This document shows positions 1 through 64,000 of a stretch of DNA of 64,000 nucleotides, piece by piece; position 1 is the first letter of the stretch; each line of letters begins with the position of its first letter. The notes below the pieces were generated by a model. It saw nothing but the letters and a program-made list of their open reading frames with translations, did no database searches and was not told the origin of the DNA. The stretch covers positions 14,507 to 78,506 of the forward strand of contig CALXQL010000007.1 in the NCBI GenBank assembly GCA_944390685.1, read 5' to 3'. Made by a program: the position numbers and the translations under genes. Source of the DNA: an uncultured Alphaproteobacteria bacterium. GTDB lineage: Bacteria; Pseudomonadota; Alphaproteobacteria; Rs-D84; CACZYB01.

Positions 1-793
1 GAATTTTTCCCAATTGATTTTTTAAAAACAAATCATCATAATCAATGAAATCATCAATTATTTCAAAAGGAACATCAGTAAAAATAGTATTTTTCAAAGA
101 CTTTTTAACATTATCAATTGATTTAAACTCATCTAATAAATTAAGGAATTTATTACGATGACCTATTACTTCATCTTCAATAAGTTTTTTAAATGAAGAT
201 TGGCTCATGTTTTTAATTAAGATATTGAATTGATTTAATATATGAATGCTTTGTTCATCTTTATGATTCTTAATTTTCATAATTAAATTAGAATAAGCAT
301 TATTAAGAAGCCTATTACTATCAATATCGGAAATGATTTTAAAATGAGGTGAAACATTAGCTTCAATAGGAAATCTTTTAAGTATAGATTCGCAAAAAGC
401 ATGAATAGTATAAATTTTAAGAGGTATAGGGTTATCAATCAATTTTGAAAATAATTTTCGTGCGGATAGTTTAATTTTGTGAAAATCATCATCATTTAAA
501 TCAAAATCATCAATATCACACACATAAAGAGATTTAATTTCCTTTTCCAAATCCTCATCATTCATAATAGCCCAATTTCTAGCCCTTTTAAAAATTCTAT
601 CCTGCATTTCAATTGCACCGGATTTTGTATAGGTAAGACATAAAATTTTTGTTGGATCCACCCCTTGTAAAAATAAACGTAATAATCTTGATACAAGAAC
701 AGTAGTCTTACCGGTTCCAGCACTTGCCGACACCCAAACGGAATAAAGAGGGTTAGAAGCGTCTTTTTGATTTTGAAAAGAATTATCTTGCAT
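1..793 (-). CDS. UvrD/AddA-family ATP-dependent helicase, N-terminal part. The gene runs off the window start; the start codon is at 793.
   Basis: Reverse translation from 793 gives MQDNSFQNQKDASNPLYSVWVSASAGTGKTTVL... (Walker A as in AddA/UvrD). The frame stays open to position 1. It is absent from the ORF track because no stop falls inside the window. Confidence 0.5.
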   Translation of the reverse strand, partial: MQDNSFQNQKDASNPLYSVWVSASAGTGKTTVLVSRLLRLFLQGVDPTKILCLTYTKSGAIEMQDRIFKRARNWAIMNDEDLEKEIKSLYVCDIDDFDLNDDDFHKIKLSARKLFSKLIDNPIPLKIYTIHAFCESILKRFPIEANVSPHFKIISDIDSNRLLNNAYSNLIMKIKNHKDEQSIHILNQFNILIKNMSQSSFKKLIEDEVIGHRNKFLNLLDEFKSIDNVKKSLKNTIFTDVPFEIIDDFIDYDDLFLKNQLGKI

Positions 794-892
794 ATTTACC
801 TATCCAAAAATTAAATAAAATTAAAAAATATTATAGAATAAATAAAAAAAATATGCTATATATATTTTATATAAAATAAGAGGGGAAAAATA

Positions 893-3280
893 ATGAATAA
901 AGAAATAAGAAATGTAAAATATGTAAAAGAAAGATTGACTTATTATTTATCAAAAACAAGTAAAAAAACAATCAAAACTGCAACGACAAAGGATTGGTAT
1001 AATGCATTTGTTGATATGTTAAATAATGAACTTATTTCCTATGCAAATGAAACAGAAGAAAAAATACTAAATCGTAAAAATAAATTTATTGCATACCTTT
1101 CAATGGAATATTTGCTTGGAAAACTTGGTAAACAAACATTATTAAATTTAAAAGCAATTGATACTTTTAAAAAGGCATTTGATGCTTTTAATGTAAAATT
1201 GGAAGATGTCCTAAATATGGAACATGAAACCCAACTTGGAAATGGTGGGTTAGGGCGTCTTGCAGCATGCTTTTTTGATTCTCTTGCCACATTAAATTAT
1301 CCAGCCTTTGGTTATGGTTTATTTTATCGCTGTGGTATATATAAACAAGTGGTAGAAAAGGGTATACAAATTGAAAAGCCGGATCTTTGGATTGAAAATC
1401 ATAATATAGCAGTTGATAAAAGAAAGGATATTTCATACTATGTAAAATTCGGTGGAAAGGTTGAATTTTCAAATACCATAGAAAGAATGACTTGGATACC
1501 AAATGAAATTGTAAAATGTAATGCAAATGATATCTTGCTTGCCGGTTATAATAATAAAGCCACTCTTCGTGTAAGATTGTGGGAAGCAGAACGAAAAGAT
1601 AAAACTGCACCTGATATAAAAAAGACTATTACAAACATTACAGATTTTCTTTATCCACCTGATATAACTGATGAAGGAAGAAGATTAAGATTAAGACAAG
1701 AATATGTTTTGGTATCTGCATCAATTCAAGATTTATTTGCCCGTTTTAAAACAACAGGTTTATCAATAAATAAAATTGATGAATTTTTATCTGTGCAATT
1801 AAATGATACTCATCCAACACTTGCAATTCCTGAAATAATAAGGATTTTAATGGAAGATTATTGTTTTTCCTATGATGAAGCATATAAGAAAATGTATAAA
1901 ATTTGTGCCTATACAAATCATACTTTGATGGCGGAAGCATTGGAAAAAATAGGTATAGATTTATTTAAACGAGAACTTCCATATCATTATGCAATAATTG
2001 AAAAAATAAATGAAGATTTTTTAAATTTTGCAAAAAATAAAATACCGGAAAATAAATTAAATAAAATTGAAATAATAAATCAAAATAATTATGTGAATAT
2101 GGGAAATCTTTGTATGATTGCAACACACAAAGTAAATGGAGTTGCAGCTCTTCATTCAAAGCTATTAAAGAAAAAAGAGTTTGATTTAATCTCTAAACTA
2201 TATCCACATAAATTCATAAATGAAACAAATGGAATCACACAAAGAAAATGGTTATTAGAAGCAAATCCAGAACTTTCAAATCTAATAACAAAAACAATAG
2301 GTGATGATTGGATAACTGATTTATATCAATTGAAAAAATTATTAAAATATAAAAATGATGCAAACTTTATTGAAAAATTTTATAAAGTGAAAAGAAAGAA
2401 TAAGGAAAGACTTTTATCTGTTATAAAGGATGAAATGAACCTTACTTTATCACCTGATTTTATATTGGATTCACAAATTAAAAGAATTCATGAATATAAA
2501 AGACAATTTTTAAATATACTTCAAGTGATAGATAGATATAATAGAATTTGTGATGGTGATATAGAAGGCCTTCAACCAAAAATTTGTTTATTTGCAGGTA
2601 AGGCTCCTCCAACATATGATATTGCAAAAGATGTTTTATCGTTAATAAACGATGTCGCAAATATAGTAAATAAGGATCCAAGATGTAAAGATTTATTAAA
2701 GGTTGTTTTTGTTCCAAATTATAATATAACAAAGGCCCAATTGATAATTCCTGCAACTGAAATAAGTGAACAAATTTCTACTGCTGGTAAAGAGGCAAGC
2801 GGAACCGGAAATATGAAATTTGCATTAAACGGAGCATTAACAATAGGAACTCTTGATGGAGCCAATGTAGAAATAAAAGATAATGTTGGAAAGAAAAATA
2901 TATTTATCTTTGGTTTGACTGCAAAAAAAGTATATGGATTAAAAGAACATGGCTATGATGCACATGGACTATATGATGCTAACCCACGCATGCAAAGAAT
3001 AATAGAACAAATCAAATCAGGTTTCTTTTCAAAGGGAGATAAACATAAACACGATTTGGTATTAAATGCATTCTTTAATAATAATGATGAATATATGATA
3101 TTGGCAGACTTTAATAGTTATGTATATACTCAAAATAAAATAGATAGAGAATATACAAATCAAAATCTATGGTGGAAAAAAGCCTTAATAAATGTAGCAA
3201 ATTGTGGTTTCTTTTCTTCTGATAGAACTATAAAAAGTTATGCAAAAGATATCTGGAAAATAAAAGAGATAGAAGACTAA
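893..3280 (+). CDS. glgP: Glycogen/maltodextrin phosphorylase
   Basis: 795 aa with the pyridoxal-phosphate site EASGTGNMKF and a typical GT35 length. The RBS AGAGGGG lies upstream. Confidence 0.9.
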   Translation: MNKEIRNVKYVKERLTYYLSKTSKKTIKTATTKDWYNAFVDMLNNELISYANETEEKILNRKNKFIAYLSMEYLLGKLGKQTLLNLKAIDTFKKAFDAFNVKLEDVLNMEHETQLGNGGLGRLAACFFDSLATLNYPAFGYGLFYRCGIYKQVVEKGIQIEKPDLWIENHNIAVDKRKDISYYVKFGGKVEFSNTIERMTWIPNEIVKCNANDILLAGYNNKATLRVRLWEAERKDKTAPDIKKTITNITDFLYPPDITDEGRRLRLRQEYVLVSASIQDLFARFKTTGLSINKIDEFLSVQLNDTHPTLAIPEIIRILMEDYCFSYDEAYKKMYKICAYTNHTLMAEALEKIGIDLFKRELPYHYAIIEKINEDFLNFAKNKIPENKLNKIEIINQNNYVNMGNLCMIATHKVNGVAALHSKLLKKKEFDLISKLYPHKFINETNGITQRKWLLEANPELSNLITKTIGDDWITDLYQLKKLLKYKNDANFIEKFYKVKRKNKERLLSVIKDEMNLTLSPDFILDSQIKRIHEYKRQFLNILQVIDRYNRICDGDIEGLQPKICLFAGKAPPTYDIAKDVLSLINDVANIVNKDPRCKDLLKVVFVPNYNITKAQLIIPATEISEQISTAGKEASGTGNMKFALNGALTIGTLDGANVEIKDNVGKKNIFIFGLTAKKVYGLKEHGYDAHGLYDANPRMQRIIEQIKSGFFSKGDKHKHDLVLNAFFNNNDEYMILADFNSYVYTQNKIDREYTNQNLWWKKALINVANCGFFSSDRTIKSYAKDIWKIKEIED

Positions 3281-4593
3281 TGAAAAATAAAGATACAATT
3301 TTTGCATTAAGTTCAGCTTATGGTAAGGCAGGTGTTTCAGTATTTCGCATATCTGGACCTGCCTCAAAGGAAATATTGACCACGTTAACTCATGGTAAAA
3401 AATTCACTCCCAATAAAATGTTTTATACTGGTATTTATAATCCAAAAAACGATGATTTATTGGATACCTGTATGGCTGTATTTTTCAAATCACCTCATTC
3501 CTATACCGGTGAAGATACAATAGAACTTTTTACACATGGAAGTATTGCAATAGTTGATATATTATATAAGGTTTTAGGATCATTTAAAAATACTCGTCTT
3601 GCCACCCCTGGTGAATTTACAAAACAAGCATTTTTAAATGGACGACTTGATTTAACTCAAGTTGAATCTATTGCCGATTTGATAGAAGCACAAACAGAAT
3701 CCCAAAGGAAACTTGCACTTAAAAATGCAAATGGTGATGAAGCAAAATTGTATAATCAATGGCGACAAAAATTGGTAAAAATACTTGCTTGGTATGAGGC
3801 TAGTATAGATTTTTCTGATAATGAAATGCCAAAAGATGTAATTGAACAATCAAATAAAATGTTGCATGATTTAATAAATGATATGAAGAAACATATTTCA
3901 ACTTCACAAATTGCAACGCGAATAAAACAAGGTTTAAATATTGCAATTATTGGTAAACCTAATGTAGGTAAATCATCACTATTTAATAAAATAATAGGTG
4001 AAAATAAAGCAATAGTATCTTCCATTGCTGGCACAACTCGTGATGTGATAGATGCTACTTTGGATATAGAAGGTTTTAAAGTTAATCTATCTGATACAGC
4101 TGGATTGAATGAAAAAACCACTGATAAAATTGAAAAAAAAGGTATACAAAAGGCAAATAAAATAGCAAAATTGGCGGATATAAAACTTTATGTAATAGAT
4201 AATATAAAAAATTTAGATTATAAAAAAGTTGATAATGATACAATAATACTATTAAATAAAATTGATAAAAAACATAATATGAATATAGATAAAAATATAA
4301 TACCAATATCTGTTAAAACTGGTGAAAATTTTAATACATTTTGGAAAATTTTAATAAAAAAGATAAAGGAAAAAATGTCATTTTCAAATGATATCACCAT
4401 GTCTCAACAAAGATATAAAGAAGCGCTTAATACAACAATTTTGGAATTGGATAATGCTATTAAAACGCAACAAATTGATTTAAAAACAGAACATATAAGA
4501 CTTGCTACTGAAACAATAGGAAGTATAACAGGAGAAGTCTATTTCAATGAATTATTGGATGAAATATTTTCCACATTCTGTTTAGGTAAGTAA
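3280..4593 (+). CDS. mnmE: tRNA modification GTPase MnmE/TrmE
   Basis: G1 GKPNVGKSSLFN, G3 DTAG, C-terminal CLGK motif. The start overlaps the glgP stop (TAATG). Confidence 0.9.
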   Translation: MKNKDTIFALSSAYGKAGVSVFRISGPASKEILTTLTHGKKFTPNKMFYTGIYNPKNDDLLDTCMAVFFKSPHSYTGEDTIELFTHGSIAIVDILYKVLGSFKNTRLATPGEFTKQAFLNGRLDLTQVESIADLIEAQTESQRKLALKNANGDEAKLYNQWRQKLVKILAWYEASIDFSDNEMPKDVIEQSNKMLHDLINDMKKHISTSQIATRIKQGLNIAIIGKPNVGKSSLFNKIIGENKAIVSSIAGTTRDVIDATLDIEGFKVNLSDTAGLNEKTTDKIEKKGIQKANKIAKLADIKLYVIDNIKNLDYKKVDNDTIILLNKIDKKHNMNIDKNIIPISVKTGENFNTFWKILIKKIKEKMSFSNDITMSQQRYKEALNTTILELDNAIKTQQIDLKTEHIRLATETIGSITGEVYFNELLDEIFSTFCLGK

Positions 4594-4615
4594 TAAATTA
4601 TATGATTAAACAAAA

Positions 4616-4645
4616 AGCCCCAAAAATGGGGCTTTTATTTTTATT
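4616..4645. terminator. Bidirectional rho-independent terminator between mnmE (+) and the lipoprotein gene (-)
   Basis: Hairpin AGCCCCA-AAAA-TGGGGCT flanked by T/A runs on both strands. Confidence 0.5.
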
Positions 4646-4648
4646 ATT

Positions 4649-5833
4649 TTAATTATTTCTTTTTGCTCCAAAAGCCCCTTGAAATTGTAAATTATAATCA
4701 TCAGCAGAAGGGCTATTTTCCAACTTATAATCATCTTTTTTATTAGTATCTATAAAATTGATACCTCCAACAGCCTCTATAACTTTTTGTGTTGTTGGTT
4801 CATAATAATAATTTATAGAAAAATTATTGTTAATTATGTTACCATCTCTATCTTTAATAATGTTTTCACTATTAGGGTGTAAAATATCTTTATATTCACT
4901 ATCTGTATTTAATTTATATAAAAATGCATTATTACCAGAGCTTTCTCCTTTTGGATTATCAAATTTTAAATTTACAATATCATTACTCTCTTGTATAGCA
5001 GTTACATCATACCAATTATCAAATTTCATATTTAATGTAGATATTGGATTTCCATTATTCCTTTGAAAAGTTAAAGTAGCATTTCCATCAAGTTTTCTTG
5101 TTGTTTCTATCATTCTGTTTTCAGTAGTAGAAAAACCAGTCCCTGAAACATAACCTAACGCTTTACCAGTAAAAGCAATTTTATCCGTTTCTATTTTAGT
5201 TGTATCTATTTTTCTTTGATCATACCCACCAAAGAAACCAACAGAAAATTCTTCTGCTTCCAAATTTGTAGAACATATTCCATTATAACATTGAACCTTA
5301 TTACCTTCATTATCATATTCAAATTCCACAGTTTTAGAATCCAAAATACCAAAATCTGAATAAGTTAAATCTAATTCAATTCCCTTTGAAATAAATTTCC
5401 CTTCTTCTTCTATATAATGAGAGCCACCTTCACTTTTCCGTAATGATTTAAATGTATTGGAATCACCATCTCTTTCAAAAGATAATTGTTCATCTGGTAA
5501 TGAAAAAGCAATAATTTTACCATTTTTATCAACATCAAATTTTGCCTTTATTAAACTACCTTCTTCATATGATATGAGTTCTACATCATCTATATAAGCA
5601 TATTCATTTTTTGTTGTATTATTTGCAAATCTAACTTTTGAAGTTTCAGGATTTGATATCATTATTGCACTTGCAAGTGATGTAACTTGTTTATTACTAT
5701 TTTTAATTTCATCTGAAATTTCTATTGGTAAATTGATGTTTGGAAGACTACTTCCTCCTACTATACTTCCACCACCACCACAAGCAGTTAATAAAATTAA
5801 AGAAGATATAGATATTTTTAAATTGTTTTTCAT
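4649..5833 (-). CDS. Surface lipoprotein with a TbpB/fHbp-like C-terminal beta-barrel domain
   Basis: Lipobox LLTAC followed by GGGGS. The C-terminus (FTGKALGYVSG...FQGAFGAKRNN) resembles the TbpB C-lobe / lipoprotein_5 family. Paralog of 60295..61188. Confidence 0.5.
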   Translation of the reverse strand: MKNNLKISISSLILLTACGGGGSIVGGSSLPNINLPIEISDEIKNSNKQVTSLASAIMISNPETSKVRFANNTTKNEYAYIDDVELISYEEGSLIKAKFDVDKNGKIIAFSLPDEQLSFERDGDSNTFKSLRKSEGGSHYIEEEGKFISKGIELDLTYSDFGILDSKTVEFEYDNEGNKVQCYNGICSTNLEAEEFSVGFFGGYDQRKIDTTKIETDKIAFTGKALGYVSGTGFSTTENRMIETTRKLDGNATLTFQRNNGNPISTLNMKFDNWYDVTAIQESNDIVNLKFDNPKGESSGNNAFLYKLNTDSEYKDILHPNSENIIKDRDGNIINNNFSINYYYEPTTQKVIEAVGGINFIDTNKKDDYKLENSPSADDYNLQFQGAFGAKRNN

Positions 5834-6022
5834 GGTGTTTCTTTCATATTGTGTTTTATTGATAAATTTAATGTATATAAATATATATTATTGATAAATT
5901 GGATTTAACCCAAATCAGGATTGATGTTTATCATTACTTTATTTTAATTTTTTATTATAATAAATGATATTATCAAAACAAATAGAGACAATAATTATAA
6001 ACAGATAGATTATTAAACAAAA

Positions 6023-6050
6023 AAGCCCCAAATGCGGGGGCTTTAAATTT
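6023..6050 (-). terminator. Hairpin terminator immediately downstream (minus strand) of the tRNA 3'-half remnant
   Basis: AAGCCCC-AAATGCG-GGGGCTT stem-loop followed by T-runs on both strands. Confidence 0.4.
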
Positions 6051-6096
6051 TGGTGGCGCCTCCCAGACTCGAACTGGGGACCTGCGGATTATGATT
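6051..6096 (-). pseudogene. 3' half (anticodon loop to CCA) of a split tRNA(CAU) gene. Left junction of the island.
   Basis: The minus strand reads ATCATAATCCGCAGGTCCCCAGTTCGAGTCTGGGAGGCGCCACCA. This equals positions 32-76 of the intact tRNA at 7930..8006 with one change (G66 to A). Confidence 0.8.
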
Positions 6097-6212
6097 ACCT
6101 GCATAGACCTCGCAGAAAATCAATAACAATCACCAAACATAACTCCCGATTAGACTCTTAATTTTCTATTTATCGATATTGATTATCCCCTGTTATTATA
6201 TGGGCATATCGA

Positions 6213-6231
6213 TGTCAAAAAATTGTCAAAA
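6213..6231 (-). promoter_or_regulatory. Tandem TTTTGACA motif pair (11-bp spacing), about 115 bp inside the left island end
   Basis: The plus strand reads TGTCAAAAAATTGTCAAAA. Same motif as 7769..7790 and 17614..17634. Candidate integrase arm-type or regulator binding sites. Confidence 0.4.
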
Positions 6232-6780
6232 TTATTCGTTTAATTCAGGTAAACCTATCCTTGATAAATAATGAGAAAAACGTATTGATAAATTTTCTCG
6301 AAAAAGTTCATTTATTGTTGTTAAATATTTATCATTGTATTGTTTTTTTACATCATTATATGGAATTGTGTAATATATCTTAAAATCAATAATTAATTCA
6401 TTTAACGATTTTTCTCTATCTTCTTTTAACAAAAAATAACGTTCATCTTTATTTTGCTGAATTTTTTTATATTGTTCGCTATTTATACGAGTATGTTTTA
6501 CATTAAGATAAAATCCCTCTCTGATTTCTTCTGTTAAAAAGGCTGGTAGAATCATGATATTTGGTAAATATTGATGACAACTTTGTTTATCATCTAATTT
6601 ATTGTCTTTACATTGGCATAAATCACAATCTTGAGATAATACTACAACATATGGTAAATAAGCCTCTTTTAGTTTTTCACCTTCTAAATATATAATTTTA
6701 AAATTTTGCAATATGTCTCCCTGACATATTCTTTCTTTATCATGACTAACGTAAAATGAATTTATATTACTGTTAAACAT
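6232..6780 (-). CDS. Hypothetical protein, 182 aa. Last gene of the three-gene operon at the left island end.
   Basis: ORF with cysteine/aspartate-rich segment VVVLSQDCDLCQCKD. No family recognised. Confidence 0.5.
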   Translation of the reverse strand: MFNSNINSFYVSHDKERICQGDILQNFKIIYLEGEKLKEAYLPYVVVLSQDCDLCQCKDNKLDDKQSCHQYLPNIMILPAFLTEEIREGFYLNVKHTRINSEQYKKIQQNKDERYFLLKEDREKSLNELIIDFKIYYTIPYNDVKKQYNDKYLTTINELFRENLSIRFSHYLSRIGLPELNE

Positions 6781-6782
6781 TA

Positions 6783-6986
6783 TTAATCTTTTCTTAAAAT
6801 TTTGAAAATATTTTCACATAATACTTGTTCAGAAAAAACATTTCTTTTATAACTACCATCGGATATGGAAGAATCGTAATAATCTTTAATAAAATTAAAT
6901 TCTTTTTCTTCAGAAATTATTATATCATTACATTTTATACCACTATTTTCTTTTGTAGAAAATTGATTTTCTAGAATTTTATCCAT
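6783..6986 (-). CDS. Hypothetical small protein, 67 aa. Middle gene of the operon.
   Basis: Tightly packed between its neighbours: 2-nt gap on one side and an 8-nt overlap on the other. Confidence 0.4.
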   Translation of the reverse strand: MDKILENQFSTKENSGIKCNDIIISEEKEFNFIKDYYDSSISDGSYKRNVFSEQVLCENIFKILRKD

Positions 6987-7695
6987 TTAATTTACTCCTT
7001 AAATCATCTGTAATACTCTTTTCAAATAAATCTTGAATAATTCCATGAAAATTATTCAAAAGAGCAATTATAGTTTTTTCCGATGGAAAATCCTTTGTTG
7101 AAACATCTATATCTAGTATAAAATCATTTTTCTTAATTAATGGAGCAGGATAATTTGGATTATTTATTCCAAAATTGAAAATAACATTTGAATCATCAGA
7201 TTTAAATGACAACTGTTCCATATATCTATTTAAAGATAAATTTTTTAAACTCTCAGCAAAATTATAAATTGAAAATAAATTAGTATCTATATAACCTATC
7301 TTACTAATATTATCTATAGGAATATTATTTATAAAGCGCAATCCTAATCTTTTATATGAAATATCATTTTTATAAAGTTCTTCAAATTTTCCAAATATAC
7401 GATTAAAAATATCCAAAAAATCTTCAAATGTAGTATATTTTTTTAATTCAAAAATTAAGGAATTGCATGATAATGAAATTTTTAATTTTTCTTTTTCAAA
7501 TTCAAAAATATTGATTAAAGAGAAACCATTTTCTGATGGAATTAATATTTTATTTTTATTGTTATTATAATCTAACAAATCTTTTACAAATTCTTCTTTT
7601 ACATCACTTTTCAAAGAATTGATTTCAGAAAAATCCAATCTACAAATAACATTAGTTATATAATTGTTATTATATCTGATACCATCATAACTCAT
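6979..7695 (-). CDS. Hypothetical protein, 238 aa, possibly TIGR04255-like. First gene of the operon.
   Basis: N-terminal ITNVICRLDFSEI and internal RLGLRFINNI resemble my recollection of the TIGR04255 family pattern. Not verified. Confidence 0.45.
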   Translation of the reverse strand: MSYDGIRYNNNYITNVICRLDFSEINSLKSDVKEEFVKDLLDYNNNKNKILIPSENGFSLINIFEFEKEKLKISLSCNSLIFELKKYTTFEDFLDIFNRIFGKFEELYKNDISYKRLGLRFINNIPIDNISKIGYIDTNLFSIYNFAESLKNLSLNRYMEQLSFKSDDSNVIFNFGINNPNYPAPLIKKNDFILDIDVSTKDFPSEKTIIALLNNFHGIIQDLFEKSITDDLRSKLNG

Positions 7696-7768
7696 TTTTG
7701 TTTTTCCTATATAGAAGTTAAAGCCTCACATCTAAATGTTATCATAATTTAATATCTTTGCAATCGTT

Positions 7769-7790
7769 TTTTGACATTATTTTTGACACT
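7769..7790 (+). promoter_or_regulatory. Tandem TTTTGACA(T/C) motif pair (12-bp spacing)
   Basis: TTTTGACATTATTTTTGACACT, between the minus-strand operon start and the island tRNA. Confidence 0.4.
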
Positions 7791-7888
7791 AATTTATTTT
7801 TAGGGTGATTTCGTGTTAGAAAAAAGTTTTGAAAATCCCAAAAATTTGCTAAAAATTATGAATTTTTCTTAAAATTTATTGAAACTTG

Positions 7889-7917
7889 TTGACTTTTAAA
7901 ATGGGATATTATATTAT
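7889..7917 (+). promoter_or_regulatory. Sigma70-type promoter for the island tRNA(CAU)
   Basis: TTGACT (7889-7894), 17-nt spacer, TATTAT (7912-7917), about 12 nt before the mature tRNA 5' end. Confidence 0.45.
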
Positions 7918-7929
7918 GAAACAATCTTG

Positions 7930-8006
7930 GGCGCCCTAGCTCAGTTGGTTAGAGCGACGGAATCATAATCCGCAGGTCCCCAGTTCGAGTCTGGGGGGCG
8001 CCACCA
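7930..8006 (+). tRNA. tRNA(CAU): elongator Met or lysidine-type Ile2, 77 nt with encoded CCA
   Basis: Cloverleaf folded by hand. Acceptor GGCGCCC/GGGCGCC, D-stem GCTC/GAGC, anticodon loop ATCATAA (anticodon CAT), T-loop TTCGAGT, discriminator A, then CCA. G1:C72 makes it not an initiator. The acceptor stem resembles E. coli Ile2. Confidence 0.85.
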
Positions 8007-8084
8007 AAAATCAAAAATATATAAATCGCTTGAAATGTTTCTGAATTTTGTGTTAACATATACAAAGTAAGGAAAGGATTTTTT

Positions 8085-10472
8085 ATGTCAGAAAGAATTA
8101 CAGAAAATTTAGTATTAAAGGAGATGGATATATCTCTTGGTAAAAATGATTTTGGATTTGTTTTCGATCAGGGAGACACTTTATCAATAACAAAAATTAC
8201 TAATTTACTTAAAAAGGCTGGTGGCAAACCAAAATTTTGTCCTTTAAATGATTTTAATCAAGGTGAACCTGGTAAGGCTCAACCAGAGTATATAATCACT
8301 TTTAATAAAGACTTAAATCTTATTATTGTTGTAGAATGTAAAAAGACAATAAAATATCATGCATCTCAAAATTTGGATATGCCAAAAGATTATGCTGTTG
8401 ATGGCGCTCTTTATTATGCAAAATTTTTAAAAGAAGAATTTAATGTAATAGCTTTAGGTGTTAGTGGAACAAAAAAAGAGAATATGAAAGTTTCTACTTT
8501 TTATTGGCCAAAAGGTATGGAAAAATATATAGATTTACCTAGAGGTAAAGACGTTCTTTATACCCCTGAAAATTACATTAATTTAATTCAAGGAAAAAAA
8601 GTTGAAAAAGCAATTTCTATTGAAGATATTCAAAAATTAGCTCTTACTATGCATGAAAATTTAAGAGCATTAAAAATGACAGAACGAGCAAAACCTGTTT
8701 TTATTGCTGGTATCTTAATTGCTCTTAAAAATGAAGCTTTTATTAGTGATTATAGAAAATTAACATCTTTTACAGCGTTGTTAAATATGTTGCAACAAGC
8801 TATTAATGAAGAATTGGTTAATAGTGATATACGCCCTGAAAAGATTTCTGATATAAAAACACATTTCCAAATGATTGGAAAAAATAGTAAACTAAAAGAG
8901 ATTCCTTTATCTCATGATAATTCATTACTTTGGTATGTTGAACAATTAGAAACAAAAATTAAACCAATGATGGATTATTCGTCTGAGGCTGTTGACGCAC
9001 TTGGGATTTTTTATCATGAATTTGTTAAATATAGTGGTGGCGATGGTAGTGGTTTAGGTATAGTTTTAACACCTCAGCATTTGACTGAATTTATGGCTGA
9101 TTTAGCAGAAATTAATAAATCTAGTAAGGTTGTAGATATCTGTTGTGGTTCAGGTGCCTTTTTGGTTACATCTATGGTGAAGATGTTTAAAGGGGCAACC
9201 CAACAAGAAATTAATAAAATTAGAAAAGAAGCTTTGTATGGCGTCGAAAGTGATGATGATATTTATACATTAGCCATCGCAAATATGATTGTTCGTGGAG
9301 ATGGAAAATCCAATATCTTTTATGGAGATTGCTTTAATAAAGATATTATCAATAATCTAAAAGAAAAAAAGATAAACATAGGATTGATAAACCCACCATA
9401 TTCTCAAAAAGACCATTGTGAATTAGAATTTGTTGAAAATATGTTGGATATATTAGTGACAGGAGGAACTGGTGTTATAGTTGTTCCAATGAGTTGTGCA
9501 ATTGGAACTAAATTTAAAGATGTAAGGGAAAGGCTATTTAAGAAACATACTTTAAAAGCAGTTTTTTCTATGCCTGATGACATTTTTTATGCAAATAATG
9601 CTAGTACAAATGTTTGTGTAATGGTATGGGAGGCTCATAAACCTCATGATAGTACTCAAAATACATTCTTTGGTTATTATAAACATGATGGTTTTGTAAA
9701 AGCAAAAAAACTTGGCAGAATTGATAAATTTAACAAATGGGAAAACATTAAAAAAGAATGGCTTTCATTATATAGGGAGAGAGATATTAAAGATGGTTTC
9801 ACTGCAAAGAAGCCTGTAAAATGGAACGATGAGTGGTTGTGCGAAGCCTATATGGAAACAGACTATTCAACGCTAAAGAAAGCTGATTTTGAAAAAACTA
9901 TAAAGAATTATCTTTCATATTTAGTCTTAACTGACCAGTACAATTTATATAAAAAAATACCTGAAAAAAGGATAAAAGAGTCCAATCCTTGTGAATTAAC
10001 GAATATAGATACTTGGCAAAAATTCGAGCTGAAACGTTTATTTGAGGTCAAAGGTACAAAAACAACGAAATTGGATGATTTAAATCTTTCTGGAATCGGG
10101 AAGTATCCATATGTTACGACACAGTCTGTTAATAATGGTGTTGCTGGATATTACAACTTGTTTACAGAAAAAGGAAATGTATTAACTGCAGATAGTGCGG
10201 TTGTTGGATTTTGTTCTTATCAAGAAAATGATTTTTCTGCTAGTGATCACGTAGAAAAATTACTTCCAAAATTTGAAATGAATAAGTATGTTGCCATGTT
10301 TTTGACGACAATTATTAATCTTGAAAATTATCGGTATAGCTATGGCCGAAAATTTAATCAGACAAAAATTAAAGATACAATTATAAAGTTACCAGTAGAT
10401 TCTCAAGGTAGTCCTGATTGGTTATTTATGGAAAATTATATTAAATCTTTACCGTATTCCGATTTAATTTAG
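8085..10472 (+). CDS. Single-polypeptide type IIG/IIL-like restriction-modification enzyme: N-terminal PD-(D/E)xK-like nuclease region, gamma-class N6-adenine methyltransferase, C-terminal target-recognition domain
   Basis: 795 aa. Motif I VVDICCGSGAFLV and motif IV LINPPYS. The N-terminus PEYIITF...IIVVECKK is nuclease-like. C-terminal about 200 aa are TRD-like. Confidence 0.65.
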   Translation: MSERITENLVLKEMDISLGKNDFGFVFDQGDTLSITKITNLLKKAGGKPKFCPLNDFNQGEPGKAQPEYIITFNKDLNLIIVVECKKTIKYHASQNLDMPKDYAVDGALYYAKFLKEEFNVIALGVSGTKKENMKVSTFYWPKGMEKYIDLPRGKDVLYTPENYINLIQGKKVEKAISIEDIQKLALTMHENLRALKMTERAKPVFIAGILIALKNEAFISDYRKLTSFTALLNMLQQAINEELVNSDIRPEKISDIKTHFQMIGKNSKLKEIPLSHDNSLLWYVEQLETKIKPMMDYSSEAVDALGIFYHEFVKYSGGDGSGLGIVLTPQHLTEFMADLAEINKSSKVVDICCGSGAFLVTSMVKMFKGATQQEINKIRKEALYGVESDDDIYTLAIANMIVRGDGKSNIFYGDCFNKDIINNLKEKKINIGLINPPYSQKDHCELEFVENMLDILVTGGTGVIVVPMSCAIGTKFKDVRERLFKKHTLKAVFSMPDDIFYANNASTNVCVMVWEAHKPHDSTQNTFFGYYKHDGFVKAKKLGRIDKFNKWENIKKEWLSLYRERDIKDGFTAKKPVKWNDEWLCEAYMETDYSTLKKADFEKTIKNYLSYLVLTDQYNLYKKIPEKRIKESNPCELTNIDTWQKFELKRLFEVKGTKTTKLDDLNLSGIGKYPYVTTQSVNNGVAGYYNLFTEKGNVLTADSAVVGFCSYQENDFSASDHVEKLLPKFEMNKYVAMFLTTIINLENYRYSYGRKFNQTKIKDTIIKLPVDSQGSPDWLFMENYIKSLPYSDLI

Positions 10473-10498
10473 AAAATACTCAAAAGAGATAAATAAAA

Positions 10499-11266
10499 AT
10501 GTTCAATTATAATGAATTACTTAAATCTATCTTTCCAATAGGACTTACAAGCAAAAACGATATTGAAAATATAAAAGATTTTAATGGAACTGCATTTTTA
10601 GTTAATTGTTCAGGTTTCCTTTCTGTTATAACAGCATATCATTGCGTGTCTAGTATTGCAAAATATCGTTTCAAAGTGACATCTGAAGATAATATCACAA
10701 CCGATATGATAAAAAAGGTTTTAGAAGATAATATTAATTTTGGATATATAAAATCAAATAAACAAATTTATAGCATTCCTATTAGTAATATTTTTAGAGG
10801 GATTTCTGAGGTCGGTAATAATATTGATACCATCATTTGCAAAGTTAATGAAACTGACATGATAAAAAATAATAATACTTCTCTTTCTGATTTAAAAGCA
10901 TTAGAAATTTCTACTAATAAGCTTATTATTGGTAATTATTATGAATTTTATGGTTTTCCTAATATTAATAGAGATAAAATTAATAAAATAATATATATGG
11001 ATAGTAGAAAATTAAAGTTAATTAAATTAGAGCCAAAAGAAGATTATGGAAATGCTGTTTATGGATATTTAGATATAACTCATACTAAAGATACTCTTAA
11101 AACAATTGAAGGATTTAGTGGTTCCCCATTGTTTGATAGTACGGGTAAAATTGTTGGAATATTAGAAGAAATAAATGAAAATGATAAACATATAAGATTT
11201 ATAGCTCTAGATACTATAATTTATTTTATGACAAATATAATTAAAAATAATTTTCACATATTTTAG
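10499..11266 (+). CDS. Cytoplasmic trypsin-like (S1 family) serine peptidase
   Basis: His motif ITAYHCVSS and Ser motif GFSGSPLF. No signal peptide. It starts 26 nt after the R-M gene stop on the same strand. Confidence 0.6.
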   Translation: MFNYNELLKSIFPIGLTSKNDIENIKDFNGTAFLVNCSGFLSVITAYHCVSSIAKYRFKVTSEDNITTDMIKKVLEDNINFGYIKSNKQIYSIPISNIFRGISEVGNNIDTIICKVNETDMIKNNNTSLSDLKALEISTNKLIIGNYYEFYGFPNINRDKINKIIYMDSRKLKLIKLEPKEDYGNAVYGYLDITHTKDTLKTIEGFSGSPLFDSTGKIVGILEEINENDKHIRFIALDTIIYFMTNIIKNNFHIF

Positions 11267-11278
11267 TTTTTAATAGAA

Positions 11279-11761
11279 TTAAAATAAATTATCTATATTA
11301 TCTAATATATTATCAGAAATTTCTATTATTTTAATAATATCTGTACAGATATTTAATTTTGGAGGTGTATCATTGTAATTATGTGCCAATCCATGCCTAA
11401 AATTTAAAAAATCTTTGAAAATACTAATATCATAATTTTCTATACCATCATCTAAAAATGATAATTTTTCTTTAGAAATATTAAAACCTTTTAATAGAGA
11501 TTTTAAATCCTCTGGTTTTAAACCTCTATGTAATTTAGGCATTTTCTCAAAATAAGAATTTATGTAATCATTATCAGTTTTTAATTTTTCTTTTAAAATA
11601 TTTGTTAATTGTGTTTCTATATCACTATATAATACAAGAACAATATATTGGTTAACAATACTTTTAGCAAAATCAGTATCTGCCTCTTTTGGCAACTTAT
11701 CTAAAATTCCGCTTTTTATCTGCTTATATATACTATTTGTTTTCTTTAAATATTTAATCAT
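11279..11761 (-). CDS. HEPN-like small protein, 160 aa
   Basis: R-x4-H motif in FLNFRHGLAHNY. Its start overlaps the stop of the upstream DUF262 gene (ATGA), which suggests translational coupling. Confidence 0.45.
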   Translation of the reverse strand: MIKYLKKTNSIYKQIKSGILDKLPKEADTDFAKSIVNQYIVLVLYSDIETQLTNILKEKLKTDNDYINSYFEKMPKLHRGLKPEDLKSLLKGFNISKEKLSFLDDGIENYDISIFKDFLNFRHGLAHNYNDTPPKLNICTDIIKIIEISDNILDNIDNLF

Positions 11762-12827
11762 TATTTAATACTGAATATGCTATTTTTAACCTATCGTTAA
11801 CATTTTTTGTAGAAATAGTTCCTTGTTGTGCTTCATATATTTTTCTGTAATCTTCGTTATTTTTCAATATTTCATAACGTTCTTTTAAATTTGTAATACT
11901 TGTATCAGAAAGCATTAAAGCAGTAATAACAGAATCTAACAACACATAATTAGGGCGAGTATAAATAGTAAAAGGTTTTTCTCCCAATTCTCTAATTAAT
12001 AAATCGGCTACAGACTTAAATTTTTCACAAAATTCATCAATATTTTTATTTTTATTATTATGACAAAAGATATTTAAAAAAGGCTTCATACTAGTTTTGT
12101 ATGTATTAAGCACCTGTTCTTCTTTATTCCAATCATAATAGAAAGCAACCAGTCTCAACAAAAGTTCAACATCTGTATATCTATTATCACAACTATCCTT
12201 ACCTAAAATCTTACGCCAGTTTGAATCTTTATTTAAATCTTCTAAACTTTTTATTAAAGTTCCGTAATTTATTGCTCTTCTAATTTCCATATTATTTAAA
12301 TTTTGCCCACCTGTATTTAATCTTTCAAATACTCCATATAATACTTGAATATCAGAAGAATCTATTTGTCTTATCATACATGCGGATAATTGAGCTGATT
12401 TTAATTTTTCTTGAAAATTTTTAGGTAATAAGGAAAAAGTTTTTCCAATAAATTTTTCATTTACATCAACTAATTTGAAATTATCTTCTAAAAATTCATT
12501 AATGGTAGAAATACGTTGATATCCATCAACTATTAAATAAGTTTCTTTCTCTACAATTTTATATAAAAATACTGGAGGAATTGGGTAATCAAACAATAAT
12601 GATTCTATGAAACGACTTTTACCTCGTTGATTCCAAACTTTATTTCTTTGAAAATCAGGTTTATAAAATATTTTTTCTTTAAATCTTCTATTGTATTCTT
12701 CTAAAGAAAAACTTGCTGGATATGTTATTATTTCTGAAGCAATTTTATCTATTTCTTCTGAAGTATGTTCTATTTCTTCTATATCAATATCTTCTTCATT
12801 TAAATTTTCTTTGATTGAGTTTTCCAT
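11754..12827 (-). CDS. DUF262 (ParB-like/GmrSD N-terminal domain) protein, 357 aa
   Basis: DGQQR-type motif IVDGYQRIST and downstream FERLNTGGQNL motif. No fused DUF1524/HNH domain. Confidence 0.65.
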   Translation of the reverse strand: MENSIKENLNEEDIDIEEIEHTSEEIDKIASEIITYPASFSLEEYNRRFKEKIFYKPDFQRNKVWNQRGKSRFIESLLFDYPIPPVFLYKIVEKETYLIVDGYQRISTINEFLEDNFKLVDVNEKFIGKTFSLLPKNFQEKLKSAQLSACMIRQIDSSDIQVLYGVFERLNTGGQNLNNMEIRRAINYGTLIKSLEDLNKDSNWRKILGKDSCDNRYTDVELLLRLVAFYYDWNKEEQVLNTYKTSMKPFLNIFCHNNKNKNIDEFCEKFKSVADLLIRELGEKPFTIYTRPNYVLLDSVITALMLSDTSITNLKERYEILKNNEDYRKIYEAQQGTISTKNVNDRLKIAYSVLNND

Positions 12828-12969
12828 TTTTAACCTTTCATAAAATATACAGTATAATTTTACAATAATTTATCTAATAAAATCAAGTTATTTTATATTG
12901 AGAATTTATGATTTTATGATATTATTGTACAAGTTAAAATACAAGAATTTAATCATAAAGGATAAGACA

Positions 12970-13587
12970 ATGGATAATAATAGTAGATGGGATGAAATAT
13001 ATAACGATGTGAATAATAAAATATTAACAGAAGAAGAATTTTTTGAATTTATAAAAAAAGATAATACAGATATTTTATCTGAATCTATTAATGAACAAGA
13101 TGTAAAAAGTATATTCAAAGAAACAGCATTTTCAGTTGAAAATATAGAAAAGATTGAAAAATATATTAATTCTGTTAATCAAGAAGAAAGCTCTAATATA
13201 AATCCAAATGATATTCCATCAAAAGAAGAAGTTTTACAAATATTAAAAGATATGAAAAATTTTAATATGTTTGAATTATATACATTTTTAAGAAAAAAAG
13301 ACAAATCTGATGATGCAAACAAAGGTAATTCAAATAAAGTAAATGTTAGAGAAAAAATAAAAAAATTAATGAAAAAACGTTATGAAGAAAACAAGAATCA
13401 AACAAAAAAAGAACTCATTTATACAACATTAGAAGAATATTTTTATAAAGACAGTATAAACAATTTTGCAAAAGCAACTGGTATTGATATAAATGATATA
13501 AAAAAATGTTTAAAACAAAATTCTAAGCACTATTATTATGGGGATAGAGCTCTTGAAAAAATCTGTAAAGAACTAGGTATAAGTTAA
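12970..13587 (+). CDS. Hypothetical protein with a probable C-terminal HTH (island cargo)
   Basis: Likely start MDNNSRW at 12970 (RBS AAGGA upstream). The ORF track starts at 12898, an upstream in-frame extension. The C-terminus ...GDRALEKICKELGIS is HTH-like. Confidence 0.45.
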   Translation: MDNNSRWDEIYNDVNNKILTEEEFFEFIKKDNTDILSESINEQDVKSIFKETAFSVENIEKIEKYINSVNQEESSNINPNDIPSKEEVLQILKDMKNFNMFELYTFLRKKDKSDDANKGNSNKVNVREKIKKLMKKRYEENKNQTKKELIYTTLEEYFYKDSINNFAKATGIDINDIKKCLKQNSKHYYYGDRALEKICKELGIS

Positions 13588-13609
13588 CCTATTAAAATCT
13601 AAAATTTTA

Positions 13610-13643
13610 AACGCTGTAATATATTATTTTTACAGCGTTTTTT
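13610..13643 (+). terminator. Rho-independent terminator
   Basis: AACGCTGTA, 12-nt loop, TACAGCGTT, then TTTTT. Confidence 0.5.
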
Positions 13644-13659
13644 CATATCAAAAATTTGT

Positions 13660-13737
13660 GAACGACGCTGCGTCGTTCGGTTTATAAACTGGATTTTGTT
13701 TCAAAAATCTGTATAGTCATTTACATCAACGCGTTGA
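13660..13737. promoter_or_regulatory. Two GC-rich perfect palindromes in an AT-rich intergenic region
   Basis: GAACGACGC-T-GCGTCGTTC at 13660-13678 and TCAACGCGTTGA at 13726-13737, upstream of the 13757/13814 gene. Confidence 0.4.
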
Positions 13738-13756
13738 ATGAACTTGTTTTAATAAG

Positions 13757-14032
13757 TTGAGTAATATCAATAAGTTAAAGCGTAATATTAATAAAAAAAG
13801 AAAGGATTTTTTGATGACTAAATATATGTTGTCTATAAAAGACTTTTGTACTCAGTTTCCAACTTTTAAGTATGGACAAGTACGCAACCTAATCTACTAC
13901 GAAAATCGTAATGGATTAAATGATATGCAGGTCATTCTTCGCATTGGTAAAAGAATTTATATTGATGTCTACAGATGGTTTGCATGGATAGAAAAAATTA
14001 ATCACATAACAAGGGAGACACAATATGAATAG
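13757..14032 (+). CDS. Hypothetical small protein. The probable true start is MTKYML at about 13814.
   Basis: ORF track entry. RBS AAAGGA lies before the internal ATG. The stop overlaps the next gene start (ATGAATAG). Confidence 0.4.
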   Translation: MSNINKLKRNINKKRKDFLMTKYMLSIKDFCTQFPTFKYGQVRNLIYYENRNGLNDMQVILRIGKRIYIDVYRWFAWIEKINHITRETQYE

Positions 14033-14876
14033 GGCGTTAAAAAAAGTTAAGAAAGAATTGGCAAGAAAAGCAGTCAGAAAAGAACATTTGATACAAAGGA
14101 AAATTAATAAGATGATAGAAACAGAAAAAAATAGTGTAGAAAATTTAAAAACTTTTTTAAATGACATTTATATGGGTAATTCTATAAATGAAAAGCAATT
14201 TAAATGCGATATTCTAATAAAATATGCAGTTAACTGTATAAAAAGATTAAGTAAAAATAAAAAGAACTTAAATCAAAAATATAAAGAATATCTATCAACA
14301 ACTACAGTTAGCAATTATTATAAATTTTCATTTAATGATTTCAAACGTTTTATGAATATTTTATATAAAGATTCAATATATCATTTAAAAAATTGTAAAG
14401 TAGATATTGATAATATAGAAAATACGATACTTTACAAAAATATTCAAAATGTTATGAAAGAATATAAAAAATATGAAAACTATTTTGGTCGTGATTATCT
14501 TGATAACGATGCTTGTTTTCTTGAATATATGAAAAAAATGGCTTTGATTGGATATATAATTAATGTTTATGAAAGACTTGATATATATGATGATATTGGA
14601 ATATTAACTTATGACGAAACTGCTGCTGTAATTGGTCATAAAATGTCATTTATGACGTTTTATGATGACATGTATAAAACAAAACCTAGTTTTAAAAATA
14701 TGTTAGATATCAATGTATTAAAAAAAGATTTTGAATTTGTATATCCATTCTTTTCTTATTCTAATCTTTTATATTATTTAGATAAAAGCGAGAAATATAT
14801 AAGAATAGATAGAAGAATAGAAAATCAATGTCTTGATATATATCGTATTAGTATCTGGGAAGAAAATTTATTTTAA
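14025..14876 (+). CDS. Hypothetical protein, 283 aa (island cargo)
   Basis: Long ORF with a K/R-rich N-terminus, translationally coupled to the preceding gene. Confidence 0.5.
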   Translation: MNRALKKVKKELARKAVRKEHLIQRKINKMIETEKNSVENLKTFLNDIYMGNSINEKQFKCDILIKYAVNCIKRLSKNKKNLNQKYKEYLSTTTVSNYYKFSFNDFKRFMNILYKDSIYHLKNCKVDIDNIENTILYKNIQNVMKEYKKYENYFGRDYLDNDACFLEYMKKMALIGYIINVYERLDIYDDIGILTYDETAAVIGHKMSFMTFYDDMYKTKPSFKNMLDINVLKKDFEFVYPFFSYSNLLYYLDKSEKYIRIDRRIENQCLDIYRISIWEENLF

Positions 14877-14941
14877 ATAAGTAAATAAAAAAGTGGGAGG
14901 GGTAAAACTCTCTCACTTTTCAATAATATAGGAATAATAAA

Positions 14942-15413
14942 ATGGTAAGCGAATACAAGAAAGCTATTATAGAAATGGCTAGCAATGATATTTATAAATT
15001 AGCAATTACATTTTCTTTTAATATTGATGTCATTAATACTGGTTTTAATATAGATACTGTTAAAAAGAAAATCAGTGATTTTAACTGTCGATTTTTTAGA
15101 GAATATTATAATAAATGGAATTGGTATAAAAAAAATCAAAGTCAGTTCTATTCACTTTGTTGAACATCAGAATAGTTATATTCATTTACACTCTATTTAC
15201 TCTATACCTAATAAACAAGATATTAAAAATCTTGATATTATAGATACAAATTGGGTATGTAAGTATAAAGAGTTAGCAGAAAAGTGTTTTAATAAAGTTT
15301 GGTATAATGGAGATATATTTCTTACTTCAATCACAAGTAATGGATATGCAAATTATATCACAAAAGAAGTGTCTAACTATGTGTCTGATTGTGATAGTTT
15401 TTTTATTCTTTAA
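14942..15413 (+). pseudogene. Hypothetical gene disrupted by a frameshift at an A8 tract. Track ORFs 14942..15163 and 15075..15413.
   Basis: The two overlapping ORFs switch frame at AAAAAAAA (15128-15135). Joined, they give about 170 aa. Confidence 0.45.
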
Positions 15414-15420
15414 ATAAAAT

Positions 15421-15451
15421 AAGAGATAAGAATTTCGAATTTTTATCTCTT
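15421..15451 (+). terminator. Long imperfect hairpin just after the 15413 stop. Terminator-like but without a clear T-run.
   Basis: AAGAGATAA(GAATTTCGAATTT)TTATCTCTT. Confidence 0.3.
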
Positions 15452-16061
15452 ATCGCACTCTCACACACTCCGGTATAGTTTTAGTGATATTTTATAAGTA
15501 AAAAAGACAAGATATATTGCACTTTAACTTCTAGATAATTATAAAAACTGTAAATTTGATACAAGATACAGTTTTAAACATATAGATATAAGATTAGTAA
15601 TAATAGTATAAACTGAAAATTACTAACTCTTATAAAATTTACTTATTAATCATAAAAAAAATTAAACTATAGATATTAAACAATTATTAAATTAATCAAT
15701 TACGCTCTTTTCAAATAAACAATATAAATGAAGTTTTTATCTAAAAAATCTTTATATTCTAATAAATCATCAAATTCATATACGGTTTTCTGACCTGACC
15801 TATGAACGACATATACTCTAAGTTTATTACTAGAATTTAGTACTTTTTCTTTCATTTTTATAACCTATATAAGTTTATATATTATATTTATATAGATTAA
15901 AATTTTATATTTTTTAGATTTATAGGTTCAAAATACATATCAAATTCAGCATTTACAGAAATCAGTTCAGACATATAAAAATAACCATATTCAGGATAGT
16001 TTCCATACATTTTAACAAGTCCAAACATTTCGCCTGTATCTTCATCTACTTCTAAAACATA

Positions 16062-16280
16062 CTAATCTGCATTAGGTGTAAAGTAATGCAAATAAGCAAT
16101 CTTTTCTTGCTTGCAATCTTGTCCATATAGTTTTGGTACTTGTTTTAATATTGAATAAAAATGATTTATTTGAGATTTAAAGAATTTCTTTTCTTCACTG
16201 TGAGAAATATAATTCATAAAGACAAGAAATTGTGATTTATTGAAGAATTTTCTTATAAAAACTAATTTTTCTATATCCAT
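16062..16280 (-). pseudogene. Hypothetical gene with an in-frame TAG. The reading frame continues about 55 codons downstream to about 15895.
   Basis: After ...HYFTPNAD-TAG the same frame reads YVLEVDEDTGEMFGLVKMYGNYPEYGYFYMSELISVNAEFDMYFEPINLKNIKF. Confidence 0.35.
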
Positions 16281-16362
16281 ACTATACCTCGTTCTTTTAT
16301 ATATTTAATTATACATTGCAACGAGATAAAGTACACAAGAAATGGCTAATTTCTGCGATAAA

Positions 16363-17454
16363 CTACAAGTCTTTATTATCTATATTGATAAAATTATCAA
16401 CCATATTTGCAACAACAGATTTCTTATGTTCATTTGAAAGATGGGCATATCTTTTAACCATTTGTAACGATTTATGACCTAATACATCAGCAATCTCAGA
16501 AGCGCTTGCCCCATTCATTGCTAAATAACTTGCACAGGTATGACGTAAATCGTGAAATCTAAAATTCTCTATATTTGATTGATTTAATGCTTTATACCAT
16601 GATTTATCAAGATTTATTGGAACATTGCCTTTTCTGTTAGGAAAAAGATATTTAGATTGTGTTTTTTCTTTCATATCTTTTAACATATCACAGATTTTAC
16701 CATACAAAGGTAAAGTCCTTCTTTCTCCATTTTTAGTATCTTCCAATGTTGCCTGTGATTTATCCAAATCAACATCTTTCCATTGTAAAGTAAGAATTTC
16801 ATTCTTTCTTGCACCTGTTGTTAATGCTAAAAGAATAATAGGATAAAGATATTGATTTTCTGAACGTTTAGCATTTTCAAACAAAGCCTCTCGTTCTTCG
16901 TTTGTAAGATAACGAACGACACCTTTTGGTTGTGGAAACTTTTTTATATTTGCGACGGGATTTTTATCAATCCATTGTAATTCTTTTACAGCATAAGTAT
17001 ATAACGCACTCAATGCTGCAATATAGTGATTTAAAGTAGATTTTGTTTTTGCCTTATTATGTGGTGTCGGAATTTCTGCAATTTTGTTAATAGTATCTCT
17101 GATAGTTTTTACATTAATTCTGCTTAGTAAATAATTACCAATCAAGTCTTTCCAAACCTGTAAAAGATGAGGTACTTTTTGTCCCTTATTAATATAAACA
17201 CTAGAATTTTTACCTTTATTCGGTAAAACGTATTCTGAATAATAATCTATAAGTTCAGCCAAAGTATGCTTTGTTGCCTCTTGTTTATCATCATATTCGC
17301 CAAGTTTTATTTTGGTTTCAATCTTGTTTGCCCATTCCTCAGCCATTCTTTTTAATGGAAAACTTTTCATTACTGATGGAGTTCCCTTAATCCTTACTCT
17401 TGCATACCAAACTGTTTTACCTTTATTGTTTACTCTTGAATTAATTGTTGCCAT
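16363..17454 (-). CDS. int: Tyrosine recombinase / phage-type integrase
   Basis: 363 aa. The C-terminal catalytic region HDLRHTCASYLAMNGASASEIADVLGHKSLQMVKRYAHL carries the R..H..R..Y signature. It sits about 350 bp from the right attachment site. Confidence 0.9.
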   Translation of the reverse strand: MATINSRVNNKGKTVWYARVRIKGTPSVMKSFPLKRMAEEWANKIETKIKLGEYDDKQEATKHTLAELIDYYSEYVLPNKGKNSSVYINKGQKVPHLLQVWKDLIGNYLLSRINVKTIRDTINKIAEIPTPHNKAKTKSTLNHYIAALSALYTYAVKELQWIDKNPVANIKKFPQPKGVVRYLTNEEREALFENAKRSENQYLYPIILLALTTGARKNEILTLQWKDVDLDKSQATLEDTKNGERRTLPLYGKICDMLKDMKEKTQSKYLFPNRKGNVPINLDKSWYKALNQSNIENFRFHDLRHTCASYLAMNGASASEIADVLGHKSLQMVKRYAHLSNEHKKSVVANMVDNFINIDNKDL

Positions 17455-17613
17455 TTTAAGTACCTATATCATTTATTTTATATAGTTATATTATATAACA
17501 AAATGGGGTAATGTACACAGTTTTTATAAAGAGATTTATAATCCTTACACCCCTAAAAATAGCATATTGATTTTACTATATTTTTCACAGAAAATGCTTG
17601 AAATTTTAATGAT

Positions 17614-17634
17614 TTTTGACACTATTTTGACACT
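17614..17634 (+). promoter_or_regulatory. Tandem ATTTTGACACT repeat (11-bp spacing) between int and the right island end
   Basis: TTTTGACACTATTTTGACACT. An inverted single copy TGTCAAAAA lies at 17705..17712. Confidence 0.4.
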
Positions 17635-17806
17635 GATTTTATACCATAATTTTAACCCATTTTATTGGTGGTGATTGATACCTGTTTTTAAGTGGAATTA
17701 TTGATGTCAAAAACGAGTCAAAGAATTTAAAATATAGAGATTTTAACCTGTATAAGTTATTAATTTTACTAATAATTTAAAGATTTTGAAGAAGAAAAGC
17801 TCGTGC

Positions 17807-17845
17807 TTATGATTCCGTCGCTCTAACCAACTGAGCTAAGGCGCC
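17807..17845 (-). pseudogene. 5' half (position 1 to anticodon loop) of the split tRNA(CAU) gene. Right junction of the island.
   Basis: The minus strand reads GGCGCCTTAGCTCAGTTGGTTAGAGCGACGGAATCATAA. This equals positions 1-38 of the intact tRNA with one change (C7 to T), then diverges. Confidence 0.8.
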
Positions 17846-17905
17846 AAAGATTTAATAAATATACTATATAACTCACACAAAGTCAATATATTTATTTAAA
17901 TCTCA

Positions 17906-18661
17906 CTACTTTTCTAATTGTTGTAATGCAACAATGATATTGTTAAGTTCATTTAATTTAGTTCTTGTCAAAGGTATTTCCACCATTTCAGAATACTTAA
18001 CAACGCGTAAAAATTCACCATACACATATTGTTTAGATAATTCATTATCAGCCCAATGTTCTTCATCTACTTTGATACCCATAGCATCTACAGTTGAAGT
18101 ATATCCAATAGTCGCAATATTTTTATACTTGAATTGTGTAGCATATTTACTTGCAGTTAATTTTGCACGAAGAGTATTTTCCTTTGATGTTATGATATAA
18201 AGGTTTTGAGCTTCTTCATAATATCCAATAGATGTAGTATTTTGAAAGTTTTCTTTTGAATTAGTGCTGTTTGTTTCAAGTCTTGTGTTATTGGTAAGTC
18301 CTTTTTGATTTAAATCTCTATTAATGATTTCAGCTTCGGACATATTAAGAACATCATTCCAATTTCTTTTTCCACCGTTTGAATAAAGCATTTTAACAAG
18401 ATTTGTTTCTTGATTATTTTCTTTATAAACTGGATTGATACCACCGGAAATGATTATATCATGAGAAGGATTTGTTTTGGCAACTTCCAAACTCTTTGAT
18501 GAAAGATTATCAAGGAAAGCAATATTACCCATAATTTGAATAGCACTATCTGGTTTGATAGTCTTAAAATCAGCATCTTTTAAAAATAGAAATGCAGTAA
18601 TCAATTTAACTATATTTTCATTGAATTTAGGTGCTTTTGGTAATTTATCAATAATTCTCAT
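17906..18661 (-). CDS. Hypothetical protein, 251 aa. Possible DUF218/YdcF-like fold.
   Basis: IIISGG motif after a hydrophobic segment. Weak. Confidence 0.35.
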   Translation of the reverse strand: MRIIDKLPKAPKFNENIVKLITAFLFLKDADFKTIKPDSAIQIMGNIAFLDNLSSKSLEVAKTNPSHDIIISGGINPVYKENNQETNLVKMLYSNGGKRNWNDVLNMSEAEIINRDLNQKGLTNNTRLETNSTNSKENFQNTTSIGYYEEAQNLYIITSKENTLRAKLTASKYATQFKYKNIATIGYTSTVDAMGIKVDEEHWADNELSKQYVYGEFLRVVKYSEMVEIPLTRTKLNELNNIIVALQQLEK

Positions 18662-18741
18662 ATTTATTCACCATTATTTTATTGTTTGCTAAAATATAAT
18701 ATAAATAACTTATTTTGTCAATATATTAAAATAAAGAAAAT

Positions 18742-19224
18742 TTATGCTACATCATCACCAGAAGGAGATGTATTTTTCTTAATGAAATCGGAAATGGAAA
18801 TGATATTATCGCCATCATCACTTGTAAATGAAAGTTCTGGTTCCTTTTCTTCAATATCATCTAATATATCATAAGGCGTGAAAGTCAAAGAAAAATCAAC
18901 AGATTTATCATAAAATACCATAAGAGCATTAAAAGGCACAATGATATGATAATTATGATTATTAAAAGAAAGAGTTATACCAAATTCTTTATCATTTACG
19001 GATAAATTTGAATATTCATGTTGAATTATAATAGTCAAAGATTCAGGATATTGTTTATAAAGGAATTCTGGAATTACCACCCCTTTAATGGAAGTTTTAA
19101 AAGTGATATAAAAAAAATGATTTCCAGGAAGACCATTATCCGCAACCAAAGTCAAACTTTTTTTCACAATACCTATTAAGGCATTATCAAGCATTTTATT
19201 ATAATCAAGAAAATCTTCACTCAT
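18742..19224 (-). CDS. sspB: ClpXP adaptor SspB (alphaproteobacterial type)
   Basis: LPGNHFFYITF, YPESLTIIIQHEY and IIVPFNALMVFYDKSVDF match the conserved SspB core. It has an acidic C-terminal tail. Confidence 0.65.
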   Translation of the reverse strand: MSEDFLDYNKMLDNALIGIVKKSLTLVADNGLPGNHFFYITFKTSIKGVVIPEFLYKQYPESLTIIIQHEYSNLSVNDKEFGITLSFNNHNYHIIVPFNALMVFYDKSVDFSLTFTPYDILDDIEEKEPELSFTSDDGDNIISISDFIKKNTSPSGDDVA

Positions 19225-19344
19225 TATAAACTCCTTCGTTATAAAGAATATAAAACAGAAAAAATATATTTGTAAAGGAAAATTTGACTTTATTTTTTAA
19301 ATATAATGGTTTATATTACTAAAAATCAAAATATGGGATAAAAA

Positions 19345-19818
19345 ATGATAAATAAAGAAATAGAAAACATCACAACTAATACAAGGGTAAGTGCCATACA
19401 ATGCCTTTATTCTGTAATATTTATGGGCACAAAATTAAATTCTAAAATGTTAAGATACTTTAAAACAAAATCTTTCTTATCTGAGGAAGATACAATTAAC
19501 GATAACCCAATTAAAATAAATACAAAACTATTTTCATATATAGTTAAAGGTGTGATAAGAAATCAAGATATAATTGATAATCAAATATCAAAACATTTAA
19601 AAATAGATATAGAAAAAAATGATCAATTGATAATTTCAATAATTCGCGCTGGTTGTTTTGAATTATTATTTAGAGATAATACTCCATCAAATGTGATAAT
19701 TGCAGAATATACTAAAATAGCAAACGAATTTTATCCATCAACAAAAACTGCATTGGTAAATGCTATTTTAGATAAAATTTCAAAGGATAAAAAGGAAAGT
19801 TCTTCATGCCAAAATTAA
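19345..19818 (+). CDS. nusB: Transcription antitermination factor NusB
   Basis: [11 protein letters not shown]-terminal motif and [11 protein letters not shown]-terminal motif. Confidence 0.75.
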
Positions 19819-21611
19819 AAAATAATATAAGAAATTTTTCAATTATTGCCCATATTGATCACGGGAAATCAACTCTTGCAGATAGATTGATACAATCTTG
19901 TGGTGCCGTAAGTGAACGTGAAATGAAGGATCAACTTCTTGATAATATGGATATTGAAAGAGAACGTGGTATCACCATAAAGGCTCAAACCGTCCGCCTC
20001 AATTATAAGGCAAAAGATGGTAATACCTATGAATTGAATATTATTGATACTCCGGGGCATGTTGATTTTTCCTACGAAGTATCTCGCTCACTTTCTGCAT
20101 GTGAAGGGGCATTATTAGTAGTAGATGCAAGTCAAGGAGTTGAAGCACAAACTCTTGCTAATGTGTATAAGGCTATTGATGCCAATTTACAAATTGAGGT
20201 GGTCTTAAATAAAATTGATTTACCAGCAGCAGATCCAGAAAGGGTTAAAAAACAAATAGAAGATGTGATTGGACTTGATGCATCAAATGCAATTTTAATT
20301 TCCGCAAAAACAGGACAAGGTATAGATGATGTGTTGGAGGCCATAGTAAATCGTCTACCCCCACCACAAGATGAAGATGATAAACCATTAAAAGCATTAC
20401 TTGTTGATAGTTGGTATGATACATTTTTAGGTGTTGTCATGTTGATAAGGGTAAAAGAAGGCTCAATCAAAAAAGGGCAAACAATAAAAATGATGTCTAA
20501 TAATGCAGTGTATAAGGCTGAACAAATAGGTATCTTTACACCAAAAATGCAACAAGTAGATGAACTATTTTCCGGTGATGTTGGTTATATAATAAGTGGT
20601 ATAAAACAATTATCAGATTGTAAAGTTGGTGATACAATAACCGATGAGAAAAATCCAACATCTGCACCATTGGAAGGTTTCAAACCATCAGTTCCAGTCG
20701 TATTTTCATCAATGTTTCCAGTTGATGCAAGCGATTATCCTGCATTGAAAGAAGCTGTTGCAAAATTATCTCTAAATGATGCAAGTTTCACTTATGAAAT
20801 TGAAAATTCTACTGCATTAGGTTTTGGTTTTCGTTGTGGATTTTTGGGTCTTTTACATATGGAAATTATTCAAGAAAGAATAACAAGGGAATTTGATTTA
20901 GATATAATAAATACGGCACCATCTGTTGCATATAAAATGCACTTAACAAATGGAGAAACTATTACATTGATGAATCCAGCTGATATGCCTGATCCAAGTA
21001 AAATAAAATCAATGGAAGAACCGCTTGTTCGTGCCACAATAATGACTCCCGATGAATATTTGGGTGCCATTTTAAAACTTTGCACTGATAGACGTGGTAT
21101 CCAAGAAAATTTAACTTATGTAGGCACTCGTGCCATGGTAGTATATAAATTGCCATTAAATGAAATAGTATTTGACTTTTATGATAGGTTAAAATCAATC
21201 ACATCTGGATATGCAAGTTTTGATTATGAACTTTGTGAATATCAAGAAGCAGAATTGGCAAAGGTATCAATTTTAATAAATGAAGAACCTGTTGAGGCTT
21301 TATCATTCATAGCACATAAAACCGAAGTTGAAAAAAGGGGTAGGGCAATTTGTGCAAAGTTAAAGGATTTAATTCCACGCCATATGTTTAAAATTCCAAT
21401 CCAAGCAGCAATAGGTTCAAAAGTCATTGCAAGGGAAACCATTTCAGCATATAGAAAAGATGTCCTTGCAAAATGCTATGGTGGGGATATATCAAGAAAA
21501 CGTAAATTGCTTGATAAACAAAAAAGAGGAAAGAAAAAAATGCGTATGTTTGGAAACGTAGAAATTCCACAAGAAGCATTCATAAAGGCATTAAAAATAA
21601 ACGATGAATAG
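19806..21611 (+). CDS. lepA: Elongation factor 4 (LepA)
   Basis: 601 aa with a GTPase domain ([18 protein letters not shown]) and a LepA-specific C-terminal domain. Confidence 0.9.
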
Positions 21612-21619
21612 GAGTTAAT

Positions 21620-21943
21620 ATGAAAGATTATATCATAGATTGTGAAGATAAAAGTTTTTCAAAATATTTATATACTGCTTATATGAAACAAATACAACAT
21701 ATTAAATATGCAAAGGTAAATGATTTATATAAATATAATAAACTTCAAAATTTAAAAAATAACTTTGAACAAGATGAATTCGCTCAATTAAGAATATCTG
21801 ATGGTTTAAAAAAAATAATTTTAAAACAATTGGAAGCAAATATACAATTTTATAAAGAAAAAATAGGAAAAACTAATAAATTAAAAACTGCTTTTGATAA
21901 AGTGATAAATAAATTATTGTATGGACAACAAAATACTAAATAA
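21620..21943 (+). CDS. Hypothetical protein, 107 aa
   Basis: ORF only. Confidence 0.35.
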   Translation: MKDYIIDCEDKSFSKYLYTAYMKQIQHIKYAKVNDLYKYNKLQNLKNNFEQDEFAQLRISDGLKKIILKQLEANIQFYKEKIGKTNKLKTAFDKVINKLLYGQQNTK

Positions 21944-22715
21944 AATTATCTTTTAATAAATCTGCAGATAAAAAAGATTGTATGGTGTCATTATATTTAA
22001 GTTTAATGGCACCATTATTTTCAATACCAATAAATATTCCAGAATAAATTTTGTTATTAAATAACAATGAAACATTTTGATTTATTTTATACATAAAAGG
22101 AAGTATTTGTTTTGTGATAGATGTAAAATTATCATCAAATGCAATATTAAGATTTTCAATCAATCTATTTGCTAATAAAAAGGCAAATTCATCTTTATCA
22201 ATATGAATATTTTCATCAAATAAAGAAGTGGGAGGAAATTTTGCATTTATTATAGGAAAAGATTTAATATTTACTCCAATACCAATTATTGCAAAATCCA
22301 TATATTTTTCAATTAAAATGCCAGATATTTTTTTCATATTTAATAATACATCATTTGGCCATTTAATTTTAATATCAACATTTGTATCAATAGCTTTGAT
22401 GACTTCCACTATTGATAAAGAAGATATGAAAGAGATAAGTTGAAAAAATTTATTAAATTGAGATGGAATTTTTATAACAAATGAAAAATAAAGATTACCA
22501 ATTGGACTTTTCCATTCAATATTTGATTTTGTTGTTTTTCCAGAAGTTTGTTCATCTGCTATTACAATAAAGTTATGTGGATATTCATTTAGTTTTTCAA
22601 TAGCAACTTTATTGGTGCTATCCACTTTATCAAGATGAAATAATTGAAAATCATTAAATTTTAACATAGAGCAATAATAAAACAAAAAGGTAAAAAAAGC
22701 AATAAAAAACCCCAT
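21936..22715 (-). CDS. birA: Biotin-[acetyl-CoA-carboxylase] ligase, catalytic domain only
   Basis: KWPNDVLLNMKKISGILIE signature. Confidence 0.75.
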   Translation of the reverse strand: MGFFIAFFTFLFYYCSMLKFNDFQLFHLDKVDSTNKVAIEKLNEYPHNFIVIADEQTSGKTTKSNIEWKSPIGNLYFSFVIKIPSQFNKFFQLISFISSLSIVEVIKAIDTNVDIKIKWPNDVLLNMKKISGILIEKYMDFAIIGIGVNIKSFPIINAKFPPTSLFDENIHIDKDEFAFLLANRLIENLNIAFDDNFTSITKQILPFMYKINQNVSLLFNNKIYSGIFIGIENNGAIKLKYNDTIQSFLSADLLKDNFI

Positions 22716-22733
22716 AAAATGGGTCTATATAAA

Positions 22734-22943
22734 TTATCTTGTAAATTCTTTAAGCATCTTCAATTCTTCTATATAATTTTCTAATTCAATTTTTTGTCTT
22801 AACAATTCTACTTTTGACTTTTTAGGAATAGAAGTTCTAATACTTTTATTGCCGTAAATATCATTTTGATCAGTCAAAGCCAAATCTATATTTCTAATTT
22901 GTTTATTTGTTTTTCTGATTTCAATATCAAATTTCTTTTGCAT
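22734..22943 (-). CDS. Hypothetical small protein, 69 aa
   Basis: ORF only. Confidence 0.3.
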   Translation of the reverse strand: MQKKFDIEIRKTNKQIRNIDLALTDQNDIYGNKSIRTSIPKKSKVELLRQKIELENYIEELKMLKEFTR

Positions 22944-22979
22944 TTTTTACCTCATTTATATTATTGTTATTATTAATTA

Positions 22980-23243
22980 TTAACGTGAAAAAATATTTTT
23001 AAATGTTTCGGTTAAAGATTGTGTTGACTTATTTCCATTTAAAAGTTGAATTTTTGCTACAATGTTAGCACGTTCATCTAATTTATAAACTCTATGTATA
23101 TAAAACATATTAACTTGTTGAGCAGAAGAAGAATTAGAAGAATATAAATCTATAGCTTTATTAATATTTTTTAATTCTTTTTCAATATTTTTTAATTTTG
23201 TATATAATTGTTGGATTTCTTTTTGTTTGTCTATATTTTGCAT
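22980..23243 (-). CDS. Hypothetical coiled-coil protein, 87 aa
   Basis: ORF with heptad-like K/E-rich sequence. Confidence 0.35.
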   Translation of the reverse strand: MQNIDKQKEIQQLYTKLKNIEKELKNINKAIDLYSSNSSSAQQVNMFYIHRVYKLDERANIVAKIQLLNGNKSTQSLTETFKNIFSR

Positions 23244-23340
23244 TTTTACCTCTTTTGTTATGTTTTATTAAAATAATGAGATAATAAATTAAAAAAATAT
23301 TTTGTCAATAAGAAAAAATAAAAGAAAAAATAAAATTTTG

Positions 23341-23369
23341 TTGACTCTTGATACGATAAGTATTAACAT
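23341..23369 (+). promoter_or_regulatory. Candidate str-operon promoter
   Basis: TTGACT at 23341-23346. Only a weak -10. Confidence 0.25.
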
Positions 23370-23442
23370 ACAAACACTTAAAACAATAGATTCTAAAAAT
23401 CTATAATTAACTTATTGTAAAAACAAAAAAAAGGATAAAAAT

Positions 23443-23814
23443 ATGCCAACTATGAATCAGTTGATAAAACATCCAAGGACTGATAAAGTAAGAAAGTCAA
23501 AGGTGCCTGCAATGCAACAAAATCCACAAAAACGTGGTGTTTGCACAAGGGTTTATACAACAACTCCAAAAAAACCTAACTCCGCTTTGCGTAAAGTTGC
23601 TCGTGTTAAATTGGTAAACGGATATGAAGTAACTGCATATATACCAGGTGTTGGTCATAATCTTCAAGAACACTCTGTTGTTATGATTCGCGGTGGAAGG
23701 GTAAAGGACTTACCTGGTGTAAGATATCACATTATTCGTGGTGTTCTTGATACTCAAGGTGTTGCAAACAGAAAACAAGGTCGTTCATTATACGGCGCAA
23801 AAAGACCTAAATAA
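23443..23814 (+). CDS. rpsL: 30S ribosomal protein S12
   Basis: Near-identical to alphaproteobacterial S12 ([16 protein letters not shown]). Confidence 0.95.
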
Positions 23815-23828
23815 TATAAGGAGTTAAA

Positions 23829-24299
23829 ATGTCAAGAAGAAAAAGAGCTGACAAACGTGTTATAAATCCAGATCCAAAATATGGAAATCTTTTAATTTCA
23901 AAATTTATGAATTACCTAATGGTAGATGGTAAAAGAACTGTTGCAAGTAGCATTATGTATAAGGCTTTGGATACAGTAAAAGAAAAAACTAAAAAAGATG
24001 AACTTGAACAATTTATTGAATTGGTTGATAAAGTAAAACCTGCACTTGAAGTTCGTTCACGTCGTGTTGGTGGTGCAACTTATCAAGTTCCAACTGAGGT
24101 TCGTCCAGTTCGTCGTGAGGCACTTGCTATTCGTTGGATAATTGAAGCTGCAAGAAAACGTGGTGAAAAAACTATGGCTGAAAGATTATCTGGTGAATTT
24201 ATGGATATTCTCGCTGGAAATGGGGCATCTTTGAAAAAGAAATCAGATGTTCATAAAATGGCAGAAGCAAATAAAGCTTTCTCACATTTTAGATGGTAA
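23829..24299 (+). CDS. rpsG: 30S ribosomal protein S7
   Basis: Conserved S7 sequence, operon position. Confidence 0.95.
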
Positions 24300-24326
24300 T
24301 AAAAGAAAAGGAATAAGGAAACTATT

Positions 24327-26402
24327 ATGGCAAGAACTACTGCTTTGGAAAAATATAGAAATATTGGTATCATGGCTCATATTGATGCTGGTAAAACAAC
24401 AACATCGGAACGTATTTTGTTCTATACTGGAAAAACTCATAAAATTGGTGAAGTTCACGAAGGTGGCGCAACAATGGATTGGATGGAACAAGAACAAGAA
24501 CGTGGTATCACTATTACTTCCGCAGCGACAACTTGCTATTGGAAAGAACATAGAATAAATCTTATTGACACACCGGGGCACGTTGATTTTACTATTGAGG
24601 TAGAAAGATCTCTTCGTGTTTTGGATGGTGCTGTTGCTGTTTTTGAAGGTGTTGCTGGTGTTCAACCACAATCTGAAACAGTATGGCGTCAAGCTGATAA
24701 ATATAAAGTTCCTCGTATCTGTTTCATAAATAAAATGGATCGTATTGGTGCAAATTTTGAATATTGTGTTGGAACTATTCGTGATAGACTTGGTGCAAAG
24801 GCAGTTCCTTTGTGTGTTGCAATTGGTGCAGAAGCTGATTTTAAAGGTATAGTTGATTTAATCACTATGAAGGCTCTTATATGGCATTCTGAAGATATGG
24901 GTGCATCTTATGATGTTCTTGAAATTCCAGAAGATTTAAAGGAAAAATCATTAAAAGCAAGATCAGAACTTCTTGATGCTGTTGTTGAATTTGATGATAA
25001 AGCAATGGAAGATTATTTAGAAGGAAAAGAACCTGATGTAGAAACATTGAAAAAATGTATAAGAAAGGGAACTTTGGCAATGAAAATATTCCCAGTTTTC
25101 TGTGGTTCTTCATTTAAAAATAAGGGTGTTCAATACTTACTTGATTGTGTTGTTGATTACCTTCCTTCACCTGTGGATATACCTGCTATAAAAGGAATAA
25201 ATCCAAAAACAAATGCTGAAGATGAAAGAGAACCAAGTGATTCTGCTCCATTTTCTGCATTGGCATTTAAAATTATGAATGACCCATTTGTTGGTTCATT
25301 AACTTTTGCACGTATTTATTCTGGTAAATTAGAAGCTGGTTCTTATGTATACAATTCTGTAAAAGATAAAAAAGAACGTATAGGTCGTATGATTTTGATG
25401 CATTCTAATAACAGACAAGAAATAAAAGAAGCTTATGCAGGTGATATTATCGCTCTTGTTGGATTAAAGGATACAACAACCGGTGATACACTTTGTGATG
25501 AAGCAAAACCAATAATTCTTGAACAAATGGATTTCCCAGATCCTGTTATTGAAGTTGCTGTTGAACCAAAAACAAAAGCTGATGTTGAAAAAATGGGCAT
25601 TGCATTGCAAAAATTGGCTGTTGAAGATCCATCTTTTAAGGTTTCAACTGATCAAGAAACAGGGCAAACAATAATTAAAGGTATGGGTGAACTTCATCTT
25701 GATATTATTGTTGATAGAATGAAAAGAGAATTTAAAGTAGAAGCAAATATTGGTGCTCCACAAGTTGCATATCGTGAAACAATTTCAAAAGAAGCAACTA
25801 TTGATTATACACATAAAAAACAAACTGGTGGTGCTGGTCAATTTGCGAAAGTTAAAATTTTATTCCAACCATTACAACCTGGTGAAGGATTCGTTTTTGA
25901 AAGCCAAATTGTTGGTGGAAATGTTCCAAAAGAATACATTCCTGGTGTTGAAAAAGGTTTGAATATAGCAAAGGAAACAGGTATATTAGCTGGATATCCT
26001 TGTACAGATTTCAAAGCAATATTAGTTGATGGAGCATATCATGATGTTGACTCTTCTGTATTAGCTTTCGAAATCGCTGCAAGAGCTGCATTCCGTGAAG
26101 GTATTGCAAAAGCAGGTCCAAAATTACTTGAACCAATAATGAAAGTAGAAGTTGTAACACCTGAAGAATATATGGGTGATATCATAGGTGATATAAATTC
26201 TCGTCGTGGACAAGTTGGTAATATGGGTAGTGAAGGAAATGCAAGAGTTATTACAGCAATGGTTCCACTTGCAAATATGTTTGGTTATGTTAATACATTA
26301 AGATCTATGTCTCAAGGTAGAGCTCAATACACTATGGTGTTTGACCACTATGCTGATGTTCCATCTAATGTAGCTGAAGAAATTAAGGCAAAAAAGGCAT
26401 AA
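24327..26402 (+). CDS. fusA: Elongation factor G
   Basis: 691 aa with [17 protein letters not shown] and EF-G domains. Confidence 0.95.
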
Positions 26403-26548
26403 CAAAAAGCAAAGTTTAAAGTGTTTTACTTTGCAAAATAAACAAAAATGAAAAATAAATAAAATTTTACTTGATTTTATAATAATTTTCATTTAGTATC
26501 TTAAAACACTTTTATGCTATTTATAAAGTTAATAAGGAATAAGAAAAA

Positions 26549-26857
26549 ATGATAAATTCTAATATAAGAATTAGATTAAAGGCTTTTGATCATCAAGTTT
26601 TAGATGAGTCTGTTCATGAAATTGTAAGCACTGCAAAAAGAACAGGAGCTGAGGTAATTGGTCCAATACCATTGCCAACAAAAATTGAAAAATTTACATT
26701 AAATCGTTCTACACATGTGAATAAAAAATCACGTGAACAATTTGAAATAAGAACTCATAAAAGAGTTTTGGATATTATAAATCCAACACCACAAACTGTT
26801 GATGCTTTAATGAATCTTAATTTGTCTGTTGGTGTTGATGTAAAGGTTGAATTATAG
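26549..26857 (+). CDS. rpsJ: 30S ribosomal protein S10
   Basis: [10 protein letters not shown]... It directly follows fusA; no tuf lies between them. Confidence 0.95.
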
Positions 26858-26865
26858 GTGTTATC

Positions 26866-27609
26866 ATGAGAACAGGCGTAATTGCATATAAAATGGGTAT
26901 GACTCATATATTTGATGAAAATAATAAACATGTACCTGTCACCGTGCTTAAAATCGATAATTGTAAAGTTATTGATGTTAAAACTAATGAAAAGGATGGA
27001 TATACCTCTGTTCAATTAGGTGCTGGTATTGCAAAAGAAAATAAAATATCAAAACCTTTAAAAGGTCATTTGAAAAAATCTGGTGCAACCCCAAAAGTTA
27101 TAAAAGAATTTAGAGTTTCAGAAGATTGTTTATTAAACATCGGCGATGAAATTCTTCCTTCAACTTTTATAAAGGGACAATTTGTTGATGTTTCTGGTAA
27201 AACTATAGGTAAAGGTTTTGCTGGTGGTATGAAAAGATGGAATTTTGGTGGATTGGAAGCAACACACGGTGTTTCCGTATCTCATCGTTCTATTGGCGGT
27301 ACTGGTCAAAACCAAGATCCAGGTAAGGTTTTCAAAGGTAAAAAAATGCCTGGACATTTAGGTGATGAACAAGTTACAATTCAAAATCTTATGGTTGTTG
27401 ATACAGATGATGAAAACGGCTATATTTTAGTAAGAGGTGCTGTTCCTGGTGCTACTGGTGCTGTTGTTTGTGTTTATGATGCAATTAAAAAAACATTACC
27501 AACTGATGCTCCAATACCTGCTGTTGTAAAATCTTCAAAATCATCTGTAAAAGAAGATGTTAAAAAAGAAGACGAAACTGCTGATAATATATCAGAGATT
27601 AAGGAGTAA
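26866..27609 (+). CDS. rplC: 50S ribosomal protein L3 with a K/E-rich C-terminal extension
   Basis: Conserved L3 core. About 35 extra C-terminal residues. Confidence 0.9.
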   Translation: MRTGVIAYKMGMTHIFDENNKHVPVTVLKIDNCKVIDVKTNEKDGYTSVQLGAGIAKENKISKPLKGHLKKSGATPKVIKEFRVSEDCLLNIGDEILPSTFIKGQFVDVSGKTIGKGFAGGMKRWNFGGLEATHGVSVSHRSIGGTGQNQDPGKVFKGKKMPGHLGDEQVTIQNLMVVDTDDENGYILVRGAVPGATGAVVCVYDAIKKTLPTDAPIPAVVKSSKSSVKEDVKKEDETADNISEIKE

Positions 27610-27612
27610 AAA

Positions 27613-28236
27613 ATGAAAGTAGATATTATTACATTAGATAATAAAGTCCAAGGTTCAATAGAACTTTCAAAGGATATTTTTGAAATAACTCCAAGAGGTG
27701 ATATATTATCTCGTGTTGTTAATTGGCAACTTGCAAAAAGAAGAGCAGGTACTCACTCAACAAAGGTTATTTCAGAAGTTAGTGGAACTACAAAGAAACC
27801 ATTTGCTCAAAAAGGTACAGGTCGTGCAAGACAAGGATCTCTTCGTTCTCCACAAATGCGTGGTGGTGCTACAATTTTTGGACCAGTTGTTCGTGATCAT
27901 GCTTATTCTTTACTTAAAAAAGTAAGAGCTTTGGGTTTAAAAATGGCTTTGTCATCAAAACTTGCTGATAAAAAATTGGTAATAATTGATACAGAAAAAT
28001 TATCAACCCCAAAAACAAAAGATTTAAAAACAAAATTGGATTCTTTTGGTTGGAAAAAAGTTTTGTTTATTACAGGTGATAAAGTTGATGAAAACTTTGC
28101 ACTTGCTTGTAAAAATCTAATTAAAGTTGATGCACTTCCATCATGTGGTGCAAATGTTTATGATATTCTAAATCATGAAACACTTGTAATAACAAAGGAA
28201 GGTGTTGAATCTTTAACAAAAAGATTTGTAAAATAG
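27613..28236 (+). CDS. rplD: 50S ribosomal protein L4
   Basis: Operon position and conserved core. Confidence 0.9.
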   Translation: MKVDIITLDNKVQGSIELSKDIFEITPRGDILSRVVNWQLAKRRAGTHSTKVISEVSGTTKKPFAQKGTGRARQGSLRSPQMRGGATIFGPVVRDHAYSLLKKVRALGLKMALSSKLADKKLVIIDTEKLSTPKTKDLKTKLDSFGWKKVLFITGDKVDENFALACKNLIKVDALPSCGANVYDILNHETLVITKEGVESLTKRFVK

Positions 28237-28246
28237 AGGTGTTGAT

Positions 28247-28567
28247 ATGGTAGAAAAGAAAAAAGAAGTTAAATTAACTGAAAAAATGTATGATATACTT
28301 TTAAAACCTATCATTACAGAAAAAACAACTTTTGTTGCAGAACAAGGAAAAATAGTTTTCTCCGTAAGATCTGATGCGACAAAAACTGATATAAAAAATG
28401 CTATTGAAAAAATATATGGTGTTGTTGTAAAATCTGTAAATATAACAAAAAAAACTGGAAAAGTAAAAAGGTTTAAGGGTATTATGGGTTCAACAAGTGA
28501 TGTTAAAAAGGCTTATATAACATTAGAAGAAGGTCATAATATAGATATTATGGCAGGTGCAAAATAA
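28247..28567 (+). CDS. rplW: 50S ribosomal protein L23
   Basis: Operon position and conserved core. Confidence 0.9.
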   Translation: MVEKKKEVKLTEKMYDILLKPIITEKTTFVAEQGKIVFSVRSDATKTDIKNAIEKIYGVVVKSVNITKKTGKVKRFKGIMGSTSDVKKAYITLEEGHNIDIMAGAK

Positions 28568-28579
28568 AGGATAAAGAAA

Positions 28580-29413
28580 ATGGCTTTAAAATTATTCAAT
28601 CCAACTACTCCTTCCCAAAGACAATTAACTTTGGTAGATAAGAGTGAATTATATAAAGGAAAACCTTTTAAAAAATTAACAGAAGGTAAAAGAAAAACTG
28701 GTGGAAGAAATAACTTTGGACATCAAACTAATAGAAATATTGGTGGCGGTCATAAACAAAGATATAGATTGATTGACTTCAAACGTCAAAAAAGAAATAT
28801 ATTTGCAACTGTTGATAGAATTGAATATGATCCAAATAGAACTGCTTTCATCGCTTTAATTACTTATGAAGATGGTGAAAAAGCTTATATTTTAGCACCT
28901 CAAAGATTGGCTGTTGGTTCAAAGGTTATTGCTGGTGAAAATGTTGATATTCAAGTTGGTAATGCTTTACCTTTGAAAAACATTCCAATGGGTACTATTA
29001 TTCATAATATAGAAGTTAAACCTGGTTTTGGTGGACAACTTGCAAGATCTGCTGGTTGTTATGCTCAATTAGCTGGTAAAGATGCAGGATTCGCACAAAT
29101 TAAATTAAATTCTGGTGAATTAAGACTTGTTAGCGCTGAATGTTATGCAAGTATTGGAGCTGTATCAAATCCAGATCAAAGAAATGTTAACTTGGGTAAA
29201 GCCGGAAGAAATTCTTGGTTAGGTCGTCGTCCACATGTTCGTGGAACTGCCATGAATCCAGTTGATCACCCTCACGGTGGTGGTGAAGGAAGAAACTTTG
29301 GTAAACATCCAGTATCACCAACTGGTGTTCCAACTAAGGGTTATAGAACAAGAAAGAATAAATTTACAGATAAATTTATTTTAAAAAGTAGACATTTAAA
29401 TAAAAAGAAATAA
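28580..29413 (+). CDS. rplB: 50S ribosomal protein L2
   Basis: Conserved L2 (GRNNFGHQT..., HPHGGGEG). Confidence 0.95.
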
Positions 29414-29425
29414 GGAAATTAAAAA

Positions 29426-29707
29426 ATGACAAGATCTGTTTGGAAAGGCCCATATATACATCCTTCTTTACTTAAAAAAGTAGAGATGGCAAATGAAAAA
29501 AATGACAGAAAACCAATAAAAACTTGGTCAAGATCTTCAACAATCCTACCACAAATGGTTGGTCTTACTTTCGCTGTTCATAACGGAAATAAATTTGTTC
29601 CAGTTCTTGTATCAGAAGAAATGATTGGCCATAAATTAGGTGAGTTTTCTTTGACAAGAACATATAAAGGTCATAAAAAAGATGCAGATAAAAAGGCTGG
29701 AAAATAA
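29426..29707 (+). CDS. rpsS: 30S ribosomal protein S19
   Basis: Conserved S19. Confidence 0.95.
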
Positions 29708-29720
29708 AAAGGATTAAAAA

Positions 29721-30143
29721 ATGGTTGAAAAAAGATATGGAATAAAGGAAAACGAAGCAAGAGCATTTTTAAGAATGGTAAAATGTTCTCCTCAAAAATT
29801 AAATCTTGTAGCCGAATCTATAAGAGGTCTTTCCGTAAATAAGGCAGTTGAACAACTAACTTTTTCAAAGAAAAGGGTTGCTGTTGAGGTTAAAAAATTA
29901 TTACTTTCTGCTATAAGTAATGCTGAACATAATTATAAATTAGATATTGATAAATTATGTGTAAAAGAAGCATATGTTGGTAAAGCACTTGTTATGAAAC
30001 GTTTTCGTGCAAGGGCTCGTGGTCGCGGTGCTGCTATATTAAAACCTTTTTCAAATATGACTATTATAGTCGCTGAAAAATTAGCTCCAAATGTAAAAGA
30101 GAAAAAAGCAAAACCTAATAAGACAAAAAAAGAGGTAAAATAA
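29721..30143 (+). CDS. rplV: 50S ribosomal protein L22 with a K-rich C-terminal tail
   Basis: Conserved core plus an extension. Confidence 0.9.
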
Positions 30144-30833
30144 ATGGGACAAAAGGTAAATCCAGTCGGTTTAAGATTAAATATAAATAGAACTTGGGAT
30201 TCAAGATGGTTTGCTGATAAAAATTATTCTGCACAATTACTTGATGATTTAAAAATTCGTAATTATGTTGAAAAAACTTTGAAAAAAGCAAACATAAGTA
30301 AAGTTATAATTGAAAGAGTTGCAAAAAAAGTTAATGTTATTATCTTCTCTTCTCAACCTGGTATGATTATTGGTAAAAAAGGTGCAGATATTGATAATTT
30401 GAAAAAAACATTAACAAAGCTTGCAAAAACTGAAGTTTCTGTTAATATTATGGAAGTAAAAAAACCAGATGTTGACGCTGTTATTTGTGCAAAATCTATT
30501 GCAACACAAATAGAAAGAAGAATTTCTTTCAAAAAAGCTATGAAAAAAGCTGTTCAAAATGCTTTAAGAAGTGGTGCAAAAGGTATAAGAGTAAGTTGTG
30601 CTGGCCGTCTTAATGGAGCTGAAATTGCTCGTGAAGAATGGTATCGTGAAGGACGTGTTCCTCTTCATACATTAAGAGCAGATATTGATTATGGATATGC
30701 AAGAGCCGAAACAACTTATGGTGTAATAGGTGTAAGAGTTTGGATTTACAAAGGTGATGTTGTAAGTAAAGAACTTCTTGCTTCTGATAGAAAAATAAGT
30801 GCAAATACAACAGATAAAGTTGTAGCTAACTAG
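30144..30833 (+). CDS. rpsC: 30S ribosomal protein S3
   Basis: [12 protein letters not shown]..., KH domain. Confidence 0.95.
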
Positions 30834-30859
30834 TTTAATAAATAAAAGGAAGAACTAAA

Positions 30860-31276
30860 ATGTTAATGCCTAAAAAAACAAAATATAAAAAAGCTCATAA
30901 AGGAAGAATCCACGGCGAATCAAAAGGTGCAACCGATTTGGATTTTGGCTCATTCGGTCTTAAAGCGTTAACTCCTGAACGTGTTACCGCAAGACAAATT
31001 GAAGCTGCTCGTCGTGCTATGACAAGAGCTATGAAACGTCAAGGTCGTGTTTGGATTCGTATTTTCCCTGATGTTCCTGTTTCTAAAAAACCTGCCGAAG
31101 TTCGTATGGGAAAAGGTAAAGGTGCTGTAGAATATTGGGTATGTCGTGTAAAACCTGGACGTGTAATGTTTGAAATTGATGGTGTTTCAGAAGAATTAGC
31201 AAGAGAAGCTTTAACACTTGCTGCTTTCAAACTACCTGTAAAAACAAAATTTATAACTAGAAAAGAAGTAGAATAA
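30860..31276 (+). CDS. rplP: 50S ribosomal protein L16
   Basis: Conserved L16. Confidence 0.95.
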
Positions 31277-31286
31277 GGGTGAAATT

Positions 31287-31502
31287 ATGAAAGATACAAA
31301 AGATATTTTAAAATTGAAAACTGCTTCAAAAGAAGAAATTTCATCTAAAATTTTAGATTTGAAAAAAGAATTGATGAATTTACGTTTCTCCTTAAATACA
31401 GGTAATTTAAAAGATTCATCAGCAATAAGAAAAACTAAAAAAGCAATTGCAACATTAAAGGGTTTTTTAACTAATAATGTTGATGTTAAAACTAAAAAAT
31501 AA
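31287..31502 (+). CDS. rpmC: 50S ribosomal protein L29
   Basis: Size and position. Confidence 0.85.
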   Translation: MKDTKDILKLKTASKEEISSKILDLKKELMNLRFSLNTGNLKDSSAIRKTKKAIATLKGFLTNNVDVKTKK

Positions 31503-31514
31503 GAGGGTGAAATT

Positions 31515-31751
31515 ATGCCAAGAAGAATACTTGAAGGAAATGTTGTAAGTACTAAAATGGATAAAACCATAGTAGTAGAGGTTGAAAGAAAATATATGCA
31601 TCCTCTCTATAAAAAATTTATAAGAACAACAAAAAAATATCATGCTCATAATGAAGATGCTTCTATTAAAGAGGGTGATAAAGTAAAAATTCGTGAAACT
31701 AAACCAATGTCAAAAACTAAAACTTGGGAAGTTTTCACTGAAAACAAATAA
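31515..31751 (+). CDS. rpsQ: 30S ribosomal protein S17
   Basis: Conserved S17. Confidence 0.9.
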
Positions 31752-31776
31752 TAATAAAGGTGTAAGGAATTAAAAA

Positions 31777-32145
31777 ATGATACAAATGCAATCTATTCTT
31801 GACTCAGCAGATAATAGTGGAGCTAAAAAAGTTCAATGTATTAAAGTGCTTGGTGGCTCTCATATTAGAACTGCAAGTGTTGGCGATATTATTGTTGTTT
31901 CTGTAAAAGAAGCAATGCCAAAAGGTAAAGTTCAAAAAGGTAAAGTTTATAAGGCAGTTATTGTTAGAACTAAAAAAGATATTAAAAGAGCCGATGGAAG
32001 CATTATTCGTTTCGATTCCAACGCCGCTGTGCTTATAAATGCTAATAAAGAACCTATTGGAACCCGTATTTTTGGCCCAGTAGCTCGTGAATTACGTGCA
32101 AAAGATTTTATGAAAATCATTTCTCTTGCACCAGAAGTATTGTAA
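31777..32145 (+). CDS. rplN: 50S ribosomal protein L14
   Basis: MIQMQS... conserved. Confidence 0.95.
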
Positions 32146-32159
32146 AAAGGAGTGTAATT

Positions 32160-32477
32160 ATGACTAAAATGAAAATTAAAAAAAACGATGATGTTATAGT
32201 TATTGCTGGAAAAGATAAGGGTAAAGTTGGTAAAGTTATTCAAGCAATGCCTAAGGAAAACAAAGTTGTTGTTGCCGGTGTTAATCAAGTAAAAAGACAT
32301 CAAAAGGCTGATGCTATGGGTAATAAAGCTGGTATCATTACAAAAAATTTACCAATAGATGTTTCAAATGTTGCAATTGTTGATCCTAAATCTGGTAAAG
32401 CAACAAAAGTTGGTTTTAAATTAACATCTGATGGTAAAAAAGTAAGATTCGCAAAGAAAAGTGGTGAAACTATATAA
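32160..32477 (+). CDS. rplX: 50S ribosomal protein L24
   Basis: KOW motif [10 protein letters not shown]. Confidence 0.9.
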
Positions 32478-32494
32478 AATAAAAGGTTGAAAAA

Positions 32495-33037
32495 ATGGCA
32501 AGTAGATTAAAAGAATTATATGATACAAAAATTAAAGCTGATTTAAAAAAACAGCTTGGTTATACAAATGAAATGGAAATTCCAAAATTGGAAAAAATCG
32601 TTCTTAATATGGGTGTCGGCGAAGCTGCAACAGATAAGAAAAAACTTGAATCTGCTGTAAAGGATATGACCGCAATTTCCGGACAAAAAGTTGTAATTAC
32701 AAAGGCAAAGAAATCTCTTGCTAACTTCAAATTAAAAGAAGGTATGCAAATAGGTTGTAAAGTTACTTTAAGAAAAGATAGAATGTATGATTTCTTAGAT
32801 AGACTTATAAATGTTGCTATGCCAAGAATTCGTGATTTCAGGGGTCTAAATGGTAAAAGTTTTGATGGAAAAGGTAATTATTCTTTTGGTATAAAAGAAC
32901 AAATTATTTTCCCTGAAATTGATTTTGATAAAATTGATAATATCCGTGGTATGGATATTACAGTATGTACAACCGCTAAAAATGATAAAGATGCAAAGGC
33001 TTTACTTGCTGCCTTTAACTTTCCATTTTATAATTAG
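32495..33037 (+). CDS. rplE: 50S ribosomal protein L5
   Basis: Conserved L5. Confidence 0.95.
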
Positions 33038-33052
33038 AAAGGAATTTATATA

Positions 33053-33358
33053 ATGTCAAAAGTTAGTTTGATTGAAAGAAATAAAAAAAGAATAAGAATG
33101 TCAAAAAGTTTAGCAAATAAAAGACAAAAACTTCTTGATATTGCAAGAGATAGAAATGCTTCTCCTGAAGATATTTTTACAGCAAATCTAAAACTTGCTA
33201 AACTTCCAAGAAATTCTGCACCTATCCGCGTAAGAAATAGATGCGCTTTAAGCGGACGCCCAAGAGGTTATTACAGAAAGTTTGATCTCGGCCGTATTGC
33301 AATAAGGGAACTTGCAAACGAAGGTAAACTTCCAGGTGTAAGAAAGTCAAGTTGGTAA
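33053..33358 (+). CDS. rpsN: 30S ribosomal protein S14 (long form)
   Basis: 101 aa with the C-terminal ...[15 protein letters not shown]. Confidence 0.9.
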
Positions 33359-33382
33359 TAACAAAAGAAAAAAGGTAAAAAA

Positions 33383-33781
33383 ATGAGTTTTTCAGATACA
33401 ATTGGAGATATGATAACAAGAATAAGAAATGGTCAAAAAGCAGGATTAGCTTCTGTTTCTTGTCCTGATTCTTTGTTAAGACAAGGTGTTTTAGAAGTTC
33501 TTAAAAATGAAGGTTTTATAAAGGGTTATGAATCTTCTGAAATAAGAAAAGGTGTTAATGAATTAAGAATTGACCTTAAATACTTTGAAGGTGTTGGCGC
33601 AATTAAAGAAATAAAAAGAGTTTCAACACCAGGACGTCGCTCTTATTCAAAAGCAACAGATATACCAAAGGTAAAAAACGGCTTGGGTATCGCAATTCTT
33701 TCAACATCTCAAGGTGTTCTCGCTGATTATGAAGCAAGAAAAAGAAATGTTGGTGGCGAACTTTTATGCTATGTATTCTAA
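33383..33781 (+). CDS. rpsH: 30S ribosomal protein S8
   Basis: Conserved S8. Confidence 0.95.
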   Translation: MSFSDTIGDMITRIRNGQKAGLASVSCPDSLLRQGVLEVLKNEGFIKGYESSEIRKGVNELRIDLKYFEGVGAIKEIKRVSTPGRRSYSKATDIPKVKNGLGIAILSTSQGVLADYEARKRNVGGELLCYVF

Positions 33782-33805
33782 TAAAAATGAAAAAAGGAAA
33801 TTAAA

Positions 33806-34342
33806 ATGTCAAGAGTTGGTAAACATCCAGTAGTAGTACAAGAAGGAGTTTCAGTTGAAATAAAAGATTCTCTTTTTATTGCAAAGGGAAAGTTTGGTGA
33901 GGCATCCGTAAAATTATCACCACTTGTAGATGTAAAAATTGAAGATAAAGAAGTTTCTGTATCACCAAAAGATATGGAAAATAAAAATTCTCGCGTTATG
34001 TGGGGAACAACAAGAGCTTTGATTAACAATGCAGTTATTGGTGCTTCTGTTGGTTTTTCTAAAACTTTGGAATTAAAAGGTGTTGGTTTCAAAGCTGCTT
34101 TAAAGGGAAATACTTTGGATTTGGTTATTGGTTTTTCTCATAATGTTGAATATAAACTTCCAGAAGGAGTAAAAGCTGAAATCATTTCTCCAACCGAAGT
34201 TAAATTATCTTCATCTAATAAAGAATTACTTGGTCTTACAGCATCTGAAATTCGTGCTTTCCGTGCTCCTGAACCTTATAAAGGTAAAGGTATAAGATAT
34301 AAAGATGAATATGTAAGAAGAAAAGAAGGTAAAAAGAAATAA
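33806..34342 (+). CDS. rplF: 50S ribosomal protein L6
   Basis: Conserved L6. Confidence 0.9.
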   Translation: MSRVGKHPVVVQEGVSVEIKDSLFIAKGKFGEASVKLSPLVDVKIEDKEVSVSPKDMENKNSRVMWGTTRALINNAVIGASVGFSKTLELKGVGFKAALKGNTLDLVIGFSHNVEYKLPEGVKAEIISPTEVKLSSSNKELLGLTASEIRAFRAPEPYKGKGIRYKDEYVRRKEGKKK

Positions 34343-34363
34343 TAAATAAAAAGGGTTAAAAAA

Positions 34364-34723
34364 ATGGATAGGCTAACAAAAATATCTTTGAAAAGAAAAG
34401 AAAGAAACAGATGGAATCTTAAAGAAACAAATAAATCTAATAGACCAAGATTATCTGTTTATCGTTCATCAACCCATATTTATGCTCAAATTATTGATGA
34501 CATAAAAGGTGAAACACTTTGTGCTTTTTCAACAAAAAGTAAAGATTTTAAAGGTACAAAGACTTGGAATATACAAGCCGCTGAACAAGTTGGCGAAACA
34601 ATTGCAAAACTTGCACTTGCAAAAAATGTAAAAGATGTCGTTTTTGATCGTGGTGAATATTATTATCATGGTAGAGTAAAGGCATTGGCTGAAAGTGCAA
34701 GAAAAGCAGGACTTAACTTTTAA
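34364..34723 (+). CDS. rplR: 50S ribosomal protein L18
   Basis: Conserved L18. Confidence 0.9.
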
Positions 34724-34744
34724 TTATATAAATTAGTAGGGAAA

Positions 34745-35329
34745 ATGAAAATGGTAAATCCTAAAACAAAAATAAGAGAAAAAGATGAAGGTTTAGTAGA
34801 TAGACTTATCCATGTTAATCGTGTAACAAAGGTTGTAAAGGGTGGTAAAAACTTCTCCCTTGCTGCTATAGTGGTTGTTGGTGATGGTAAAGGTCGTATA
34901 GGTTATGGAACTGGTAAAGCAAAGGAAGTTCCTGATGCAGTAAGAAAGGCTACCGAACAAGCAAAACGTAATATGATACGTGTTCCTTTAAAGGAAGGAA
35001 GAACTATCCATCACGATATTATTGCTCGTTTTGGTTCTGGTAAAGTTATTCTTCGTTCTGCACCTTCTGGTACAGGTATAATTGCTGGTGGACCTATGCG
35101 TGCAATATTTGAAGTTTTGGGCATCCAAGATATAGTTTCAAAATCACAAGGATCCTCAAATCCTCATAATATGTTAAAGGCAACTTTTAAGGCTTTTGAA
35201 GAATTATCTTCTCCTAAATTAGTTGCAAGTAGAAGAGGACTTAAAATCGGTGAAATAGTTGGCCGTCGCGATTTAAAGGTTGGTGGAAATATTTCTACTG
35301 ATAATGTTAGTGAAGAATCTGAAAGTTAA
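34745..35329 (+). CDS. rpsE: 30S ribosomal protein S5
   Basis: Conserved S5. Confidence 0.95.
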
Positions 35330-35346
35330 ACAAAAGGTGGTTTAAA

Positions 35347-35538
35347 ATGGCAAACGCAAAAAAAACATTGAAAGTAAAACAAGTAGTAAGTGGCTGTGGA
35401 AGAGTTAAATCCCAAATAGATACTTTAAAGGGATTGGGACTTGGTAAAATCGGTCGCGAAAAAGTTTTACTTGATACTCCAGAAATAAGGGGTATGATTA
35501 GAAAAGTATCACATTTAATAAAAGTAATTGAAGAGTAG
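35347..35538 (+). CDS. rpmD: 50S ribosomal protein L30
   Basis: Size and position. Confidence 0.85.
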
Positions 35539-35547
35539 GTATCCAAA

Positions 35548-36096
35548 ATGCAATTAAATACAATAAGAGATAATAAAGGAGCAAGAAAATCACTAACAAG
35601 AGTTGGTCGTGGTATTGGCTCTACAAAGGGAAAAACTGCTGGAAGAGGACATAAAGGTCAAAAATCTCGTTCTGGTGTTGCTATTAAAGGTATTGGTTTT
35701 GAAGGAGGTCAAACACCATTATATAGAAGACTTCCAAAACGTGGTTTTAATAACTATGTTTTCAAAAAACAATTTGCTTTAATCAATTTAGGTGATATTC
35801 AAAACTTAATTGATGCTAAATTGATTAACGATGTTGTAAATGTTGAAACCTTAAAAGCAATCAACTTTATTTCAAATGCAAAAGATGGATTGAAAGTTTT
35901 AGCTTCAGGTGAACTTAAATCTGCTGTAAAAGTAGAAGCAGTTGCATTTTCAAAAAATGCAAAAGAAGCTATTGAAAAAGTTGGTGGTTCTGTTATTTCT
36001 CTTGCAAAGGAAATTACAAAAGGTAAAAAAACAAAGCAAGAAGGAAAAACAAAACAAACAAGAATAGAAAAGAAATTGGCTAATAAAAAGGCTTAA
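35548..36096 (+). CDS. rplO: 50S ribosomal protein L15 with a K-rich C-terminal tail
   Basis: Conserved core plus an extension. Confidence 0.9.
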   Translation: MQLNTIRDNKGARKSLTRVGRGIGSTKGKTAGRGHKGQKSRSGVAIKGIGFEGGQTPLYRRLPKRGFNNYVFKKQFALINLGDIQNLIDAKLINDVVNVETLKAINFISNAKDGLKVLASGELKSAVKVEAVAFSKNAKEAIEKVGGSVISLAKEITKGKKTKQEGKTKQTRIEKKLANKKA

Positions 36097-36110
36097 TGTA
36101 AGGGGTTTTT

Positions 36111-37463
36111 ATGGTTTCATTAGCTGAAAAATTGGCATCAAATATAACATTTGATGATTTCAAAAAATCAACGGATTTAAAGCGTAGAATTTTATTCACG
36201 CTTTTTATCCTTGTTTTATATAGACTTGGTTCTTTTATTCCACTTCCTGGAGTTGATGCTTCAATTGTTAAAGGATTTTTTGATGCTCAATCTGGTAGTG
36301 GTCTTTTAAGTATGTTTGATGTCTTTACTGGTGGTTCTTTATCAAGAATGACAATTTTTGCATTAAACATAATGCCATATATTTCAGCATCTATCATAAT
36401 ATCTTTGATGGCTACTATTACCCCATCTTTAATGGATTTAAAAAAAGAAGGTGAAAGTGGTCGTGAAAAATTAAACCAATATACCCGTTATTTAACCGTT
36501 GCTATATGTATTATACAAGCTTATGGTATAAGTGTTGGACTGGAACATTTGTCCGGAACCGATGGCGTTGCTGCAGTTTCTATTCCTGGTGCATTTTTCA
36601 AATTTTCAACAATAGTAAGTTTGTTGGGTGGCACTATGTTGGTTATGTGGATGGGTGAACAAATTACTTCACATGGTATTGGTCAAGGTTCATCACTTAT
36701 AATATTTATAGGTATTATAGCAAATTTACCATCTGCAATATTTAAAACAATAGAATTGGGAAAAGTTGGTCAAATACAACCTTTGATAATGTTGATAATT
36801 ATAGCATTACTTATAGCTGTTGTATTATTTGTTGTATTTATGGAACAAGCACAAAGAAGAATTTTAATTCATTATCCAAAACAATCTATGATGATGGGTG
36901 GACAAGCAAATTCTTCACATTTACCATTAAAAATTAATACATCAGGAGTTATTCCACCAATTTTTGCTGGTTCATTACTTGCAATTCCAGCAATGTTGAC
37001 ATCATTTATTTCTGACAAATCTCCTGAATGGTTGCAAATGATTGCTGCACAATTAAATCATCAATCTCCAACATATTTTATAATATATGCAGCTTTAATT
37101 GTATTTTTTTCATTTTTCTATACAGCAATACAATTTAATCCAGAAGAAACCGCAGAAAATCTTAAATCATATGGTGGCTTTATTCCAGGTATTCGTCCAG
37201 GTAAAGCAACTGCGGAATATCTTGATTATGTATTAACAAGAATAAATGTAGTTGGTTCAGCATATTTGGTCGCATTATGCTTATTACCTGACTTTTTAAT
37301 AAATAAGTTTGGTGTACCATTTTATCTTGGTGGAACAACATTATTGATTGTATGTAATGTTATAACTGAAACTATGGCACAAATACAATCATATTTAATT
37401 TCTAACCAATACCAAGGTATAATAAAGAACTCAAATAAAATTAAAAGAAGATTTGTGAGATAA
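36111..37463 (+). CDS. secY: Protein translocase subunit SecY
   Basis: 450 aa, 10-TM SecY. Confidence 0.95.
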   Translation: MVSLAEKLASNITFDDFKKSTDLKRRILFTLFILVLYRLGSFIPLPGVDASIVKGFFDAQSGSGLLSMFDVFTGGSLSRMTIFALNIMPYISASIIISLMATITPSLMDLKKEGESGREKLNQYTRYLTVAICIIQAYGISVGLEHLSGTDGVAAVSIPGAFFKFSTIVSLLGGTMLVMWMGEQITSHGIGQGSSLIIFIGIIANLPSAIFKTIELGKVGQIQPLIMLIIIALLIAVVLFVVFMEQAQRRILIHYPKQSMMMGGQANSSHLPLKINTSGVIPPIFAGSLLAIPAMLTSFISDKSPEWLQMIAAQLNHQSPTYFIIYAALIVFFSFFYTAIQFNPEETAENLKSYGGFIPGIRPGKATAEYLDYVLTRINVVGSAYLVALCLLPDFLINKFGVPFYLGGTTLLIVCNVITETMAQIQSYLISNQYQGIIKNSNKIKRRFVR

Positions 37464-37465
37464 AA

Positions 37466-38119
37466 ATGAGTAAATATTTTACATTTATAGGACCAATTGC
37501 AGCAGGTAAAGGTACTCAAGCTGAGATTTTATGCGAAAAATACGGCATGTTGCATCTTTCTACTGGTCAAATTTTTAGAGATGCAATAAATCAAGAAACA
37601 GAATTGGGATTACGTGTAAAAAATTTAATTGAAAATGGATTTTTGGTTCCAGATGCTCTAACAAATGAAATTGTTAAGGAAAAACTCGCAAATATAGATT
37701 TAAAAAAGGGTTTTATACTTGATGGATATCCACGCACAATTAATCAAGTCTATGAATTAAATAAAATATTGAAAATGTTCAATATTTCTTTGACAAATGC
37801 TGTGTTGATTACTGTATCAGAAGAAGAAACAATTCGTAGAATTTCTGGTCGTTTTAGTTGCGCTAAATGTGGACATAATTACCATGATGAATTTAATCGT
37901 CCAAAGGTTGAAGGTGTTTGTGATGCCTGTGGTTCAACCGAATTTACAAGAAGAAAGGATGATAACCCAGAAATTATAAAAACAAGATTAAAACAATACT
38001 TTTCTGAAATCCAACCAATAATTGATTATTATAAGGAAGAGAAATTGTTAATAGAATTAGAAGCTACAGGTCTTTCTGTTCAAGAAGTAACAGAGAAATT
38101 GGAAGGGCTTCTATATTAA
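37466..38119 (+). CDS. adk: Adenylate kinase with a zinc-binding lid
   Basis: P-loop GPIAAGKGTQ. Lid cysteines CAKCG...CDACG. Confidence 0.9.
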   Translation: MSKYFTFIGPIAAGKGTQAEILCEKYGMLHLSTGQIFRDAINQETELGLRVKNLIENGFLVPDALTNEIVKEKLANIDLKKGFILDGYPRTINQVYELNKILKMFNISLTNAVLITVSEEETIRRISGRFSCAKCGHNYHDEFNRPKVEGVCDACGSTEFTRRKDDNPEIIKTRLKQYFSEIQPIIDYYKEEKLLIELEATGLSVQEVTEKLEGLLY

Positions 38120-38126
38120 AAAAATA

Positions 38127-38155
38127 TTGACATATTAAAAAATATGCTTAATATA
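38127..38155 (+). promoter_or_regulatory. Candidate alpha-operon promoter
   Basis: TTGACA (38127-38132), 16-nt spacer, TAATAT, upstream of rpsM. Confidence 0.45.
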
Positions 38156-38216
38156 TATACATCTTTGATGTAAAAAATGAATGAAACAAAAATAAATAAA
38201 AACAAGGAGAACTAAT

Positions 38217-38594
38217 TTGGCTCGTATAGCAGGTGTAAATATTCCCACCGATAAATGTGTTAATATAGCATTAACTTATATATATGGAATTGGTCCAAAA
38301 ACTGCAGATGATATCTGTAAAGCATTAAAAATAAAACCAAGTATTCGTGTTCACGAATTGACAGATGATCAAATATTCAAAATTCGCGAATATATTGATA
38401 AAAACTTCCAAGTTGAAGGTGATAAAAGACGTGAAGTTTCTATGAACATCAAACAACTTCAAGATATGAGATGTTATAGAGGAATCCGTCATACAAAAAA
38501 ACTTCCTGTTCGTGGACAAAGAACAAAAACAAATGCCAGAACAAGAAAAGGTAAAGCAATTCCAGTTGCAGGAAAGAAAAAAGTCACAAAATAA
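38217..38594 (+). CDS. rpsM: 30S ribosomal protein S13 (TTG start)
   Basis: ARIAGVNIP..., RBS AAGGAGA. Confidence 0.9.
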
Positions 38595-38613
38595 TTAAAG
38601 GGAACAATTAAAA

Positions 38614-39000
38614 ATGGCTGATAATAAAATAGTAAAAAAGAAAGAAAAAAAGAATATAACAAATGGTATAGCATATATTCTTGCTACTTTTAATAATACA
38701 AGAATTACAATAACAGATATGCAAGGAAATGTAATTTCTTGGTCCACTGCTGGTGCAAATAATTTTAATGGTGCAAAAAAATCAACACCTTATGCTGCAC
38801 AAGTAACAGCTGAAAATGCTGGAAGAAAGGCTATGGAAAATGGTATCCGTTATTTAGATGTTAAATTAGAAGGTCCAGGTTCCGGTCGTGAAGCAGCTGT
38901 AAGAACACTACAAACTTTGGGAATTACAATCAATGGAATTACAGATATTACAAAGATTCCACATAATGGTTGTAGAGCGAAAAAACCAAGAAGAGTTTAA
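38614..39000 (+). CDS. rpsK: 30S ribosomal protein S11
   Basis: Conserved S11. Confidence 0.95.
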
Positions 39001-39037
39001 TTTAAAAATATAAATAAAAAAACAAACGGGGGCAAAA

Positions 39038-40057
39038 TTGATACAACATAATTGGTTAGACTTAATAAAGCCAGAAAAGGTTTTAGTTGAAAAAGAAGAC
39101 GCAAACAAAAATATGGCTGTCCTTGTAGCAGAGCCTCTTGAAAAAGGTTTTGGATTGACCCTTGGCACTGCATTAAGAAGGGTTTTATTATCATCTCTTC
39201 AAGGAACTGCAGTTGTTGGTGTTAAAATTGATGGAGTTTTACACGAATTTGGTTCTATTCCTGGTGTAAAAGAGGATGTAATTGACTTAATTTTAAATAT
39301 AAAACAAATAGTTTTAAAATCATCATCTGAACATCCAAAAAAAATGACATTGAATGTTAAAGGTGCACAAGTTGTAACTGCTGGTATGATTGAAACATCA
39401 AGTGATACCGAAGTTATAAATAAAGATTTTGTTATATGCCACCTTGACGATACTGCAAATTTGAATATAGAATTTTTTGTGGAAAATGGTAAAGGATATA
39501 GAACTGCTGAAGAAAATAAAAAGCCAGATATGCCTATTGGTTATATTCCAGTTGATTCTATTTTCTCACCTGTTTTAAATGTAGCATCAAATGTTGAACA
39601 AGCACGTGTTGGTCAAAAAACAGATTATGATAAACTTATCATGACAATTAAAACAAATGGCGCTGTAAAACCAGAAGATGCCCTTGCTTTGGCAGGTCGT
39701 ATTTTAATTGATCAATTAGGTTTATTTGTTAACTTTGAAGATCCTGAAATTGTTCAAAAAGAAGAAGAGGAAGAAGAACTTCCATTCAATAAAATTCTTC
39801 TTAAAAAGGTTGATGAACTTGAATTATCAGTCAGAGCAAATAATTGCTTGAAAAATGATAATATAGTATATATAGGTGAACTTGTTCAAAAAACAGAAAA
39901 TGATATGTTAAAGACACCAAACTTTGGAAGAAAATCATTGAATGAAATAAAAGAACAATTATCACTTATGGGACTATATCTTGGAATGGATGTTCAAGGA
40001 TGGCCACCAGAAAATATTGAGGAACTTTCAAAGAAATTTGAAAATCCATATAAATAA
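39038..40057 (+). CDS. rpoA: DNA-directed RNA polymerase alpha subunit (TTG start)
   Basis: 339 aa, conserved NTD and CTD. Confidence 0.9.
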
Positions 40058-40076
40058 TAAGAAAGGTTAAATCCCA

Positions 40077-40277
40077 ATGGCTGGAAAAGCAAAAAATAAA
40101 GAAAGTTTATGGATAACTGTATTTAAGTTAATATTCGCAAGCATTCTTTTACTTTCCGTAACCAGTGGGACTTTTCTTTTGGGAGATAAAGCCTTAGGTG
40201 CAAGAATGCAATCAGAACGAATTGTTCATACAGCATTGGGTGCCGATTTAATAAAGGAAGATTTCTCAAAAAAATAA
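40077..40277 (+). CDS. Small putative membrane protein, 66 aa, between rpoA and rplQ
   Basis: RBS AAAGG 9 nt upstream. One hydrophobic helix. Confidence 0.3.
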   Translation: MAGKAKNKESLWITVFKLIFASILLLSVTSGTFLLGDKALGARMQSERIVHTALGADLIKEDFSKK

Positions 40278-40357
40278 AATATTATTAGAAGTAATTCGAT
40301 AATATAAAGTTTAATCCGTGTTGCCAGTCAACACTACAACAAAAGAAAGAGGTCAAA

Positions 40358-40921
40358 ATGAGACATAATATGAGTGGAAGAAAATTAAACCGCACAAAAT
40401 CACATAGAAAAGCATTGTTTTCAAACCTTGCATGTTCTTTGATTGAACACGAACAAATTACAACAACTTTACCAAAGGCAAAGGACCTTCGTTCTTTTGC
40501 TGATAAAATGATAACTTTGGCAAAGAAAAATACACTTGCTGCAAGAAGACAAGCAATCGCATTTTTACGTTCCGAAGAAATTGTAAAAAAACTTTTTGAT
40601 ACACTTGCAAAACGTTATGAAAAAAGAAATGGTGGTTATACAAGAGTTTTAAAATCTGGACTTCGCTATGGTGATTGTGCTCCTCTTGCTATTATTGAAT
40701 TAGTAGATAGAGATGTAAAGGCAAAAGGTGCCCGTCAAAAAGAACACCTTGCAAAAACAAAAGAAGCTGAAAAGGAAACATCAAAGGTAACTGATAAATC
40801 AAATGCAAAGGAAGCTAAAACCACAACAAAGGATATAAAAGCAACCGATGTAAAAGCAAAAAAAGGAGCCTCCGGTGCAACTCCAAAAACAACATCACAT
40901 AGAAAAGTGATTGGACAATAA
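40358..40921 (+). CDS. rplQ: 50S ribosomal protein L17 with an A/K/T-rich C-terminal extension of about 60 aa
   Basis: Conserved L17 core ([14 protein letters not shown]...), then a low-complexity basic tail. Confidence 0.9.
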
Positions 40922-40927
40922 CGAACT

Positions 40928-40958
40928 GCCCCCTTGCAAAAGGGGGCTTTATCTTTAA
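40928..40958 (+). terminator. Rho-independent terminator of the alpha operon
   Basis: GCCCCCTT-GCAA-AAGGGGGC, then TTTATCTTT. Confidence 0.55.
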
Positions 40959-40969
40959 AGGAAGTGAAA

Positions 40970-41833
40970 ATGAAAAAAATAGAAATAGATAAAGATCAAT
41001 ACATACTTTATATTTATCCATCAACGCCATCACAAATAGTGTTTTTTTCAAATAACTATCCTGTAAAACCACAGGCAAAAATCTTGTCATTAAAAGCAAC
41101 GCCAAATTCTTTAAAAGAAGCACTTCCTGTTTCCGCTGAATTTTTTGAAATAGTTGAAACAACAACAAACAAACAAAATAAAAATACACATAAGGCATTG
41201 CTTGTATGTAAAGAAGATGACTATGTCTTATTGGATAAACTTCCAACAATATTACCACCATCAAAGATAATAAATTTATTTAAAAAATATTTATTTAATG
41301 CAACTTATGATTATATAAAGGAATATGGTGATATAATTGAAGCAAAAAATCCAATTGAGTTTTTTAAAATGAGAGATTCTTTGGATTATATAATTGATGG
41401 AAATTTAAGAAAGAAAGTAAAGAAATCTAACGATAATAACGATACAAGCGCTCCAACAGTTAATGCATATATTTTTTCAAACAATATTAATGATGCAACA
41501 AATTTAAATCCTCAATGTAAACTTCTAACATTAAGATGTCATACTTATGATATAAAAAAATATCTACCATTACGAATTGAACAATTAAATTGGATTAATG
41601 GTAATACTTGCATAATAATTGCTGATGATTATGATGCTCTAAAATCATTTAAGGAACAATTGGCACCACATGATATTGTAATGGAATATAGAAAATTTAT
41701 GGCCTCTCAAATAATATATAAATATAAAATTATGAAAAATCGTTCCTATAAATTAAAGGAATTAAATAAATTATTAAAAGATATACAAAATTTAATATTG
41801 CAAGATTTTGTATCAATCAACGAAGGAAGATAA
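40970..41833 (+). CDS. Hypothetical protein. The ORF track start 40934 is rejected; the likely start is MKKIEID.
   Basis: RBS AAGGAAG before the ATG at 40970. The upstream extension overlaps the terminator hairpin. Confidence 0.4.
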   Translation: MKKIEIDKDQYILYIYPSTPSQIVFFSNNYPVKPQAKILSLKATPNSLKEALPVSAEFFEIVETTTNKQNKNTHKALLVCKEDDYVLLDKLPTILPPSKIINLFKKYLFNATYDYIKEYGDIIEAKNPIEFFKMRDSLDYIIDGNLRKKVKKSNDNNDTSAPTVNAYIFSNNINDATNLNPQCKLLTLRCHTYDIKKYLPLRIEQLNWINGNTCIIIADDYDALKSFKEQLAPHDIVMEYRKFMASQIIYKYKIMKNRSYKLKELNKLLKDIQNLILQDFVSINEGR

Positions 41834-41844
41834 AGGAGAGCAAA

Positions 41845-43470
41845 ATGACTAAATATATTTTTATAACCGGAGGAGTTGTATCATCACTTGGTAAAGGAAT
41901 TGCTTCTGCATCAATTGGGGCTCTACTTCAATCAAGAGGTTATAGTGTAAGAATGAGAAAGATGGATCCATATTTGAATGTTGATCCTGGCACTATGAGT
42001 CCATTTCAACATGGTGAAGTTTTTGTAACCGACGATGGTGCGGAAACAGATTTAGATTTGGGGCATTATGAAAGATTCACTGGAACATCTTGTCATAAAA
42101 CAGATAGTATTTCTGGTGGTCGCATATATTGGAATGTATTAAATAAAGAAAGACAAGGAGAATACCTTGGCGCTACTGTCCAATCAATTCCTCATATAAC
42201 AAATGAAGTAAAAAGTTTCATTTCATCAGATTTACATAATGAAGATTTTGTGATATATGAAATAGGTGGCACTGTTGGAGATATGGAAGGTGTATTATTA
42301 TTGGAAGGAATAAGACAATTCATAAATGAAGTTGGTAGAGAAAATGCCATGTTGGTTCACTTAACATTGGTTCCATATATAAAAACAGCATCGGAAGTAA
42401 AAACAAAACCAACACAACAATCTGTTCGTAATTTATTGGAACTTGGACTTTTCCCAAATCTAATTTTATGCCGAAGTGATAATCCAATTCCAAGTGAAGA
42501 AAAAAGAAAAATAGCAATGTTTTGCAATGTCAAACCGGAAAATGTTATTTCCGCTCCGGATGTTGATAATATATATAAGATACCAAGCATTTATCATACC
42601 CAAGGTTTAGATGATAGAATTTTGGCACATTTTGATATGTTAGAAAGTTCACCATCACCTGACTTTGAAAAATGGGAAAAAATAGAAAATACAATAGGCA
42701 ATTGGGAACATAATATAACAATTGCAATAGTCGCTAAATATTGTGGATTTCCAGATGCGTATAAATCATTAAATGAGGCAATTTATCACGCATCAATTGC
42801 AAATAAAACAAAAATAAATATTAAATGGGTAAATTCCGAAGAAATAGAAGAAATGTCGGATTCAGATATTGAAAATGTATTTTCTTCTGTTGATGGAATA
42901 ATTGTTCCAGGCGGATTCGGTTATCGTGGAGTAGAAGGAAAAATTAAAACTGCAAATTATGCCAGAACTCATAACATACCATATTTAGGTATTTGTTTGG
43001 GTATGCAAGTCGCAGTTATTGAAATGGCAAGAAATCTTTTGGGAATTAAAAATGCAAATTCAACTGAATTTACAAAGGATTGCACACCTATAATTTCTCT
43101 TATAACAGAATGGGAAAATAATGGTAAAAAAGAAATAAGAGATGAAAATACTAACAAAGGTGGCACTCTTCGTCTTGGAAGTTATAAATGTCATTTAACA
43201 CCTAATACATTGGCTCATAAAATTTATGGTAAAACAGAAATAGAAGAACGTCATCGTCATAGATATGAAATGGATATTTCTTATGAAAAAGCATTAAATG
43301 AAAAAGGTGTTATCATAAGTGGACGTTCCCCAGATGGTAAATTACCAGAAATAATTGAAATACCATCACATAAATTTTTCATAGCGGGACAATTCCATCC
43401 TGAATTTAAATCACGTCCTTTTGCTGTTGCTCCAATATTTGATGCATTGGTAAAAGCATGTTTAAATTAA
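41845..43470 (+). CDS. pyrG: CTP synthase
   Basis: 541 aa with an N-terminal synthetase domain and a C-terminal GATase (GICLGMQ). Confidence 0.95.
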   Translation: MTKYIFITGGVVSSLGKGIASASIGALLQSRGYSVRMRKMDPYLNVDPGTMSPFQHGEVFVTDDGAETDLDLGHYERFTGTSCHKTDSISGGRIYWNVLNKERQGEYLGATVQSIPHITNEVKSFISSDLHNEDFVIYEIGGTVGDMEGVLLLEGIRQFINEVGRENAMLVHLTLVPYIKTASEVKTKPTQQSVRNLLELGLFPNLILCRSDNPIPSEEKRKIAMFCNVKPENVISAPDVDNIYKIPSIYHTQGLDDRILAHFDMLESSPSPDFEKWEKIENTIGNWEHNITIAIVAKYCGFPDAYKSLNEAIYHASIANKTKINIKWVNSEEIEEMSDSDIENVFSSVDGIIVPGGFGYRGVEGKIKTANYARTHNIPYLGICLGMQVAVIEMARNLLGIKNANSTEFTKDCTPIISLITEWENNGKKEIRDENTNKGGTLRLGSYKCHLTPNTLAHKIYGKTEIEERHRHRYEMDISYEKALNEKGVIISGRSPDGKLPEIIEIPSHKFFIAGQFHPEFKSRPFAVAPIFDALVKACLN

Positions 43471-43489
43471 ATATAACAATAAAATGAAA

Positions 43490-43520
43490 ATCCCCCTTAA
43501 AAAGGGGGATAATTTTTTTA
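43490..43520 (+). terminator. Rho-independent terminator after pyrG
   Basis: ATCCCCCTT-AAA-AAGGGGGAT, then a T-run. Confidence 0.55.
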
Positions 43521-43690
43521 TAAATGTTTTGAATTTATAATTTTATAAGAAGCAAAGGCAATTGCACCATAAACTCCATAAACAAAAATAGTTTCTAAAA
43601 TTTTTTCCTCCTTTTAATTTTGCTAATAAATGATAGCATATATATATAAAATATCAATAAAAAAAGTCCTGGAATAACCAAGACCTTTAT

Positions 43691-44506
43691 CTACTTTAAC
43701 TCAAATGTTGTATATACTTCAACCGATATATCAGCATTACCACTAAATATTGATGGAGCCACACTATCCATAGCCGATTCTATCATAGCAGATTTGGCCA
43801 TTATACCATAAGACATACGAGTATTAGAATTTCTAACATTATTTACTAAATTAGCGGAAACCATTTTACCAATTGATTGTCCAGCCCCCTTTGCCATATC
43901 AATAGCCTTCTGTTTAGCATCGCTAACAGCTTTTTCCAAACAATCTGCTTGTTCTTTTTTCAAAGTATCTTTTGAAACAAAGGTATTAAGCCCATTAGGA
44001 TAAACATCACTAAATTTAGAAACTTCTTGTAATATATCACTTAATAATTTCATATCAGGAGAAATGATTTCAAGTCCTATTACACTTTCCACACCCAACT
44101 TAACATTCTTTTTTAATTCTTGATTCCATTCAGTCTTATCATAGGTATTAAACTCAGTTGTTTCCAATTCAATCAAAGGATATTGTTTTTGAAGTTCCAT
44201 AACATAATCGGAAATTTTATTATATGTCATAGTTGATTTTGAAGTTGCAAGAGAAGCATCTTTATCTAAATTTTTTACTTTTAAAATTATAGACATTCTG
44301 TCTTTTACAACTTTTTTGGAACATTCACCAGATACATTTATGATTTTATTATCATTATTATTATATTTCATTACTCCTGTTGCAATTAAAGCAATAAGAG
44401 ATACAAAAATAACATTTATATTAAGTTTTTTAAAATCCATTTTTTCACCTCCATTTATAAAAAGAATAACATAAAAAAGGAATAAAGACAATATTAAAAA
44501 ATACAA
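43691..44506 (-). CDS. SIMPL/BP26-family (DUF541) periplasmic protein
   Basis: Signal/TM N-terminus. INVSGECS..., KAVSDAKQKAIDMAKGAGQSIG and the C-terminal ISVEVYTTFELK match the BP26/OMP28 pattern. Confidence 0.65.
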   Translation of the reverse strand: MYFLILSLFLFYVILFINGGEKMDFKKLNINVIFVSLIALIATGVMKYNNNDNKIINVSGECSKKVVKDRMSIILKVKNLDKDASLATSKSTMTYNKISDYVMELQKQYPLIELETTEFNTYDKTEWNQELKKNVKLGVESVIGLEIISPDMKLLSDILQEVSKFSDVYPNGLNTFVSKDTLKKEQADCLEKAVSDAKQKAIDMAKGAGQSIGKMVSANLVNNVRNSNTRMSYGIMAKSAMIESAMDSVAPSIFSGNADISVEVYTTFELK

Positions 44507-44558
44507 TTTATAGTTGCATTTTTAAAAATATCAATTATTATATAACAAAGAGGGAAAA

Positions 44559-45080
44559 ATGAATATATTTATAAGAAAATTAAAAACACAATGGAACAAT
44601 CAAAAAATAACATTAACAGATTTGTTAAGATGTTCTTTATTCATCTTAATATGTAATTTAGTTGGATATTTCAGCCATATTTTTCAATATAATAGTTTAA
44701 GGGCATGGTATCCAATATTGGAAAAATCGCAACTAACCCCACCAAACTTTGTATTTCCAATAGTTTGGACAATATTATTTGTGTTAATAGGTATTTCCAC
44801 TTGTATAAGTTATAAAAATGCAAATAAAGAAAATAAAGTATTTGTGCTTTTCATTTTCATAATGCAATTGTTATTTAGTTTTTTATGGATAATTTTATTT
44901 TTCTGGTTAAGAAATCCACTTATGGGTTTTGTTGAAATACTATTTTTCTTATACATAATAATCAAAATGATGAGTATCTATAAAAATTCCAGTTTAATAG
45001 GATATTTATTATTATATCCATATTTATTATGGGTAAGTTTTGCAGCATATTTGAACTTAATAATAATATTAAAAAATTGA
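44559..45080 (+). CDS. tspO: TspO/MBR tryptophan-rich sensory protein
   Basis: WYPILEKSQLTPPNFVFPIVWTILFVLIG matches the TspO signature. Confidence 0.65.
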   Translation: MNIFIRKLKTQWNNQKITLTDLLRCSLFILICNLVGYFSHIFQYNSLRAWYPILEKSQLTPPNFVFPIVWTILFVLIGISTCISYKNANKENKVFVLFIFIMQLLFSFLWIILFFWLRNPLMGFVEILFFLYIIIKMMSIYKNSSLIGYLLLYPYLLWVSFAAYLNLIIILKN

Positions 45081-45294
45081 AGTTTATAGTGATGATAAAT
45101 AGGAATTGTAATGAATAAAACTAACAAAACGACAAGCCATACAAAATATTTTCTATAAAAGGAAAATATAAACAATTCATATTGAAATCACTATAATCCC
45201 ATACTTATAAAATAGGTATGGGAATTTTTTATTGATATGAAAGAAATAATAATATAATATATCATTGTTTAAATTATAAATAATAGGGTTTACT

Positions 45295-46068
45295 ATGAGC
45301 AAAGTTATAACTATGATACCGGTAAGAATGGCTGCAACACGATTACCAAATAAACCTCTACTTGATATAAATGGAAAAACATTGATACAAAGAGTTTATG
45401 AAAATGTAAAAAAAGTTATGCCAGGAGATGTTGTTATAGCTGCTGGTGATGAAAGCATAATAAAAGAAGCAGAAAAATTTGGGGCAAAGGCAATTTTAAC
45501 CGATCCATCTCTTCCAAGTGGAACCGATAGAATTGCAAGTGCATTAAATCAATTGGATCCAACAGGTGAAAATTATGATATAGTAGTGAATTTCCAAGGT
45601 GATAATATAAATGTAGATCCAAGTGTAAATTTGCCACTTATAGAAATGGTAGAAAAAACAGGATGTGATATAGCAACTTGTGGAATGGTTTTTAAAAATG
45701 AAAAAGATATAAATGATCCAAATATGGTAAAAATAGTTATGCCAATAACTGATGATGAAAAAGAAGGTCGTTGTTTATATTTTACTCGTGCCACTGCACC
45801 ATATATAAGGAATCCAGAAAAATCAAAAACACACAATTTTTATCATCATATAGGTATTTATGTTTATAAGGCTTCTTCACTTAAAAAGATGGTATCTCTT
45901 CCAGTTGGAGTTTTAGAAGATAGAGAAGCACTTGAACAATTAAGAGCATTAGAAGCAGGTATGCATATCCGTGCAAAAATTATTGAAAAAATGAAATTGA
46001 TTGATGAGGCACCTGCGGATATAAATACAAAGGAAGAATACGAAGAATCTTTAAAATACATAAAATAA
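45295..46068 (+). CDS. kdsB: 3-deoxy-manno-octulosonate cytidylyltransferase
   Basis: IPVRMAATRLPNKPL... KdsB signature. Confidence 0.85.
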   Translation: MSKVITMIPVRMAATRLPNKPLLDINGKTLIQRVYENVKKVMPGDVVIAAGDESIIKEAEKFGAKAILTDPSLPSGTDRIASALNQLDPTGENYDIVVNFQGDNINVDPSVNLPLIEMVEKTGCDIATCGMVFKNEKDINDPNMVKIVMPITDDEKEGRCLYFTRATAPYIRNPEKSKTHNFYHHIGIYVYKASSLKKMVSLPVGVLEDREALEQLRALEAGMHIRAKIIEKMKLIDEAPADINTKEEYEESLKYIK

Positions 46069-46072
46069 AAAA

Positions 46073-46098
46073 GGGGAGGTTGAACCTCCCTTAATTTT
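46073..46098. terminator. Bidirectional terminator between convergent kdsB and polA
   Basis: GGGAGG-TTGAA-CCTCCC flanked by T/A runs. Confidence 0.45.
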
Positions 46099-48917
46099 TA
46101 ATGAGCATCTTTCCAATTATCTGCGACACCTACTTCTGCAATTAAAGGAACTGATAATTGTATTACATTTTCCATAGTATTTTTAATAATTGAAGTTGCA
46201 TAATCAACTTTATCTTCTTTTACTTCAAACACTAATTCATCATGCACTTGAAGAAGCATACGAATATCATCAGTTAAATTTTCTTCTTTTAATATTTTTT
46301 GAATTTTTACCATTGCAATTTTTAAAATATCAGCGGCACTTCCTTGAATAGGAGCATTGATAGCAGCTCGTTCCGCATAAGATTTAAGTTTAGGATTATT
46401 TATATTTGCAATAAAAGATTTTCTATTAAACATAGTTTCAACAAATCCATTTAAATGAGCAAAATTCTTAATCTTTTCCATATATGTTTTAATTTCTGGG
46501 AAGTTACGAAAATAATTATCAATATATTCTTTTGCTTCATTTTGAGAAATTCCCAATTGATTGGCAAGTCCAAAAGGTGATATTCCATAAATAATTCCAA
46601 AATTAATAGCCTTTGCATTTCTTCTAATATCAGGAGTCATCATATCCTCGGCTATACCAAAAACTTGAGAAGCGGTTCTTGTATGAATATCTACATTGTC
46701 AATAAAGGCTTGTTTTAAATTTTTTACATCTGCAATATCCGCCATTAAACGAAGCTCTATTTGAGAATAATCACATGCAAGAATTTTGAAACCTTTTTCA
46801 GCAATGAAAGATTTTCTTATATCTTTACCAAGATCCGTTCTTATAGGTATATTTTGTAAATTAGGATTATTGGATGAAAGTCTACCAGTGGAAGTCCCAC
46901 ATTGAAAATAATTAGTATGAATTCTTCCATCACGTTTTAAAATTTGATTTGGTAAAGTATCACTATAAGTTCCTTTTAACTTGGAAATTTCGCGATATTT
47001 TAAAACATAATCAGCTATTTCAAAACCTTGAAAAGAAAGCTTTTTCAAAATATCAATATCCGTTGAAAATTCATTATTATTTTTTACCTTATCAGGATAA
47101 GGGATTTTCATTTTTATAAACAACATATCGGCAAGTTGTTTAGGAGATATGATATTAAATTCCTCTTTTGTGATATCAAAAATTTTAGTTTCAAGTTCAT
47201 CTAAAATATTTTGGAATTCCTCACTTAAAACATTAAGTCTATCCACATCAATTTTAATACCCCATTCTTCCATATCAAATAATACATAAAGAAGAGGTAA
47301 ATCAATATCCTTATAAACCTTTAAAAGATTAGATTCGTTTTTAAATCTTTCATTAAAAATATTATAAAGACGAAGAGTTATATCAGCATCTTCTGCGGCA
47401 TAATCAAGAGCCTTATCCAAACTTACATTATCAAATGGGATTTGATTTTTCCCACTGCCACATACATCGGTATAATGAATGGTGGAATAATTAAGATGTA
47501 TTTTTGCCAAATCATCCATGTTATGAAGATTTTTAGTGCTATCCAAAACATAACTCATAATCATAGTATCTTCTACTGGAAACACATTTATGCCAAGTTG
47601 TTTAAAGATATGCATATCATACTTAATATTATGACCAATTTTTATTACATTTTTATCTTCAAGTAATTCTTTAAGATACTTTAATATATCATCAATAGAT
47701 AATTGATTTTCCAATAAAATATCTTTTCCATCATTGAATAAATCACTTCCATCAAATACAATTTTTTTATGATGAATAGGAATATAACAAGCTTTACCTT
47801 CCTCCACAGCAATAGAAATTCCCACGATTCCCGCCTCTAAACTATTAAGACCGGTTGTCTCAGTATCAATTGCAAAAATTCCTTTATTTTTGCATAAATC
47901 AATCCACTTTAAAAGAGTTGGAACATCCCTTACCAATTCATAATTTTTTTCAATTTGATAGGTATTAGGTTTTATAACTTCTTCACTTTGAACTTGATGA
48001 TTATCAATATCATTTGAATTTAATATATTAGCATATTCTTTAACAAATTTTTCAGCTTTAGGAATTAAAGATTTGAATTCCATTTCATTTAAAAAAGCGA
48101 TGATTTTATTTTCATCAATTGGCGTCCTTTTCAATTCACTAATAGGAGTATCTAAAGGCACATCATTTTTAAGTGTAGCAAGTTGTTTTGAAATTCTTGC
48201 AATTTCAGCATTATTTTCAATAGTCTCCCTTCTTTTATCTTGTTTAATATTTCTTGCATTAAGAAGTAGATTTTCAAGAGAACCATATTTGTTAATAAGC
48301 TCACTTGCAGTTTTAGGACCAATACCTTTTACTCCTGGAATATTATCGGAAGAATCACCAATCAAAGCTTGAACATCTACAACAAGTTTAGGACTTACAC
48401 CGAATTTATCAAGCACTATTTGCTCATTTATATATTTTTGTTTCAAAGGATCAAAGATAGCAACATTATCATCTAAAAGTTGCATCAAATCTTTATCTGA
48501 TGAATAAATGACAACACTATCACCATTATTTTTTGCAATATTGGAATAAGTCGCAAGTAAATCATCGGCTTCAAATCCAATTTGTTCAATGGAAGGAAGA
48601 TTGAAAGCTTCTACAGCTTTTCTAATATATGAAAATTGCGGAACCAATTCTACGGGAGTTTCCAATCTATTAGCTTTATATTCAGGATAAATATCATTTC
48701 TAAAATTCTTACGTGCCGCATCAAAAATAACAGCAATTATTTCATCTTTTCCATCTCTTTCAATAAGAAGTTTAAGAAGCATATTACAAAAACCATATAC
48801 CGCTCCCACCGGTAAATTATCACTTCTTGAAATAGGGGGCAAAGCGTAAAATGCACGAAATATATATCCCGAACCATCAATCAAAATATATTTTTTATTC
48901 ATAAAAATCCTTTCCAT
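46098..48917 (-). CDS. polA: DNA polymerase I
   Basis: 939 aa with 5'-3' exonuclease, 3'-5' exonuclease and polymerase domains. Confidence 0.95.
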   Translation of the reverse strand: MERIFMNKKYILIDGSGYIFRAFYALPPISRSDNLPVGAVYGFCNMLLKLLIERDGKDEIIAVIFDAARKNFRNDIYPEYKANRLETPVELVPQFSYIRKAVEAFNLPSIEQIGFEADDLLATYSNIAKNNGDSVVIYSSDKDLMQLLDDNVAIFDPLKQKYINEQIVLDKFGVSPKLVVDVQALIGDSSDNIPGVKGIGPKTASELINKYGSLENLLLNARNIKQDKRRETIENNAEIARISKQLATLKNDVPLDTPISELKRTPIDENKIIAFLNEMEFKSLIPKAEKFVKEYANILNSNDIDNHQVQSEEVIKPNTYQIEKNYELVRDVPTLLKWIDLCKNKGIFAIDTETTGLNSLEAGIVGISIAVEEGKACYIPIHHKKIVFDGSDLFNDGKDILLENQLSIDDILKYLKELLEDKNVIKIGHNIKYDMHIFKQLGINVFPVEDTMIMSYVLDSTKNLHNMDDLAKIHLNYSTIHYTDVCGSGKNQIPFDNVSLDKALDYAAEDADITLRLYNIFNERFKNESNLLKVYKDIDLPLLYVLFDMEEWGIKIDVDRLNVLSEEFQNILDELETKIFDITKEEFNIISPKQLADMLFIKMKIPYPDKVKNNNEFSTDIDILKKLSFQGFEIADYVLKYREISKLKGTYSDTLPNQILKRDGRIHTNYFQCGTSTGRLSSNNPNLQNIPIRTDLGKDIRKSFIAEKGFKILACDYSQIELRLMADIADVKNLKQAFIDNVDIHTRTASQVFGIAEDMMTPDIRRNAKAINFGIIYGISPFGLANQLGISQNEAKEYIDNYFRNFPEIKTYMEKIKNFAHLNGFVETMFNRKSFIANINNPKLKSYAERAAINAPIQGSAADILKIAMVKIQKILKEENLTDDIRMLLQVHDELVFEVKEDKVDYATSIIKNTMENVIQLSVPLIAEVGVADNWKDAH

Positions 48918-49024
48918 GTTTATTTAGAATTATTATATAGTCAAAGATAAAAAAAACAATAAAATAAAACTTGCATTTTTTCATAATAATGATACTTTCA
49001 AAATAAAAATATATGGAGTAAAAA

Positions 49025-50134
49025 ATGAGTTTAAAATATGAAGTTTTAGAAACAGATGGAAAATCCCGTTTAGGTATATTACACACAAAACACGGAGATA
49101 TACATACCCCATGTTTTATGCCAGTTGGCACTTGTGCAAGTGTGAAGGCACTTCGTCCCGAAGATGTTGAAGCAACCGGAGCAGAAATAATTTTGGGTAA
49201 TACTTATCACTTAATGCTTCGTCCAACGGCTGAGTTAGTATCAAAAATGGGGGGACTTCATAAATTTATGAATTGGCCTAAACCAATTTTAACTGATTCC
49301 GGTGGTTTCCAAGTAATGAGTTTGGAAGGTTTAAGAAAAATAACCGAAGAGGGAGTTGAATTCCAATCTCATATTGATGGGGGAGCAAAACATCTTTTAA
49401 CTCCGGAAAGATCCGTTGAAATACAAAATATGTTGGATAGTAATATAACAATGTGTTTTGATGAATGCTTATCATGGCCAGTTGATAAAGAAAAAGCAAC
49501 ACAATCAATGCGTATGTCAATGAGATGGGCAAAACGTTCCTATGATGCCTTTGAAAATAGGGAAGGTTATGGAATATTTGGCATAGTGCAAGGAAGTATG
49601 TATAAGGATTTAAGATTGGAATCCATTGAAAAATTGACTGCAATAAATTTTGATGGTTATGCAGTTGGAGGTTTGGCAATAGGAGAGCCTCAAGAAATGA
49701 TGTTTGAGGTTTTGGATTATACAGTTGAAAATCTTCCGGATAATAAACCACGTTATCTTATGGGTGTAGGGAAACCAAGTGATATAGTGGGTGGAGTTTT
49801 AAGAGGTATAGATATGTTTGATTGTGTGATGCCAACAAGAAGTGGTCGCACAGGTCAAGCCTTTGTTCGTGGTGGTTTTATAAATATAAATAATGCATGT
49901 TATAAAGACGATGATAAACCGTTGGATGAACAATGCCAATGTCCAACTTGTCAAAAATATACAAGAGCATATTTACATCATTTATTTAATGCAAAGGAAT
50001 TGTTAGGTTATACTCTTCTTTCCCACCATAATATATGGTATTACCAAGATTTAATGAGAGATATCCGTAAGGCAATAAAGGAAAATCGTTATAAAGAATT
50101 TGCCGAAAATTTCTTTAAAACAAATAAATGCTAA
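49025..50134 (+). CDS. tgt: Queuine tRNA-ribosyltransferase
   Basis: FMPVGT, zinc site CQCPTC...H. Confidence 0.9.
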
Positions 50135-50178
50135 ATATATATTGACAAAATAAAAATATTCTATATATTACTTTCATT

Positions 50179-50691
50179 ATGACAAAAAATGAATTAGAAA
50201 CTTTGTTAAAACAATTAGAGGAATTAAAAAGTTATGATATGATTCCATCTAATGTTTATAGACGCTTATATTCATTAGTAATGTATAAGTGTAGTAAATG
50301 TAAATTCTTTCATAATGGTAAATGTACATCTCATATTAAATCATTTAAGATACAGAAGAATTGCTATTATAATGAAAAGTTATTAGTAAACTATTTATTT
50401 ATGTTAGAATATGTAAAAAATACAGCATATGAAATCGTATATAAATATAAACATCAATATATAAATGAAATGTATGATAATTTAATTGATGGATTTTTAA
50501 GTATATATAATAAAATTCCACCTTCTACACATGAAAAAATATTAAATGAAATATCAAACTTTTGTATTGGTTGTTCAATATGCAATAAATTCAAAGAAAA
50601 TTGTAATGCAGATTCCAAATATAGAGAAAAAAATAATTGCCATCTATCTTATGAAAGAATGCAAAATTTATTAGATGAAAATACACGTTAA
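50179..50691 (+). CDS. Cysteine-rich hypothetical protein, 170 aa
   Basis: CxxC-type clusters CSKCKFFHNGKCTSH and CIGCSICNKFKENC. It overlaps the rluB-like gene end convergently by 4 nt. Confidence 0.4.
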   Translation: MTKNELETLLKQLEELKSYDMIPSNVYRRLYSLVMYKCSKCKFFHNGKCTSHIKSFKIQKNCYYNEKLLVNYLFMLEYVKNTAYEIVYKYKHQYINEMYDNLIDGFLSIYNKIPPSTHEKILNEISNFCIGCSICNKFKENCNADSKYREKNNCHLSYERMQNLLDENTR

Positions 50692-51425
50692 ATTTGTTTT
50701 TTGTATTTTTCAAACTTTTCTAAAATTGTTTTTGGAATTTTGACTTGATAAATTGAACTAACGGGAAGATTTCTTAATTCTAATCCGGCATAGGAAATAC
50801 GAATAAGTTTATTTACTTGATACCCCAAAGCTTGCATGACTTTTCTAATTTCCCTATTTTTCCCTTCACAAAGTTTAATGGTAAGCCAAGAATTAGAAGA
50901 CATTTTTTTATCAATTTTAACATCAATAGATTTATATTGCACACCATCAACATTGATACCATTTTTAAGTTTTAAAATGTCATCATTTGATGGACAACCT
51001 CTTACCCTCACCTTATAAATTCGTTCAAAATGATTTTTTGGATTTTCCATAAAACGTTTAAATTCTCCATTGTTTGTAAGAAGTAAAAGCCCTTCTGAAT
51101 TTAAATCCAATCTTCCAATGAAAAGAAGCCTTCCATATATATCACCAATATCATCAAAAATGGTTTTTCTATTTTTTTCATCATTAGAAGTTGTAATCAC
51201 ACCTACCGGTTTATGATAAATAAAAAGTTTAATTTCATCTTGTTTTAAAATTTCTTTTCCATCTACCAAAATGATATCATTATTATCAACATCAAGAGCA
51301 GGAGAGGATATAATTTCCCCATTTACACTTACCATACCATCAATGATTTTTCGCTCAGCTTCTCTTCTTGAACAAAGACCGGAAGATGCAATAACTTTGG
51401 CGATTCGCTGTTTTTCTTTAAACAT
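50688..51425 (-). CDS. RsuA/RluB-family pseudouridine synthase
   Basis: N-terminal S4 domain. Catalytic FIGRLDLNSEGLLLLTNNGEF. Confidence 0.8.
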   Translation of the reverse strand: MFKEKQRIAKVIASSGLCSRREAERKIIDGMVSVNGEIISSPALDVDNNDIILVDGKEILKQDEIKLFIYHKPVGVITTSNDEKNRKTIFDDIGDIYGRLLFIGRLDLNSEGLLLLTNNGEFKRFMENPKNHFERIYKVRVRGCPSNDDILKLKNGINVDGVQYKSIDVKIDKKMSSNSWLTIKLCEGKNREIRKVMQALGYQVNKLIRISYAGLELRNLPVSSIYQVKIPKTILEKFEKYKKQI

Positions 51426-52460
51426 TTATCCTCTCTTATTTGCAATGGAACAAATATTAAAAAGTATTTGTGAAAGAATAATTTCTTGAGGATAATTAGT
51501 AATTTTACACATAATTTCCGCTTGATTTAATTTTGAAATAATTTTGATAATTTTATCTGTATTCCAAAATTTAAGTTGCCTTTCATAAGATGGTTTAAGT
51601 TTGAAAAAAATAGGTGGTTTAGAATTATCAATTACAAATGAAATATTTTTTCCATTTTCCACTTCACCAGCCATGAAATAAAGAGCTTTAAAATGAAACA
51701 ATACCAATCGTAAAAGTTGTACTGGATAAATTCCTTCATTTAAAAGTCTTGGTAAAATTGTTGATAATTTTTTTGTGTTTCCTTCTGCCACAGCCAAAGG
51801 TAAATCGGACATATTTAACAAAGAAGAATCCATCACACAATCAATTGCATCATCAATTGTGATTTCATCTTTACCATAAAGATAAAGACAAAGTTTTTCC
51901 AATTCCATTCTTGTGGTTGCTCTATTTTCACCGAAATTTTCACGAAGATATAATAATACTTCATCTGGAATTTTTTTGATTCCATTTTTAATTAAAGTTT
52001 GTCTTATCAAATTTGATAAATTTTCACCATCATCATTATAATTTGGAAGCACAGCCAATTTTGAATTATTTTCAAATAATAAACGTAATTTGGACGATGG
52101 AGTAAGTTCATCGGCAGATACAATTATAAAAGCTTCCAACGTATCATTTTTTGAAAATAATTCTTTTAATATATCGGCAATATCATTTGTTGCATCTTTA
52201 ATTTTAATTACTTTTTTTGAAGAAAGAAATGATATTGTAGTAGCCTCATCAATTAACTTTGAAGGATCGTTTTTTATATCTTCTGGTTTTAAATCAAAGA
52301 CGGAAAATCCATCACTATCATCAGGAGCAATTGTAAAAGATGCAAGATTGAAATTTTCTAATACTTGCCCTCTATCAGGTCCATAAAATAAAATTCCCAA
52401 AAAATTAGAAAATTTATTTTTTAAAGCCATATTGAAATCATTTTGCTTTAACTTTACCAT
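51426..52460 (-). CDS. holA: DNA polymerase III delta subunit
   Basis: ILFYGPDRG N-terminal motif. It sits downstream of lptE, as in other proteobacteria. Confidence 0.65.
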   Translation of the reverse strand: MVKLKQNDFNMALKNKFSNFLGILFYGPDRGQVLENFNLASFTIAPDDSDGFSVFDLKPEDIKNDPSKLIDEATTISFLSSKKVIKIKDATNDIADILKELFSKNDTLEAFIIVSADELTPSSKLRLLFENNSKLAVLPNYNDDGENLSNLIRQTLIKNGIKKIPDEVLLYLRENFGENRATTRMELEKLCLYLYGKDEITIDDAIDCVMDSSLLNMSDLPLAVAEGNTKKLSTILPRLLNEGIYPVQLLRLVLFHFKALYFMAGEVENGKNISFVIDNSKPPIFFKLKPSYERQLKFWNTDKIIKIISKLNQAEIMCKITNYPQEIILSQILFNICSIANKRG

Positions 52461-52461
52461 T

Positions 52462-52977
52462 TTAATAATTCGTTAAAAAAGTTATAATTGAAAAATAAAT
52501 TTGTTCGGCAATGCTATTTATTGCAAGTTTAATTGCATTTAATTTTAACATCTCAGTTGAAAATTGATCTTTTAAAATATTATAAGATATTTGAGAAGTT
52601 GCATTTTTTTGTAAAAGGGTTTTATGATTTCCCGCTTCAATCAATGTATAATTTGCATTCAAAGTGATTAAGTAAGATGAAGCAATACCATCATTTTTAA
52701 TTGTATAATCTGAAATATTAGGTTGAGATAAACTTATATTTAAATAATATTTAGGTTTTTCAGGTTTACCATTAGGTGTTAATTTATTAAGTAAATTATT
52801 GCGAAGTTCAATTCCTCTTGCCCCATCAAAACCTCTAACAGGGTTAATTGCAATCAACGAAGTTTTTTCACTTAAATCATTATAAATAGTTTTTTCGTAT
52901 AAAGGTTTGAACCCACACGATGAAAGAAATATAAATAAAGAAAAATAAATAATTTTATATATTTTCATTTTTTTCAC
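52462..52977 (-). CDS. lptE: LPS-assembly lipoprotein LptE
   Basis: Lipobox LSSC followed by GFKPLY. lptE-holA synteny. Confidence 0.6.
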   Translation of the reverse strand: MKKMKIYKIIYFSLFIFLSSCGFKPLYEKTIYNDLSEKTSLIAINPVRGFDGARGIELRNNLLNKLTPNGKPEKPKYYLNISLSQPNISDYTIKNDGIASSYLITLNANYTLIEAGNHKTLLQKNATSQISYNILKDQFSTEMLKLNAIKLAINSIAEQIYFSIITFLTNY

Positions 52978-53533
52978 TTTTGCTAAGATAATTAAACAAA
53001 GCCTTTATAACATTAGAAACTGTTTTGAAAGTAGGCTCATCTTTTGTTTCCACCATGATATCGGCCTTTGCATAAATTGGATATCTTTCATCAATAAGTT
53101 TTTTAAGTATTTTTGATGAATCATAATTTAATAACAAAGGTCTTGTATCTTTAAAACTTGTTCTTTTAACAAGTAAATCTAAATCAGCTTTAAGCCAAAT
53201 TGTGATAGCCTTTTCTTTTGTAAGTTTTCTAACATTATCAATGATGAAAGCACCTTCGCCTGTGGATAAAATTTTAATTTGATTATCTGATAATAATCTA
53301 TTTATTACCTTATCTTCCACACGTCTGAATTCTTTTTCACCATAAATTGAAAAAATATCTACAACTGAACAACCGGCGGATTTTACAATTTCGCTGTCTG
53401 AATCAATAAAAGGTAAATTTAATTTTTTTGAAAGTAATTTACCAACAGAAGTTTTTCCAGCCCCCATAAGTCCCACTATGACAATTGGTTTGTTAATTTT
53501 CTTTTTTAAAATTTCAATATCAATCATAATCAT
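52955..53533 (-). CDS. aroK: Shikimate kinase
   Basis: P-loop GLMGAGKTSVGKLL..., FIDSD. Confidence 0.85.
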   Translation of the reverse strand: MIMIDIEILKKKINKPIVIVGLMGAGKTSVGKLLSKKLNLPFIDSDSEIVKSAGCSVVDIFSIYGEKEFRRVEDKVINRLLSDNQIKILSTGEGAFIIDNVRKLTKEKAITIWLKADLDLLVKRTSFKDTRPLLLNYDSSKILKKLIDERYPIYAKADIMVETKDEPTFKTVSNVIKALFNYLSKSEKNENI

Positions 53534-53670
53534 CTCATATTATTTTTTTATATTTATAACATTATAAAATAATAAATAAAATAAAAAAATATAAAAAATA
53601 AAAAGAATATAAAATATTTACAAAAGATAATTTTTTTGTTAATATAAAAGAAATTAAATAGGAGATTATA

Positions 53671-54012
53671 ATGAGTTTATTTGAATCATTTTTGGGTTTT
53701 GCATCAAAAAATCAAAAAAAGATTGTCGCTACTACTCAAATGGCTTTAAGGGGTATTCCTTGGACGGTTGGGGCAATATGTGTTTTTGGTGGAGTTTATG
53801 GCTTACCTGCATATTTAGGAATTACTTATCCAAAAGAAATAATTGCATTATTGGAAAAACAAAAACATCTTCCAGAGGCATATAAACTTTGGTGGACTAT
53901 AACTAATTGGGAAAAAATCGATAAAGATAAATATGATAACATATATGCAAAAAATCATAAAATGACACCGACAAAGGCACAATCATTACTTGATAATTTA
54001 AAAATAAAGTAA
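53671..54012 (+). CDS. Hypothetical protein, 113 aa
   Basis: ORF with RBS GGAG. Confidence 0.35.
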   Translation: MSLFESFLGFASKNQKKIVATTQMALRGIPWTVGAICVFGGVYGLPAYLGITYPKEIIALLEKQKHLPEAYKLWWTITNWEKIDKDKYDNIYAKNHKMTPTKAQSLLDNLKIK

Positions 54013-54060
54013 ATATGACTTGACTTTAAGTCAAAAAAGAATAAAATATAACAAATCGTA

Positions 54061-54146
54061 GGGAAGATGGCTGAGCGGTCAAAAGCAACAGACTGTAAAT
54101 CTGTCGCCTTCGGGCTACGTAGGTTCGAATCCTGCTCTTCCCACCA
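54061..54146 (+). tRNA. tRNA-Tyr (GTA), class II with a long variable arm
   Basis: Acceptor GGGAAGA/TCTTCCC, anticodon stem ACAGA/TCTGT with loop CTGTAAA, T-loop TTCGAAT, encoded CCA. Confidence 0.8.
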
Positions 54147-54225
54147 TTTCAAAAGAATTTCCATAAAATCCTATTTACTATAAAAGAAAATTTTGCTATA
54201 ATATTTCACAAAATAAGGAGATATT

Positions 54226-56340
54226 ATGTCAAAATTGAGAATGCTTCCTGGACGTCCATATCCATTGGGTGCAAATTATGATGGAAGAGGCACTAACTTT
54301 GCCCTTTTTTCCCGTAATGCAGAAAAAGTTGAACTTTGTTTTTTTGATGAAAAAGGAAAAACTGAACTTGCAAGGGTTGAACTTCAAGAATATACAGATG
54401 AGGTTTGGCATTGCTATATTCCAGAGGTAAAACCAGGACAACTTTACGGCTATCGTGTTTATGGTAAATATTCACCAAACGAAGGACATCGTTTCAATGG
54501 AAATAAACTTTTAATTGATCCTTATGCAAAGGCTATGTTTGGAAAAATAATTTGGTCCAGTGCACTTTTCCCATATAAACTAAATTCTCCGGATAAGGAT
54601 TTATCTTTTGATGATAGAGATAGTGCAAAATACATGCCAAAATGTGTTGTTATTGATAATAACTATAAATGGCAAAATAATGATAAACCAGGCACAAGAA
54701 GAAGTAATTCAATAATCTATGAATTACATGTAAAAGGTATCACAAAACAAAATCCAAAAATTCCAGAAAAAATTCGTGGTACTTTTGAGGCTCTTGCCCA
54801 TAAAAATATGATAAAATATTTTAAAGATTTGGGTATAACAGCAATAGAACTTCTTCCATCACAGGCCTTTTTTCTTGGCTCCATTCCGGAAAGAAAAGGA
54901 CTTTATAATTATTGGGGATATAATACTGCAAACTTCTTTACTCCAGAGCCAGCATATTTATATTCAAAGGATATAAACGAGTTTAAAGCCTTAGTTGATA
55001 AATATCATGCGGAAGGTTTGGAAATAATAATGGATGTGGTATATAACCATACACCAGAAGGAAATCATCTAGGTCCAATGTTTTCATTTAAAGGTATTGA
55101 TAACTCTTATTACTATAGGCTTATGAAAGATGATAAAAGATATTATGATGATTCTACTGGTTGCGGAAATACTTTAAATTTTGATAATCCAAGAGTTGTT
55201 CAAATGACAATGGATTCACTTCGTTATTGGGCAACAGAAATGAAAATAGATGGGTTTAGATTTGATTTAGCAGTATCACTTGGTAGAAGTGATGATGGTT
55301 TCAAAACTGAATCTGATTTTTATGATGCCATTGCGCAAGATCCAATTCTTCAAAAGGTGAAAAGAATTGCAGAACCATGGGATGTTGGATTAGGTGGATA
55401 CCAAGTTGGAAATTTCCCTCCTGGATGGAGTGAATGGAATGGAAGATATAGAGATACAACTCGTCGTTTTTGGCGTGGCGATGATGGACAAATAGGAGAT
55501 ATGGCCACACGTTTTACAGGTTCGGCTGAATTATTTGATAAGTATGGAAGACGTCCATGGTCCACTATAAATTTCATAACAGCTCATGATGGCTTTTGTA
55601 TGAATGATTTAGTATCATACGATTATAAACATAATGAGGCAAATGGAGAAGACAATCGCGATGGAGATAATGGAAACGAAAGTTATAATTATGGGCAAGA
55701 AGGTAATACCCGTAATCCAGAAATAAATGAAATAAGAATAAGGCAAATGAAAAACTTTTTTGCAACACTTATGTTATCCCAAGGTCTTCCAATGATGCTT
55801 GGCGGTGATGAGATGCGTCGCACCCAAAACGGAAATAATAATGCTTATTGTCAAGATAATAAAATAAGTTGGTATAATTGGAATCTTTTAGTTAAAAATA
55901 AGGAATTATATGATTTTGTGAAAAAAGTCATATCAATAAGAAAGCAACATATAGTATTTCGTCGTTCAAAATTTTTCAAAGGACAAAGGATTCCAGGGAC
56001 AAGGAATAAAGATATAACTTGGTTAACACCGGCTGGAATTGAAATGACAACAAATGATTGGCATAATCCAAAAAATAAAACATTGATATTTAAAATATCC
56101 GGTGAAGCAGGTGATAAATTCCATCTTGATAAAAATGGAAATGCTACCCCAGATAATAACTTCTTTATAATAATGAATGCGGATACAAAGAAAATAAAAA
56201 CTATTATTCCGCCGACACAACCACCATATAAGAATTGGTATTTAATGTTTGATACATCAGGTTATAATAAAGAAGATTCCATCATACAAAATACAATAAT
56301 GGTTCAACCACGAACATTTATATTACTAATTGCTAAATGA
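54226..56340 (+). CDS. glgX: Glycogen debranching enzyme
   Basis: 704 aa GH13 isoamylase-type (GFRFDLA, MLGGDEM). Confidence 0.85.
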   Translation: MSKLRMLPGRPYPLGANYDGRGTNFALFSRNAEKVELCFFDEKGKTELARVELQEYTDEVWHCYIPEVKPGQLYGYRVYGKYSPNEGHRFNGNKLLIDPYAKAMFGKIIWSSALFPYKLNSPDKDLSFDDRDSAKYMPKCVVIDNNYKWQNNDKPGTRRSNSIIYELHVKGITKQNPKIPEKIRGTFEALAHKNMIKYFKDLGITAIELLPSQAFFLGSIPERKGLYNYWGYNTANFFTPEPAYLYSKDINEFKALVDKYHAEGLEIIMDVVYNHTPEGNHLGPMFSFKGIDNSYYYRLMKDDKRYYDDSTGCGNTLNFDNPRVVQMTMDSLRYWATEMKIDGFRFDLAVSLGRSDDGFKTESDFYDAIAQDPILQKVKRIAEPWDVGLGGYQVGNFPPGWSEWNGRYRDTTRRFWRGDDGQIGDMATRFTGSAELFDKYGRRPWSTINFITAHDGFCMNDLVSYDYKHNEANGEDNRDGDNGNESYNYGQEGNTRNPEINEIRIRQMKNFFATLMLSQGLPMMLGGDEMRRTQNGNNNAYCQDNKISWYNWNLLVKNKELYDFVKKVISIRKQHIVFRRSKFFKGQRIPGTRNKDITWLTPAGIEMTTNDWHNPKNKTLIFKISGEAGDKFHLDKNGNATPDNNFFIIMNADTKKIKTIIPPTQPPYKNWYLMFDTSGYNKEDSIIQNTIMVQPRTFILLIAK

Positions 56341-56440
56341 CAATATATTGAAATTTAGAATTTAATCCTTATATATATAAGGCATACTTGACTATACCTA
56401 AAAAAGTTGCTAACCTATCAATTTATAAAAAATAAAAGGA

Positions 56441-58939
56441 ATGAATATGGTTGAAAAAATAAAAGAAAATGATATGCAAAACGAAAACATTAAAAACGAA
56501 GTGATGAATGAAAATGAAGATATGTGTCTTCTTCCACTTCGTGATATAGTTGTTTTTCCTTCTATGTTAGTTCCAATATTTATAGGAAGAGGTAAATCCA
56601 TTGCTACAATAGAAGAAGCAATGAAACGCGATAAAAAAATAGTTGTGGTTGCACAACGTGATGGCAATATAAATAATCCAAATCAAAAAGATTTATTTGA
56701 AATAGGGGTCAAAGCAAACATCATACAAATGTTGAAACTTCAAGATCACACAATAAAATTGTTAATTGAAGCAACCGATAAAGTTAAAATCAATACATTA
56801 AATATGTCAAAACCATATTTAACTGCATCAATTGAATACATAAACGAAGATTTATATAGTGATGATAAGGATATTGAAATTTTGACTCGTGCAATAATAA
56901 ATACATTTACACGTTATGCACGATTAAACAAAGATATGATGATTGAAAATGTATCTGATATAGATAAAATCAATAATCCTATTTTATTAATTGATACAAT
57001 AATAATGAGTTTAAATACAAAGGTTGAAAAGAAACAAGAAATACTTGAAACAAATAATTTAAAAGGTAAATTGGAAAAACTCTATGCTATTTTGGAAACG
57101 GAACTTGAATTTGTAAAAATAGATAGACGTATAAGAAATCGTGTAAAACAATCCATTGATAAAAATCAAAAGGAATTTTACTTAAACGAACAAATGCGAG
57201 CCATACAAAAAGAACTTGGAGAAGATGATGAAGATTTTATAATGCTTGAAGAAAAATTGGAAAAATTAAATCTTCCAAACCAAGCATTGTTAAAAGCAAA
57301 AAATGAATTAAAGAAATTGAAGAAGATGTCTCCACAATCACCTGAGGCAAGTGTGATAAGAAATTACATTGATTGTATTTTTGAACTTCCATGGTCTAAA
57401 AAAAGCGAACTTCAAACCAATATAGATTTGGCGGAAGATATTTTAAATAAGGAACATTATGCACTTGAAAAGGTAAAGGAACGTATTTTGGAATTTTTAA
57501 GTGTGCAAAAAAGAGTAGGGTGCTCAAAGGGAACAATCCTTTGCTTTATGGGTCCTCCTGGGGTTGGAAAAACATCTCTTGGAAAATCCGTTGCACATGC
57601 TACAGGTAGAGTATTTGAAAAACTATCTCTTGGAGGTGTTCATGACGAAGCGGAAATAAGAGGACATCGTCGCACCTATATTGGTTCACAATGTGGAAAA
57701 ATATTAAACACAATGAAAAAAGCCGGTGTTATAAATCCGCTTATTATGCTTGATGAAATTGATAAAATGGGAAATGACTATAAGGGCGATCCTGCAAGTG
57801 CTATGTTGGAAGTTTTAGATCCCGAACAAAATAATGCCTTTAACGATCATTATTTGGATATAGATTATGATTTATCAAATGTGATGTTTATTGCTACGGC
57901 AAATAGTTATGATATTCCAAAACCTCTTCTTGATAGAATGGAAATAATTGAAATTTCCGGTTATACCGAGGAAGAAAAACTTGAAATTGCAAAGCATCAT
58001 ATAATTCCAAAAACCTTATTAAAAAATGGATTAACAAAGGATGAATTTTTAATTACCGATGATGCAATTAGAGATATTATAAGATATTATACAAGAGAAT
58101 CCGGAGTTCGTGGATTGGAACGTCAAATTGATAAATTGATGAGAAAATCCGTCCTTAAATTATCAAATAATATGGACGATTCTACCGAAGATTTATTTAA
58201 TATAAATAATAAAAAGAAAACAAGCCCAACCCAATCTATGATAAAAATTACAAAGGATAATTTAAAAGATTTCTTGGGTATTCAAAGATTCGATTATGGT
58301 AAAAGCGAAACCAAAGATGCCATAGGTATGGTAACCGGTCTTGCTTGGACCGAAGTAGGAGGAGAACTTTTACAAATAGAATCCGTTGCAATGATGGGTA
58401 AAGGTTTAGCGGTTTTTACTGGAAAACTTGGTGATGTTATGAAGGAAAGTATTGAAACTGCAAAATCTTATGTAAGGGCAAATTCTCTTAAATTTGGTAT
58501 CAATCCAAAAATTTGGGATAAATTGGATATTCATATCCATGTTCCCGAAGGAGCCACACCAAAGGATGGCCCTTCCGCTGGAATTGGAATGATGACTTCA
58601 ATAGTTTCCACTCTTACCGAAATACCAATAAGAAAGGATATAGCAATGACGGGAGAAATCACATTGCGTGGTCGTGTTCTTCCAATTGGTGGGTTAAAGG
58701 AAAAATTGCTTGCCGCATTACGTGGAGGTATAAAGGAAGTTTTAATTCCTTATGAAAATATTAAGGATTTAGAGGAAATCCCACAACTTGTAAAAGATGG
58801 ATTAAAAATCACTCCGGTAAAAACTGCGGACGAAGTTTTAAAATCCGCTTTAACACAAGCATTAAAACCAATAAAACAAGAAGAAAATTTATTTGAAACG
58901 ATTTTGAAAACCCCACAAACACCAATAAGTATTCAATAA
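56441..58939 (+). CDS. lon: ATP-dependent Lon protease
   Basis: AAA+ GPPGVGKTS. S16 site PKDGPSAGIGM. Confidence 0.95.
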   Translation: MNMVEKIKENDMQNENIKNEVMNENEDMCLLPLRDIVVFPSMLVPIFIGRGKSIATIEEAMKRDKKIVVVAQRDGNINNPNQKDLFEIGVKANIIQMLKLQDHTIKLLIEATDKVKINTLNMSKPYLTASIEYINEDLYSDDKDIEILTRAIINTFTRYARLNKDMMIENVSDIDKINNPILLIDTIIMSLNTKVEKKQEILETNNLKGKLEKLYAILETELEFVKIDRRIRNRVKQSIDKNQKEFYLNEQMRAIQKELGEDDEDFIMLEEKLEKLNLPNQALLKAKNELKKLKKMSPQSPEASVIRNYIDCIFELPWSKKSELQTNIDLAEDILNKEHYALEKVKERILEFLSVQKRVGCSKGTILCFMGPPGVGKTSLGKSVAHATGRVFEKLSLGGVHDEAEIRGHRRTYIGSQCGKILNTMKKAGVINPLIMLDEIDKMGNDYKGDPASAMLEVLDPEQNNAFNDHYLDIDYDLSNVMFIATANSYDIPKPLLDRMEIIEISGYTEEEKLEIAKHHIIPKTLLKNGLTKDEFLITDDAIRDIIRYYTRESGVRGLERQIDKLMRKSVLKLSNNMDDSTEDLFNINNKKKTSPTQSMIKITKDNLKDFLGIQRFDYGKSETKDAIGMVTGLAWTEVGGELLQIESVAMMGKGLAVFTGKLGDVMKESIETAKSYVRANSLKFGINPKIWDKLDIHIHVPEGATPKDGPSAGIGMMTSIVSTLTEIPIRKDIAMTGEITLRGRVLPIGGLKEKLLAALRGGIKEVLIPYENIKDLEEIPQLVKDGLKITPVKTADEVLKSALTQALKPIKQEENLFETILKTPQTPISIQ

Positions 58940-59054
58940 ATTGTTTTCATTTTGTTCTTGACTTTTTATAAAAAATAGTGTATATTAAAATATGACTAAT
59001 AGGATAATTCTCTCTCTCCATATTATTTTGTTAGTTATTTTGATTTTTTAACTA

Positions 59055-59083
59055 ATCCACATATATTTATGTGGATTTTTTTA
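59055..59083 (+). terminator. Rho-independent terminator after lon
   Basis: ATCCACATA-TATT-TATGTGGAT, then T7. Confidence 0.6.
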
Positions 59084-59101
59084 TTTATGAAAGGAGTTTT
59101 A

Positions 59102-59284
59102 ATGAAAAAATTTTTTACAATAATATATAATTTTTTAAAAAAATGTTTTGTAAATGAATCCGGTCATATAAGATTGAAAAGATTGCTTGCAACCTTATTG
59201 ATATTATCTTATATAGGGATATCAATTTACAATAAACATTTTGAAAATCCCTCACAAATTTTAAGTTTATTATTGGGAGTTTAA
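59102..59284 (+). CDS. Small membrane protein, 60 aa, possible holin. The ORF track start 59069 is rejected.
   Basis: RBS AAAGGAG before the ATG at 59102. One C-terminal TM helix. Confidence 0.4.
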   Translation: MKKFFTIIYNFLKKCFVNESGHIRLKRLLATLLILSYIGISIYNKHFENPSQILSLLLGV

Positions 59285-59285
59285 A

Positions 59286-59447
59286 ATGAGCAATACAAAA
59301 TTAGATAAAGTCAAAAATATTTTGAATAATATGCTCGAAACTCCACTTGAAAAAAGAGATGAAAAATGGTTTGAGGAATATAAAAAATACCTCACAATAG
59401 AAACAAAATTATTTCAACAAAAAGAATTGGATGAAAATGGTAGATAA
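59286..59447 (+). CDS. Small hydrophilic protein of about 53 aa (below the ORF-track cutoff)
   Basis: ATG follows the preceding stop with RBS GGAG. Reads MSNTKLDKVKNILNNMLETPLEKRDEKW... Confidence 0.3.
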   Translation: MSNTKLDKVKNILNNMLETPLEKRDEKWFEEYKKYLTIETKLFQQKELDENGR

Positions 59448-59646
59448 AATTAAAACATTTATGTTTCAAATTATATCGGGGCTTCTTGCCCTGATTTTTT
59501 TTTATTATAAAGGGAAAAAGAAAGGTCAACAAGAAGAAAGGATAAAAACACAAAATGAAACAATTAAAAAAATTAAAAGCAAAAATGAAATTGCTTTATC
59601 TATTTCTAATACCGATATTAACAAATTGCACTATCGGGACAAATGA
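59431..59646 (+). CDS. i-spanin/holin-like membrane protein, 71 aa
   Basis: N-terminal TM FMFQIISGLLALIFFYY then a K/E-rich tail. It overlaps the next gene out of frame. Confidence 0.4.
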   Translation: MKMVDKIKTFMFQIISGLLALIFFYYKGKKKGQQEERIKTQNETIKKIKSKNEIALSISNTDINKLHYRDK

Positions 59647-59755
59647 TAGTTTTTGCCTCCTCTATACCCCATTGCTTCCAAGTATAAATGATACAAAAGA
59701 AACAATACAACATTTAAATATTTATTATGAACTATATGAAATGGAATGTAAATAA
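59555..59755 (+). CDS. o-spanin-like small lipoprotein, 66 aa, overlapped with the preceding gene in another frame
   Basis: Signal peptide plus lipobox ILTNC. Rz/Rz1-like overlapped gene architecture. Confidence 0.4.
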   Translation: MKQLKKLKAKMKLLYLFLIPILTNCTIGTNDSFCLLYTPLLPSINDTKETIQHLNIYYELYEMECK

Positions 59756-60165
59756 TGTATGATTTAATAAAAAAATATGAAGGATTTAAAAGCCATTCTT
59801 ACCAATGTCCATCTGGAATTTGGACAATAGGTTATGGATCAACATATATGAATGATGAACCTGTAAAAAAGGGTATGAAAATCACACAACAAGAAGCCGA
59901 AAATCTTCTTCATAAATGGATAGAAAAAGAAGTATTACCATACATCAAAGATTTAACATTAAAAGAAAAACAAAAAGAAGCACTAATCTCTCTCATTTAT
60001 AATATAGGAGGTCCAGCTTTTCAAAAATCAAAATTACGAATCGCAATAAAAAATAAAGATTATAGTGAGATATGTAAACAATGGGACTTTGGTTTTAATT
60101 CGGGATTAAAAGGATTGATAAAAAGAAGAATAGAAGAACTATATATTTTTATAAACGAAATATAA
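59755..60165 (+). CDS. Phage-type endolysin (GH24 lysozyme)
   Basis: YEGFKSHSYQCPSGIWTIGYG matches the GH24 catalytic region (EG...Y.D..G.WTIGYG). Confidence 0.75.
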   Translation: MYDLIKKYEGFKSHSYQCPSGIWTIGYGSTYMNDEPVKKGMKITQQEAENLLHKWIEKEVLPYIKDLTLKEKQKEALISLIYNIGGPAFQKSKLRIAIKNKDYSEICKQWDFGFNSGLKGLIKRRIEELYIFINEI

Positions 60166-60294
60166 TATTTTTATATTTTTTGCATTACATTCCTATTTTT
60201 AGACTTAAAATTATTGCAATACAATATTTTATATCATATTATGCAAGCGACAACGGATGGCATATCAATTTTGCAAATTTTAAGGAGGGGGAAA

Positions 60295-61188
60295 ATGCAA
60301 AAGAATATTTCGTGTTTTATTTATATAATGTTATCATTCATTTTAACCAATTGTGGTGGTGTATCATTATTGGAAATTCCAGTTATAACACCACCCCATG
60401 AAGATGGTGGAGACTCTTCTTCTAATCCAGATGAGCAAGAACCTATTCCAAGTGAAGAAGAATTAAAGAAAATTGTGAACGAAGTTTTAATAAATGGAGA
60501 AAACATTACACCAATTTATTCTAATACAATAAACTCTTTGGATATAGAAAATAATAATATAGAATTTATTGATGATAAAAATGGTTCATATACAAATTCC
60601 ATAGATGATAATATAACAAAATTTAATTTTAAAATTAGTAATTTCAAAGATAAAGGATCTTTTTATGAAAATGTAAATGCAAATGGTGATACATTGATAT
60701 TGTCCGGAAAGCATTTAGGTCTATCCTATGCTGATATAGGAATGATATATAATTCAAATAATTATACTTTATTAAATAATATGTATGATACAACAAAAGT
60801 AATTGCAAAGGATGAGATAAACAAAGATACAAATTTAACCTTTACCGGTAAGACTTTGGCTACTATTACTACTGGCTATGATACGGATAAAGATTTTCTA
60901 ACTGGAAACATAGAATTAAATTTAAATAATGGCGATGAAAATTTGGTAATATCTTTTGATAATTATTATACATTTTCATGGGATAATAAATATGTTAGAA
61001 TAAAAGGAGAAAATAATATTGATCATAAATATGATGATATTGGAGATGGTATGACTACTTTAAATTTTAATTCAATATATCTAGGAGATTCTAATATTCC
61101 AAGTGAAGTGATAGGAGATTATCAACTAACAAATACAAATTTTATAATAAATGGTATATTTGCAGGTAAAAATACATCTAATATTTAA
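60295..61188 (+). CDS. Surface lipoprotein with a TbpB/fHbp-like C-terminal domain. Paralog of 4649..5833. The ORF track start 60214 is rejected.
   Basis: RBS AAGGAGGGGG before the ATG at 60295. Lipobox ILTNCGG. LTFTGKTLATITTG...INGIFAGKN parallels the other paralog. Confidence 0.5.
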   Translation: MQKNISCFIYIMLSFILTNCGGVSLLEIPVITPPHEDGGDSSSNPDEQEPIPSEEELKKIVNEVLINGENITPIYSNTINSLDIENNNIEFIDDKNGSYTNSIDDNITKFNFKISNFKDKGSFYENVNANGDTLILSGKHLGLSYADIGMIYNSNNYTLLNNMYDTTKVIAKDEINKDTNLTFTGKTLATITTGYDTDKDFLTGNIELNLNNGDENLVISFDNYYTFSWDNKYVRIKGENNIDHKYDDIGDGMTTLNFNSIYLGDSNIPSEVIGDYQLTNTNFIINGIFAGKNTSNI

Positions 61189-61243
61189 CATTGACAAATA
61201 AACATACTTTTTATATCTTTTAAAAAAAATAAAGGGAATAAAT

Positions 61244-61924
61244 ATGCAAAAAATAGAAAAACTAAAAGAAACAATGCCATATCATTTATATGATGATAGG
61301 TATATATATTATTTTACTAAAAATTCATTAAGAATTATTAATTATGTGAACCCACTTGATGTTGTGGAATATCAATTGGATAAAGATGAAATTTTTATTG
61401 ATGCTTTTGTATTAAATACAAAAACAAAGGAAATGGTTGATTTCAATATTTACTCTTCTTTTGGTATAAAAGATAGTTTCCCAGATGTATTTAAAACACT
61501 TATAAAGAGTAGGGATATAGAAATATTGAAAAGTAATAATATGCTAAAAATAATTGATAAAGAAAGTCAAAAAATAATCGCAAAAATTAAAAATGGATTA
61601 TTGGAATATCTTGATTTATTAAATACAAAAACCATAGGTGATAATTTCTTATTTATTAATAATAGTTTGAAAAAACTCACTGCAAATTTTGTGGATAATA
61701 TTGGTGAAAATTTTTTATTTTCAAATAATACATTAAAAAAAGCTCAATTTGAAATGTTAAAAAAAATTGATGATAACTTCCTTGAAAATAATTATTCTAT
61801 AAGGAGTATATATGCACCATTATTACAAGATTATCCTGAAAGATTTAAGCGGGTAATTATACATAGAGCAAATAAATATTTAAGACATAGCTTATTAACA
61901 AAAGCAACCTTATATCAAAAATAA
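61244..61924 (+). CDS. Hypothetical protein with BspA-like leucine-rich repeats
   Basis: Tandem units IGDNFLFINNSLKKL / IGENFLFSNNTLKKA / IDDNFLENNYSI. Confidence 0.4.
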   Translation: MQKIEKLKETMPYHLYDDRYIYYFTKNSLRIINYVNPLDVVEYQLDKDEIFIDAFVLNTKTKEMVDFNIYSSFGIKDSFPDVFKTLIKSRDIEILKSNNMLKIIDKESQKIIAKIKNGLLEYLDLLNTKTIGDNFLFINNSLKKLTANFVDNIGENFLFSNNTLKKAQFEMLKKIDDNFLENNYSIRSIYAPLLQDYPERFKRVIIHRANKYLRHSLLTKATLYQK

Positions 61925-61928
61925 AAAT

Positions 61929-61951
61929 CCTCCCGAATGGGAGGTTTTTTT
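61929..61951. terminator. Bidirectional terminator between the LRR gene and the sensor kinase
   Basis: CCTCCC-GAAT-GGGAGG, then T7. Confidence 0.5.
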
Positions 61952-63317
61952 ATTTAAGTGGAAGTTCAATTTTTACTAATAATCCCCCTAATTTTTTTCC
62001 ATCAAGAAGAGAAATTTCCCCACCATGTTGATGTATGATTTCTTGAACTATTGAAAGTCCCAAACCAACCCCACCTGTGGAAGAATTTCTTGAATCTTCT
62101 AAACGAGTAAAAGGCTTCAACATATCATCTCTTTTATCAGCCGGTATACCATTACCATTATCTTCAATGAATATGTTAAGAGCTTCAGGATCTTTCTTTA
62201 TATCAATTATGATTTTTTTATTTGAATACCTTATTGCATTTGTAATTATATTTGCAATGGCTCTTTCAAATGCAGAAGGTCTAATCACGGCAAAATAACT
62301 ACGATTCGTATTGACTACTATATCATAGTTTCCTTTATTTAATTTTCTTACTACATTTTTAATGAGCGAAGTGATATTTGTTCTTTGAGATTGTTCTGGA
62401 ATATTACCCTTTGCATAATCTAAGTAAGAGTTAATCATTTTTTCCATATCTTCAATATCATTTAATAAAGCATATTGCAAATCTTTATCATCACAAAATT
62501 CCAATTCCAATTTCATACGAGTTAAAGGAGTCTTTAAATCATGAGAAATACCGGATAACATATTTGTTCTTGATTTCAAATAACGTTGCATACGATTATA
62601 TGTTTTGATGAAAGCTTTACCAGCATCTCTTATTTGAATTGGACCGGTAGGATTAAAGTTTTTAATTTCTTCACCACGTCCAGCTTTTTCAAGAGCATCG
62701 GTTAAATTTTTAATAGATTTAACTTGGTTTTTTGCAAAAGGTATAGCAATAGCCAAGAAAATAATTATGCCACCAATAGTCCATAAAAAGAATATATAAA
62801 TAGTTTTTGAAAAAACTGATTTAAGAGTTGAACTTATGACCAAAACACCATTTGGATATTGGATTCTAATTTCCAAAAGATTACTATCTTCGGACGCAAA
62901 AAGAGAATAAGGATATTTAATATTTTGATTTAAAAATCTTCTTATATATCTAAGAGATAAATGATCCAATCTTTTTGAATATTTAGGTTGTTTAATTTTT
63001 TCATTTTCCAAAAATTCAATATCCATGGAATAATTTTTCTTAACCATTTTTTGTGTTTCAATAAAATCCTCCTCGGTTTTATCTTCCGCCTTTAAATCCA
63101 TGATGGTAAGAACATTACCGGCAAAAATGGTTGCACTTTGATTTGAAATATTTTTCCAATGTCTTTTATAAAAAATATAACCACTTAATACTTGTGATAA
63201 AAGTAAAGGAAGTATTATAAGTATAAGCATTCTAGCCATAATTCCTTTTGGGAAATATGTTCTAATTTCAAAAATATGTTTTAGTTTATTTAACATTGGT
63301 GTCTCCTTATACAACAA
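61950..63317 (-). CDS. EnvZ-like sensor histidine kinase
   Basis: Two TM segments, H-box LSGISHDLKTPL, G2 box GGVGLGLSIV. Confidence 0.85.
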   Translation of the reverse strand: MLYKETPMLNKLKHIFEIRTYFPKGIMARMLILIILPLLLSQVLSGYIFYKRHWKNISNQSATIFAGNVLTIMDLKAEDKTEEDFIETQKMVKKNYSMDIEFLENEKIKQPKYSKRLDHLSLRYIRRFLNQNIKYPYSLFASEDSNLLEIRIQYPNGVLVISSTLKSVFSKTIYIFFLWTIGGIIIFLAIAIPFAKNQVKSIKNLTDALEKAGRGEEIKNFNPTGPIQIRDAGKAFIKTYNRMQRYLKSRTNMLSGISHDLKTPLTRMKLELEFCDDKDLQYALLNDIEDMEKMINSYLDYAKGNIPEQSQRTNITSLIKNVVRKLNKGNYDIVVNTNRSYFAVIRPSAFERAIANIITNAIRYSNKKIIIDIKKDPEALNIFIEDNGNGIPADKRDDMLKPFTRLEDSRNSSTGGVGLGLSIVQEIIHQHGGEISLLDGKKLGGLLVKIELPLK

Positions 63318-63993
63318 ATTTATAGCCTTTATTTCTAATAGTTAAAATGATTTCAGGTGTTTTAATATCATTTTCAATTTTTTTTCTAATTCTTGTTATG
63401 ATGACATCAACACCTCTTTCATCATTGATATTTAAAAACTTTGCGATATCTTCACGTGAAATAATTTGATTTTTATTTGATATAAAAAAGGAAATTATTT
63501 TTTGTTCAACATCGGTAAGTTTAATAATTTCATTTTGTTTTTTTAAAATGCCATTATCTATATTATATTGATAATTGGAAAAATGAAATATTTTTTTATC
63601 AGTATTTTTTTGATTTATTCTTTTTAAAATATTTTTAATTCTTAATAATAATTCTTTCGGTTCAAAAGGTTTTGATAAATAATCATCAGCCCCATTTGAT
63701 AATACATCAATTTTACTTTCAATATCATTTACGGCAGTTAACATTATGATAGGAGTATCAATATATTGATTGCGAATATCCTTAATGAAATCCAATCCAT
63801 TTTTAATGGGCATCATTTTATCCACTACAATTAAATCAAAAGAAATATATTGAATAAGTTCTTGAGCTTTTAAAGCATTTTCAGCAAGGGATACAAGGAA
63901 ACCTTCCTTTTTTAAAAATTTTTTTAAAAGAGTCCTTATTCTATCATCATCATCAATAACCAAAATATGTGCGATATAAGGATTACTATCCAT
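63307..63993 (-). CDS. OmpR-family response regulator
   Basis: Receiver domain (ILVIDDDDRIRTLL) and winged-helix C-terminus (NKGYKFVV). It overlaps the kinase gene start. Confidence 0.85.
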   Translation of the reverse strand: MDSNPYIAHILVIDDDDRIRTLLKKFLKKEGFLVSLAENALKAQELIQYISFDLIVVDKMMPIKNGLDFIKDIRNQYIDTPIIMLTAVNDIESKIDVLSNGADDYLSKPFEPKELLLRIKNILKRINQKNTDKKIFHFSNYQYNIDNGILKKQNEIIKLTDVEQKIISFFISNKNQIISREDIAKFLNINDERGVDVIITRIRKKIENDIKTPEIILTIRNKGYKFVV

Positions 63994-64000
63994 TACTTAT

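Follow-up and report, generated by a model that had tools for sequence, protein, structure and literature searches.

Background

Islands that target tRNA genes reportedly fall into sublocation classes, a scheme credited to Williams in 2002. The general pattern of such islands, in which the tRNA gene is regenerated, is given by the Islander database (PMC4383910). Experiments on mycobacteriophages whose cores measure 8-17 bp have demonstrated tRNA-dependent lysogeny, in which a tRNA gene is split and a substitute tRNA is brought along (Guerrero-Bustamante and Hatfull 2024, PMC10865867). The phages concerned include Fionnbharth, LeBron, and Gaia, and so far experimental proof of the strategy exists only for some phages. 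The paper that defined the term asked how frequent it is outside actinobacteriophages (PMC10865867). Comparable cases come from two other bacteria. Sinorhizobium meliloti prophages similar to Mesorhizobium phage Lo5R7ANS inactivate tRNA-Leu(UAG) and bring a replacement (PMC11476347), and the Lactobacillus johnsonii prophage Lj965 is cited in PMC10865867.

Here we describe positions 6097-17806 of a window (the whole stretch of DNA analysed, 64 kb) from an uncultured alphaproteobacterium. This segment is, with a probability of about 0.8, a site-specific integrative island of ~11.7 kb with anti-phage defence cargo, which splits the host tRNA(CAU) gene without repairing it and carries its own tRNA. 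Below we establish its anatomy, its site-specificity, and a presence/absence polymorphism among contigs of a sister species, and show that its design recurs in the nearest integrase relatives. The splitting mechanism is not new; it matches tRNA-dependent lysogeny and the reports from L. johnsonii and Sinorhizobium. What is new is the non-phage island clade in uncultured Alphaproteobacteria.

Results and discussion

The split host tRNA gene

A sequence-only reading of this DNA had described three tRNA(CAU)-related sequences: one intact copy and two pieces that share an anticodon-loop octamer, rejoin into a cloverleaf, and differ from the intact copy at two paired positions. ARAGORN, Rfam, and sequence comparison confirm all of this. 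The 5' piece (17845..17807, minus strand, attL side) corresponds to nucleotides 1-39 of the 77-nt intact gene and is identical at 38/39 positions, the exception being C7 to T (U7 in the RNA). The 3' piece (6096..6051, minus strand, attR side) corresponds to nucleotides 32-77 and is identical at 45/46 positions, the one difference being A instead of G at index 67 (standard position 66). The shared octamer TTATGATT forms the 8-bp core, with copies at 6089-6096 and 17807-17814. When 17845..17807 is joined to 6088..6051, the resulting 77 nt are folded by ARAGORN into a cloverleaf with T7-A66 in place of the C7-G66 of the intact copy. Metagenome contig L094 has the sequence of the joined halves as an intact gene. 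The U7:A66 covariation and this gene support the view that the two pieces are halves of one gene. No further tRNA(CAU) fragment is found in the 64 kb by a search tolerating up to 6 substitutions, and chance is therefore excluded.

The split gene also retains its signals. An intrinsic terminator hairpin (6022..6044, minus strand; 8-bp stem with 5 G-C pairs and a T-tail) lies directly 3' of the 3' piece, where the sequence-only reading had placed one; terminator-like sites number 3 against 0.4 expected. On the other side a putative promoter, TTGACT-17-TATATT (17858..17886, minus strand, 10/12 match), is found 12 nt before the tRNA; the promoters of homologous tRNA genes are laid out alike. It had further been proposed that neither junction regenerates the tRNA, and indeed ARAGORN finds no tRNA in either junction context alone.

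Island ends and integrase

The tyrosine integrase (363 aa; 16363..17454, minus strand; PF00589, 2.9e-35) starts 352 bp inside the right junction, in line with the earlier estimate of about 350 bp. In an alignment of 28 homologues its R216, H301, R304, H327, and Y336 fall in invariant columns, so that the island, flanked by an 8-bp direct repeat within the tRNA, encodes an integrase with the catalytic R, H, R, H, Y. Both junctions fall within the anticodon loop, and a second species shows the same junction, as expected of an integrase acting at a tRNA attB.

Both island ends look like arm regions. The distal end (6097..6236) terminates in ...TCTATGCAGGT at the core and contains a 62-nt arm-like repeat (D1; 6169-6230) with the motif GATGTCAAAAA. 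A second copy of this repeat (17661-17722, 71% identity) lies in the integrase-proximal end (17455..17806), together with two TTTTGACAC motifs (17614-17639). The proximal end adjoins the core via GCACGAGC and has no tRNA 3' half. The sequence past the core on the integrase side reads GCACGAGCTTTTC..., which is not tRNA, and no intact hybrid gene is supplied at this junction. Between the 5' piece and the integrase gene the minus strand has no terminator-like hairpin.

In the model that we propose, the integrase would recombine a short island site, consisting of the core AATCATAA between arm-type repeats, with the anticodon loop of the host tRNA(CAU) gene. The island site would lack the tRNA 3' half that related elements carry, and integration would therefore leave the host gene as two dead pieces. 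The one at the integrase end (nucleotides 1-39) would keep the host promoter, and the one at the far end (nucleotides 32-77) the host terminator. The island may still be able to excise, which would restore the host tRNA gene exactly. In the host's own species neither an empty site nor an attP circle or excision product turned up, the island being present in every contig with the exact protein. No excision factor was recognised among the island ORFs.

The intact island-borne tRNA

The single intact tRNA(CAU) in the window (7930-8006, plus strand, 77 nt, 64 bits; ARAGORN and Rfam) is the presumed replacement of the split gene. Its isotype would be either elongator Met or Ile2. It has C7:G66 and differs from the joined halves at the 7:66 pair only, and its anticodon stem-loop is the same as the host's. 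Its sequence matches the native chromosomal tRNA of the sister species (L115-L118) at 100% identity, and it has the look of a gene acquired from a related bacterium. An upstream module (7767..7929, plus strand) precedes it and includes a TTGACT-17-TATTAT promoter (7889-7917, 10/12 match) that had already been pointed out from the letters. Module and tRNA together are 88-95% conserved in six contigs (L092, L098, L100, L102, L115, and L119), with a homology boundary at about 7767 in L098, L102, and L115. Note that promoter-like matches are not enriched in this AT-rich window (24 found, 18.4 expected), and support for this promoter therefore comes from its conservation in the homologous contigs. 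No terminator was found after the tRNA, and the following gene begins 79 nt downstream.

The conserved promoter suggests that the island tRNA is expressed. Encoded on the opposite strand, 1.8 kb inside the far end, and under a promoter of chromosomal type, it would keep decoding going, and the host probably depends on it, perhaps for viability.

Cargo

Between the island end and the island tRNA (6232..7695, minus strand) lie three cargo ORFs of 182 aa, 67 aa, and 238 aa, the last belonging to the TIGR04255 family (1.2e-24). Two sister-species contigs, L119 and L115, have a different 349-aa gene in this place. Downstream of the tRNA are a fused restriction-modification enzyme of the Type IIG kind (8085..10472, plus strand; N6_Mtase, PF02384, 4.2e-28, with a specificity domain, PF01420, 1e-16; PADLOC match REase_MTase_IIG, 2.8e-98) and a trypsin-like serine protease (10499..11266, plus strand; PF13365, 8.3e-07). 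They are followed by a DUF262/GmrSD_N protein (PF03235, 1.8e-22) of the NsnA / PD-T4-2_A type (PADLOC: NsnA, 1.6e-58; PD-T4-2_A, 3.7e-45) with an overlapping partner ORF of 160 aa (11279..12827, minus strand). Seven small ORFs (229, 91, 283, 73, 112, 51, and 72 aa; 12898..16280) have no significant Pfam, NCBIfam, or PHROG match.

Phage structural, lysis, or repressor genes were not found in the 11.7 kb. The two PHROG matches in the island are both to families of unknown function, none being functionally informative. Among IMG/VR integrases the nearest reach at most 42% identity over the full length, with one partial match at 51%. The element is thus not a prophage, though it works like the phage system described above.

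Sister species

The sister-species contigs share one identical LepA protein, 91% identical to that of the window, and their tRNA site comes in three states: without an island, with a homologous island, or with an island in which a segment is inverted. In the island-free contigs (L116-L118) the native tRNA is intact. Empty and occupied sites together back the earlier proposal of an integrative element in the anticodon loop of a tRNA(CAU) gene. A homologous island occupies the site in L119, with the junction ...TCTATGCAGGT|AATCATAA the same as in the window; the L119 DNA examined ends before the integrase-proximal junction, and the comparison concerns the distal side. The distal island end is 94-96% identical to its counterparts in L119 and L115, and the junction falls on the same nucleotide in all three. 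Over a 2.1-kb stretch that takes in the tRNA and the restriction-modification gene, L119 and the window share 92.9% identity, and over the arm together with the 3' piece they share 96.4%, whereas the host flanking DNA is only 77% identical. This difference points to recent horizontal transfer. In L115, a segment formed by the inverted tRNA copy and the displaced host 3' piece is seen flipped.

Integrase relatives

The elements with the nearest integrases (46-49% identity) interrupt tRNA-Ser(GCU) or tRNA-Thr(CGU) in this manner too, and towards the far end each has a diverged intact tRNA copy, encoded on the opposite strand. The sequence-only reading had noted a complete, diverged copy under a promoter of its own on the element in the window; the divergence is slight, and the same architecture recurs at other tRNAs. 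In L103, an island of about 9.4 kb splits tRNA-Ser(GCU) at a 13-bp core, and its inverted intact copy has a covarying anticodon stem. In L106/L107, an island of about 5.5 kb splits tRNA-Thr(CGU) at a 12-bp core, and tRNA-Thr(CGU) is likewise split in L110/L111 and L112. The integrases of all these loci group with that of the window in a neighbour-joining tree. In every relative examined, the anticodon of the island tRNA is that of the split gene (CAU, Ser-GCU, and, in three further island types, Thr-CGU).

More distant relatives have an intact tRNA 180-520 bp upstream of the integrase gene. They regenerate the tRNA, and where the far end falls in the locus, the flanking direct repeat runs from tRNA position 28-33 to the 3' end. 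The integrase family therefore crosses over in the anticodon loop, the site of the window's 8-bp core.

Tentatively, splitting a tRNA gene and carrying a copy taken from another host, always inverted near the integrase-distal end, may be the standard mode of an island clade in uncultured Alphaproteobacteria. By a flip such as that in L115 the foreign tRNA comes to lie at the native site and one attachment site is reversed, which could lock the island in place and drive the replacement of native tRNA genes by foreign ones across species. We regard this extended scheme as possible rather than probable.

Alternative explanations

The island tRNA could be cargo with another role, such as an anticodon-nuclease-resistant tRNA or a decoding boost in an AT-rich genome, the split being tolerated via a redundant copy elsewhere. 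The rest of the island cargo is indeed defence, phage tRNAs have been proposed to counter tRNA-cleaving defences (PMC10865867, discussion), and, since the tRNA count covers the 64-kb window only, a second tRNA of the same isotype may exist elsewhere in the genome. However, unrelated cargo would not be expected to match the anticodon of the split gene in all relatives examined, and an anticodon stem-loop identical to the host's would not let the island tRNA evade an anticodon nuclease; we consider this explanation unlikely. Less likely still is a conventional regenerating island that lost the tRNA 3' half on the integrase side by deletion after integration, again tolerated through another copy. 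The more distant relatives regenerate their tRNA, as does a tree neighbour, L109, at tRNA-Asn. Against a deletion, identity ends exactly at the end of the anticodon loop, the core size fits strand exchange by a tyrosine recombinase, four other island types of the same clade have non-regenerating junctions with 12-13 bp cores, and all assemblies of the strain agree.

Two other explanations have very little weight. In archaea such as Nanoarchaeum and Thermoproteales, split tRNA genes have complementary leader and trailer sequences and their halves are joined by a splicing endonuclease. The halves in the window might similarly be transcribed separately and joined in trans, the 5' piece having kept a promoter and the 3' piece a terminator. 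Yet the duplex of 5'-piece trailer and 3'-piece leader (-17.9 kcal/mol) shows no excess complementarity over shuffled sequences (-17.4 +/- 3.6 kcal/mol), no promoter stands out ahead of the 3' piece, and an intact copy lies only 1.8 kb away. To our knowledge the archaeal splicing endonuclease pathway is not found in Bacteria, which also counts against joining in trans, and this explanation is extremely improbable. Just as improbable is an artefact of assembly or binning, even though the DNA comes from a metagenome and unrelated contigs can be wrongly joined at tRNA repeats. Both junctions are found exactly, as 60-mers, in independent assemblies from four ENA samples, and the arrangement is therefore not an assembly artefact; moreover, contigs run from chromosomal genes into the island on each side, and the same junction is present in L119 and L115, which come from other samples.

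Implications

The island that splits tRNA(CAU) and its nearest relatives extend the logic of tRNA-dependent lysogeny to a small non-phage defence island and to three different tRNAs in Alphaproteobacteria known from metagenomes only. Island finders that seek a regenerated tRNA and a displaced 3' fragment will miss such elements, and annotators will meet an "extra" tRNA and two unexplained fragments. A conserved anticodon-loop core of 8-13 bp suffices, so the host's acceptor and T arms need not be matched and the host range should widen. Such islands exchange native tRNA genes for foreign ones. The natural 8-bp core also narrows the region of strand exchange in this integrase family down to the anticodon loop.

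Comparison with known systems

The sequence-only reading had called this compensation for target-gene disruption unusual. It is indeed rare, but it has already been described in actinobacteriophages (PMC10865867) and S. meliloti prophages (PMC11476347). As in the actinobacteriophages, a tyrosine integrase with arm-type sites uses an attB inside a tRNA gene, the core is short (8-17 bp there, 8 bp here), the junctions have no functional tRNA, the element carries a tRNA with the same anticodon, and the same integrase family has close relatives in which cores of 40-50 bp restore the tRNA (PMC10865867). Unlike them, the island is 11.7 kb long with defence cargo and no recognisable phage genes, so that "lysogeny" does not apply, and its host is an uncultured alphaproteobacterium. 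Its replacement gene has a chromosomal-type promoter and is inverted near the far end in a clade-wide layout, and the tRNA requirement is one that we infer.

The S. meliloti and Lj965 elements also disrupt a tRNA gene and bring one with the same anticodon that resembles genes of other species. S. meliloti, like the host of the window, belongs to the Alphaproteobacteria (PMC11476347). Unlike the island, these elements are prophages described by genome comparison, and the passages that describe them mention no conserved inverted layout, island clade, or population polymorphism.

With conventional anticodon-loop islands the window island shares a PF00589 integrase 200-500 bp from the tRNA, a crossover in the anticodon stem-loop, and a host 3' fragment displaced to the far end. 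It differs from them in that its site lacks the tRNA 3' half and the target gene is not restored, and in its direct repeat of 8 bp against about 45 bp. Like the archaeal split tRNA genes, the tRNA gene in the window is parted at the anticodon loop into two distant pieces; unlike them, its halves lack leader/trailer complementarity and an intact copy replaces the gene.

A tRNA(CAU) gene split by an island that carries an intact copy

ARAGORN and Rfam find one tRNA(CAU) in the window, at 7930-8006 (+), and one unrelated tRNA-Tyr. The sequence-only reading held that this complete, diverged gene belongs to an element that had split a second tRNA(CAU) gene at the anticodon loop. The observation of a split tRNA with a replacement is confirmed. 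The 5' piece (minus strand, 17845..17807) matches the first 39 nucleotides of the 77-nt gene except for C7 to T, and the 3' piece (minus strand, 6096..6051) matches nucleotides 32-77 except for G to A at index 67 (standard position 66). Both contain the octamer AATCATAA, the anticodon loop plus one base, and they enclose an island of 11,710 bp (6097-17806). Neither junction context by itself gives a tRNA. The halves joined in silico form a 77-nt product for which ARAGORN draws a normal cloverleaf, and in it the two differences do pair with each other, as T7-A66 against C7-G66 in the intact copy. MFE folding gave no cloverleaf from either the joined or the intact sequence, and ARAGORN was used instead. 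The U7:A66 form is a real tRNA: the exact sequence of the joined halves exists as an intact gene in L094, a metagenome contig from a different organism with 41% GC. The host promoter, TTGACT-17-TATATT (17886-17858), is retained ahead of the 5' piece, and the terminator of the host gene (6044-6022) downstream of the 3' piece. A search of the window for further fragments of this tRNA with up to 6 substitutions allowed finds none.

The best match to tRNA(CAU) in an E. coli collection is the tRNA of a P1-like plasmid (80% identity), labelled tRNA-Ile by PGAP. Phage records label similar genes as tRNA-Met. Met and Ile2 are the candidate isotypes, and the G1-C72 pair of the gene argues against an initiator identity.

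Empty, occupied, and flipped sites in a sister species

Relatives 91% identical to the LepA of the window are present on long contigs, and those about 85% identical bear the labels 'Rickettsiales bacterium' or 'Alphaproteobacteria bacterium'. Contigs encoding one identical LepA of the 91% class (P0131; the sister species) show three states of the tRNA site. It is empty in L116-L118, where an AhpC gene and a 183-aa ORF flank an intact native tRNA(CAU) that is 100% identical to the island copy of the window. In L119 it is occupied and reduced to the 3' piece, and the junction leading into this piece, ...TCTATGCAGGT|AATCATAA, is that of the window. The 140-bp arm of L119 is 96% identical to window 6097-6236. 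Deeper inside, a stretch with an inverted intact tRNA and a restriction-modification gene matches window 7780-9925 at 92.9% identity. L115 is occupied and flipped: the segment from the island tRNA to the 3' piece is inverted, so that the native position is taken by the intact tRNA with upstream DNA of the island type, and the arm and 3' fragment have come to lie inside the island. The L119 and L115 contigs are 63 kb and 715 kb long. The host flanking DNA of the window species and the sister species is only 77% identical. Therefore, the island has moved recently between the two and is polymorphic within a population.

The flipped segment of about 1.5 kb is seen in both orientations next to the same LepA protein (L115 3262-4811, L119 3283-4816), and its tRNA inverted repeat is 46-58 bp long. 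Since both orientations are observed, this repeat is an inversion substrate. After the flip, the attachment sites are inverted relative to each other.

For the species of the window itself, four flanking or island proteins were looked up; all contigs found carry the island and none shows an empty site. In NCBI/ENA, LepA P0121 is encoded on a contig of 84.6 kb. Close relatives with a 93%-identical LepA have no synteny at this spot and no tRNA there.

Contents and ends of the island

The tyrosine integrase that had been noticed near the right junction is verified (16363-17454, minus strand; PF00589, 2.9e-35), and its catalytic residues all fall in invariant alignment columns. Among the cargo genes, PADLOC recognises a Type IIG restriction-modification fusion (2.8e-98). 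A DUF262 protein of the NsnA/PD-T4-2_A type (1.6e-58) is accompanied by a small partner ORF, and the other cargo proteins with a match are a trypsin-like protease and a TIGR04255 protein. For several small island ORFs there are no family matches, and phage structural, lysis, and repressor families are not matched by any island protein. A 62-nt direct repeat with the motif GATGTCAAAAA is present once at each end, 70-150 bp inside the junction (6169-6230 and 17661-17722; 71%); this placement is as expected of arm-type integrase sites. The island side of the integrase-proximal junction reads GCACGAGC..., not a tRNA 3' half.

Another motif, TTTTGACAC(T)NNTTT, the reverse complement of the GTCAAAA core in the arm-like repeats, occurs at 17614-17628 and 17625-17639 near the integrase-side arm. 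Its third copy (7781-7795) lies 135 bp upstream of the island tRNA and is a possible integrase-binding site adjoining the tRNA module.

Integrase family and nearest relatives

The integrase family has 6,899 proteins at E <= 1e-20, and the closest relatives beyond the same strain are only about 50% identical. In 80 family loci, fetched at one genome per species, the usual arrangement places an intact tRNA, belonging to one of many isotypes, 180-520 bp upstream of the integrase gene on the same strand. Among the loci that include the far end, direct repeats run from tRNA position 28-33 to the 3' end (L013, L059, L073, L022, and L081). Strand exchange in this family thus takes place in the anticodon loop, and an island-borne 3' half normally restores the target gene. 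The 3' piece of the window begins exactly at the start point of these repeats.

The nearest relatives share the design of the window. In L103, a MAG from NCBI with a 49%-identical integrase (at 10001), a tRNA-Ser(GCU) is split into a 5' piece (9443-9486) and a 3' piece with its terminator (18893-18952) around a 13-bp core, and an intact tRNA-Ser(GCU) lies on the opposite strand at 16896-16984. The anticodon stem of this copy covaries relative to the host gene, GCGGA/TCCGT versus GCAGA/TCTG[T/C]; the last base of the host stem is not the same in the 5' and 3' pieces. In L106/L107 (integrase 47% identical), a tRNA-Thr(CGU) is divided at a 12-bp core into a 5' piece (9670-9707) and a 3' piece (about 15229-15289), with an inverted and clearly diverged intact copy at 14873-14948. 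L110/L111 and L112 (46%) repeat this arrangement, and the top match in the species genomes, L012, is a truncated version of the tRNA-Thr(CGU) type. In a neighbour-joining tree the window integrase clusters with those of L103 and of the Thr(CGU) group, and none of these elements regenerates its tRNA. A further partial example (L072) is placed elsewhere in the tree, suggesting more than one origin of the design. In L109 (integrase 47% identical), a tRNA-Asn is regenerated.

L104 (integrase 50% identical) has upstream of the integrase gene only two successive tRNA-Asn(GTT) 5' fragments, one (about 8011-8050) ending after the anticodon loop and the other (about 8227-8275) after the variable region. 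Its 18 kb contig contains no intact tRNA-Asn, and the fragments may reflect nested or repeated insertions. At L086 5614-5791 and 11663-11700, a tRNA-Thr(CGU) 5' half and an intact copy share one strand, separated by 6 kb that include the integrase, and an inverted 20-nt fragment (positions 31-50) lies 83 bp from the intact gene; this may be a flipped state of the same split-plus-replacement design. In L025 (649-978), L033 (8389-8559), and L055 (9626-9884), a tRNA 5' fragment (positions 1-32, 8-41, and 1-56, respectively) is followed 50-220 bp later by an intact copy and then the integrase. These could be replacement tRNAs beside the integrase-side junction or scars of earlier events. L052, a 4.8 kb contig labelled as a Pseudomonas fluorescens MAG, carries an inverted 3' fragment (1030-1075, positions 32-77) of the same tRNA(CAU), 97.8% identical, some 190 bp upstream of an integrase with 39% identity. 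Therefore, tRNA(CAU) is also targeted by a more distant family member.

In a viral collection, the full-length identity of integrase relatives does not exceed 42%, and one partial match (L135) reaches 51% over residues 140-353. The tRNA 5'-half pattern has no match there, and the 23 best-scoring viral contigs (L127-L149) contain no split-plus-replacement arrangement. A home-made scanner for tRNA 5' halves gave 183 extra hits in 2.9 Mb, too much noise for loci lacking a recognisable tRNA, and its matches were kept only where BLAST also found them.

Origin and expression of the island tRNA

The island tRNA with its promoter (window about 7857-8017, in some matches to 7767) is 88-95% identical to tRNA genes on other AT-rich contigs. 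Several of these homologues have a chromosomal context, with thyX and pgk (L095), tuf (L100), or a porin gene (L093) nearby. The island copy thus has the look of a chromosomal gene that was acquired by capture and is native to the sister species, not of a phage-type tRNA. Another island shows the same: the first 40 nt of the island tRNA-Thr(CGU) of L107 are those of the split host gene's 5' piece in L112 (about 9671-9711). Islands in this clade bring with them tRNAs that are native to other hosts within it.

In L098 (1-1080, compared with L095 130-1020), a tRNA with a 160-nt island-type upstream module directly adjoins an L095-syntenic chromosomal flank (lipoprotein gene), and L095 lacks an equivalent of about 180 nt. 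Possibly this is a scar left when an island-type copy took the place of a native tRNA gene.

Chromosomal homologues such as L092 and L116 are followed by a terminator that is missing after the island tRNA (window 8007-8085). The Type IIG restriction-modification gene begins 79 nt after it on the same strand. With no terminator in between, the two may be co-transcribed, and the defence gene may be under the tRNA promoter as well.

Alternative explanations and mechanism

Could the island tRNA be mere cargo, in a host that has a redundant copy? This is unlikely, as the island tRNA has the anticodon of the split gene in every case. That a 3' half was once regenerated and deleted later is more doubtful still, given that short cores recur across the clade. 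A trans-spliced split tRNA gene is highly improbable, since complementarity between trailer and leader does not exceed that of shuffled sequences; there is equally little room for an assembly artefact, as both junction 60-mers recur in independent assemblies of four samples. Inversion alone and a nested island were also considered for the window and are ruled out: the pieces lie on the same strand, in the correct order, and with no other fragments.

The initial interpretation, an island that split a tRNA gene and brought its own replacement, is thus supported. The island inserted site-specifically at an 8-bp anticodon-loop core without regeneration, it carries a replacement with the same anticodon, and it is mobile in nature. 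The island tRNA would be transcribed from its conserved promoter and stand in for the split host gene. The pieces have stayed perfect, so that their precise rejoining on excision would restore the original tRNA, with a predicted attB of ...GAGCGACGGAATCATAATCCGCAGGTCC..., having T7 and A66 in its flanks, and a predicted attP of ...GAGGTCTATGCAGGTAATCATAAGCACGAGCTTTTC... in the excised island. Needing only the conserved loop would free the island from matching the acceptor and T arms of the host tRNA. No terminator is found between the host promoter with the 5' piece and the integrase gene, and read-through from the host promoter into this gene is therefore conceivable.

Comparison with known systems

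In the tRNA-dependent lysogeny of actinobacteriophages, a tyrosine integrase uses a core of 8-17 bp, the tRNA is not reconstructed, and the phage-encoded cognate tRNA is needed for viable lysogens, while related phages with 40-50 bp cores regenerate the tRNA (PMC10865867). Prophage Lj965 is cited in the same paper (PMC10865867). Another study describes S. meliloti prophages that inactivate tRNA-Leu(UAG) and supply a replacement resembling genes of other Alphaproteobacteria (PMC11476347). Compensation by an element's own tRNA, which the sequence-only reading regarded as unusual, is thus borne out structurally, but the mechanism was already known in principle. The window element has the structural features of tRNA-dependent lysogeny but differs in not being a temperate phage. 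Among the 22 listed papers that use the term, judged mostly by titles and the openings of abstracts, none was found to describe the design in non-phage islands or in this clade. What is new is the setting: a defence island in uncultured Alphaproteobacteria, whose inverted-tRNA layout recurs and has a flipped variant.

Follow-up and report, generated by a model that had tools for sequence, protein, structure and literature searches.

Described systems closest to the locus

BcgI-like type IIB/IIG restriction-modification (R-M) enzymes, such as BcgI (A and B subunits) and BsaXI, combine a nuclease and a gamma-class N6-adenine methyltransferase in one chain and employ target recognition domains (TRDs) of the HsdS type; AloI is a single-chain form of these enzymes. 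Prophage morons and exclusion genes are lone accessory genes of deviant base composition inserted in prophages; they include Lit of prophage e14, an exclusion gene that encodes a metalloprotease, and HK97 gp15.

In the Hachiman, AVAST, Lamassu and DRT systems, nucleases are activated by trypsin-like proteases that form part of fusion proteins (Tuck et al. 2025, PMC12799240). In the nuclease-protease pairs described in the same work, the gene for a trypsin-fold serine protease is located directly 3' of a nuclease gene in a defense context; the upstream gene encodes an MBL-fold pro-nuclease, the nuclease carries a cleavable autoinhibitory insertion, and the protease is fused to a sensor or a defense enzyme (Avs, LmuA, HamA, RT). 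Tight linkage of an R-M gene with an effector that is not itself an R-M component is known from PrrC, an ABC-ATPase-regulated RNase associated with EcoprrI, which provides the concept of a "guard" role (PMC1484252, PMC3458546); prrC is always linked to R-M genes (PMC3458546). Finally, PD-T4-2 consists of DUF262 and HEPN proteins, without a protease (PMC10952713).

The locus described here belongs to a 64,000-nucleotide stretch of DNA from an uncultured alphaproteobacterium, the whole of which is referred to below as the window. It resembles the nuclease-protease pairs in that a trypsin-fold protease gene directly follows a nuclease gene in a defense context, but the upstream gene encodes a PD-ExK R-M fusion instead of a pro-nuclease of the MBL fold, the protease is a free-standing protein, and the pairing of R-M and protease genes is not conserved. 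The tight linkage of a non-R-M gene to an R-M gene is shared with PrrC-EcoprrI, from which the locus differs in that the candidate effector is a protease and in that the family of this protease is usually not linked to R-M genes. With Lit and HK97 gp15, the protease family shares insertion in prophages as a lone accessory gene with unusual base composition, but it has no sequence relationship to either.

A fused restriction-modification enzyme in an integrative island

The region is part of an integrative defense island, about 10 kb long, that extends from a tRNA-Met gene to an integrase gene and a tRNA fragment in a gut bacterium of low GC content. The features of the island discussed below are the following:

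7930..8006, + strand: tRNA-Met (CAU), identified by ARAGORN and by Rfam (tRNA, 64 bits), 78 nt before the R-M start codon; marks the left side of the island
8085..10472, + strand: R-M gene, 795 aa, ATG start; BcgI-like type IIB/IIG, single-chain restriction-modification-specificity enzyme
8283..8342, + strand: PD-(D/E)xK-type nuclease motif P67-E68 ... E84-C85-K86 (PE...VVECK, aa 67-86), in the N-terminal domain of the R-M protein
8994..9914, + strand: gamma-class N6-adenine methyltransferase domain (Pfam N6_Mtase, aa 304-610, 4e-28)
10008..10445, + strand: HsdS-type target recognition domain, single (half-S) (Pfam Methylase_S, aa 642-787, 1e-16)
10473..10498, + strand: spacer of 26 nt with a weak Shine-Dalgarno-like element, AAGAGA, recognized by sequence
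10499..11266, + strand: trypsin-like (PA clan) serine protease, free-standing, cytoplasmic, 255 aa, ATG start; protease domain only
11279..11761, - strand: 160-aa protein with an RHGLAH (Rx4H) motif in its translation, probably HEPN-like (Pfam HEPN_MAE_28990, weak, E=0.06)
11754..12827, - strand: DUF262/GmrSD_N ParB-like NTPase, 357 aa (Pfam GmrSD_N, 1.8e-22; PADLOC NsnA, 1.6e-58, and PD-T4-2_A, 3.7e-45)
16363..17454, - strand: tyrosine integrase (Pfam Phage_integrase, 2.9e-35), at the far end of the island
17807..17852, - strand: inverted 46-nt copy of tRNA-Met (5' flank and 5' half), 96% identical (blastn, 7923-7968 against 17852-17807)

The inverted tRNA-Met fragment is the probable right-hand scar of the island; a search for att sites showed no second copy of the tRNA 3' end in direct orientation. 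The window contains no rRNA genes.

The 795-aa protein matches the PADLOC model REase_MTase_IIG over aa 65-612 (2.8e-98). The E68, E84, C85 and K86 residues of the nuclease motif are invariant across 14 diverse homologs, and the methyltransferase domain contains the characteristic motifs I (CCGSGAF; aa 353, nt 9141-9161) and IV (NPPY; aa 436, nt 9390-9401). By its domain composition, this protein is a self-sufficient fusion of an N-terminal PD-ExK nuclease, a gamma-class N6A methyltransferase and one HsdS-type TRD, so that the architecture proposed in the sequence-only reading is borne out by the Pfam and PADLOC matches together with the motifs. Weak sequence similarity links the protein to the solved structure of RM.BsaXI and to type I M subunits. 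In contrast to the other BcgI-like enzymes, only one TRD is present and is fused to the enzyme; hence, by analogy with half-size S subunits, the protein should form a homodimer and read a symmetric bipartite site. The strand opposite to the R-M and protease genes contains no open reading frames of 60 or more aa.

The R-M enzyme is an ordinary, routine member of a very large family, with at least 5968 homologs, and its closest copies come from metagenome-assembled genomes of gut "uncultured Alphaproteobacteria". Two architectures are represented in the 80 genomic loci of R-M homologs that were analyzed. Relatives of about 620 aa are accompanied by an overlapping gene for an S protein of about 310-340 aa located directly 3' (a separate, two-TRD subunit as in BcgI A/B), whereas downstream of the fused homologs of about 790 aa there is either nothing or unrelated genes. 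Some of these unrelated genes, including housekeeping ones, start 9-50 nt after the R-M gene, and tight spacing is therefore not diagnostic. No protease gene was detected within 5 kb of the R-M homolog in any of the 80 loci (tblastn; family HMM at E<=10).

A protease-less copy of the same enzyme, in locus L015, aligns over 795 aa with 92% identity, 0 gaps and the same TRD; homology with the window at the DNA level covers positions 8052-10474 only and ends at the R-M stop codon. The lack of indels between the two copies implies that the window protein contains no protease-specific gating insertion, in contrast to the cleavable autoinhibitory insertion of the nucleases in the nuclease-protease pairs. 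Gating of the window enzyme as a pro-nuclease was rejected on the same comparison. The TRD is the variable part of the gene: it is swapped in two homologous loci (L016 and L017), and in L001 it is preceded by a different TRD.

The protease gene follows the R-M gene on the same strand after 26 nt, in agreement with the arrangement originally read from the sequence (8085-10472 and 10499-11266). Scanning of the 26-nt spacer detected no terminator-like hairpin, a promoter scan was uninformative (47 sites vs 40 expected), and the Rfam search around the pair identified tRNA only. Co-transcription of the two genes, predicted from their spacing, is plausible.

A free-standing trypsin-like protease

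The catalytic triad of the protease is encoded by codons 10640-10642 (H48), 10826-10828 (D110) and 11117-11119 (S207). In the alignment of the family, D110 and S207 are invariant and H48 is present in every member that covers this position. The protein matches Pfam Trypsin_2 with 30.3 bits (cut-off 27.6), and the AlphaFold model (pLDDT 87, pTM 0.86) is a double beta-barrel of the trypsin fold for which a Foldseek search against PDB retrieved trypsin and the staphylococcal Spl, Esp and V8 proteases (E values of 3e-8 to 1e-7, TM scores of 0.5-0.67). The earlier assignment to intact S1-type peptidases is therefore upheld, now with a complete triad. The same holds for the absence of a signal peptide: no signal-peptide-like or transmembrane segment is present at the N-terminus (the maximum 19-residue Kyte-Doolittle value is 1.48), which rules out a secreted protease.

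Comparison with close alleles yields dN/dS values of 0.37-0.48, indicative of purifying selection. The conserved triad, the confident structural model and these dN/dS values combine to suggest that the protease looks functional. Nothing in the protein identifies a sensor. The gene has a GC content of 23.2%, compared with 29.6% in the R-M gene. A diversity-generating retroelement was considered as the source of the variability of the protease and discarded, given that the substitutions are not adenine-specific and the variation is mosaic, with synonymous changes.

A rare and mobile protease family

The protease family is very rare, with 11 representatives among 1.84 billion proteins, and a word-indexed protein search recovered no more than 3 close members and a few distant ones. 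No relatives were found among 50,697 GenBank phage records (tblastn with the window protein and P0004 as queries), in PLSDB plasmids, in IMG/VR or in JGI metagenome contigs. The PHROG "protease" family phrog_9683 is a weak match for 6 of the 12 family members. Among the PADLOC models, those matched best by the family are LmuA (2e-15, for P0004), RT-Protease_XI (1e-8) and the N-terminus of Avs2, all of which are protease modules.

About nine independent genomic contexts of the family are visible, several of them on short contigs. The closest non-allelic homologs of the window protease (33-37% identity) belong to prophage tail modules without an R-M gene or a nuclease partner. Specifically, P0004 and P0007 occupy a slot between a DUF1833 (minor-tail-like) gene and NlpC/P60 and GpJ tail genes, and P0016 adjoins a GpJ fragment. 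One tail-module protease has another pair of moron genes, AbiEi/AbiEii, as its neighbor. P0008, at a prophage edge, converges on a serine recombinase gene of the prophage, and P0014 stands alone within a defense island, with a type I R-M operon 2.5 kb away. The distant homolog P0015, in locus L099, is embedded in an unrelated type IIG R-M gene, such that it shares 8 nt at its start with the N-terminal piece of that gene and 4 nt at its end with the C-terminal piece. Two of the sites occupied by the family fit lodging at the specificity end of a type IIG gene, one 3' of the TRD in the window and the other splitting the TRD of the unrelated enzyme in L099.

In every locus with a one-sided flank of at least 750 nt, the GC content of the protease gene is 5-19 points below that of the longer flanks; for instance, the gene has 27.5% GC in L006, where the flanks have 40-48%, and 22.6% in L099, where they have 33-39%. 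The tail genes of the related prophages in L006 and L014 are 67-81% identical, whereas identity between the proteases that share this slot is only 37%. The protease gene is missing from syntenic R-M loci. The deviant base composition, the variable presence and the location in prophages or islands are those of morons and mobile cassettes. The family consists of AT-rich, hypervariable, mobile cassettes that are found in the tail modules of prophages, at the edge of one prophage and within defense islands.

Relationship between the protease and the restriction-modification gene

The arrangement of the locus had been read as a genetic coupling of the protease with the R-M enzyme. This inference does not withstand comparison, considering that the protease is missing from all 80 loci of R-M homologs and from the locus of the 92%-identical copy, and that its own closest homologs reside in tail modules; a two-gene R-M and protease system is not supported as a conserved architecture by these comparisons. 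Most probably, the R-M gene and the protease gene are separate mobile cassettes in one defense island, and the protease is an independent, moron-like gene of phage-host conflict rather than a conserved partner of the R-M enzyme. The protease gene probably landed, or recombined in, beside the R-M gene, at its variable TRD end. Its product would most likely act alone, as an exclusion or abortive-infection protease that would cleave a phage or host target upon infection, in a mode that can be likened to that of the prophage-encoded Lit protease, and its substrate-facing surface would diversify in an arms race.

The value of the comparison is mostly negative, in that tight spacing on the same strand within a defense island gave the appearance of an operon that proved false. 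More interest attaches to the protease family than to the R-M enzyme. This family is very small, it diverges far faster than its neighbors, and it represents, in free-standing form, the trypsin-like module that is normally fused to sensors in defense systems. Furthermore, the sites at which the protease is repeatedly found, phage tail-tip modules and the recognition-domain ends of R-M genes, are specificity regions prone to recombination. If the protease alone conferred phage exclusion, it would represent a minimal, one-gene protease defense.

An unlikely alternative, although the best of the rest, would make the protease a facultative accessory to R-M enzymes of type IIG, either a latent guard effector or a protease for activation or turnover of the nuclease. 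The R-M enzyme could keep the protease latent until an anti-restriction attack by a phage frees it, similarly to PrrC with EcoprrI, which is the precedent for a latent effector linked to R-M (PMC1484252); alternatively, the protease could process the nuclease, by analogy with the protease-activated pro-nucleases of Hachiman and AVAST. Apart from the orientation, the 26-nt gap and the lack of a terminator, this possibility draws on the close relatives of the locus (L001-L005). In L001, L002, L004 and L005, an R-M or S gene lies directly upstream of the protease; L003 is the sole one without a visible gene of this kind, and its contig begins 71 nt before the protease gene. In comparisons of the window with L001 and L003, the TRD and the protease diverge jointly, as one block (70-90% identity) that is sharply bounded at the protease stop codon. 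The PADLOC affinities to LmuA, RT-protease and Avs, all nuclease-activating protease systems (PMC12799240), point in the same direction.

Outside the window clade, the evidence on R-M linkage is mixed. The statement that protease homologs never occur beside R-M genes is valid for at least five lineages (P0004, P0007, P0008, P0009 and P0016) but fails for P0015, inside a type IIG gene, and for P0014, at a distance of 2.5 kb; R-M genes adjoin or enclose the protease in two lineages, the window clade and P0015. Owing to P0015 and P0014, a facultative link between the protease and R-M genes is possible. Against it, besides the 0 of 80 loci, the occurrence of the same enzyme without the protease and without any indel, and the partnerless homologs in tail modules, no MBL nuclease or sensor domain is encoded by any neighbor of the protease, and no LmuB, STAND or RT gene is found within about 5 kb of it. 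Moreover, R-M genes are the commonest defense genes, and their chance adjacency to other genes in islands is to be expected fairly often. In a more specific form, which we regard as rather improbable, a mobile protease module lodges at the specificity end of type IIG genes and works with it, as an R-M-dependent guard effector or a processing or regulatory protease. If so, this would be a protease-coupled R-M architecture that has not been described before, and dependence of the protease on the R-M enzyme would add proteolysis to R-M biology.

Still more doubtful is the possibility that the protease is a phage-side gene, involved in counter-defense or associated with the tail, that was left behind by a decayed or recombined prophage and has no host role in the island. 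It is suggested by the location of P0004, P0007 and P0016 in or beside tail-tip genes, by the conservation of the DUF1833-NlpC/P60 slot in two related prophages, by the weak matches to phrog_9683 and by the integrase in the island. However, the proteases are far more AT-rich than the surrounding tail genes, as expected of morons rather than structural genes, and the GenBank phage records and IMG/VR contain no homologs. The window protease itself is an intact gene that evolves under purifying selection, and no phage structural genes lie in its vicinity.

The protease is extremely unlikely to form a three-gene system with the two genes that follow it: although all five close relatives (L001-L005) retain the protease together with the 160-aa and GmrSD_N genes, the protease and the 160-aa gene are convergent, with stop codons 12 nt apart, no DUF262 or 160-aa homolog is found near any other member of the protease family, PD-T4-2 is described without a protease (PMC10952713), and identity with L001 and L003, which is 70-90% across the TRD and the protease, rises abruptly at the stop codon of the protease to 99-100% across the DUF262 and HEPN-like pair, which shows that the protease and the pair have separate histories.

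As for this pair itself, the 160-aa gene overlaps its upstream DUF262 gene by 8 nt. The 357-aa protein matches NsnA of Menshen, but NsnB ATPase and NsnC are missing, and the pair is therefore not Menshen. Judging from the two protein sequences, it resembles PD-T4-2, with which it shares a clear DUF262 protein, the 160-aa partner being probably HEPN-like by its RHGLAH motif and the marginal Pfam match only.

The R-M gene and the adjacent protease gene

The two genes that the sequence-only reading had coupled into one system were recovered at exactly the coordinates, strand and spacing (26 nt) that it gave:

8085-10472, plus strand: R-M gene, ATG start, 795 aa
10499-11266, plus strand: protease gene, ATG start, 255 aa

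The 795-aa protein is indeed a fused R-M enzyme. It contains an N6_Mtase domain (Pfam, aa 304-610, 4e-28) with CCGSGAF (aa 353) and NPPY (aa 436) motifs, one Methylase_S target recognition domain (TRD; Pfam, aa 642-787, 1e-16), and an N-terminal domain with the motif P67-E68...E84-C85-K86, the nuclease residues of which are unchanged across 14 diverse R-M homologues; the PADLOC model REase_MTase_IIG covers aa 65-612 (2.8e-98). At least 5968 matches at E<=1e-10 make this a very large family, and two architectures occur among 80 genomic loci. The ~620-aa form is followed in almost all cases by an overlapping gene for a ~310-340-aa protein, an arrangement that we take to be BcgI-A/B-like, with the second gene supplying an S subunit with two TRDs; in locus L072, this gene is confirmed to encode Methylase_S. 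The ~790-aa form has a single fused TRD, the same as the window enzyme. From its domains and this comparison, the 795-aa protein is a complete, solitary BcgI-like type IIB/IIG enzyme that, given its single TRD, probably dimerises on a symmetric bipartite site. It is an ordinary R-M enzyme.

The assignment of the 255-aa protein to the S1-type proteases likewise stands. The Trypsin_2 match is barely over the Pfam threshold (30.3 vs 27.6 bits); in the family alignment, the predicted triad is retained, with D110 and S207 invariant and H48 present in all members that cover the region. The AlphaFold model, built with 12 family sequences as input, is confident (pLDDT 87, pTM 0.86), and the predicted structure resembles Fusarium trypsin and the staphylococcal Spl, Esp and V8 proteases (E about 3e-8), with viral S39-type proteases also matched. 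Neither a signal peptide nor a membrane segment was found in the sequence. The dN/dS values of 0.37-0.48 against two close alleles point to a selected coding gene.

Genomic contexts of the two families

A conserved R-M plus protease architecture is not supported. None of the 80 R-M loci (0/80) encodes a protease family member within 5 kb (tblastn; family HMM at E<=10). The clearest example is L015, from a gut alphaproteobacterial MAG, where the R-M enzyme is 92% identical to that of the window over 795 aa, with no gaps and the same TRD; the DNA homology spans positions 8052 to 10474 and stops at the R-M stop codon, and downstream a tRNA-Pro takes the place of the protease. The enzyme therefore contains no protease-specific insertion and occurs without the protease. 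Genes located 9-50 nt downstream of other fused-form homologues, on the same strand, encode oligopeptidase F, a racemase, VTC, HemN, KilA-N, AbiTii and, twice, GmrSD_N, so that tight spacing is no evidence of an operon for this mobile R-M gene. The 26-nt gap contains no terminator-like hairpin; the promoter scan (47 sites vs 40 expected) is uninformative in such AT-rich DNA. No ORF of at least 60 aa is present opposite the two genes, and an Rfam scan near the pair detected the tRNA alone.

The protease family is very rare: HMMER, run exhaustively against 1.84 billion representatives, gave 11 proteins. Close alleles (75-84% identity) come from gut metagenomes and retain local synteny. The other members (identity to the window protease) are encoded in diverse contexts:

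P0004 (35%): prophage tail-tip module, flanked by a DUF1833 gene on one side and NlpC/P60 and GpJ genes on the other
P0007 (33%): related prophage, at the position corresponding to that of P0004
P0016 (distant; E 1e-9 to the family profile): upstream of a GpJ fragment
P0008 (30%): follows a nitroreductase gene and converges with a prophage serine recombinase
P0009 (32%): follows a nitroreductase gene; phage genes are absent
P0014 (24%): solitary within a defence island; a type I R-M/Fic operon, a Schlafen-type ATPase and a DEAD helicase are close by
P0015 (27%): within a different type IIG gene (L099:3553-7620; PDLC03610-type, about 1,096 aa if intact)

An R-M gene adjoins or encloses the protease in two lineages (the window clade and P0015 in L099), lies 2.5 kb away from P0014, and is lacking in the prophage and nitroreductase contexts. 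The P0008 and P0009 lineages both lie directly 3' of a nitroreductase gene (L095:7058-8762, L097:4539-6297, L098:4117-6073), with the recombinase adjacent in one lineage and none in the other; these loci look like occupied and decayed versions of one integration site. The prophage of L006, which carries the protease cassette, additionally holds an AbiEi/AbiEii abortive infection toxin-antitoxin pair (L006:1773-3408; also L007-L009) within the tail module, with the tail-tube region on one side and the tape-measure gene on the other.

In L099, the type IIG gene is broken within the Type_ISP_C specificity domain. Upstream, an 873-aa ORF matches PDLC03610 from position 2 on (E 3.7e-301) as well as Type_ISP_C (positions 1-169 of 342); downstream, a 195-aa ORF corresponds to positions 881-1075 and 164-341 of the two models, respectively. 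Both pieces are in one reading frame, the P0015 ORF overlaps both at its ends, and the insert (912 nt, AT-rich, flanked by a diverged 29-nt coding repeat encoding '...NLNME') supplies a start codon for the C-terminal piece. Together with the window clade, this makes two independent protease lineages at the specificity end of type IIG genes, more than we would expect from chance alone. This recurrence could reflect a facultative functional link between the protease and R-M; alternatively, the protease cassette could hitch-hike at specificity modules that are prone to recombination (TRDs and tail-tip genes).

Variability and possible function of the protease

Wherever a locus offers 750 nt or more of flanking sequence on one side, the protease ORF stands out from the longer flanks by a much higher AT content (for example, GC of 27.5% vs 40-48% in L006, 31% vs 40-44% in L095 and 22.6% vs 33-39% in L099), a moron-like cassette signature. 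Compared with the gut metagenome contigs L001 and L003, the window shows 99-100% DNA identity across the convergent 160-aa and DUF262 genes and just 70-90% across the R-M TRD and the protease, with the switch at the protease stop codon. Recombination has made mosaics of the protease alleles, which also differ considerably at synonymous sites (dS 0.22-0.33), and in the related prophages L006 and L014 the tail genes are 67-81% identical whereas the same-slot proteases are only 37% identical. The protease gene is therefore repeatedly replaced or fast-evolving, as expected for a phage-host conflict gene.

In PADLOC, the family comes closest to the protease modules of LmuA, RT-Protease_XI and Avs2. 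In such systems, the trypsin-like protease is fused to a sensor and activates a pro-nuclease of the MBL fold that is encoded upstream (Tuck et al. 2025, PMC12799240; 10.1101/2021.12.02.470933). In contrast, the window protease is not sensor-fused, no MBL nuclease is encoded nearby, and the window nuclease has no gating insertion. Given these differences and the usual lack of R-M linkage, the protease is probably an independent moron-like conflict protease, which, by analogy, may act through exclusion or through abortive cleavage of a phage or host target. An R-M-dependent role, conceptually a guard like PrrC-EcoprrI (PMC1484252), is considerably less likely: prrC is always R-M-linked (PMC3458546) but the window protease family usually is not. 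That the protease, found in several prophages, serves the phage side is less likely still, and a functional link to the neighbouring DUF262 pair, which is 99-100% DNA-identical in other gut metagenome contigs where the adjacent protease differs by ~25% at the protein level, is very improbable. The protease family represents a new form, free-standing, of a module already associated with defence, and is worth modest follow-up.

The integrative island and its surroundings

4649-7695, minus strand: four AT-rich genes (394, 182, 67 and 238 aa), upstream of tRNA-Met
7930-8006: tRNA-Met, 78 nt upstream of the R-M gene
11279-12827, minus strand: DUF262/GmrSD_N and 160-aa gene pair, convergent to the protease
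16363-17454: tyrosine integrase, far side of the island
17852-17807: inverted 46-nt copy of the tRNA-Met 5' half, 96% identical to 7923-7968

The core genes SspB, NusB and LepA resume past the inverted copy, which makes the segment a ~10-kb integrative island. The bracketing 46-nt inverted repeat (7923-7968/17807-17852) comprises the 5' flank and 5' half of tRNA-Met, where a direct repeat of the 3' end would be usual, which suggests that an inversion took place or that a second tRNA-Met gene was disrupted. A 'TTTTTGACA..TTTTGACACT' motif is present twice, at 7768-7795 and 17613-17639. R-M homologues from gut alphaproteobacterial MAGs (L015-L017, L034, L036) repeatedly adjoin tRNA genes (Pro, Thr, Gly; Met in the window); islands that target tRNAs seem to carry these solitary R-M genes along.

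The 357-aa DUF262/GmrSD_N protein matches NsnA (1.6e-58) and PD-T4-2_A (3.7e-45) in PADLOC; the overlapping 160-aa gene encodes an Rx4H motif (RHGLAH) with a weak HEPN match (E=0.06). PD-T4-2 is described as DUF262 plus HEPN proteins (PMC10952713), and the pair is probably a PD-T4-2-like defence pair, the HEPN part being a weak match; this fits better than Menshen because no NsnB is present beside the DUF262 gene. In two Clostridia/Bacillota MAGs (L029:7383-8516, L042:7404-8414), a DUF262/GmrSD_N gene lies 12-45 nt downstream of a fused-form R-M homologue, a recurrent pairing in defence islands; in the window, the two genes are within 1.3 kb of each other. The 4649-7695 block may be a second accessory or defence cassette; its 238-aa protein falls in TIGR04255 (1.2e-24), a family of sporadic distribution, and the 182-aa protein matches phrog_4575, a PHROG of unknown function.

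Follow-up and report, generated by a model that had tools for sequence, protein, structure and literature searches.

A diverged DUF262-HEPN gene pair of the PD-T4-2 type on an integrase island of an uncultured alphaproteobacterium

In the characterized type IV restriction enzymes GmrSD, BrxU and SspE, DNA is cut by a DUF1524 domain, with DUF262 acting as the NTPase or sensor. A locus of an uncultured alphaproteobacterium, located in a 64,000-nt stretch of DNA that was analyzed as a whole (the window), raises the question of what a DUF262 protein might do when the gene that follows it encodes not such a nuclease but a small protein with an R-x4-H motif. A sequence-only reading of the window had proposed a two-gene defense module, in which a DNA-sensing DUF262 NTPase is paired with an RNase rather than a DNase. 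Here, we follow this proposal through the two proteins, their relatives and their genomic surroundings.

Both open reading frames, referred to as gene A (the DUF262 protein) and gene B (the HEPN-domain protein), were recovered on the minus strand where they had been placed, and together they occupy 1549 bp (Table 1). The overlap between them is not the 4-nt ATGA of the earlier account. The upstream frame reads AAT GAT TAA: gene A ends at TAA and not at the TGA within ATGA, and the two genes actually share 8 nt. This overlap probably reflects a tight coupling at the level of translation. At related loci, A and B overlap by 1-26 nt or lie 0-6 nt apart, with gaps reaching 65-86 nt at two of them (L014 and L024; gene calls as in the records).

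Table 1. Features of the gene pair and of the island that carries it, in coordinates of the window.
Feature	Position	Strand	Basis
Gene A, DUF262 protein, 357 aa	11754..12827	-	ORF
Gene B, HEPN-domain protein, 160 aa	11279..11761	-	ORF
Overlap of gene A stop and gene B start, 8 nt, ATGATTAA	11754..11761	-	sequence
DGYQR, gene A residues 101-105, DGQQR-type nucleotide-binding/hydrolysis motif of DUF262	12513..12527	-	sequence
FERLNTGG, gene A residues 167-174, second conserved DUF262 motif	12306..12329	-	sequence
R122-H123-G-L-A-H127 of gene B, HEPN R-x4-H catalytic motif, polar residue after R	11381..11398	-	alignment, model
E49 of gene B, conserved acidic residue in the long second helix, second HEPN active-site element	11615..11617	-	alignment, model
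Type IIG restriction-methyltransferase-specificity fusion, 795 aa	8085..10472	+	N6_Mtase 4e-28, Methylase_S 1e-16 (Pfam); REase_MTase_IIG 2.8e-98 (PADLOC)
Trypsin-like serine protease, 255 aa	10499..11266	+	Trypsin_2 8e-7 (Pfam); RT-Protease_XI C-terminal region 1.2e-8 (PADLOC)
Tyrosine integrase of the pair-carrying island	16363..17454	-	Phage_integrase 2.9e-35 (Pfam)
Island end: 3' half of split tRNA-Met and core repeat TTATGATT (6089-6096)	6051..6096	-	
Other island end: 5' half of the same tRNA-Met and core repeat TTATGATT (17807-17814)	17807..17846	-	

The gene A protein contains a GmrSD_N/DUF262 domain at residues 51-186 (Pfam, E = 1.8e-22), and the two motifs by which it had been recognized, DGYQR and FERLNTGG, can be read directly from its sequence. 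Across 38 homologues, D101, G102, Q104 and R105 of the former and R169, N171 and T172 of the latter are invariant, while F167 and G173 are conserved in at least 90 %. Gene A shares with GmrSD, BrxU and SspE a DUF262 domain at the N-terminus that bears a motif of the DGQQR type. In contrast to these enzymes, which possess a DUF1524 His-Me nuclease, gene A has none fused or adjacent to it and is partnered with a predicted RNase. Pfam found no GmrSD_C, DUF1524 or HNH domain in the gene A protein or in the neighboring genes, in agreement with the claim that the usual partner is missing.

Searches in collections of billions of proteins yielded 474 gene A homologues at E <= 1e-10, with a best E of 1e-153. 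Among the PADLOC models, NsnA of the Menshen system (PDLC03877) aligns with residues 6-355 over positions 16-380 of 385 (1.6e-58), and PD-T4-2_A (PDLC04027) aligns with residues 17-354 over positions 15-361 of 363 (3.7e-45). The NsnA model outscores PD-T4-2_A for gene A as well as for every other HEPN-partnered DUF262 protein tested. Matches to the PADLOC SspE/HEC-05 models cover the N-domain only, and the best PDB sequence match, BrxU (7p9k, 3.6e-10), is restricted to the N-terminal 60 residues. Being collinear with both NsnA and PD-T4-2_A, the gene A protein appears to consist of a ParB/Srx-like NTPase followed by a helical DNA-binding domain at the C-terminus, and it is predicted to be the sensor of the pair.

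HEPN proteins are recognized by an R-x4-6-H motif with N, D or H directly after the arginine and by a second helix that carries an acidic residue, often in the form E-x3-[KR], and metal-independent RNase activity is a trait of the superfamily (PMC3710099). The stretch FRHGLAHNY at residues 121-129 of gene B, which had been singled out as a HEPN signature, indeed contains R122-x4-H127. The protein has only two arginines and three histidines in its 160 residues, each of which belongs to one of two conserved motifs, H78-R79 or R122-H123..H127, and simple arithmetic puts the chance occurrence of an R-x4-H at roughly 0.04 (about 2x3/159). A word-index homology search with the gene B protein returned itself alone; an exhaustive phmmer search of collections of billions of proteins returned 15 homologues, with a best E of 1e-16. 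R122, H123 and H127 are invariant in the resulting 16 sequences. In a wider set of 31 distinct partner HEPNs, the arginine and the histidine are present in 31/31, and the residue after the arginine is H in 22, N in 8 and D in one. The position of E49 is occupied by E in 30 of these 31 and by D in the remaining one; four positions further on, K/R is not conserved (N, E, K, S and others). The invariant R and H of the motif, together with E49, argue for a catalytic HEPN domain.

The two Pfam families RiboL-PSP-HEPN (PF18735) and MAE_28990 (PF18737) resemble gene B in the R-x4-H motif, in the H, N or D after the arginine and in the acidic residue of helix 2, whereas gene B itself falls under the gathering scores of both. 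PF18735 (gathering score 28.4 bits) gave no match at E <= 1, and PF18737 gave the sole HEPN match, at 14 bits (E = 0.058) against a gathering score of 26.8 bits. The connection is provided by the relatives. Ten of the 16 family members match PF18735 (best 9e-12), and relatives at or over its cut-off are P0133 (45.7 bits), P0136 (44.7), P0139 (37.6), P0135 (29.4) and P0134 (28.4). Aligned by hhalign, the gene B clade and the PF18735-positive clade match with a probability of 98.8 % (E = 6.3e-17, 147 columns), and an HMM of PF18735-positive relatives alone gives gene B 67.9 bits. Gene B thus belongs with PF18735 because its relatives connect it to this family. Its own clade carries an extra conserved motif, H78-R79-G80-L81, which is absent from the PF18735-positive clade.

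Structure prediction offers a complementary view of gene B. The AlphaFold (AF2) model is all-helical (pLDDT 89.3, pTM 0.85; a single-sequence run reached a pLDDT of 38.8 and was of no use), with core helices at residues 6-18, 26-59, 110-127 and 142-159 and a helical insert at 65-103. E49 lies within helix 26-59, and the R-x4-H motif ends the third core helix, ahead of the loop to the last one, a topology compatible with the HEPN description. Foldseek comparison of the model with PDB and BFVD gave nothing significant (best E ~1.3, TM 0.30-0.45); HEPN proteins (HepT, MNT-associated HEPN, Csm6, HI0074 and YggD), likewise not significant, account for about 20 of the 50 best PDB hits. When PDB sequences were searched by profile, the HEPN family matched nothing real and the DUF262 family matched only N-domains of BrxU/SspE-type proteins; the system is therefore one without a solved structure. 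Judged by the conserved motif residues, the hhalign match and the relatives that reach the PF18735 cut-off, gene B is a HEPN protein of the RiboL-PSP kind, as suspected from the motif. By homology, it is predicted to be the effector of the pair, an RNase and not a DNase.

The same combination of domains is found in PD-T4-2 of E. coli ECOR65 (Vassallo 2022), which is annotated as 'DUF262, HEPN' and consists of two ORFs spanning 1540 bp (PMC9519451, Tables S1-S3). A 1.8-kb two-gene clone of PD-T4-2 protects E. coli K-12, and its deletion in ECOR65 allows T4 to form plaques again, which validates the system against T4 (PMC9519451). Its mechanism is uncharacterized according to the published accounts. 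The pair described here resembles PD-T4-2 in nearly identical length, in the order of a DUF262 gene first and a small HEPN gene second (~165 aa in PD-T4-2, 160 aa here), in the absence of DUF1524 and in the end-to-end fit of gene A to the PD-T4-2_A model. Moreover, PD-T4-2B was assigned by HHpred to HEPN_RiboL-PSP (97.8 %), MAE_28990 (96.9 %) and Swt1 (88 %) (PMC9519451), the same three Pfam families to which the relatives of gene B lead.

The second component is more diverged. The PADLOC model PD-T4-2_B (168 positions) matched neither gene B nor any of its 15 homologues at E <= 1, and more distant partners gave weak matches (0.006 for P0138, 4.4e-4 for L020 and 4e-4 for L021). This model is narrow, as partners encoded on E. 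coli plasmids reach just E ~4e-4. A tblastn search of plasmids and phages returned related pairs and no strong match to PD-T4-2_A/B. The host differs as well from that of PD-T4-2, being an uncultured bacterium of 24-30 % GC seen solely in metagenome assemblies. As compared through PADLOC models and published descriptions, the pair is a new, diverged copy of a PD-T4-2-type module. The idea of a DUF262 and HEPN defense module was hence right and is supported, and it is not novel, since such a module had been reported and validated earlier under the name PD-T4-2 (PMC9519451).

Two further systems share part of this logic. NsnA of Menshen (NsnABC; Millman 2022; PMC12065111) resembles gene A in having a ParB-DUF262 domain followed by a C-terminal helical 'ParBDB' domain, and the proposed logic, in which the DUF262 protein senses and sets off an RNase as effector, is the same as well. 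The Menshen effector, however, is an inPIN-nuclease fusion, whereas the HEPN protein here is free-standing. NsnB (an ABC-ATPase with a DUF3696 tail) and NsnC had no match among the island ORFs scanned; despite the NsnA-like gene A, their absence excludes the pair from Menshen. A true Menshen locus was recovered from Crinalium (L025) and contrasts with the pair. DARNA/PD-T7-3 shows that a HEPN RNase can be switched on by DNA in the defense against phages, its R-x4-H HEPN domain cutting the anticodon loops of tRNA after phage ssDNA has been bound (bioRxiv 10.64898/2026.02.22.705581). It is, in contrast, one 456-aa polypeptide that has a DNA-binding domain of its own at the C-terminus and lacks DUF262, and the likeness extends to mechanism only.

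Within the window, the pair is cargo of an 11.7-kb integrase island. The restriction-modification (R-M) gene, the protease gene, the integrase gene and both island ends were all located, confirming that the pair lies convergent to R-M and protease genes inside a mobile island. The protease stop codon is 12 nt from that of gene B, and no terminator was found in this convergent gap. The type IIG enzyme gene is convergent at a distance of 800 nt, and the gene upstream of the pair is divergent. A promoter scan gave 24 promoter-like sites, compared to 18.9±4.8 expected, and was uninformative. Neither Rfam matches nor tandem repeats adjoin the pair, and an RNA-antitoxin arrangement of the AbiF/ToxIN-like kind was rejected on this ground.

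Conservation elsewhere had been named as a check on the pairing, and the pair is in fact kept in many genomes, on plasmids and in one phage. The order of DUF262 first and HEPN second, adjacent or overlapping, recurs at >=16 independent loci (at least 7 phyla). It is present at 6/7 genome loci (Elusimicrobium, Alphaproteobacteria, Gastranaerophilales, Muiribacterium), and all four loci reached by starting from the HEPN gene show it too (4/4). Further copies reside on an E. coli IncX1 plasmid, on a 3.9-kb E. coli plasmid, on Hymenobacter, Exiguobacterium and Rhodococcus plasmids and in an Akkermansia phage. RefSeq names the plasmid pairs 'DUF262 domain-containing protein' and 'HEPN domain-containing protein', and the genes of the phage pair are labeled hypothetical. 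Already in 2013, operons combining a HEPN gene and one for a ParB nuclease had been tabulated (Anantharaman; PMC3710099, Table 1).

The surroundings of these pairs are varied. Roughly half of the independent loci have genes for R-M enzymes or DNA methyltransferases next to or around the pair. At four of them (L002, L003, L005 and L006), it stands 3' of a Dam-type methyltransferase gene and a DpnII endonuclease gene, on the same strand and at <=13 nt, forming one gene string. A C5 methyltransferase gene accompanies the pair at L024, at L004 (together with HinP1I) and at L014 (together with Vsr), and at L021 a methyltransferase gene overlaps gene A. At three loci (L012, L016 and L018), the pair is found among housekeeping genes without any R-M gene, and at L020 it is almost the sole cargo of the 3.9-kb plasmid.

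We think it likely that the two genes form an autonomous anti-phage module of the PD-T4-2 type, with gene A as the sensor and gene B as the effector. In such a module, A would bind B and thereby keep the HEPN RNase inactive. Recognition of invading DNA by A, possibly via its modification state, may then cause an NTP-dependent conformational change that frees or activates HEPN dimers. These would cut RNA (tRNA, mRNA or rRNA), leading to a halt of translation and an arrest of phage growth. We infer every biochemical step of this sensor-to-RNase mechanism, namely the contact between A and B, the trigger of A, the activity of the RNase and the RNA that it targets, and immunity of the abortive as opposed to the direct kind.

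The R-M genes around many of the pairs invite a different explanation, in which the pair is not autonomous and acts as an accessory of the adjacent type IIG system, an arrangement similar to that of PrrC and EcoprrI. The HEPN RNase would be kept latent by the neighboring restriction enzyme and/or by its DUF262 partner, firing only after a phage has neutralized restriction. Such a fail-safe has been proposed for R-M-linked HEPN genes (PMC3710099), and it is consistent with the type IIG gene in the vicinity here and with the R-M or methyltransferase genes at about half of the independent loci. Yet the pair also occurs among housekeeping genes and almost alone on a small plasmid, PD-T4-2 protects from a clone with two genes alone, and the R-M gene here is convergent and therefore not co-transcribed with the pair, so that we regard this explanation as unlikely. 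Equally doubtful to us is a more general proposition, according to which DUF262-HEPN pairs are an RNA-cutting arm of R-M and not sensors in their own right. DUF262 would read the marks of the neighboring methyltransferase and unleash HEPN on cells with unmarked or wrongly marked DNA. If true, this would be an R-M system whose restriction subunit kills via RNA, and the gene B clade, with its H78-R79-G80-L81 motif and missed by current defense finders, would be an unrecognized subtype.

Many toxin-antitoxin systems are defense systems, and an addiction module, with the HEPN protein as toxin and the DUF262 protein as antitoxin, is compatible with the explanation that we prefer. In its strict form, where the pair stabilizes the island or plasmid rather than senses phage, it seems to us very improbable. 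The tight operon of two overlapping genes would suit it, as would the carriage of the pair by plasmids, some small and some conjugative, and by an integrase island; MNT-HEPN is a known HEPN toxin with an enzymatic antitoxin, and a ParA/Soj-HEPN dyad has been proposed as a toxin-antitoxin system (PMC3710099). However, 357 aa with invariant NTPase motifs and a putative DNA-binding domain exceed the needs of a plain antitoxin, and the validated relative, PD-T4-2, is a phage defense system. Finally, the roles might be reversed, the DUF262 protein being the effector, a ParB-like DNase or nickase in the style of type IV enzymes, with HEPN as a non-catalytic adaptor or nucleotide-binding regulator. 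ParB/DUF262 has been treated as an endoDNase domain of R-M systems, and catalysis is lost in some HEPN families (PMC3710099). The R and H of the R-x4-H motif are nevertheless invariant in all 31 partners, along with the conserved E49, and the DNA-cutting domain of the characterized DUF262 enzymes, DUF1524, is the one absent here; we give this reversal hardly any credence.

The pair extends the PD-T4-2-type family by a diverged member of low GC content from a gut metagenome and conceptually changes nothing. Gene B escapes the Pfam, NCBIfam and PADLOC models, and the two-component rule of PADLOC would not call this locus because gene B escapes PD-T4-2_B. This suggests that profile-based finders under-count the PD-T4-2-type family. 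The family is widespread and frequently integrated into operons of type II R-M systems, and a census together with one biochemical study would be useful.

Gene A and gene B overlap on the minus strand, and the three motifs quoted in the sequence-only reading, DGYQR and FERLNTGG in the 357-aa DUF262 protein and R-x4-H in the 160-aa protein, were all found as quoted. The 4-nt ATGA overlap claimed in that reading has to be corrected to 8 nt, since the gene A frame terminates AAT GAT TAA; the coupling is as tight as with ATGA. Coordinates of these and all further features are collected in the table.

Coordinates of the gene pair, the surrounding island and features of related loci (L numbers)
Feature	Coordinates	Strand	Remark
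Gene A (DUF262)	11754..12827	minus	ORF, 357 aa
Gene B (HEPN candidate)	11279..11761	minus	ORF, 160 aa
A/B overlap	11754-11761		ATGATTAA
DGYQR	12513-12527	minus	gene A residues 101-105; read in sequence
FERLNTGG	12306-12329	minus	gene A residues 167-174; read in sequence
FRHGLAHNY	11381-11398 (R122..H127)	minus	gene B residues 121-129; read in sequence
KLHRGL (H78-R79-G80-L81)	11519-11530	minus	gene B
Split tRNA-Met, 5' half	17807-17846	minus	
Split tRNA-Met, 3' half	6051-6096	minus	
Insert	roughly 6097-17806		~11.7 kb
Intact tRNA-Met	7930-8006	plus	within insert
Tyrosine integrase	16363-17454		adjoins 5'-half junction
Type IIG R-M fusion (R-M-S)	8085-10472	plus	795 aa
Trypsin-like protease	10499-11266	plus	255 aa
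Three-gene cluster	6232-7695	minus	238 + 67 + 182 aa; 8-nt overlaps and 2-nt gap; island end
20-nt repeat, copy 1	7776-7795		ATTATTTTTGACACTAATTT; upstream of island-borne tRNA-Met
20-nt repeat, copy 2	17609-17628		ATGATTTTTGACACTATTTT; just past integrase start
L002, DpnII-linked	547-4696		
L003, DpnII-linked	282-3562		
L005, DpnII-linked	1345-5547		
L006, DpnII-linked	1704-5553		
L007, split DUF262	3983-5102		Listeria cornellensis FSL F6-0969
L026, DUF262 locus	140-2015		Peduovirus P24B2
L027, DUF262 locus	2300-4203		Klebsiella phage ST16-OXA48phi5.4

Pfam places GmrSD_N/DUF262 at residues 51-186 of the gene A product (E=1.8e-22) and detects neither DUF1524 nor HNH in this protein or in the neighbouring genes, in agreement with the earlier claim that the usual partner is missing. 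Two PADLOC models span the protein end to end, NsnA (1.6e-58, residues 6-355 against 16-380 of 385) and PD-T4-2_A (3.7e-45, 17-354 against 15-361 of 363). Its architecture is therefore ParB-DUF262 followed by a C-terminal helical DNA-binding domain, as in NsnA and its relatives (PMC12065111). Nearly all of the 474 homologues at E<=1e-10 measure ~350 aa. Q60, R61, W65, D101, G102, Q104, R105, R169, N171 and T172 are invariant in a 38-sequence alignment, and selection acts on the NTPase-type motifs. Among solved structures, sequence comparison detects only GmrSD-like enzymes (BrxU 7p9k, SspE 6jiv), matched over short stretches, at best the first 60 residues of BrxU.

Taken alone, the small protein has no match in PADLOC, nothing meaningful in NCBIfam and a sole Pfam match, to HEPN_MAE_28990 (E=0.058); a word-index homology search returned only the protein itself. 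Exhaustive phmmer comparison with 1.84 billion representatives yielded 15 homologues of 138-174 aa (E 1.4e-16 to 8.5e-4); aligned, the family never varies at R122, H123 or H127 and scarcely at E49. Ten of the 16 members match HEPN_RiboL-PSP (PF18735, best 9e-12), six HEPN_MAE_28990 and two HEPN_Swt1; in five relatives the match is strong enough for the PF18735 gathering score. We divided the family into the window clade (alignment A4), in which no member reaches the PF18735 cut-off, and the PF18735-positive clade (A5). The two align in hhalign with 98.8 % probability (E=6.3e-17, 147 columns), RHGLAH lying opposite RHTIAH, and the window protein scores 67.9 bits on an HMM made from A5 alone. 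Together with the invariant R and H, these profile matches bear out the HEPN assignment. Pooling 31 distinct HEPN partners of DUF262 genes, we found the R and the H of the motif in 31/31, the residue after R to be H, N or D in 31/31, and E49 to be E in 30/31 and D in one. These conserved positions are the features that Anantharaman et al. (2013, PMC3710099) give as diagnostic of HEPN domains: R-x4-6-H, N, D or H as a polar residue following the R, and an acidic helix-2 residue. In the window clade a second motif, HRGL, hardly varies (H78 and G80 conserved to 90 % or more in A4); the PF18735-positive clade does not conserve it. The motif sits in the insert separating HEPN helices 2 and 3.

The AlphaFold model of the small protein, built from the 16-sequence alignment, is all-helical (pLDDT 89.3, pTM 0.85). 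It places E49 within a long helix (26-59), a helical insert (65-103) between helices 2 and 3, and R122-H127 at the C-terminus of helix 110-127, from which a loop leads to the last helix (142-159). The modelled topology is consistent with that published for HEPN. Foldseek returned nothing significant with this model (best E about 1.3, TM 0.30-0.45); HEPN proteins make up about 20 of its top 50 PDB matches, all non-significant, among them HepT (6m6u, 7bxo), an MNT-associated HEPN toxin (7ae8), Csm6 (8jbc), HI0074 (1jog), 1wty and YggD/MtlR (3c8g).

The pairing is kept elsewhere, as found from the DUF262 side, from the HEPN side and in annotated plasmid and phage records. In the species-representative genome collection, six of seven DUF262 loci (Elusimicrobium, three Alphaproteobacteria, Gastranaerophilales and Muiribacterium) are followed directly, on the same strand, by a gene of the small-protein family. 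At the seventh, in Listeria cornellensis, DUF262 is split over two overlapping ORFs (159 and 222 aa), which probably represent a pseudogene with a frameshift; downstream of it no HEPN partner turned up. Conversely, a GmrSD_N gene (354-366 aa) directly precedes all four HEPN relatives looked up. Plasmids of Hymenobacter, Exiguobacterium and Rhodococcus and an IncX1 plasmid of E. coli encode the pair as well. So does Akkermansia phage Chambord, with hypothetical annotations for the two genes, and a 3.9-kb E. coli plasmid (L020, pLR-27_3, NZ_AP027509.1, 3948 bp) has it as almost its sole cargo. RefSeq names the plasmid proteins 'DUF262 domain-containing protein' and 'HEPN domain-containing protein', and the three partners scanned (two E. 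coli plasmids, phage) all match PF18735 at 3e-13 to 5e-18. On pLR-27_3 the pair fills ~45 % of the sequence, the other annotated genes being a VbhA-family antitoxin and a replication protein.

At three related loci DUF262 is paired with something else. The Crinalium locus is a true Menshen (NsnABC) system with a DUF3696 ATPase; in two P2-like phages (L026, L027) the NsnA/PD-T4-2_A-like DUF262 gene is followed by one for a 239- or 220-aa protein that is not HEPN and has no PADLOC match. These partners suggest that the effector slot beside this DUF262 type is polymorphic, with HEPN its commonest occupant among the sampled loci.

The pair lies convergent to an R-M/protease pair inside a mobile island, as the sequence-only reading held. 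The island is well delimited. The insert cuts a tRNA-Met gene at the anticodon loop, and the 8-bp direct repeat TTATGATT stands at both junctions, with the integrase next to one of them. The halves have U7 and A66 where the intact tRNA-Met has C7:G66, and because this difference is compensatory they belong together. The intact copy lies within the insert, so the island destroys one tRNA gene and brings a complete replacement, rather than restoring it through an attP-borne 3' half. Besides the HEPN-DUF262 pair and small ORFs, the cargo includes the type IIG fusion and, 26 nt after it, the protease, for which RT-Protease_XI, in its C-terminal protease region, is the best PADLOC match (1.2e-8); a serine protease paired with an R-M enzyme is unusual. 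The three-gene cluster, for which Pfam and PADLOC give nothing, is a candidate for further cargo or a defence module. Housekeeping genes flank the island (glycogen phosphorylase, MnmE, DUF218). A 20-nt imperfect direct repeat (90 %) could be an arm-type site of the integrase or a coincidence in AT-rich sequence.

R-M genes also adjoin related pairs. In four MAGs (three Alphaproteobacteria, one Gastranaerophilales), one or two Dam/N6-N4 methyltransferases and a DpnII endonuclease precede the pair on the same strand, with genes overlapping or at most 13 nt apart. L004 has a C5 methyltransferase and HinP1I just downstream, L014 a C5 methyltransferase and Vsr, and L021 and L024 methyltransferases just upstream.

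PD-T4-2, entered as 'DUF262, HEPN', came out of a functional selection in E. coli ECOR65 (Vassallo et al. 2022, PMC9519451). Its two ORFs span 1540 bp (338334-339873), compared with 1549 bp for the window pair; a 1.8-kb clone protects K-12, and T4 plaquing returns after deletion in ECOR65. HHpred assigned PD-T4-2B to HEPN_RiboL-PSP (97.8 %), HEPN_MAE_28990 (96.9 %) and HEPN_Swt1 (88 %); the relatives of the window protein match these three families too, and in that order. The window pair has the architecture that defines PD-T4-2 and matches its A-component HMM, but its HEPN protein is missed by the B-component HMM of PADLOC. This is a narrow model, on which the partners from the E. coli plasmid and the Akkermansia phage reach only E ~4e-4, and P0138, another HEPN partner, 0.006. 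NsnA outscores PD-T4-2_A on every HEPN-partnered DUF262 protein tested, and its higher score is therefore no argument for Menshen, which is ruled out as NsnB and NsnC are missing. GmrSD-type restriction is ruled out by the missing DUF1524. We class the locus with the PD-T4-2-type DUF262 + RiboL-PSP-HEPN family, of which it is a diverged member.

Operons joining a HEPN gene to one for a ParB nuclease were tabulated in 2013 (Anantharaman et al., PMC3710099), and PD-T4-2, Menshen and Dazbog are DUF262 systems without DUF1524 (reviews). A DUF262 sensor with an RNase replacing the His-Me DNase is thus an established idea and has been validated as a defence system, whose mechanism the reviews call uncharacterised. 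The HEPN profile match and the kept pairing support the earlier proposal of such a two-gene module here, with RNase activity predicted. The analysis demonstrates which domains the proteins have, that catalytic residues are conserved in both, that the coupling of the genes is conserved and that the context is one of defence. The best-supported roles, by analogy, would be a DNA/NTP-dependent sensor for gene A and a latent HEPN RNase for gene B: on engaging foreign DNA, gene A would release or activate the HEPN protein, whose RNA cleavage would arrest translation. We infer the A-B contact, the trigger, the RNA target and an outcome, abortive or otherwise, partly by analogy. In GmrSD, BrxU and SspE, DUF262 serves as NTPase and senses modified DNA (reviews), a sensor-effector model has been put forward for Menshen (PMC12065111), and DARNA is a HEPN tRNase switched on by ssDNA (bioRxiv 10.64898/2026.02.22.705581).

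The R-M linkage would also suit a PrrC-like fail-safe coupled to the neighbouring R-M system, which we consider unlikely, given that stand-alone pairs exist and that the PD-T4-2 clone holds two genes. A plain TA or addiction module, less probable again, would be compatible with the sensor-RNase model. That DUF262 is catalytic and HEPN non-catalytic is highly improbable, as the R, H and E residues are invariant.

Within the DUF262-HEPN family, the extra conserved HRGL motif of the window HEPN clade is mildly new, and so is the frequent wiring of DUF262-HEPN pairs into type II R-M operons. Equally, this clade escapes both Pfam and PADLOC, and profile-based finders therefore probably miss such loci.

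Follow-up and report, generated by a model that had tools for sequence, protein, structure and literature searches.

The 64,000-nt stretch of DNA analysed here (the window) carries a phage-derived lysis cassette that is probably a fixed chromosomal gene set, T10SS-like and normally silenced, in one clade of gut Alphaproteobacteria, uncultured and of low GC content. The comparisons described below establish the gene identities of ORF3, ORF4 and ORF5 and show that the unit as a whole, and a promoter–leader–terminator arrangement in front of it, are conserved. They also bear on what holds the cassette in check and on what its products would do.

The cassette occupies positions 59102–60165 of the + strand and consists of five tightly spaced ORFs, the last of which encodes a GH24 muramidase, in agreement with the original prediction of a compact five-gene module closing with a GH24 lysozyme. 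Upstream lies lon (56441–58939), and on the 3' side a 297-aa lipoprotein, a 226-aa protein and a histidine kinase/response regulator pair are encoded. The same prediction held that no phage structural or replication genes lie beside the module, and Pfam and PHROG searches of the region from 49 kb to 64 kb indeed returned no such family, the closest phage-type gene being an integrase 42 kb away. Direct or inverted flanking repeats that would mark a mobile unit were sought, and none was convincing. LptE is encoded in the window, indicating a diderm envelope and hence a need for a spanin. The ORF set is not a chance occurrence, because at least eight other contigs carry undisrupted copies of ORF1, ORF3, ORF4 and ORF5, and purifying selection acts on ORF1, ORF4 and ORF5.

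ORF5 (59755–60165, + strand) encodes a 136-aa protein predicted to be a cytoplasmic GH24 muramidase (endolysin) without a signal or SAR sequence, its maximum 17-residue hydropathy being 0.66. It matched PF00959 over profile positions 1–125 of 125 (E 2.4e-29; 102.7 bits, cut-off 22.3), the endolysin family phrog_7 (E 1.7e-39) and 12 solved GH24 lysozymes, including those of P22, P21 R and E. coli RrrD (PDB E 9e-19 and weaker). The catalytic motif of T4 lysozyme is Glu-8aa-Asp-5aa-Thr (PMC4188523). The corresponding residues of ORF5 are E9, C18 and T24, so that Glu and Thr are in place, E9 being invariant, and the Asp position is occupied by Cys. C18 aligns to Asp in the PDB homologues and is near-invariant across the clade, including bona fide phage copies; a Cys variant of the GH24 catalytic motif is known. 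Together, the Pfam, PHROG and PDB matches and the catalytic motif support the prediction of a GH24 endolysin. In a neighbour-joining tree, the endolysins of two phage contigs (L006 and L007) were nested among the cassette endolysins, indicating some past exchange between cassettes and phages, and the selection signal could partly reflect periods spent in phages.

Directly upstream of the endolysin gene, two overlapping ORFs had been proposed to form an Rz/Rz1-like pair, a proposal borne out by family matches, a conserved +1 overlap, low synonymous divergence in ORF3 and the distribution of cysteines. ORF3 (59431–59646, + strand; 71 aa) is i-spanin-like, with a TM segment at residues 9–25 and a Lys-rich tail of ~45 aa. 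It matched phrog_1026, annotated 'Rz-like spanin', with an E-value of 5.6e-6 (0.003–0.006 for its orthologues), and its hhalign comparison with a 79-aa Chaseviridae Rz-like spanin gave an E-value of 1.6e-5. A profile search for ORF3 homologues returned seven clusters, and those with a named source or an examined contig come from cassette genomes. ORF4 (59555–59755, + strand; 66 aa) is an o-spanin-like outer-membrane lipoprotein with a mature part of 42 aa. It starts inside ORF3 in the +1 frame and overlaps the 3' end of ORF3 by 92 nt, and both the overlap and the frame are kept in all cassette copies, directly 5' of the endolysin gene. The dS of ORF3 is depressed, as expected because the overlap region codes twice. 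The ORF4 signal peptide ends in ILTN↓C in the window and in LTS↓C or LPS↓C in orthologues; we take the Asn at lipobox position −1 in the window to be non-canonical under the PROSITE rule. At +2 stands Thr in the window and Thr or Ser across the copies, without an inner-membrane retention signal. ORF4 orthologues matched phrog_1275, also annotated 'Rz-like spanin' (E 6.4e-9, 2.5e-8 and 1.2e-4), the window ORF4 itself falling below the PHROG threshold, and they share with it the invariant pattern DSFC..Y.P.LPS..D...T..HLN.YYE.Y..EC at a dN/dS of 0.06–0.33. The mature part of ORF4 holds two invariant Cys besides the lipidated one and ORF3 holds none, the combination of the commonest class of two-component spanins (Kongari et al. 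2018, PMC6139136). The combined periplasmic length of ~45 + 41 (~86) aa lies within the published range of 62–300 aa for such spanins (PMC6139136).

The nearest counterparts of this pair are the phrog_1026/phrog_1275 spanins, such as those of Shigella phage vB_Shi_2KOFFS (Chaseviridae), in which an i-spanin of ~70–80 aa carries K-G-K..G..EER after the TM segment, as here, and the overlapped o-spanin has 54–66 aa and two periplasmic Cys. However, identity to the vB_Shi_2KOFFS/Chaseviridae spanins is low, about 23–30%, and the direct o-spanin comparison was not significant. To our knowledge, the spanins of these two families are annotated by homology and none has been tested experimentally. We also considered a frameshifted unimolecular spanin of the type found in contigs L005, L006 and L007, and rejected it on the opposite domain order of ORF3+ORF4 (TM first, lipobox second) and on the conservation of both frames in eight lineages. 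Within the ORF3 coding region, a terminator-like hairpin followed by U9 (59475–59504, + strand) is possibly an internal attenuator; compensatory changes preserve it in the sister-species copy (L172), and it is weaker or absent in the other lineage.

ORF1 (59102–59284, + strand; 60 aa) is preceded by the ribosome site AAAGGAG at 59090–59096 and encodes a small single-TM protein with a predicted N-in/C-out orientation. Its single hydrophobic segment spans residues 28–44, with a net charge of +6 on the N-terminal flank, and an AlphaFold model (pLDDT 71) places helices at residues 2–16, 25–44 and 50–58. The C-terminus is hydrophobic (..LLLGV), and the charged hydrophilic tail typical of holins is absent. 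ORF1 matched no Pfam or PHROG family and has no holin homology in either; its homologues form only three representative clusters among 1.84 billion proteins, and a profile search of the 1.84 billion representatives found no remote homologues. Orthologues share 58–70% identity, with a dN/dS of 0.10–0.31. Like holins in general, ORF1 is a small membrane protein with at least one TMD whose gene belongs to a lysis cassette, and in podophage-like contigs its 57-aa homologues open the lysis cluster. Genomic context thus points to ORF1 as an orphan family of putative holins. We also asked whether ORF1 might be a truncated form of a 74-aa two-TM protein, a putative holin whose gene precedes that of the endolysin in phage contig L006, and dismissed this, as there is no similarity and the ORF1 C-terminus is kept in all orthologues.

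The roles could also be distributed differently: ORF3 would be the holin, ORF1 would act as antiholin or as an accessory regulator of lysis, and ORF4 would be an outer-membrane lipoprotein working alone. ORF3 gave a match to the BhlA holin family (E 0.005, below threshold) and weak matches to holin PHROGs. The charges flanking its TM segment (N +2, C +4 to +7) give no clear indication of the N-in/C-out topology expected of an i-spanin, the positive charge C-terminal to the segment favouring a cytoplasmic tail, and in the podophage-like contigs the ORF1 homologue adjoins a 170-aa multi-TM protein that is possibly the real holin. We nevertheless consider this assignment improbable, given that the top match of ORF3 is the spanin family phrog_1026, that overlapping a phrog_1275 spanin lipoprotein gene in the +1 frame, as is conserved here, is the hallmark of two-component spanins, and that a Chaseviridae phage has an analogous arrangement of the 79-aa protein and an overlapped 54-aa lipoprotein, both annotated as spanins. 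We therefore retain ORF1 as the putative holin and ORF3/ORF4 as the spanin pair. ORF2 (59286–59447, + strand; 53 aa) encodes a soluble protein of doubtful function with no family match. It is a lineage-specific insert seen only in the window species and its sister species (L172), between which aa identity is 31% and dN/dS 0.86, and by these values it appears nearly unconstrained. The expectation that the small ORFs would be conserved therefore held for ORF1, ORF3 and ORF4, which are intact in at least eight related contigs, but not for ORF2.

A search of related genomes for the same cassette found it, with ORF1, ORF3, ORF4 and ORF5 all intact, in no fewer than eight related gut MAG contigs of Alphaproteobacteria; a genome-contig scan with a single endolysin query had returned nothing, and an alignment-based query recovered the relatives. 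No phage structural genes were found within ±10 kb of the cassette in the window and in four of these contigs (L008, L010, L011 and L185), nor in the shorter flanks of the L172 and L189 copies. The cassette adjoins lon in the window and L172, and LMWPc in L008, L010, L185 and L189, with GNAT, polA and tgt following beyond in L010 and L185. The lipoprotein and 226-aa protein downstream of the cassette in the window are absent beside the other copies, and no dedicated regulator, conserved neighbour or conserved cargo was seen across the cassette loci. A tblastn search of 50,697 phage genomes with ORF1, ORF3 and ORF4 gave nothing significant, and IMG/VR scans with ORF1 and ORF4 profiles found no relatives.

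Between lon and ORF1 lies a promoter–leader–terminator unit, which the original prediction had missed. The promoter-like element (58958–58986, + strand) reads TTGACT – 17 nt – TATATT and has 10/12 consensus matches. All cassette copies share its −35 hexamer, the 3' part of its spacer and its −10 hexamer without or almost without change, and TGTTCTTGACTTTT and AAATAGTGTATA are invariant in an alignment of six loci with differing upstream genes; consensus and conservation together predict a near-consensus promoter. Across the loci, the cassette is preceded by lon, an HNH endonuclease gene or unrelated ORFs. A conserved 5' leader follows (58992–59038, + strand), with the invariant block ACTAATAGGATAATTCTCTC at 58995–59014 and a hairpin pairing 58992–59008 with 59022–59038 (MFE −26.1 kcal/mol, z −3.5). 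The leader motif occurs once in the window, 0.08 matches being expected by chance, and an Rfam scan of 58700–60400 returned no family. An nhmmer profile of promoter and leader matched cassette loci only and no phage locus; in IMG/VR and JGI metagenomes the motif gave chance matches in unrelated coding DNA and one true cassette copy (L181). Viral contig L091 also showed a promoter-like similarity, which we judged to be that of a generic strong promoter. A conserved leader peptide was also rejected, as most orthologues lack a start codon for the short leader ORF of the window (alignment by eye).

The third part of the unit is an intrinsic terminator (59054–59085, + strand), a 10-bp stem (59054–59063/59068–59077) followed by a U-run, which ends 5 nt 5' of the ORF1 ribosome site. 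RNAalifold analysis of six loci found compensatory double changes in 7 of 12 predicted pairs, nine of the 12 belonging to the terminator stem. The terminator is present in all cassette copies regardless of the upstream gene, and in L009, L011, L185 and L189 two tandem hairpin-plus-T-run elements were seen upstream (by eye, unfolded). In the window, it probably also ends lon transcripts.

Protein and synonymous divergence of the cassette were compared with those of host genes. Where PolA identity is 94–96%, the cassette proteins share 85–90% identity, and where PolA identity is 74% they share 53–65%. Cassette dS values of 0.3–0.8 (one outlier at 2.0) are similar to those of polA and tgt (0.46–0.81), and cassette dN/dS values of 0.05–0.25 are similar to those of the neighbouring LMWPc (0.09) and GNAT (0.17) genes. 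The cassette thus co-diverges with the host chromosome, and ORF1, ORF4 and ORF5 are under purifying selection, with dN/dS of about 0.05–0.3 (0.05–0.21 for ORF5). In L185, an adjacent MuF-lysozyme gene has decayed to a 43-aa remnant and the cassette is intact. The view of the locus as a stand-alone, domesticated cassette rather than a prophage is upheld by eight related loci without phage structural genes and by the co-divergence with polA and tgt, and it gains further strength from host-like dN/dS next to a decaying phage-derived gene.

These results also bear on the opposite reading, an inert relic of a decayed prophage, kept silent by the terminator and without a function for the host. The phage origin is clear, fragments of HNH and MuF genes flank the cassette in some genomes, ORF2 is almost unconstrained and the locus sits in a variable region, all of which such a relic would accommodate. 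Against this, all eight lineages have kept ORF1, ORF3, ORF4 and ORF5 intact although synonymous divergence is nearly saturated, ORF1, ORF4 and ORF5 evolve at the dN/dS of neighbouring host genes with dS matching polA and tgt, a nearby phage-derived gene decayed while the cassette did not, and the promoter is conserved along with the terminator although mere silencing needs no promoter. An inert relic is therefore very unlikely, and we favour a gene set retained by the host.

The control region resembles the start of the lambda late operon, which runs PR', short leader, tR', S, R and Rz/Rz1. The resemblance is architectural only, consisting of a constitutive-looking promoter, a short leader and an intrinsic terminator directly 5' of the lysis genes; in contrast to lambda, a Q gene, a Q-binding element and a pause site were not identified for the cassette, and no Q-like Pfam family was seen. 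On a tentative reading that we rate as unlikely, the promoter–leader–terminator would be a dedicated antitermination switch of a chromosomal suicide module, in which a trans-acting factor, either a late regulator of a phage or a host stress signal, triggers read-through. Coupling by lon read-through may add to this in the window lineage, and the lysis itself would fall to an orphan holin family restricted to this bacterial clade and its phages.

Such a switch could serve abortive infection if the late regulator of an infecting or induced phage acted on it and caused premature lysis. The lambda-like layout before the lysis genes would suit this role, no copy encodes an antiterminator in cis, phages with closely related endolysins infect the cassette-bearing clade, and AbiL and AbiEii defence genes adjoin the cassette in L010 and L185. 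However, the cassettes of the window, L008 and L011 have no defence genes next to them, PADLOC models matched no cassette protein, the leader motif was not found in the examined phage contigs or IMG/VR, and neither a Q-like gene nor a binding site was found. We accordingly give an anti-phage role little credence and return to the cassette as a T10SS-like gene set.

T10SS or lytic cassettes such as YenLC HolA-PepB-Rz/Rz1 of Yersinia entomophaga and ChiWXYZ of Serratia marcescens are chromosomal, non-phage sets of holin, endolysin and two-component spanin that are thought to be phage-derived and lyse a subpopulation of cells (PMC10847048). The cassette here likewise combines a hydrolase, spanins and a putative holin outside any prophage. 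The hydrolase of the known systems is an L-Ala-D-Glu endopeptidase, and they come with a neighbouring transcription factor (RoeA, ChiR) and with cargo under common regulation, whereas this cassette has a GH24 muramidase and neither an adjacent regulator nor conserved cargo. Its control apparently lies in the promoter–leader–terminator unit, its gene order is holin–spanins–endolysin and its host is a gut alphaproteobacterium. The essD-rrrD-rzpD/rzoD genes of DLP12 in E. coli K-12 are also a chromosomally retained phage S-R-Rz/Rz1 cassette with overlapping spanin genes; RrrD is a GH24 homologue of ORF5 (PDB 4ZPU, E 2e-8), and these genes lie downstream of quuD and of a late-gene antitermination region. 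DLP12, however, is a 21-kb prophage remnant with a Q homologue in cis, a fully embedded o-spanin and the order holin–endolysin–spanins, whereas the present cassette measures ~1.2 kb, has no Q and is conserved among hosts whose PolA proteins are only 74% identical.

A third precedent is rcc00555-rcc00556 of Rhodobacter capsulatus, a stand-alone endolysin–holin locus, vertically inherited in Rhodobacterales, that is separate from the RcGTA structural cluster and required for lysis and RcGTA release (PMC5026251). It resembles the present locus in layout, as an alphaproteobacterial lysis locus apart from other phage-like genes; unlike it, the RcGTA locus forms part of a known GTA regulon, and no spanin pair has been reported there. 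By this precedent, the cassette might release a gene transfer agent, a tailocin, a bacteriocin-like toxin or some other particle or product whose genes lie elsewhere in the genome. MuF-fragment proteins fused to GH24 or GH108 directly 3' of the cassette (L010, L009 and L189), together with the lysozyme inhibitor gene LprI downstream of it (L010 and L011), resemble toxin–immunity cargo. Yet these putative cargo genes are unconserved, being missing from the window and from L008 and degraded in L185, and neither the 64-kb window nor the ±10 kb around any cassette yielded GTA, tail or capsid genes. A dedicated release function of this kind thus seems a minor possibility compared with the more general reading of a host-retained, normally silenced lysis cassette.

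For that reading, we propose the following sequence of events. The near-consensus promoter would start a short leader RNA that stops at one or two intrinsic terminators before ORF1, so that the lethal genes would stay unexpressed. Termination would be overcome by a trans-acting factor or under a particular condition, in the window lineage perhaps by read-through from lon, whereupon ORF1–ORF5 would be translated from a tightly coupled operon. We infer that ORF1, as the putative holin, then permeabilises the inner membrane and lets the signal-less muramidase ORF5 reach the peptidoglycan, and that the ORF3/ORF4 two-component spanin disrupts the outer membrane, so that the cell bursts. The bacterium might benefit because a subpopulation lets out cell contents, toxins, DNA or particles, or because the cassette serves in defence.

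Lysis cassettes in bacterial chromosomes increasingly look like a general route by which large toxins, enzymes, DNA and particles are released through the sacrifice of a subpopulation, and they have so far come mainly from Enterobacterales and GTA producers. The cassette described here extends the idea to uncultured, small-genome gut Alphaproteobacteria, with unusually clean comparative evidence for domestication in its co-divergence with the chromosome, its host-like dN/dS and the decay of a neighbouring phage-derived gene. It also brings to light a compact conserved control element and an orphan candidate holin, which can both be tested directly in E. coli. Should the control element be an antitermination switch, it would offer a simple model of the taming of lethal phage genes by bacteria. 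Because it is kept intact by selection across related species, the cassette looks like a tool now used by the bacterium rather than a dead virus.

Five plus-strand ORFs lie at 59102–60165, exactly where the original prediction had placed them. ORF1 (59102–59284, 60 aa) is preceded by an AAAGGAG ribosome site, and ORF2 (59286–59447, 53 aa) encodes a soluble protein. In ORF3 (59431–59646, 71 aa), residues 9–25 form a TM segment and the tail is rich in Lys. The final 92 nt of this gene are shared with ORF4 (59555–59755, 66 aa), which is read in the +1 frame, and the N-terminus of ORF5 (59755–60165, 136 aa) has no hydrophobic stretch. The proposed absence of flanking phage genes was borne out. The cassette is bordered by cellular genes, with tRNA-Tyr, a glgX-like gene and Lon on the 5′ side and a lipoprotein, a 226-aa protein and a histidine kinase/response regulator pair on the 3′ side; Pfam and PHROG profile searches gave no phage family for either flanking protein, and the first phage-type gene, which encodes a tyrosine integrase, is met only 42 kb away, past the ribosomal protein operon. 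This integrase (16363–17454; PF00589, 2.9e-35) belongs to a small integrative or defence islet (11754–17454), not contiguous with the lysis cassette, which also encodes an NsnA / PD-T4-2_A-like defence protein (PADLOC 1.8e-58; phrog_2598 9e-61) and several ORFs without family. The genes directly 3′ of the cassette, for a 297-aa lipoprotein (60295–61188) and the 226-aa protein (61244–61924), have a very low GC content of 21–23%, fall in none of the Pfam, PHROG or PADLOC families, lack homologues beside the cassettes of other genomes, and may be a lineage-specific insertion or cargo. The lipobox of the lipoprotein, ILTNC, has an unusual Asn at −1, as in ORF4.

The last gene, ORF5, is predicted to encode a GH24 lysozyme, as first proposed: it matched PF00959 (2.4e-29), the endolysin family phrog_7 (1.7e-39) and, among PDB sequences, 12 GH24 lysozymes of known structure, among them P22, P21 R and E. 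coli RrrD. Alignment of 30 ORF5 relatives showed that E9 is invariant and T24 nearly so. Of the expected catalytic residues, the Glu was recovered as E9, while the Asp position is taken by a Cys (C18), which is shared by almost the whole ORF5 clade, true-phage copies included, where T4 lysozyme and the PDB homologues have Asp.

ORF3 and ORF4 had been read as an Rz/Rz1-like overlapped pair, and profile matches together with the 92-nt overlap support this putative assignment. ORF3 matched phrog_1026 'Rz-like spanin' (5.6e-6; 0.003–0.006 for its orthologues), and ORF4 orthologues matched phrog_1275, also 'Rz-like spanin' (6.4e-9, 2.5e-8 and 1.2e-4); the window ORF4 itself gave no PHROG match reaching E 1. 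An analogous pair occurs in a Chaseviridae Shigella phage, where a 79-aa TM protein and an overlapped 54-aa lipoprotein are both annotated as Rz-like spanins. The K-G-K..G..EER motif is common to ORF3 and this 79-aa i-spanin, which the ORF3 profile matched with E 1.6e-5; the comparison of ORF4 with the phage o-spanin was not significant. Two-component spanins have a combined periplasmic length of 62–300 residues, and the Cys distribution met most frequently is two in the o-spanin with an i-spanin free of Cys (Kongari et al. 2018, PMC6139136). The periplasmic lengths of ORF3 and ORF4 are about 45 and 41 residues; ORF3 lacks Cys, and mature ORF4 has two that are invariant. The ORF4 signal peptide ends in ILTN before the lipobox Cys, with Asn at −1 in the window copy and Ser in the orthologues, and the TM-flank charges of ORF3 do not clearly predict an N-in/C-out topology.

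Among the other contigs compared (L-numbers), phage or prophage contigs carry unimolecular spanins, with an N-terminal lipobox and a C-terminal TM helix, in place of the two-component pair (L006, 9584–9985; L007, 1882–2295; L005, 9675–10013; L168, 10690–11046). The endolysins closest to ORF5 (61–66% identity) are those of L005, L006 and L007; the candidate endolysin of L168 differs. Since unimolecular spanins occur in contigs with related endolysins, the spanin type has been swapped around a shared endolysin lineage. Inside the TM-helix-coding part of ORF3 lies a GC-rich terminator-like hairpin followed by nine U (T) residues (59475–59504), kept by compensatory changes in the sister species L172 (3855–3885) and weak or absent in the other lineage, which may be an internal attenuator between ORF1/ORF2 and ORF3–ORF5.

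Since ORF5 lacks an export signal, a hole-former is needed; ORF1 is the best candidate in the cassette and ORF3, with a sub-threshold BhlA-holin match, the alternative. ORF1 has a single hydrophobic segment (residues 28–44) with an N-terminal flank of net charge +6, and its AlphaFold model, based on 12 homologues, has helices at 2–16, 25–44 and 50–58 (mean pLDDT 71). It had no Pfam, PHROG or PADLOC match and no similarity to a 74-aa two-TM protein, read as a holin, of phage contig L006; a 5.8-billion-protein search yielded only 12 clusters, and 1.84 billion proteins only 3 representative clusters. Homologues of 57 aa were found in podophage-like contigs (capsid protein, T7-type portal, YqaJ nuclease), in the order ORF1-like gene, 170-aa multi-TM protein, 118-aa unimolecular spanin and 155-aa phrog_3108 protein. 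We read this group as a lysis cluster opened by the ORF1-like gene, the phrog_3108 protein, whose family is annotated without function, being taken to be its endolysin; this position links ORF1 to lysis. ORF1 is nevertheless the weakest assignment in the cassette, with holin, antiholin and holin partner all as possible roles.

Upstream of ORF1, every cassette has the same elements in the same order: a promoter-like element TGTTCTTGACTTTT–spacer–AAATAGTGTATAnT (TTGACT-17-TATATT in the window, 58958–58986), an invariant leader block ACTAAYRGGATAA.TCTCTC (58995–59014) within a hairpin (58992–59038), and an intrinsic terminator (59054–59077) plus a U-run, followed within 10–25 nt by the ribosome site and ATG. 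Judged by eye, L009, L011, L185 and L189 have two tandem hairpin-plus-T-run elements. Because the genes 5′ of this control unit differ between loci and are unrelated (lon, an HNH endonuclease and others), the unit belongs to the cassette. RNAalifold predicted 12 pairs, 9 of them in the terminator stem, and 7 of the 12 show compensatory double changes. Among all loci first compared, the promoter-plus-leader profile matched only those with the cassette, and it also matched the cassette loci compared subsequently; the leader motif had one match in the window against 0.08 expected, no Rfam family and only one further true copy in IMG/VR and JGI metagenome scans. About 60 nt 5′ of the promoter are also common to L009 (60–95) and L011 (9250–9345), as GGAAAACTTAGCGACGAATGG.GTTAATGAGGAGCTTAGTTTGAGTTATGAGGATACAAGAA, and absent from the window. 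A similar GTTCTTGACTTT...AATAGTTAATAAT promoter-like site, directly followed by a hairpin and T-run, in viral contig L091 (1415–1490) was judged a generic strong promoter.

The conservation of both promoter and terminator suggests conditional expression rather than mere silencing. In lambda, the late operon starts with PR′-tR′, followed by S R Rz/Rz1; the control unit resembles this start in architecture only, and no antiterminator gene lies in cis with the cassette. The lon stop codon and the promoter are only 18 nt apart in the window and L172, so this terminator probably serves lon transcripts too, and read-through of it, if any, would run into the cassette.

A profile scan of species-representative genomes and exact-protein look-ups recovered the same cassette elsewhere. 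The window endolysin recurs exactly on four metagenomic contigs of the species itself, amid the same neighbouring genes, and the cassette occurs in L008, L009, L010, L011, L172, L185/L186, L189 and L181, all from uncultured gut-sample Alphaproteobacteria. No structural phage genes were found within 10 kb, or within the shorter flanks available, and the neighbours are housekeeping or defence genes. Of the small ORFs, ORF1, ORF3 and the overlapped ORF4 are intact in every related locus, as is ORF5; ORF2 is limited to the window species and its sister L172, where 31% identity and a dN/dS of 0.86 make it doubtful or very weakly constrained. LMWPc adjoins the cassette in L008, L010, L185 and L189, with GNAT-polA-tgt-rluB beyond it in L010 and L185, and tgt-polA is beside the cassette in L011. 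The window has TspO ... polA-tgt-rluB at 44.5–51.4 kb without the cassette, which follows 8 kb further, after lon, as in L172 (Lon 85.6% identical). The cassette has therefore kept to one chromosomal neighbourhood, with one relocation. AbiLi/AbiLii (L010, 5615–7644) and AbiEii (L185, 5250–6146) are encoded a few kb 5′ of the cassette, a spot that behaves like a variable or defence island. In L005 (1–14000), a locus of a more distant alphaproteobacterial genome, the endolysin (61% identity) has around it two BrnT/BrnA toxin-antitoxin pairs, a HicB antitoxin and T7-type portal and terminase remnants, between which efp and flavodoxin are interspersed; the locus is a mosaic of decayed phage genes with host genes.

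Several lines of evidence point to domestication, in the sense of a cassette passed on vertically and maintained by purifying selection. Cassette proteins are 85–90% identical where PolA is 94–96%, and 53–65% where PolA is 74%. Among L010, L011 and L185, cassette dS (0.3–0.8, one outlier 2.0) is in the range of polA (0.46–0.76) and tgt (0.59–0.81), and dN/dS (0.05–0.25) equals that of the neighbours LMWPc (0.09) and GNAT (0.17). Over all pairs, dN/dS was 0.10–0.31 for ORF1, 0.06–0.33 for ORF4 and 0.07–0.21 for ORF5; for ORF3 it was 0.34–0.74 with lowered dS, in line with the constraint that a second reading frame puts on synonymous sites. An internal control is the gene directly 3′ of the L010 cassette, which joins a truncated phage MuF domain to a second GH24 lysozyme. 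L009 and L189 have a GH108 fusion in its place, L185 keeps only a remnant of 43 aa, and L008, L011 and the window lack the gene; the cassette is intact in all loci. An LprI-family lysozyme inhibitor is encoded downstream in L010 and L011, and this arrangement has the look of a polymorphic toxin and its immunity protein (region 3′ of the cassette: L010, 10468–11783; L009, 1207–2130; L189, 1101–2021; L011, 11113–11616; L185, 10971–11096). Exchange with phages may also have occurred, as the endolysins of the true phage contigs L006 (tail genes, integrase) and L007 (terminase, capsid genes), both 65% identical to ORF5, nest among cassette endolysins in a neighbour-joining tree; these phages have unimolecular spanins, not the ORF3/ORF4 pair. 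Together with the cellular flanks, the co-divergence, host-like dN/dS and MuF-gene decay favour the predicted stand-alone, domesticated cassette over a prophage.

YenLC of Yersinia entomophaga and ChiWXYZ of Serratia marcescens, lytic cassettes classed as type 10 secretion systems, have an adjacent regulator and coupled cargo, both of which the window cassette lacks. It resembles essD-rrrD-rzpD/rzoD of the cryptic prophage DLP12 in E. coli K-12, though it is reduced much further and lacks a Q homologue. It also parallels the stand-alone, vertically inherited RcGTA lysis locus (PMC5026251), in another alphaproteobacterial order; no GTA genes were seen here. Judged from sequence, the lysis cassette is of phage origin, is maintained by selection and probably lies silent behind its terminator. 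It is a further member of a kind already known, with its conserved control leader and orphan ORF1 family as the most original features.
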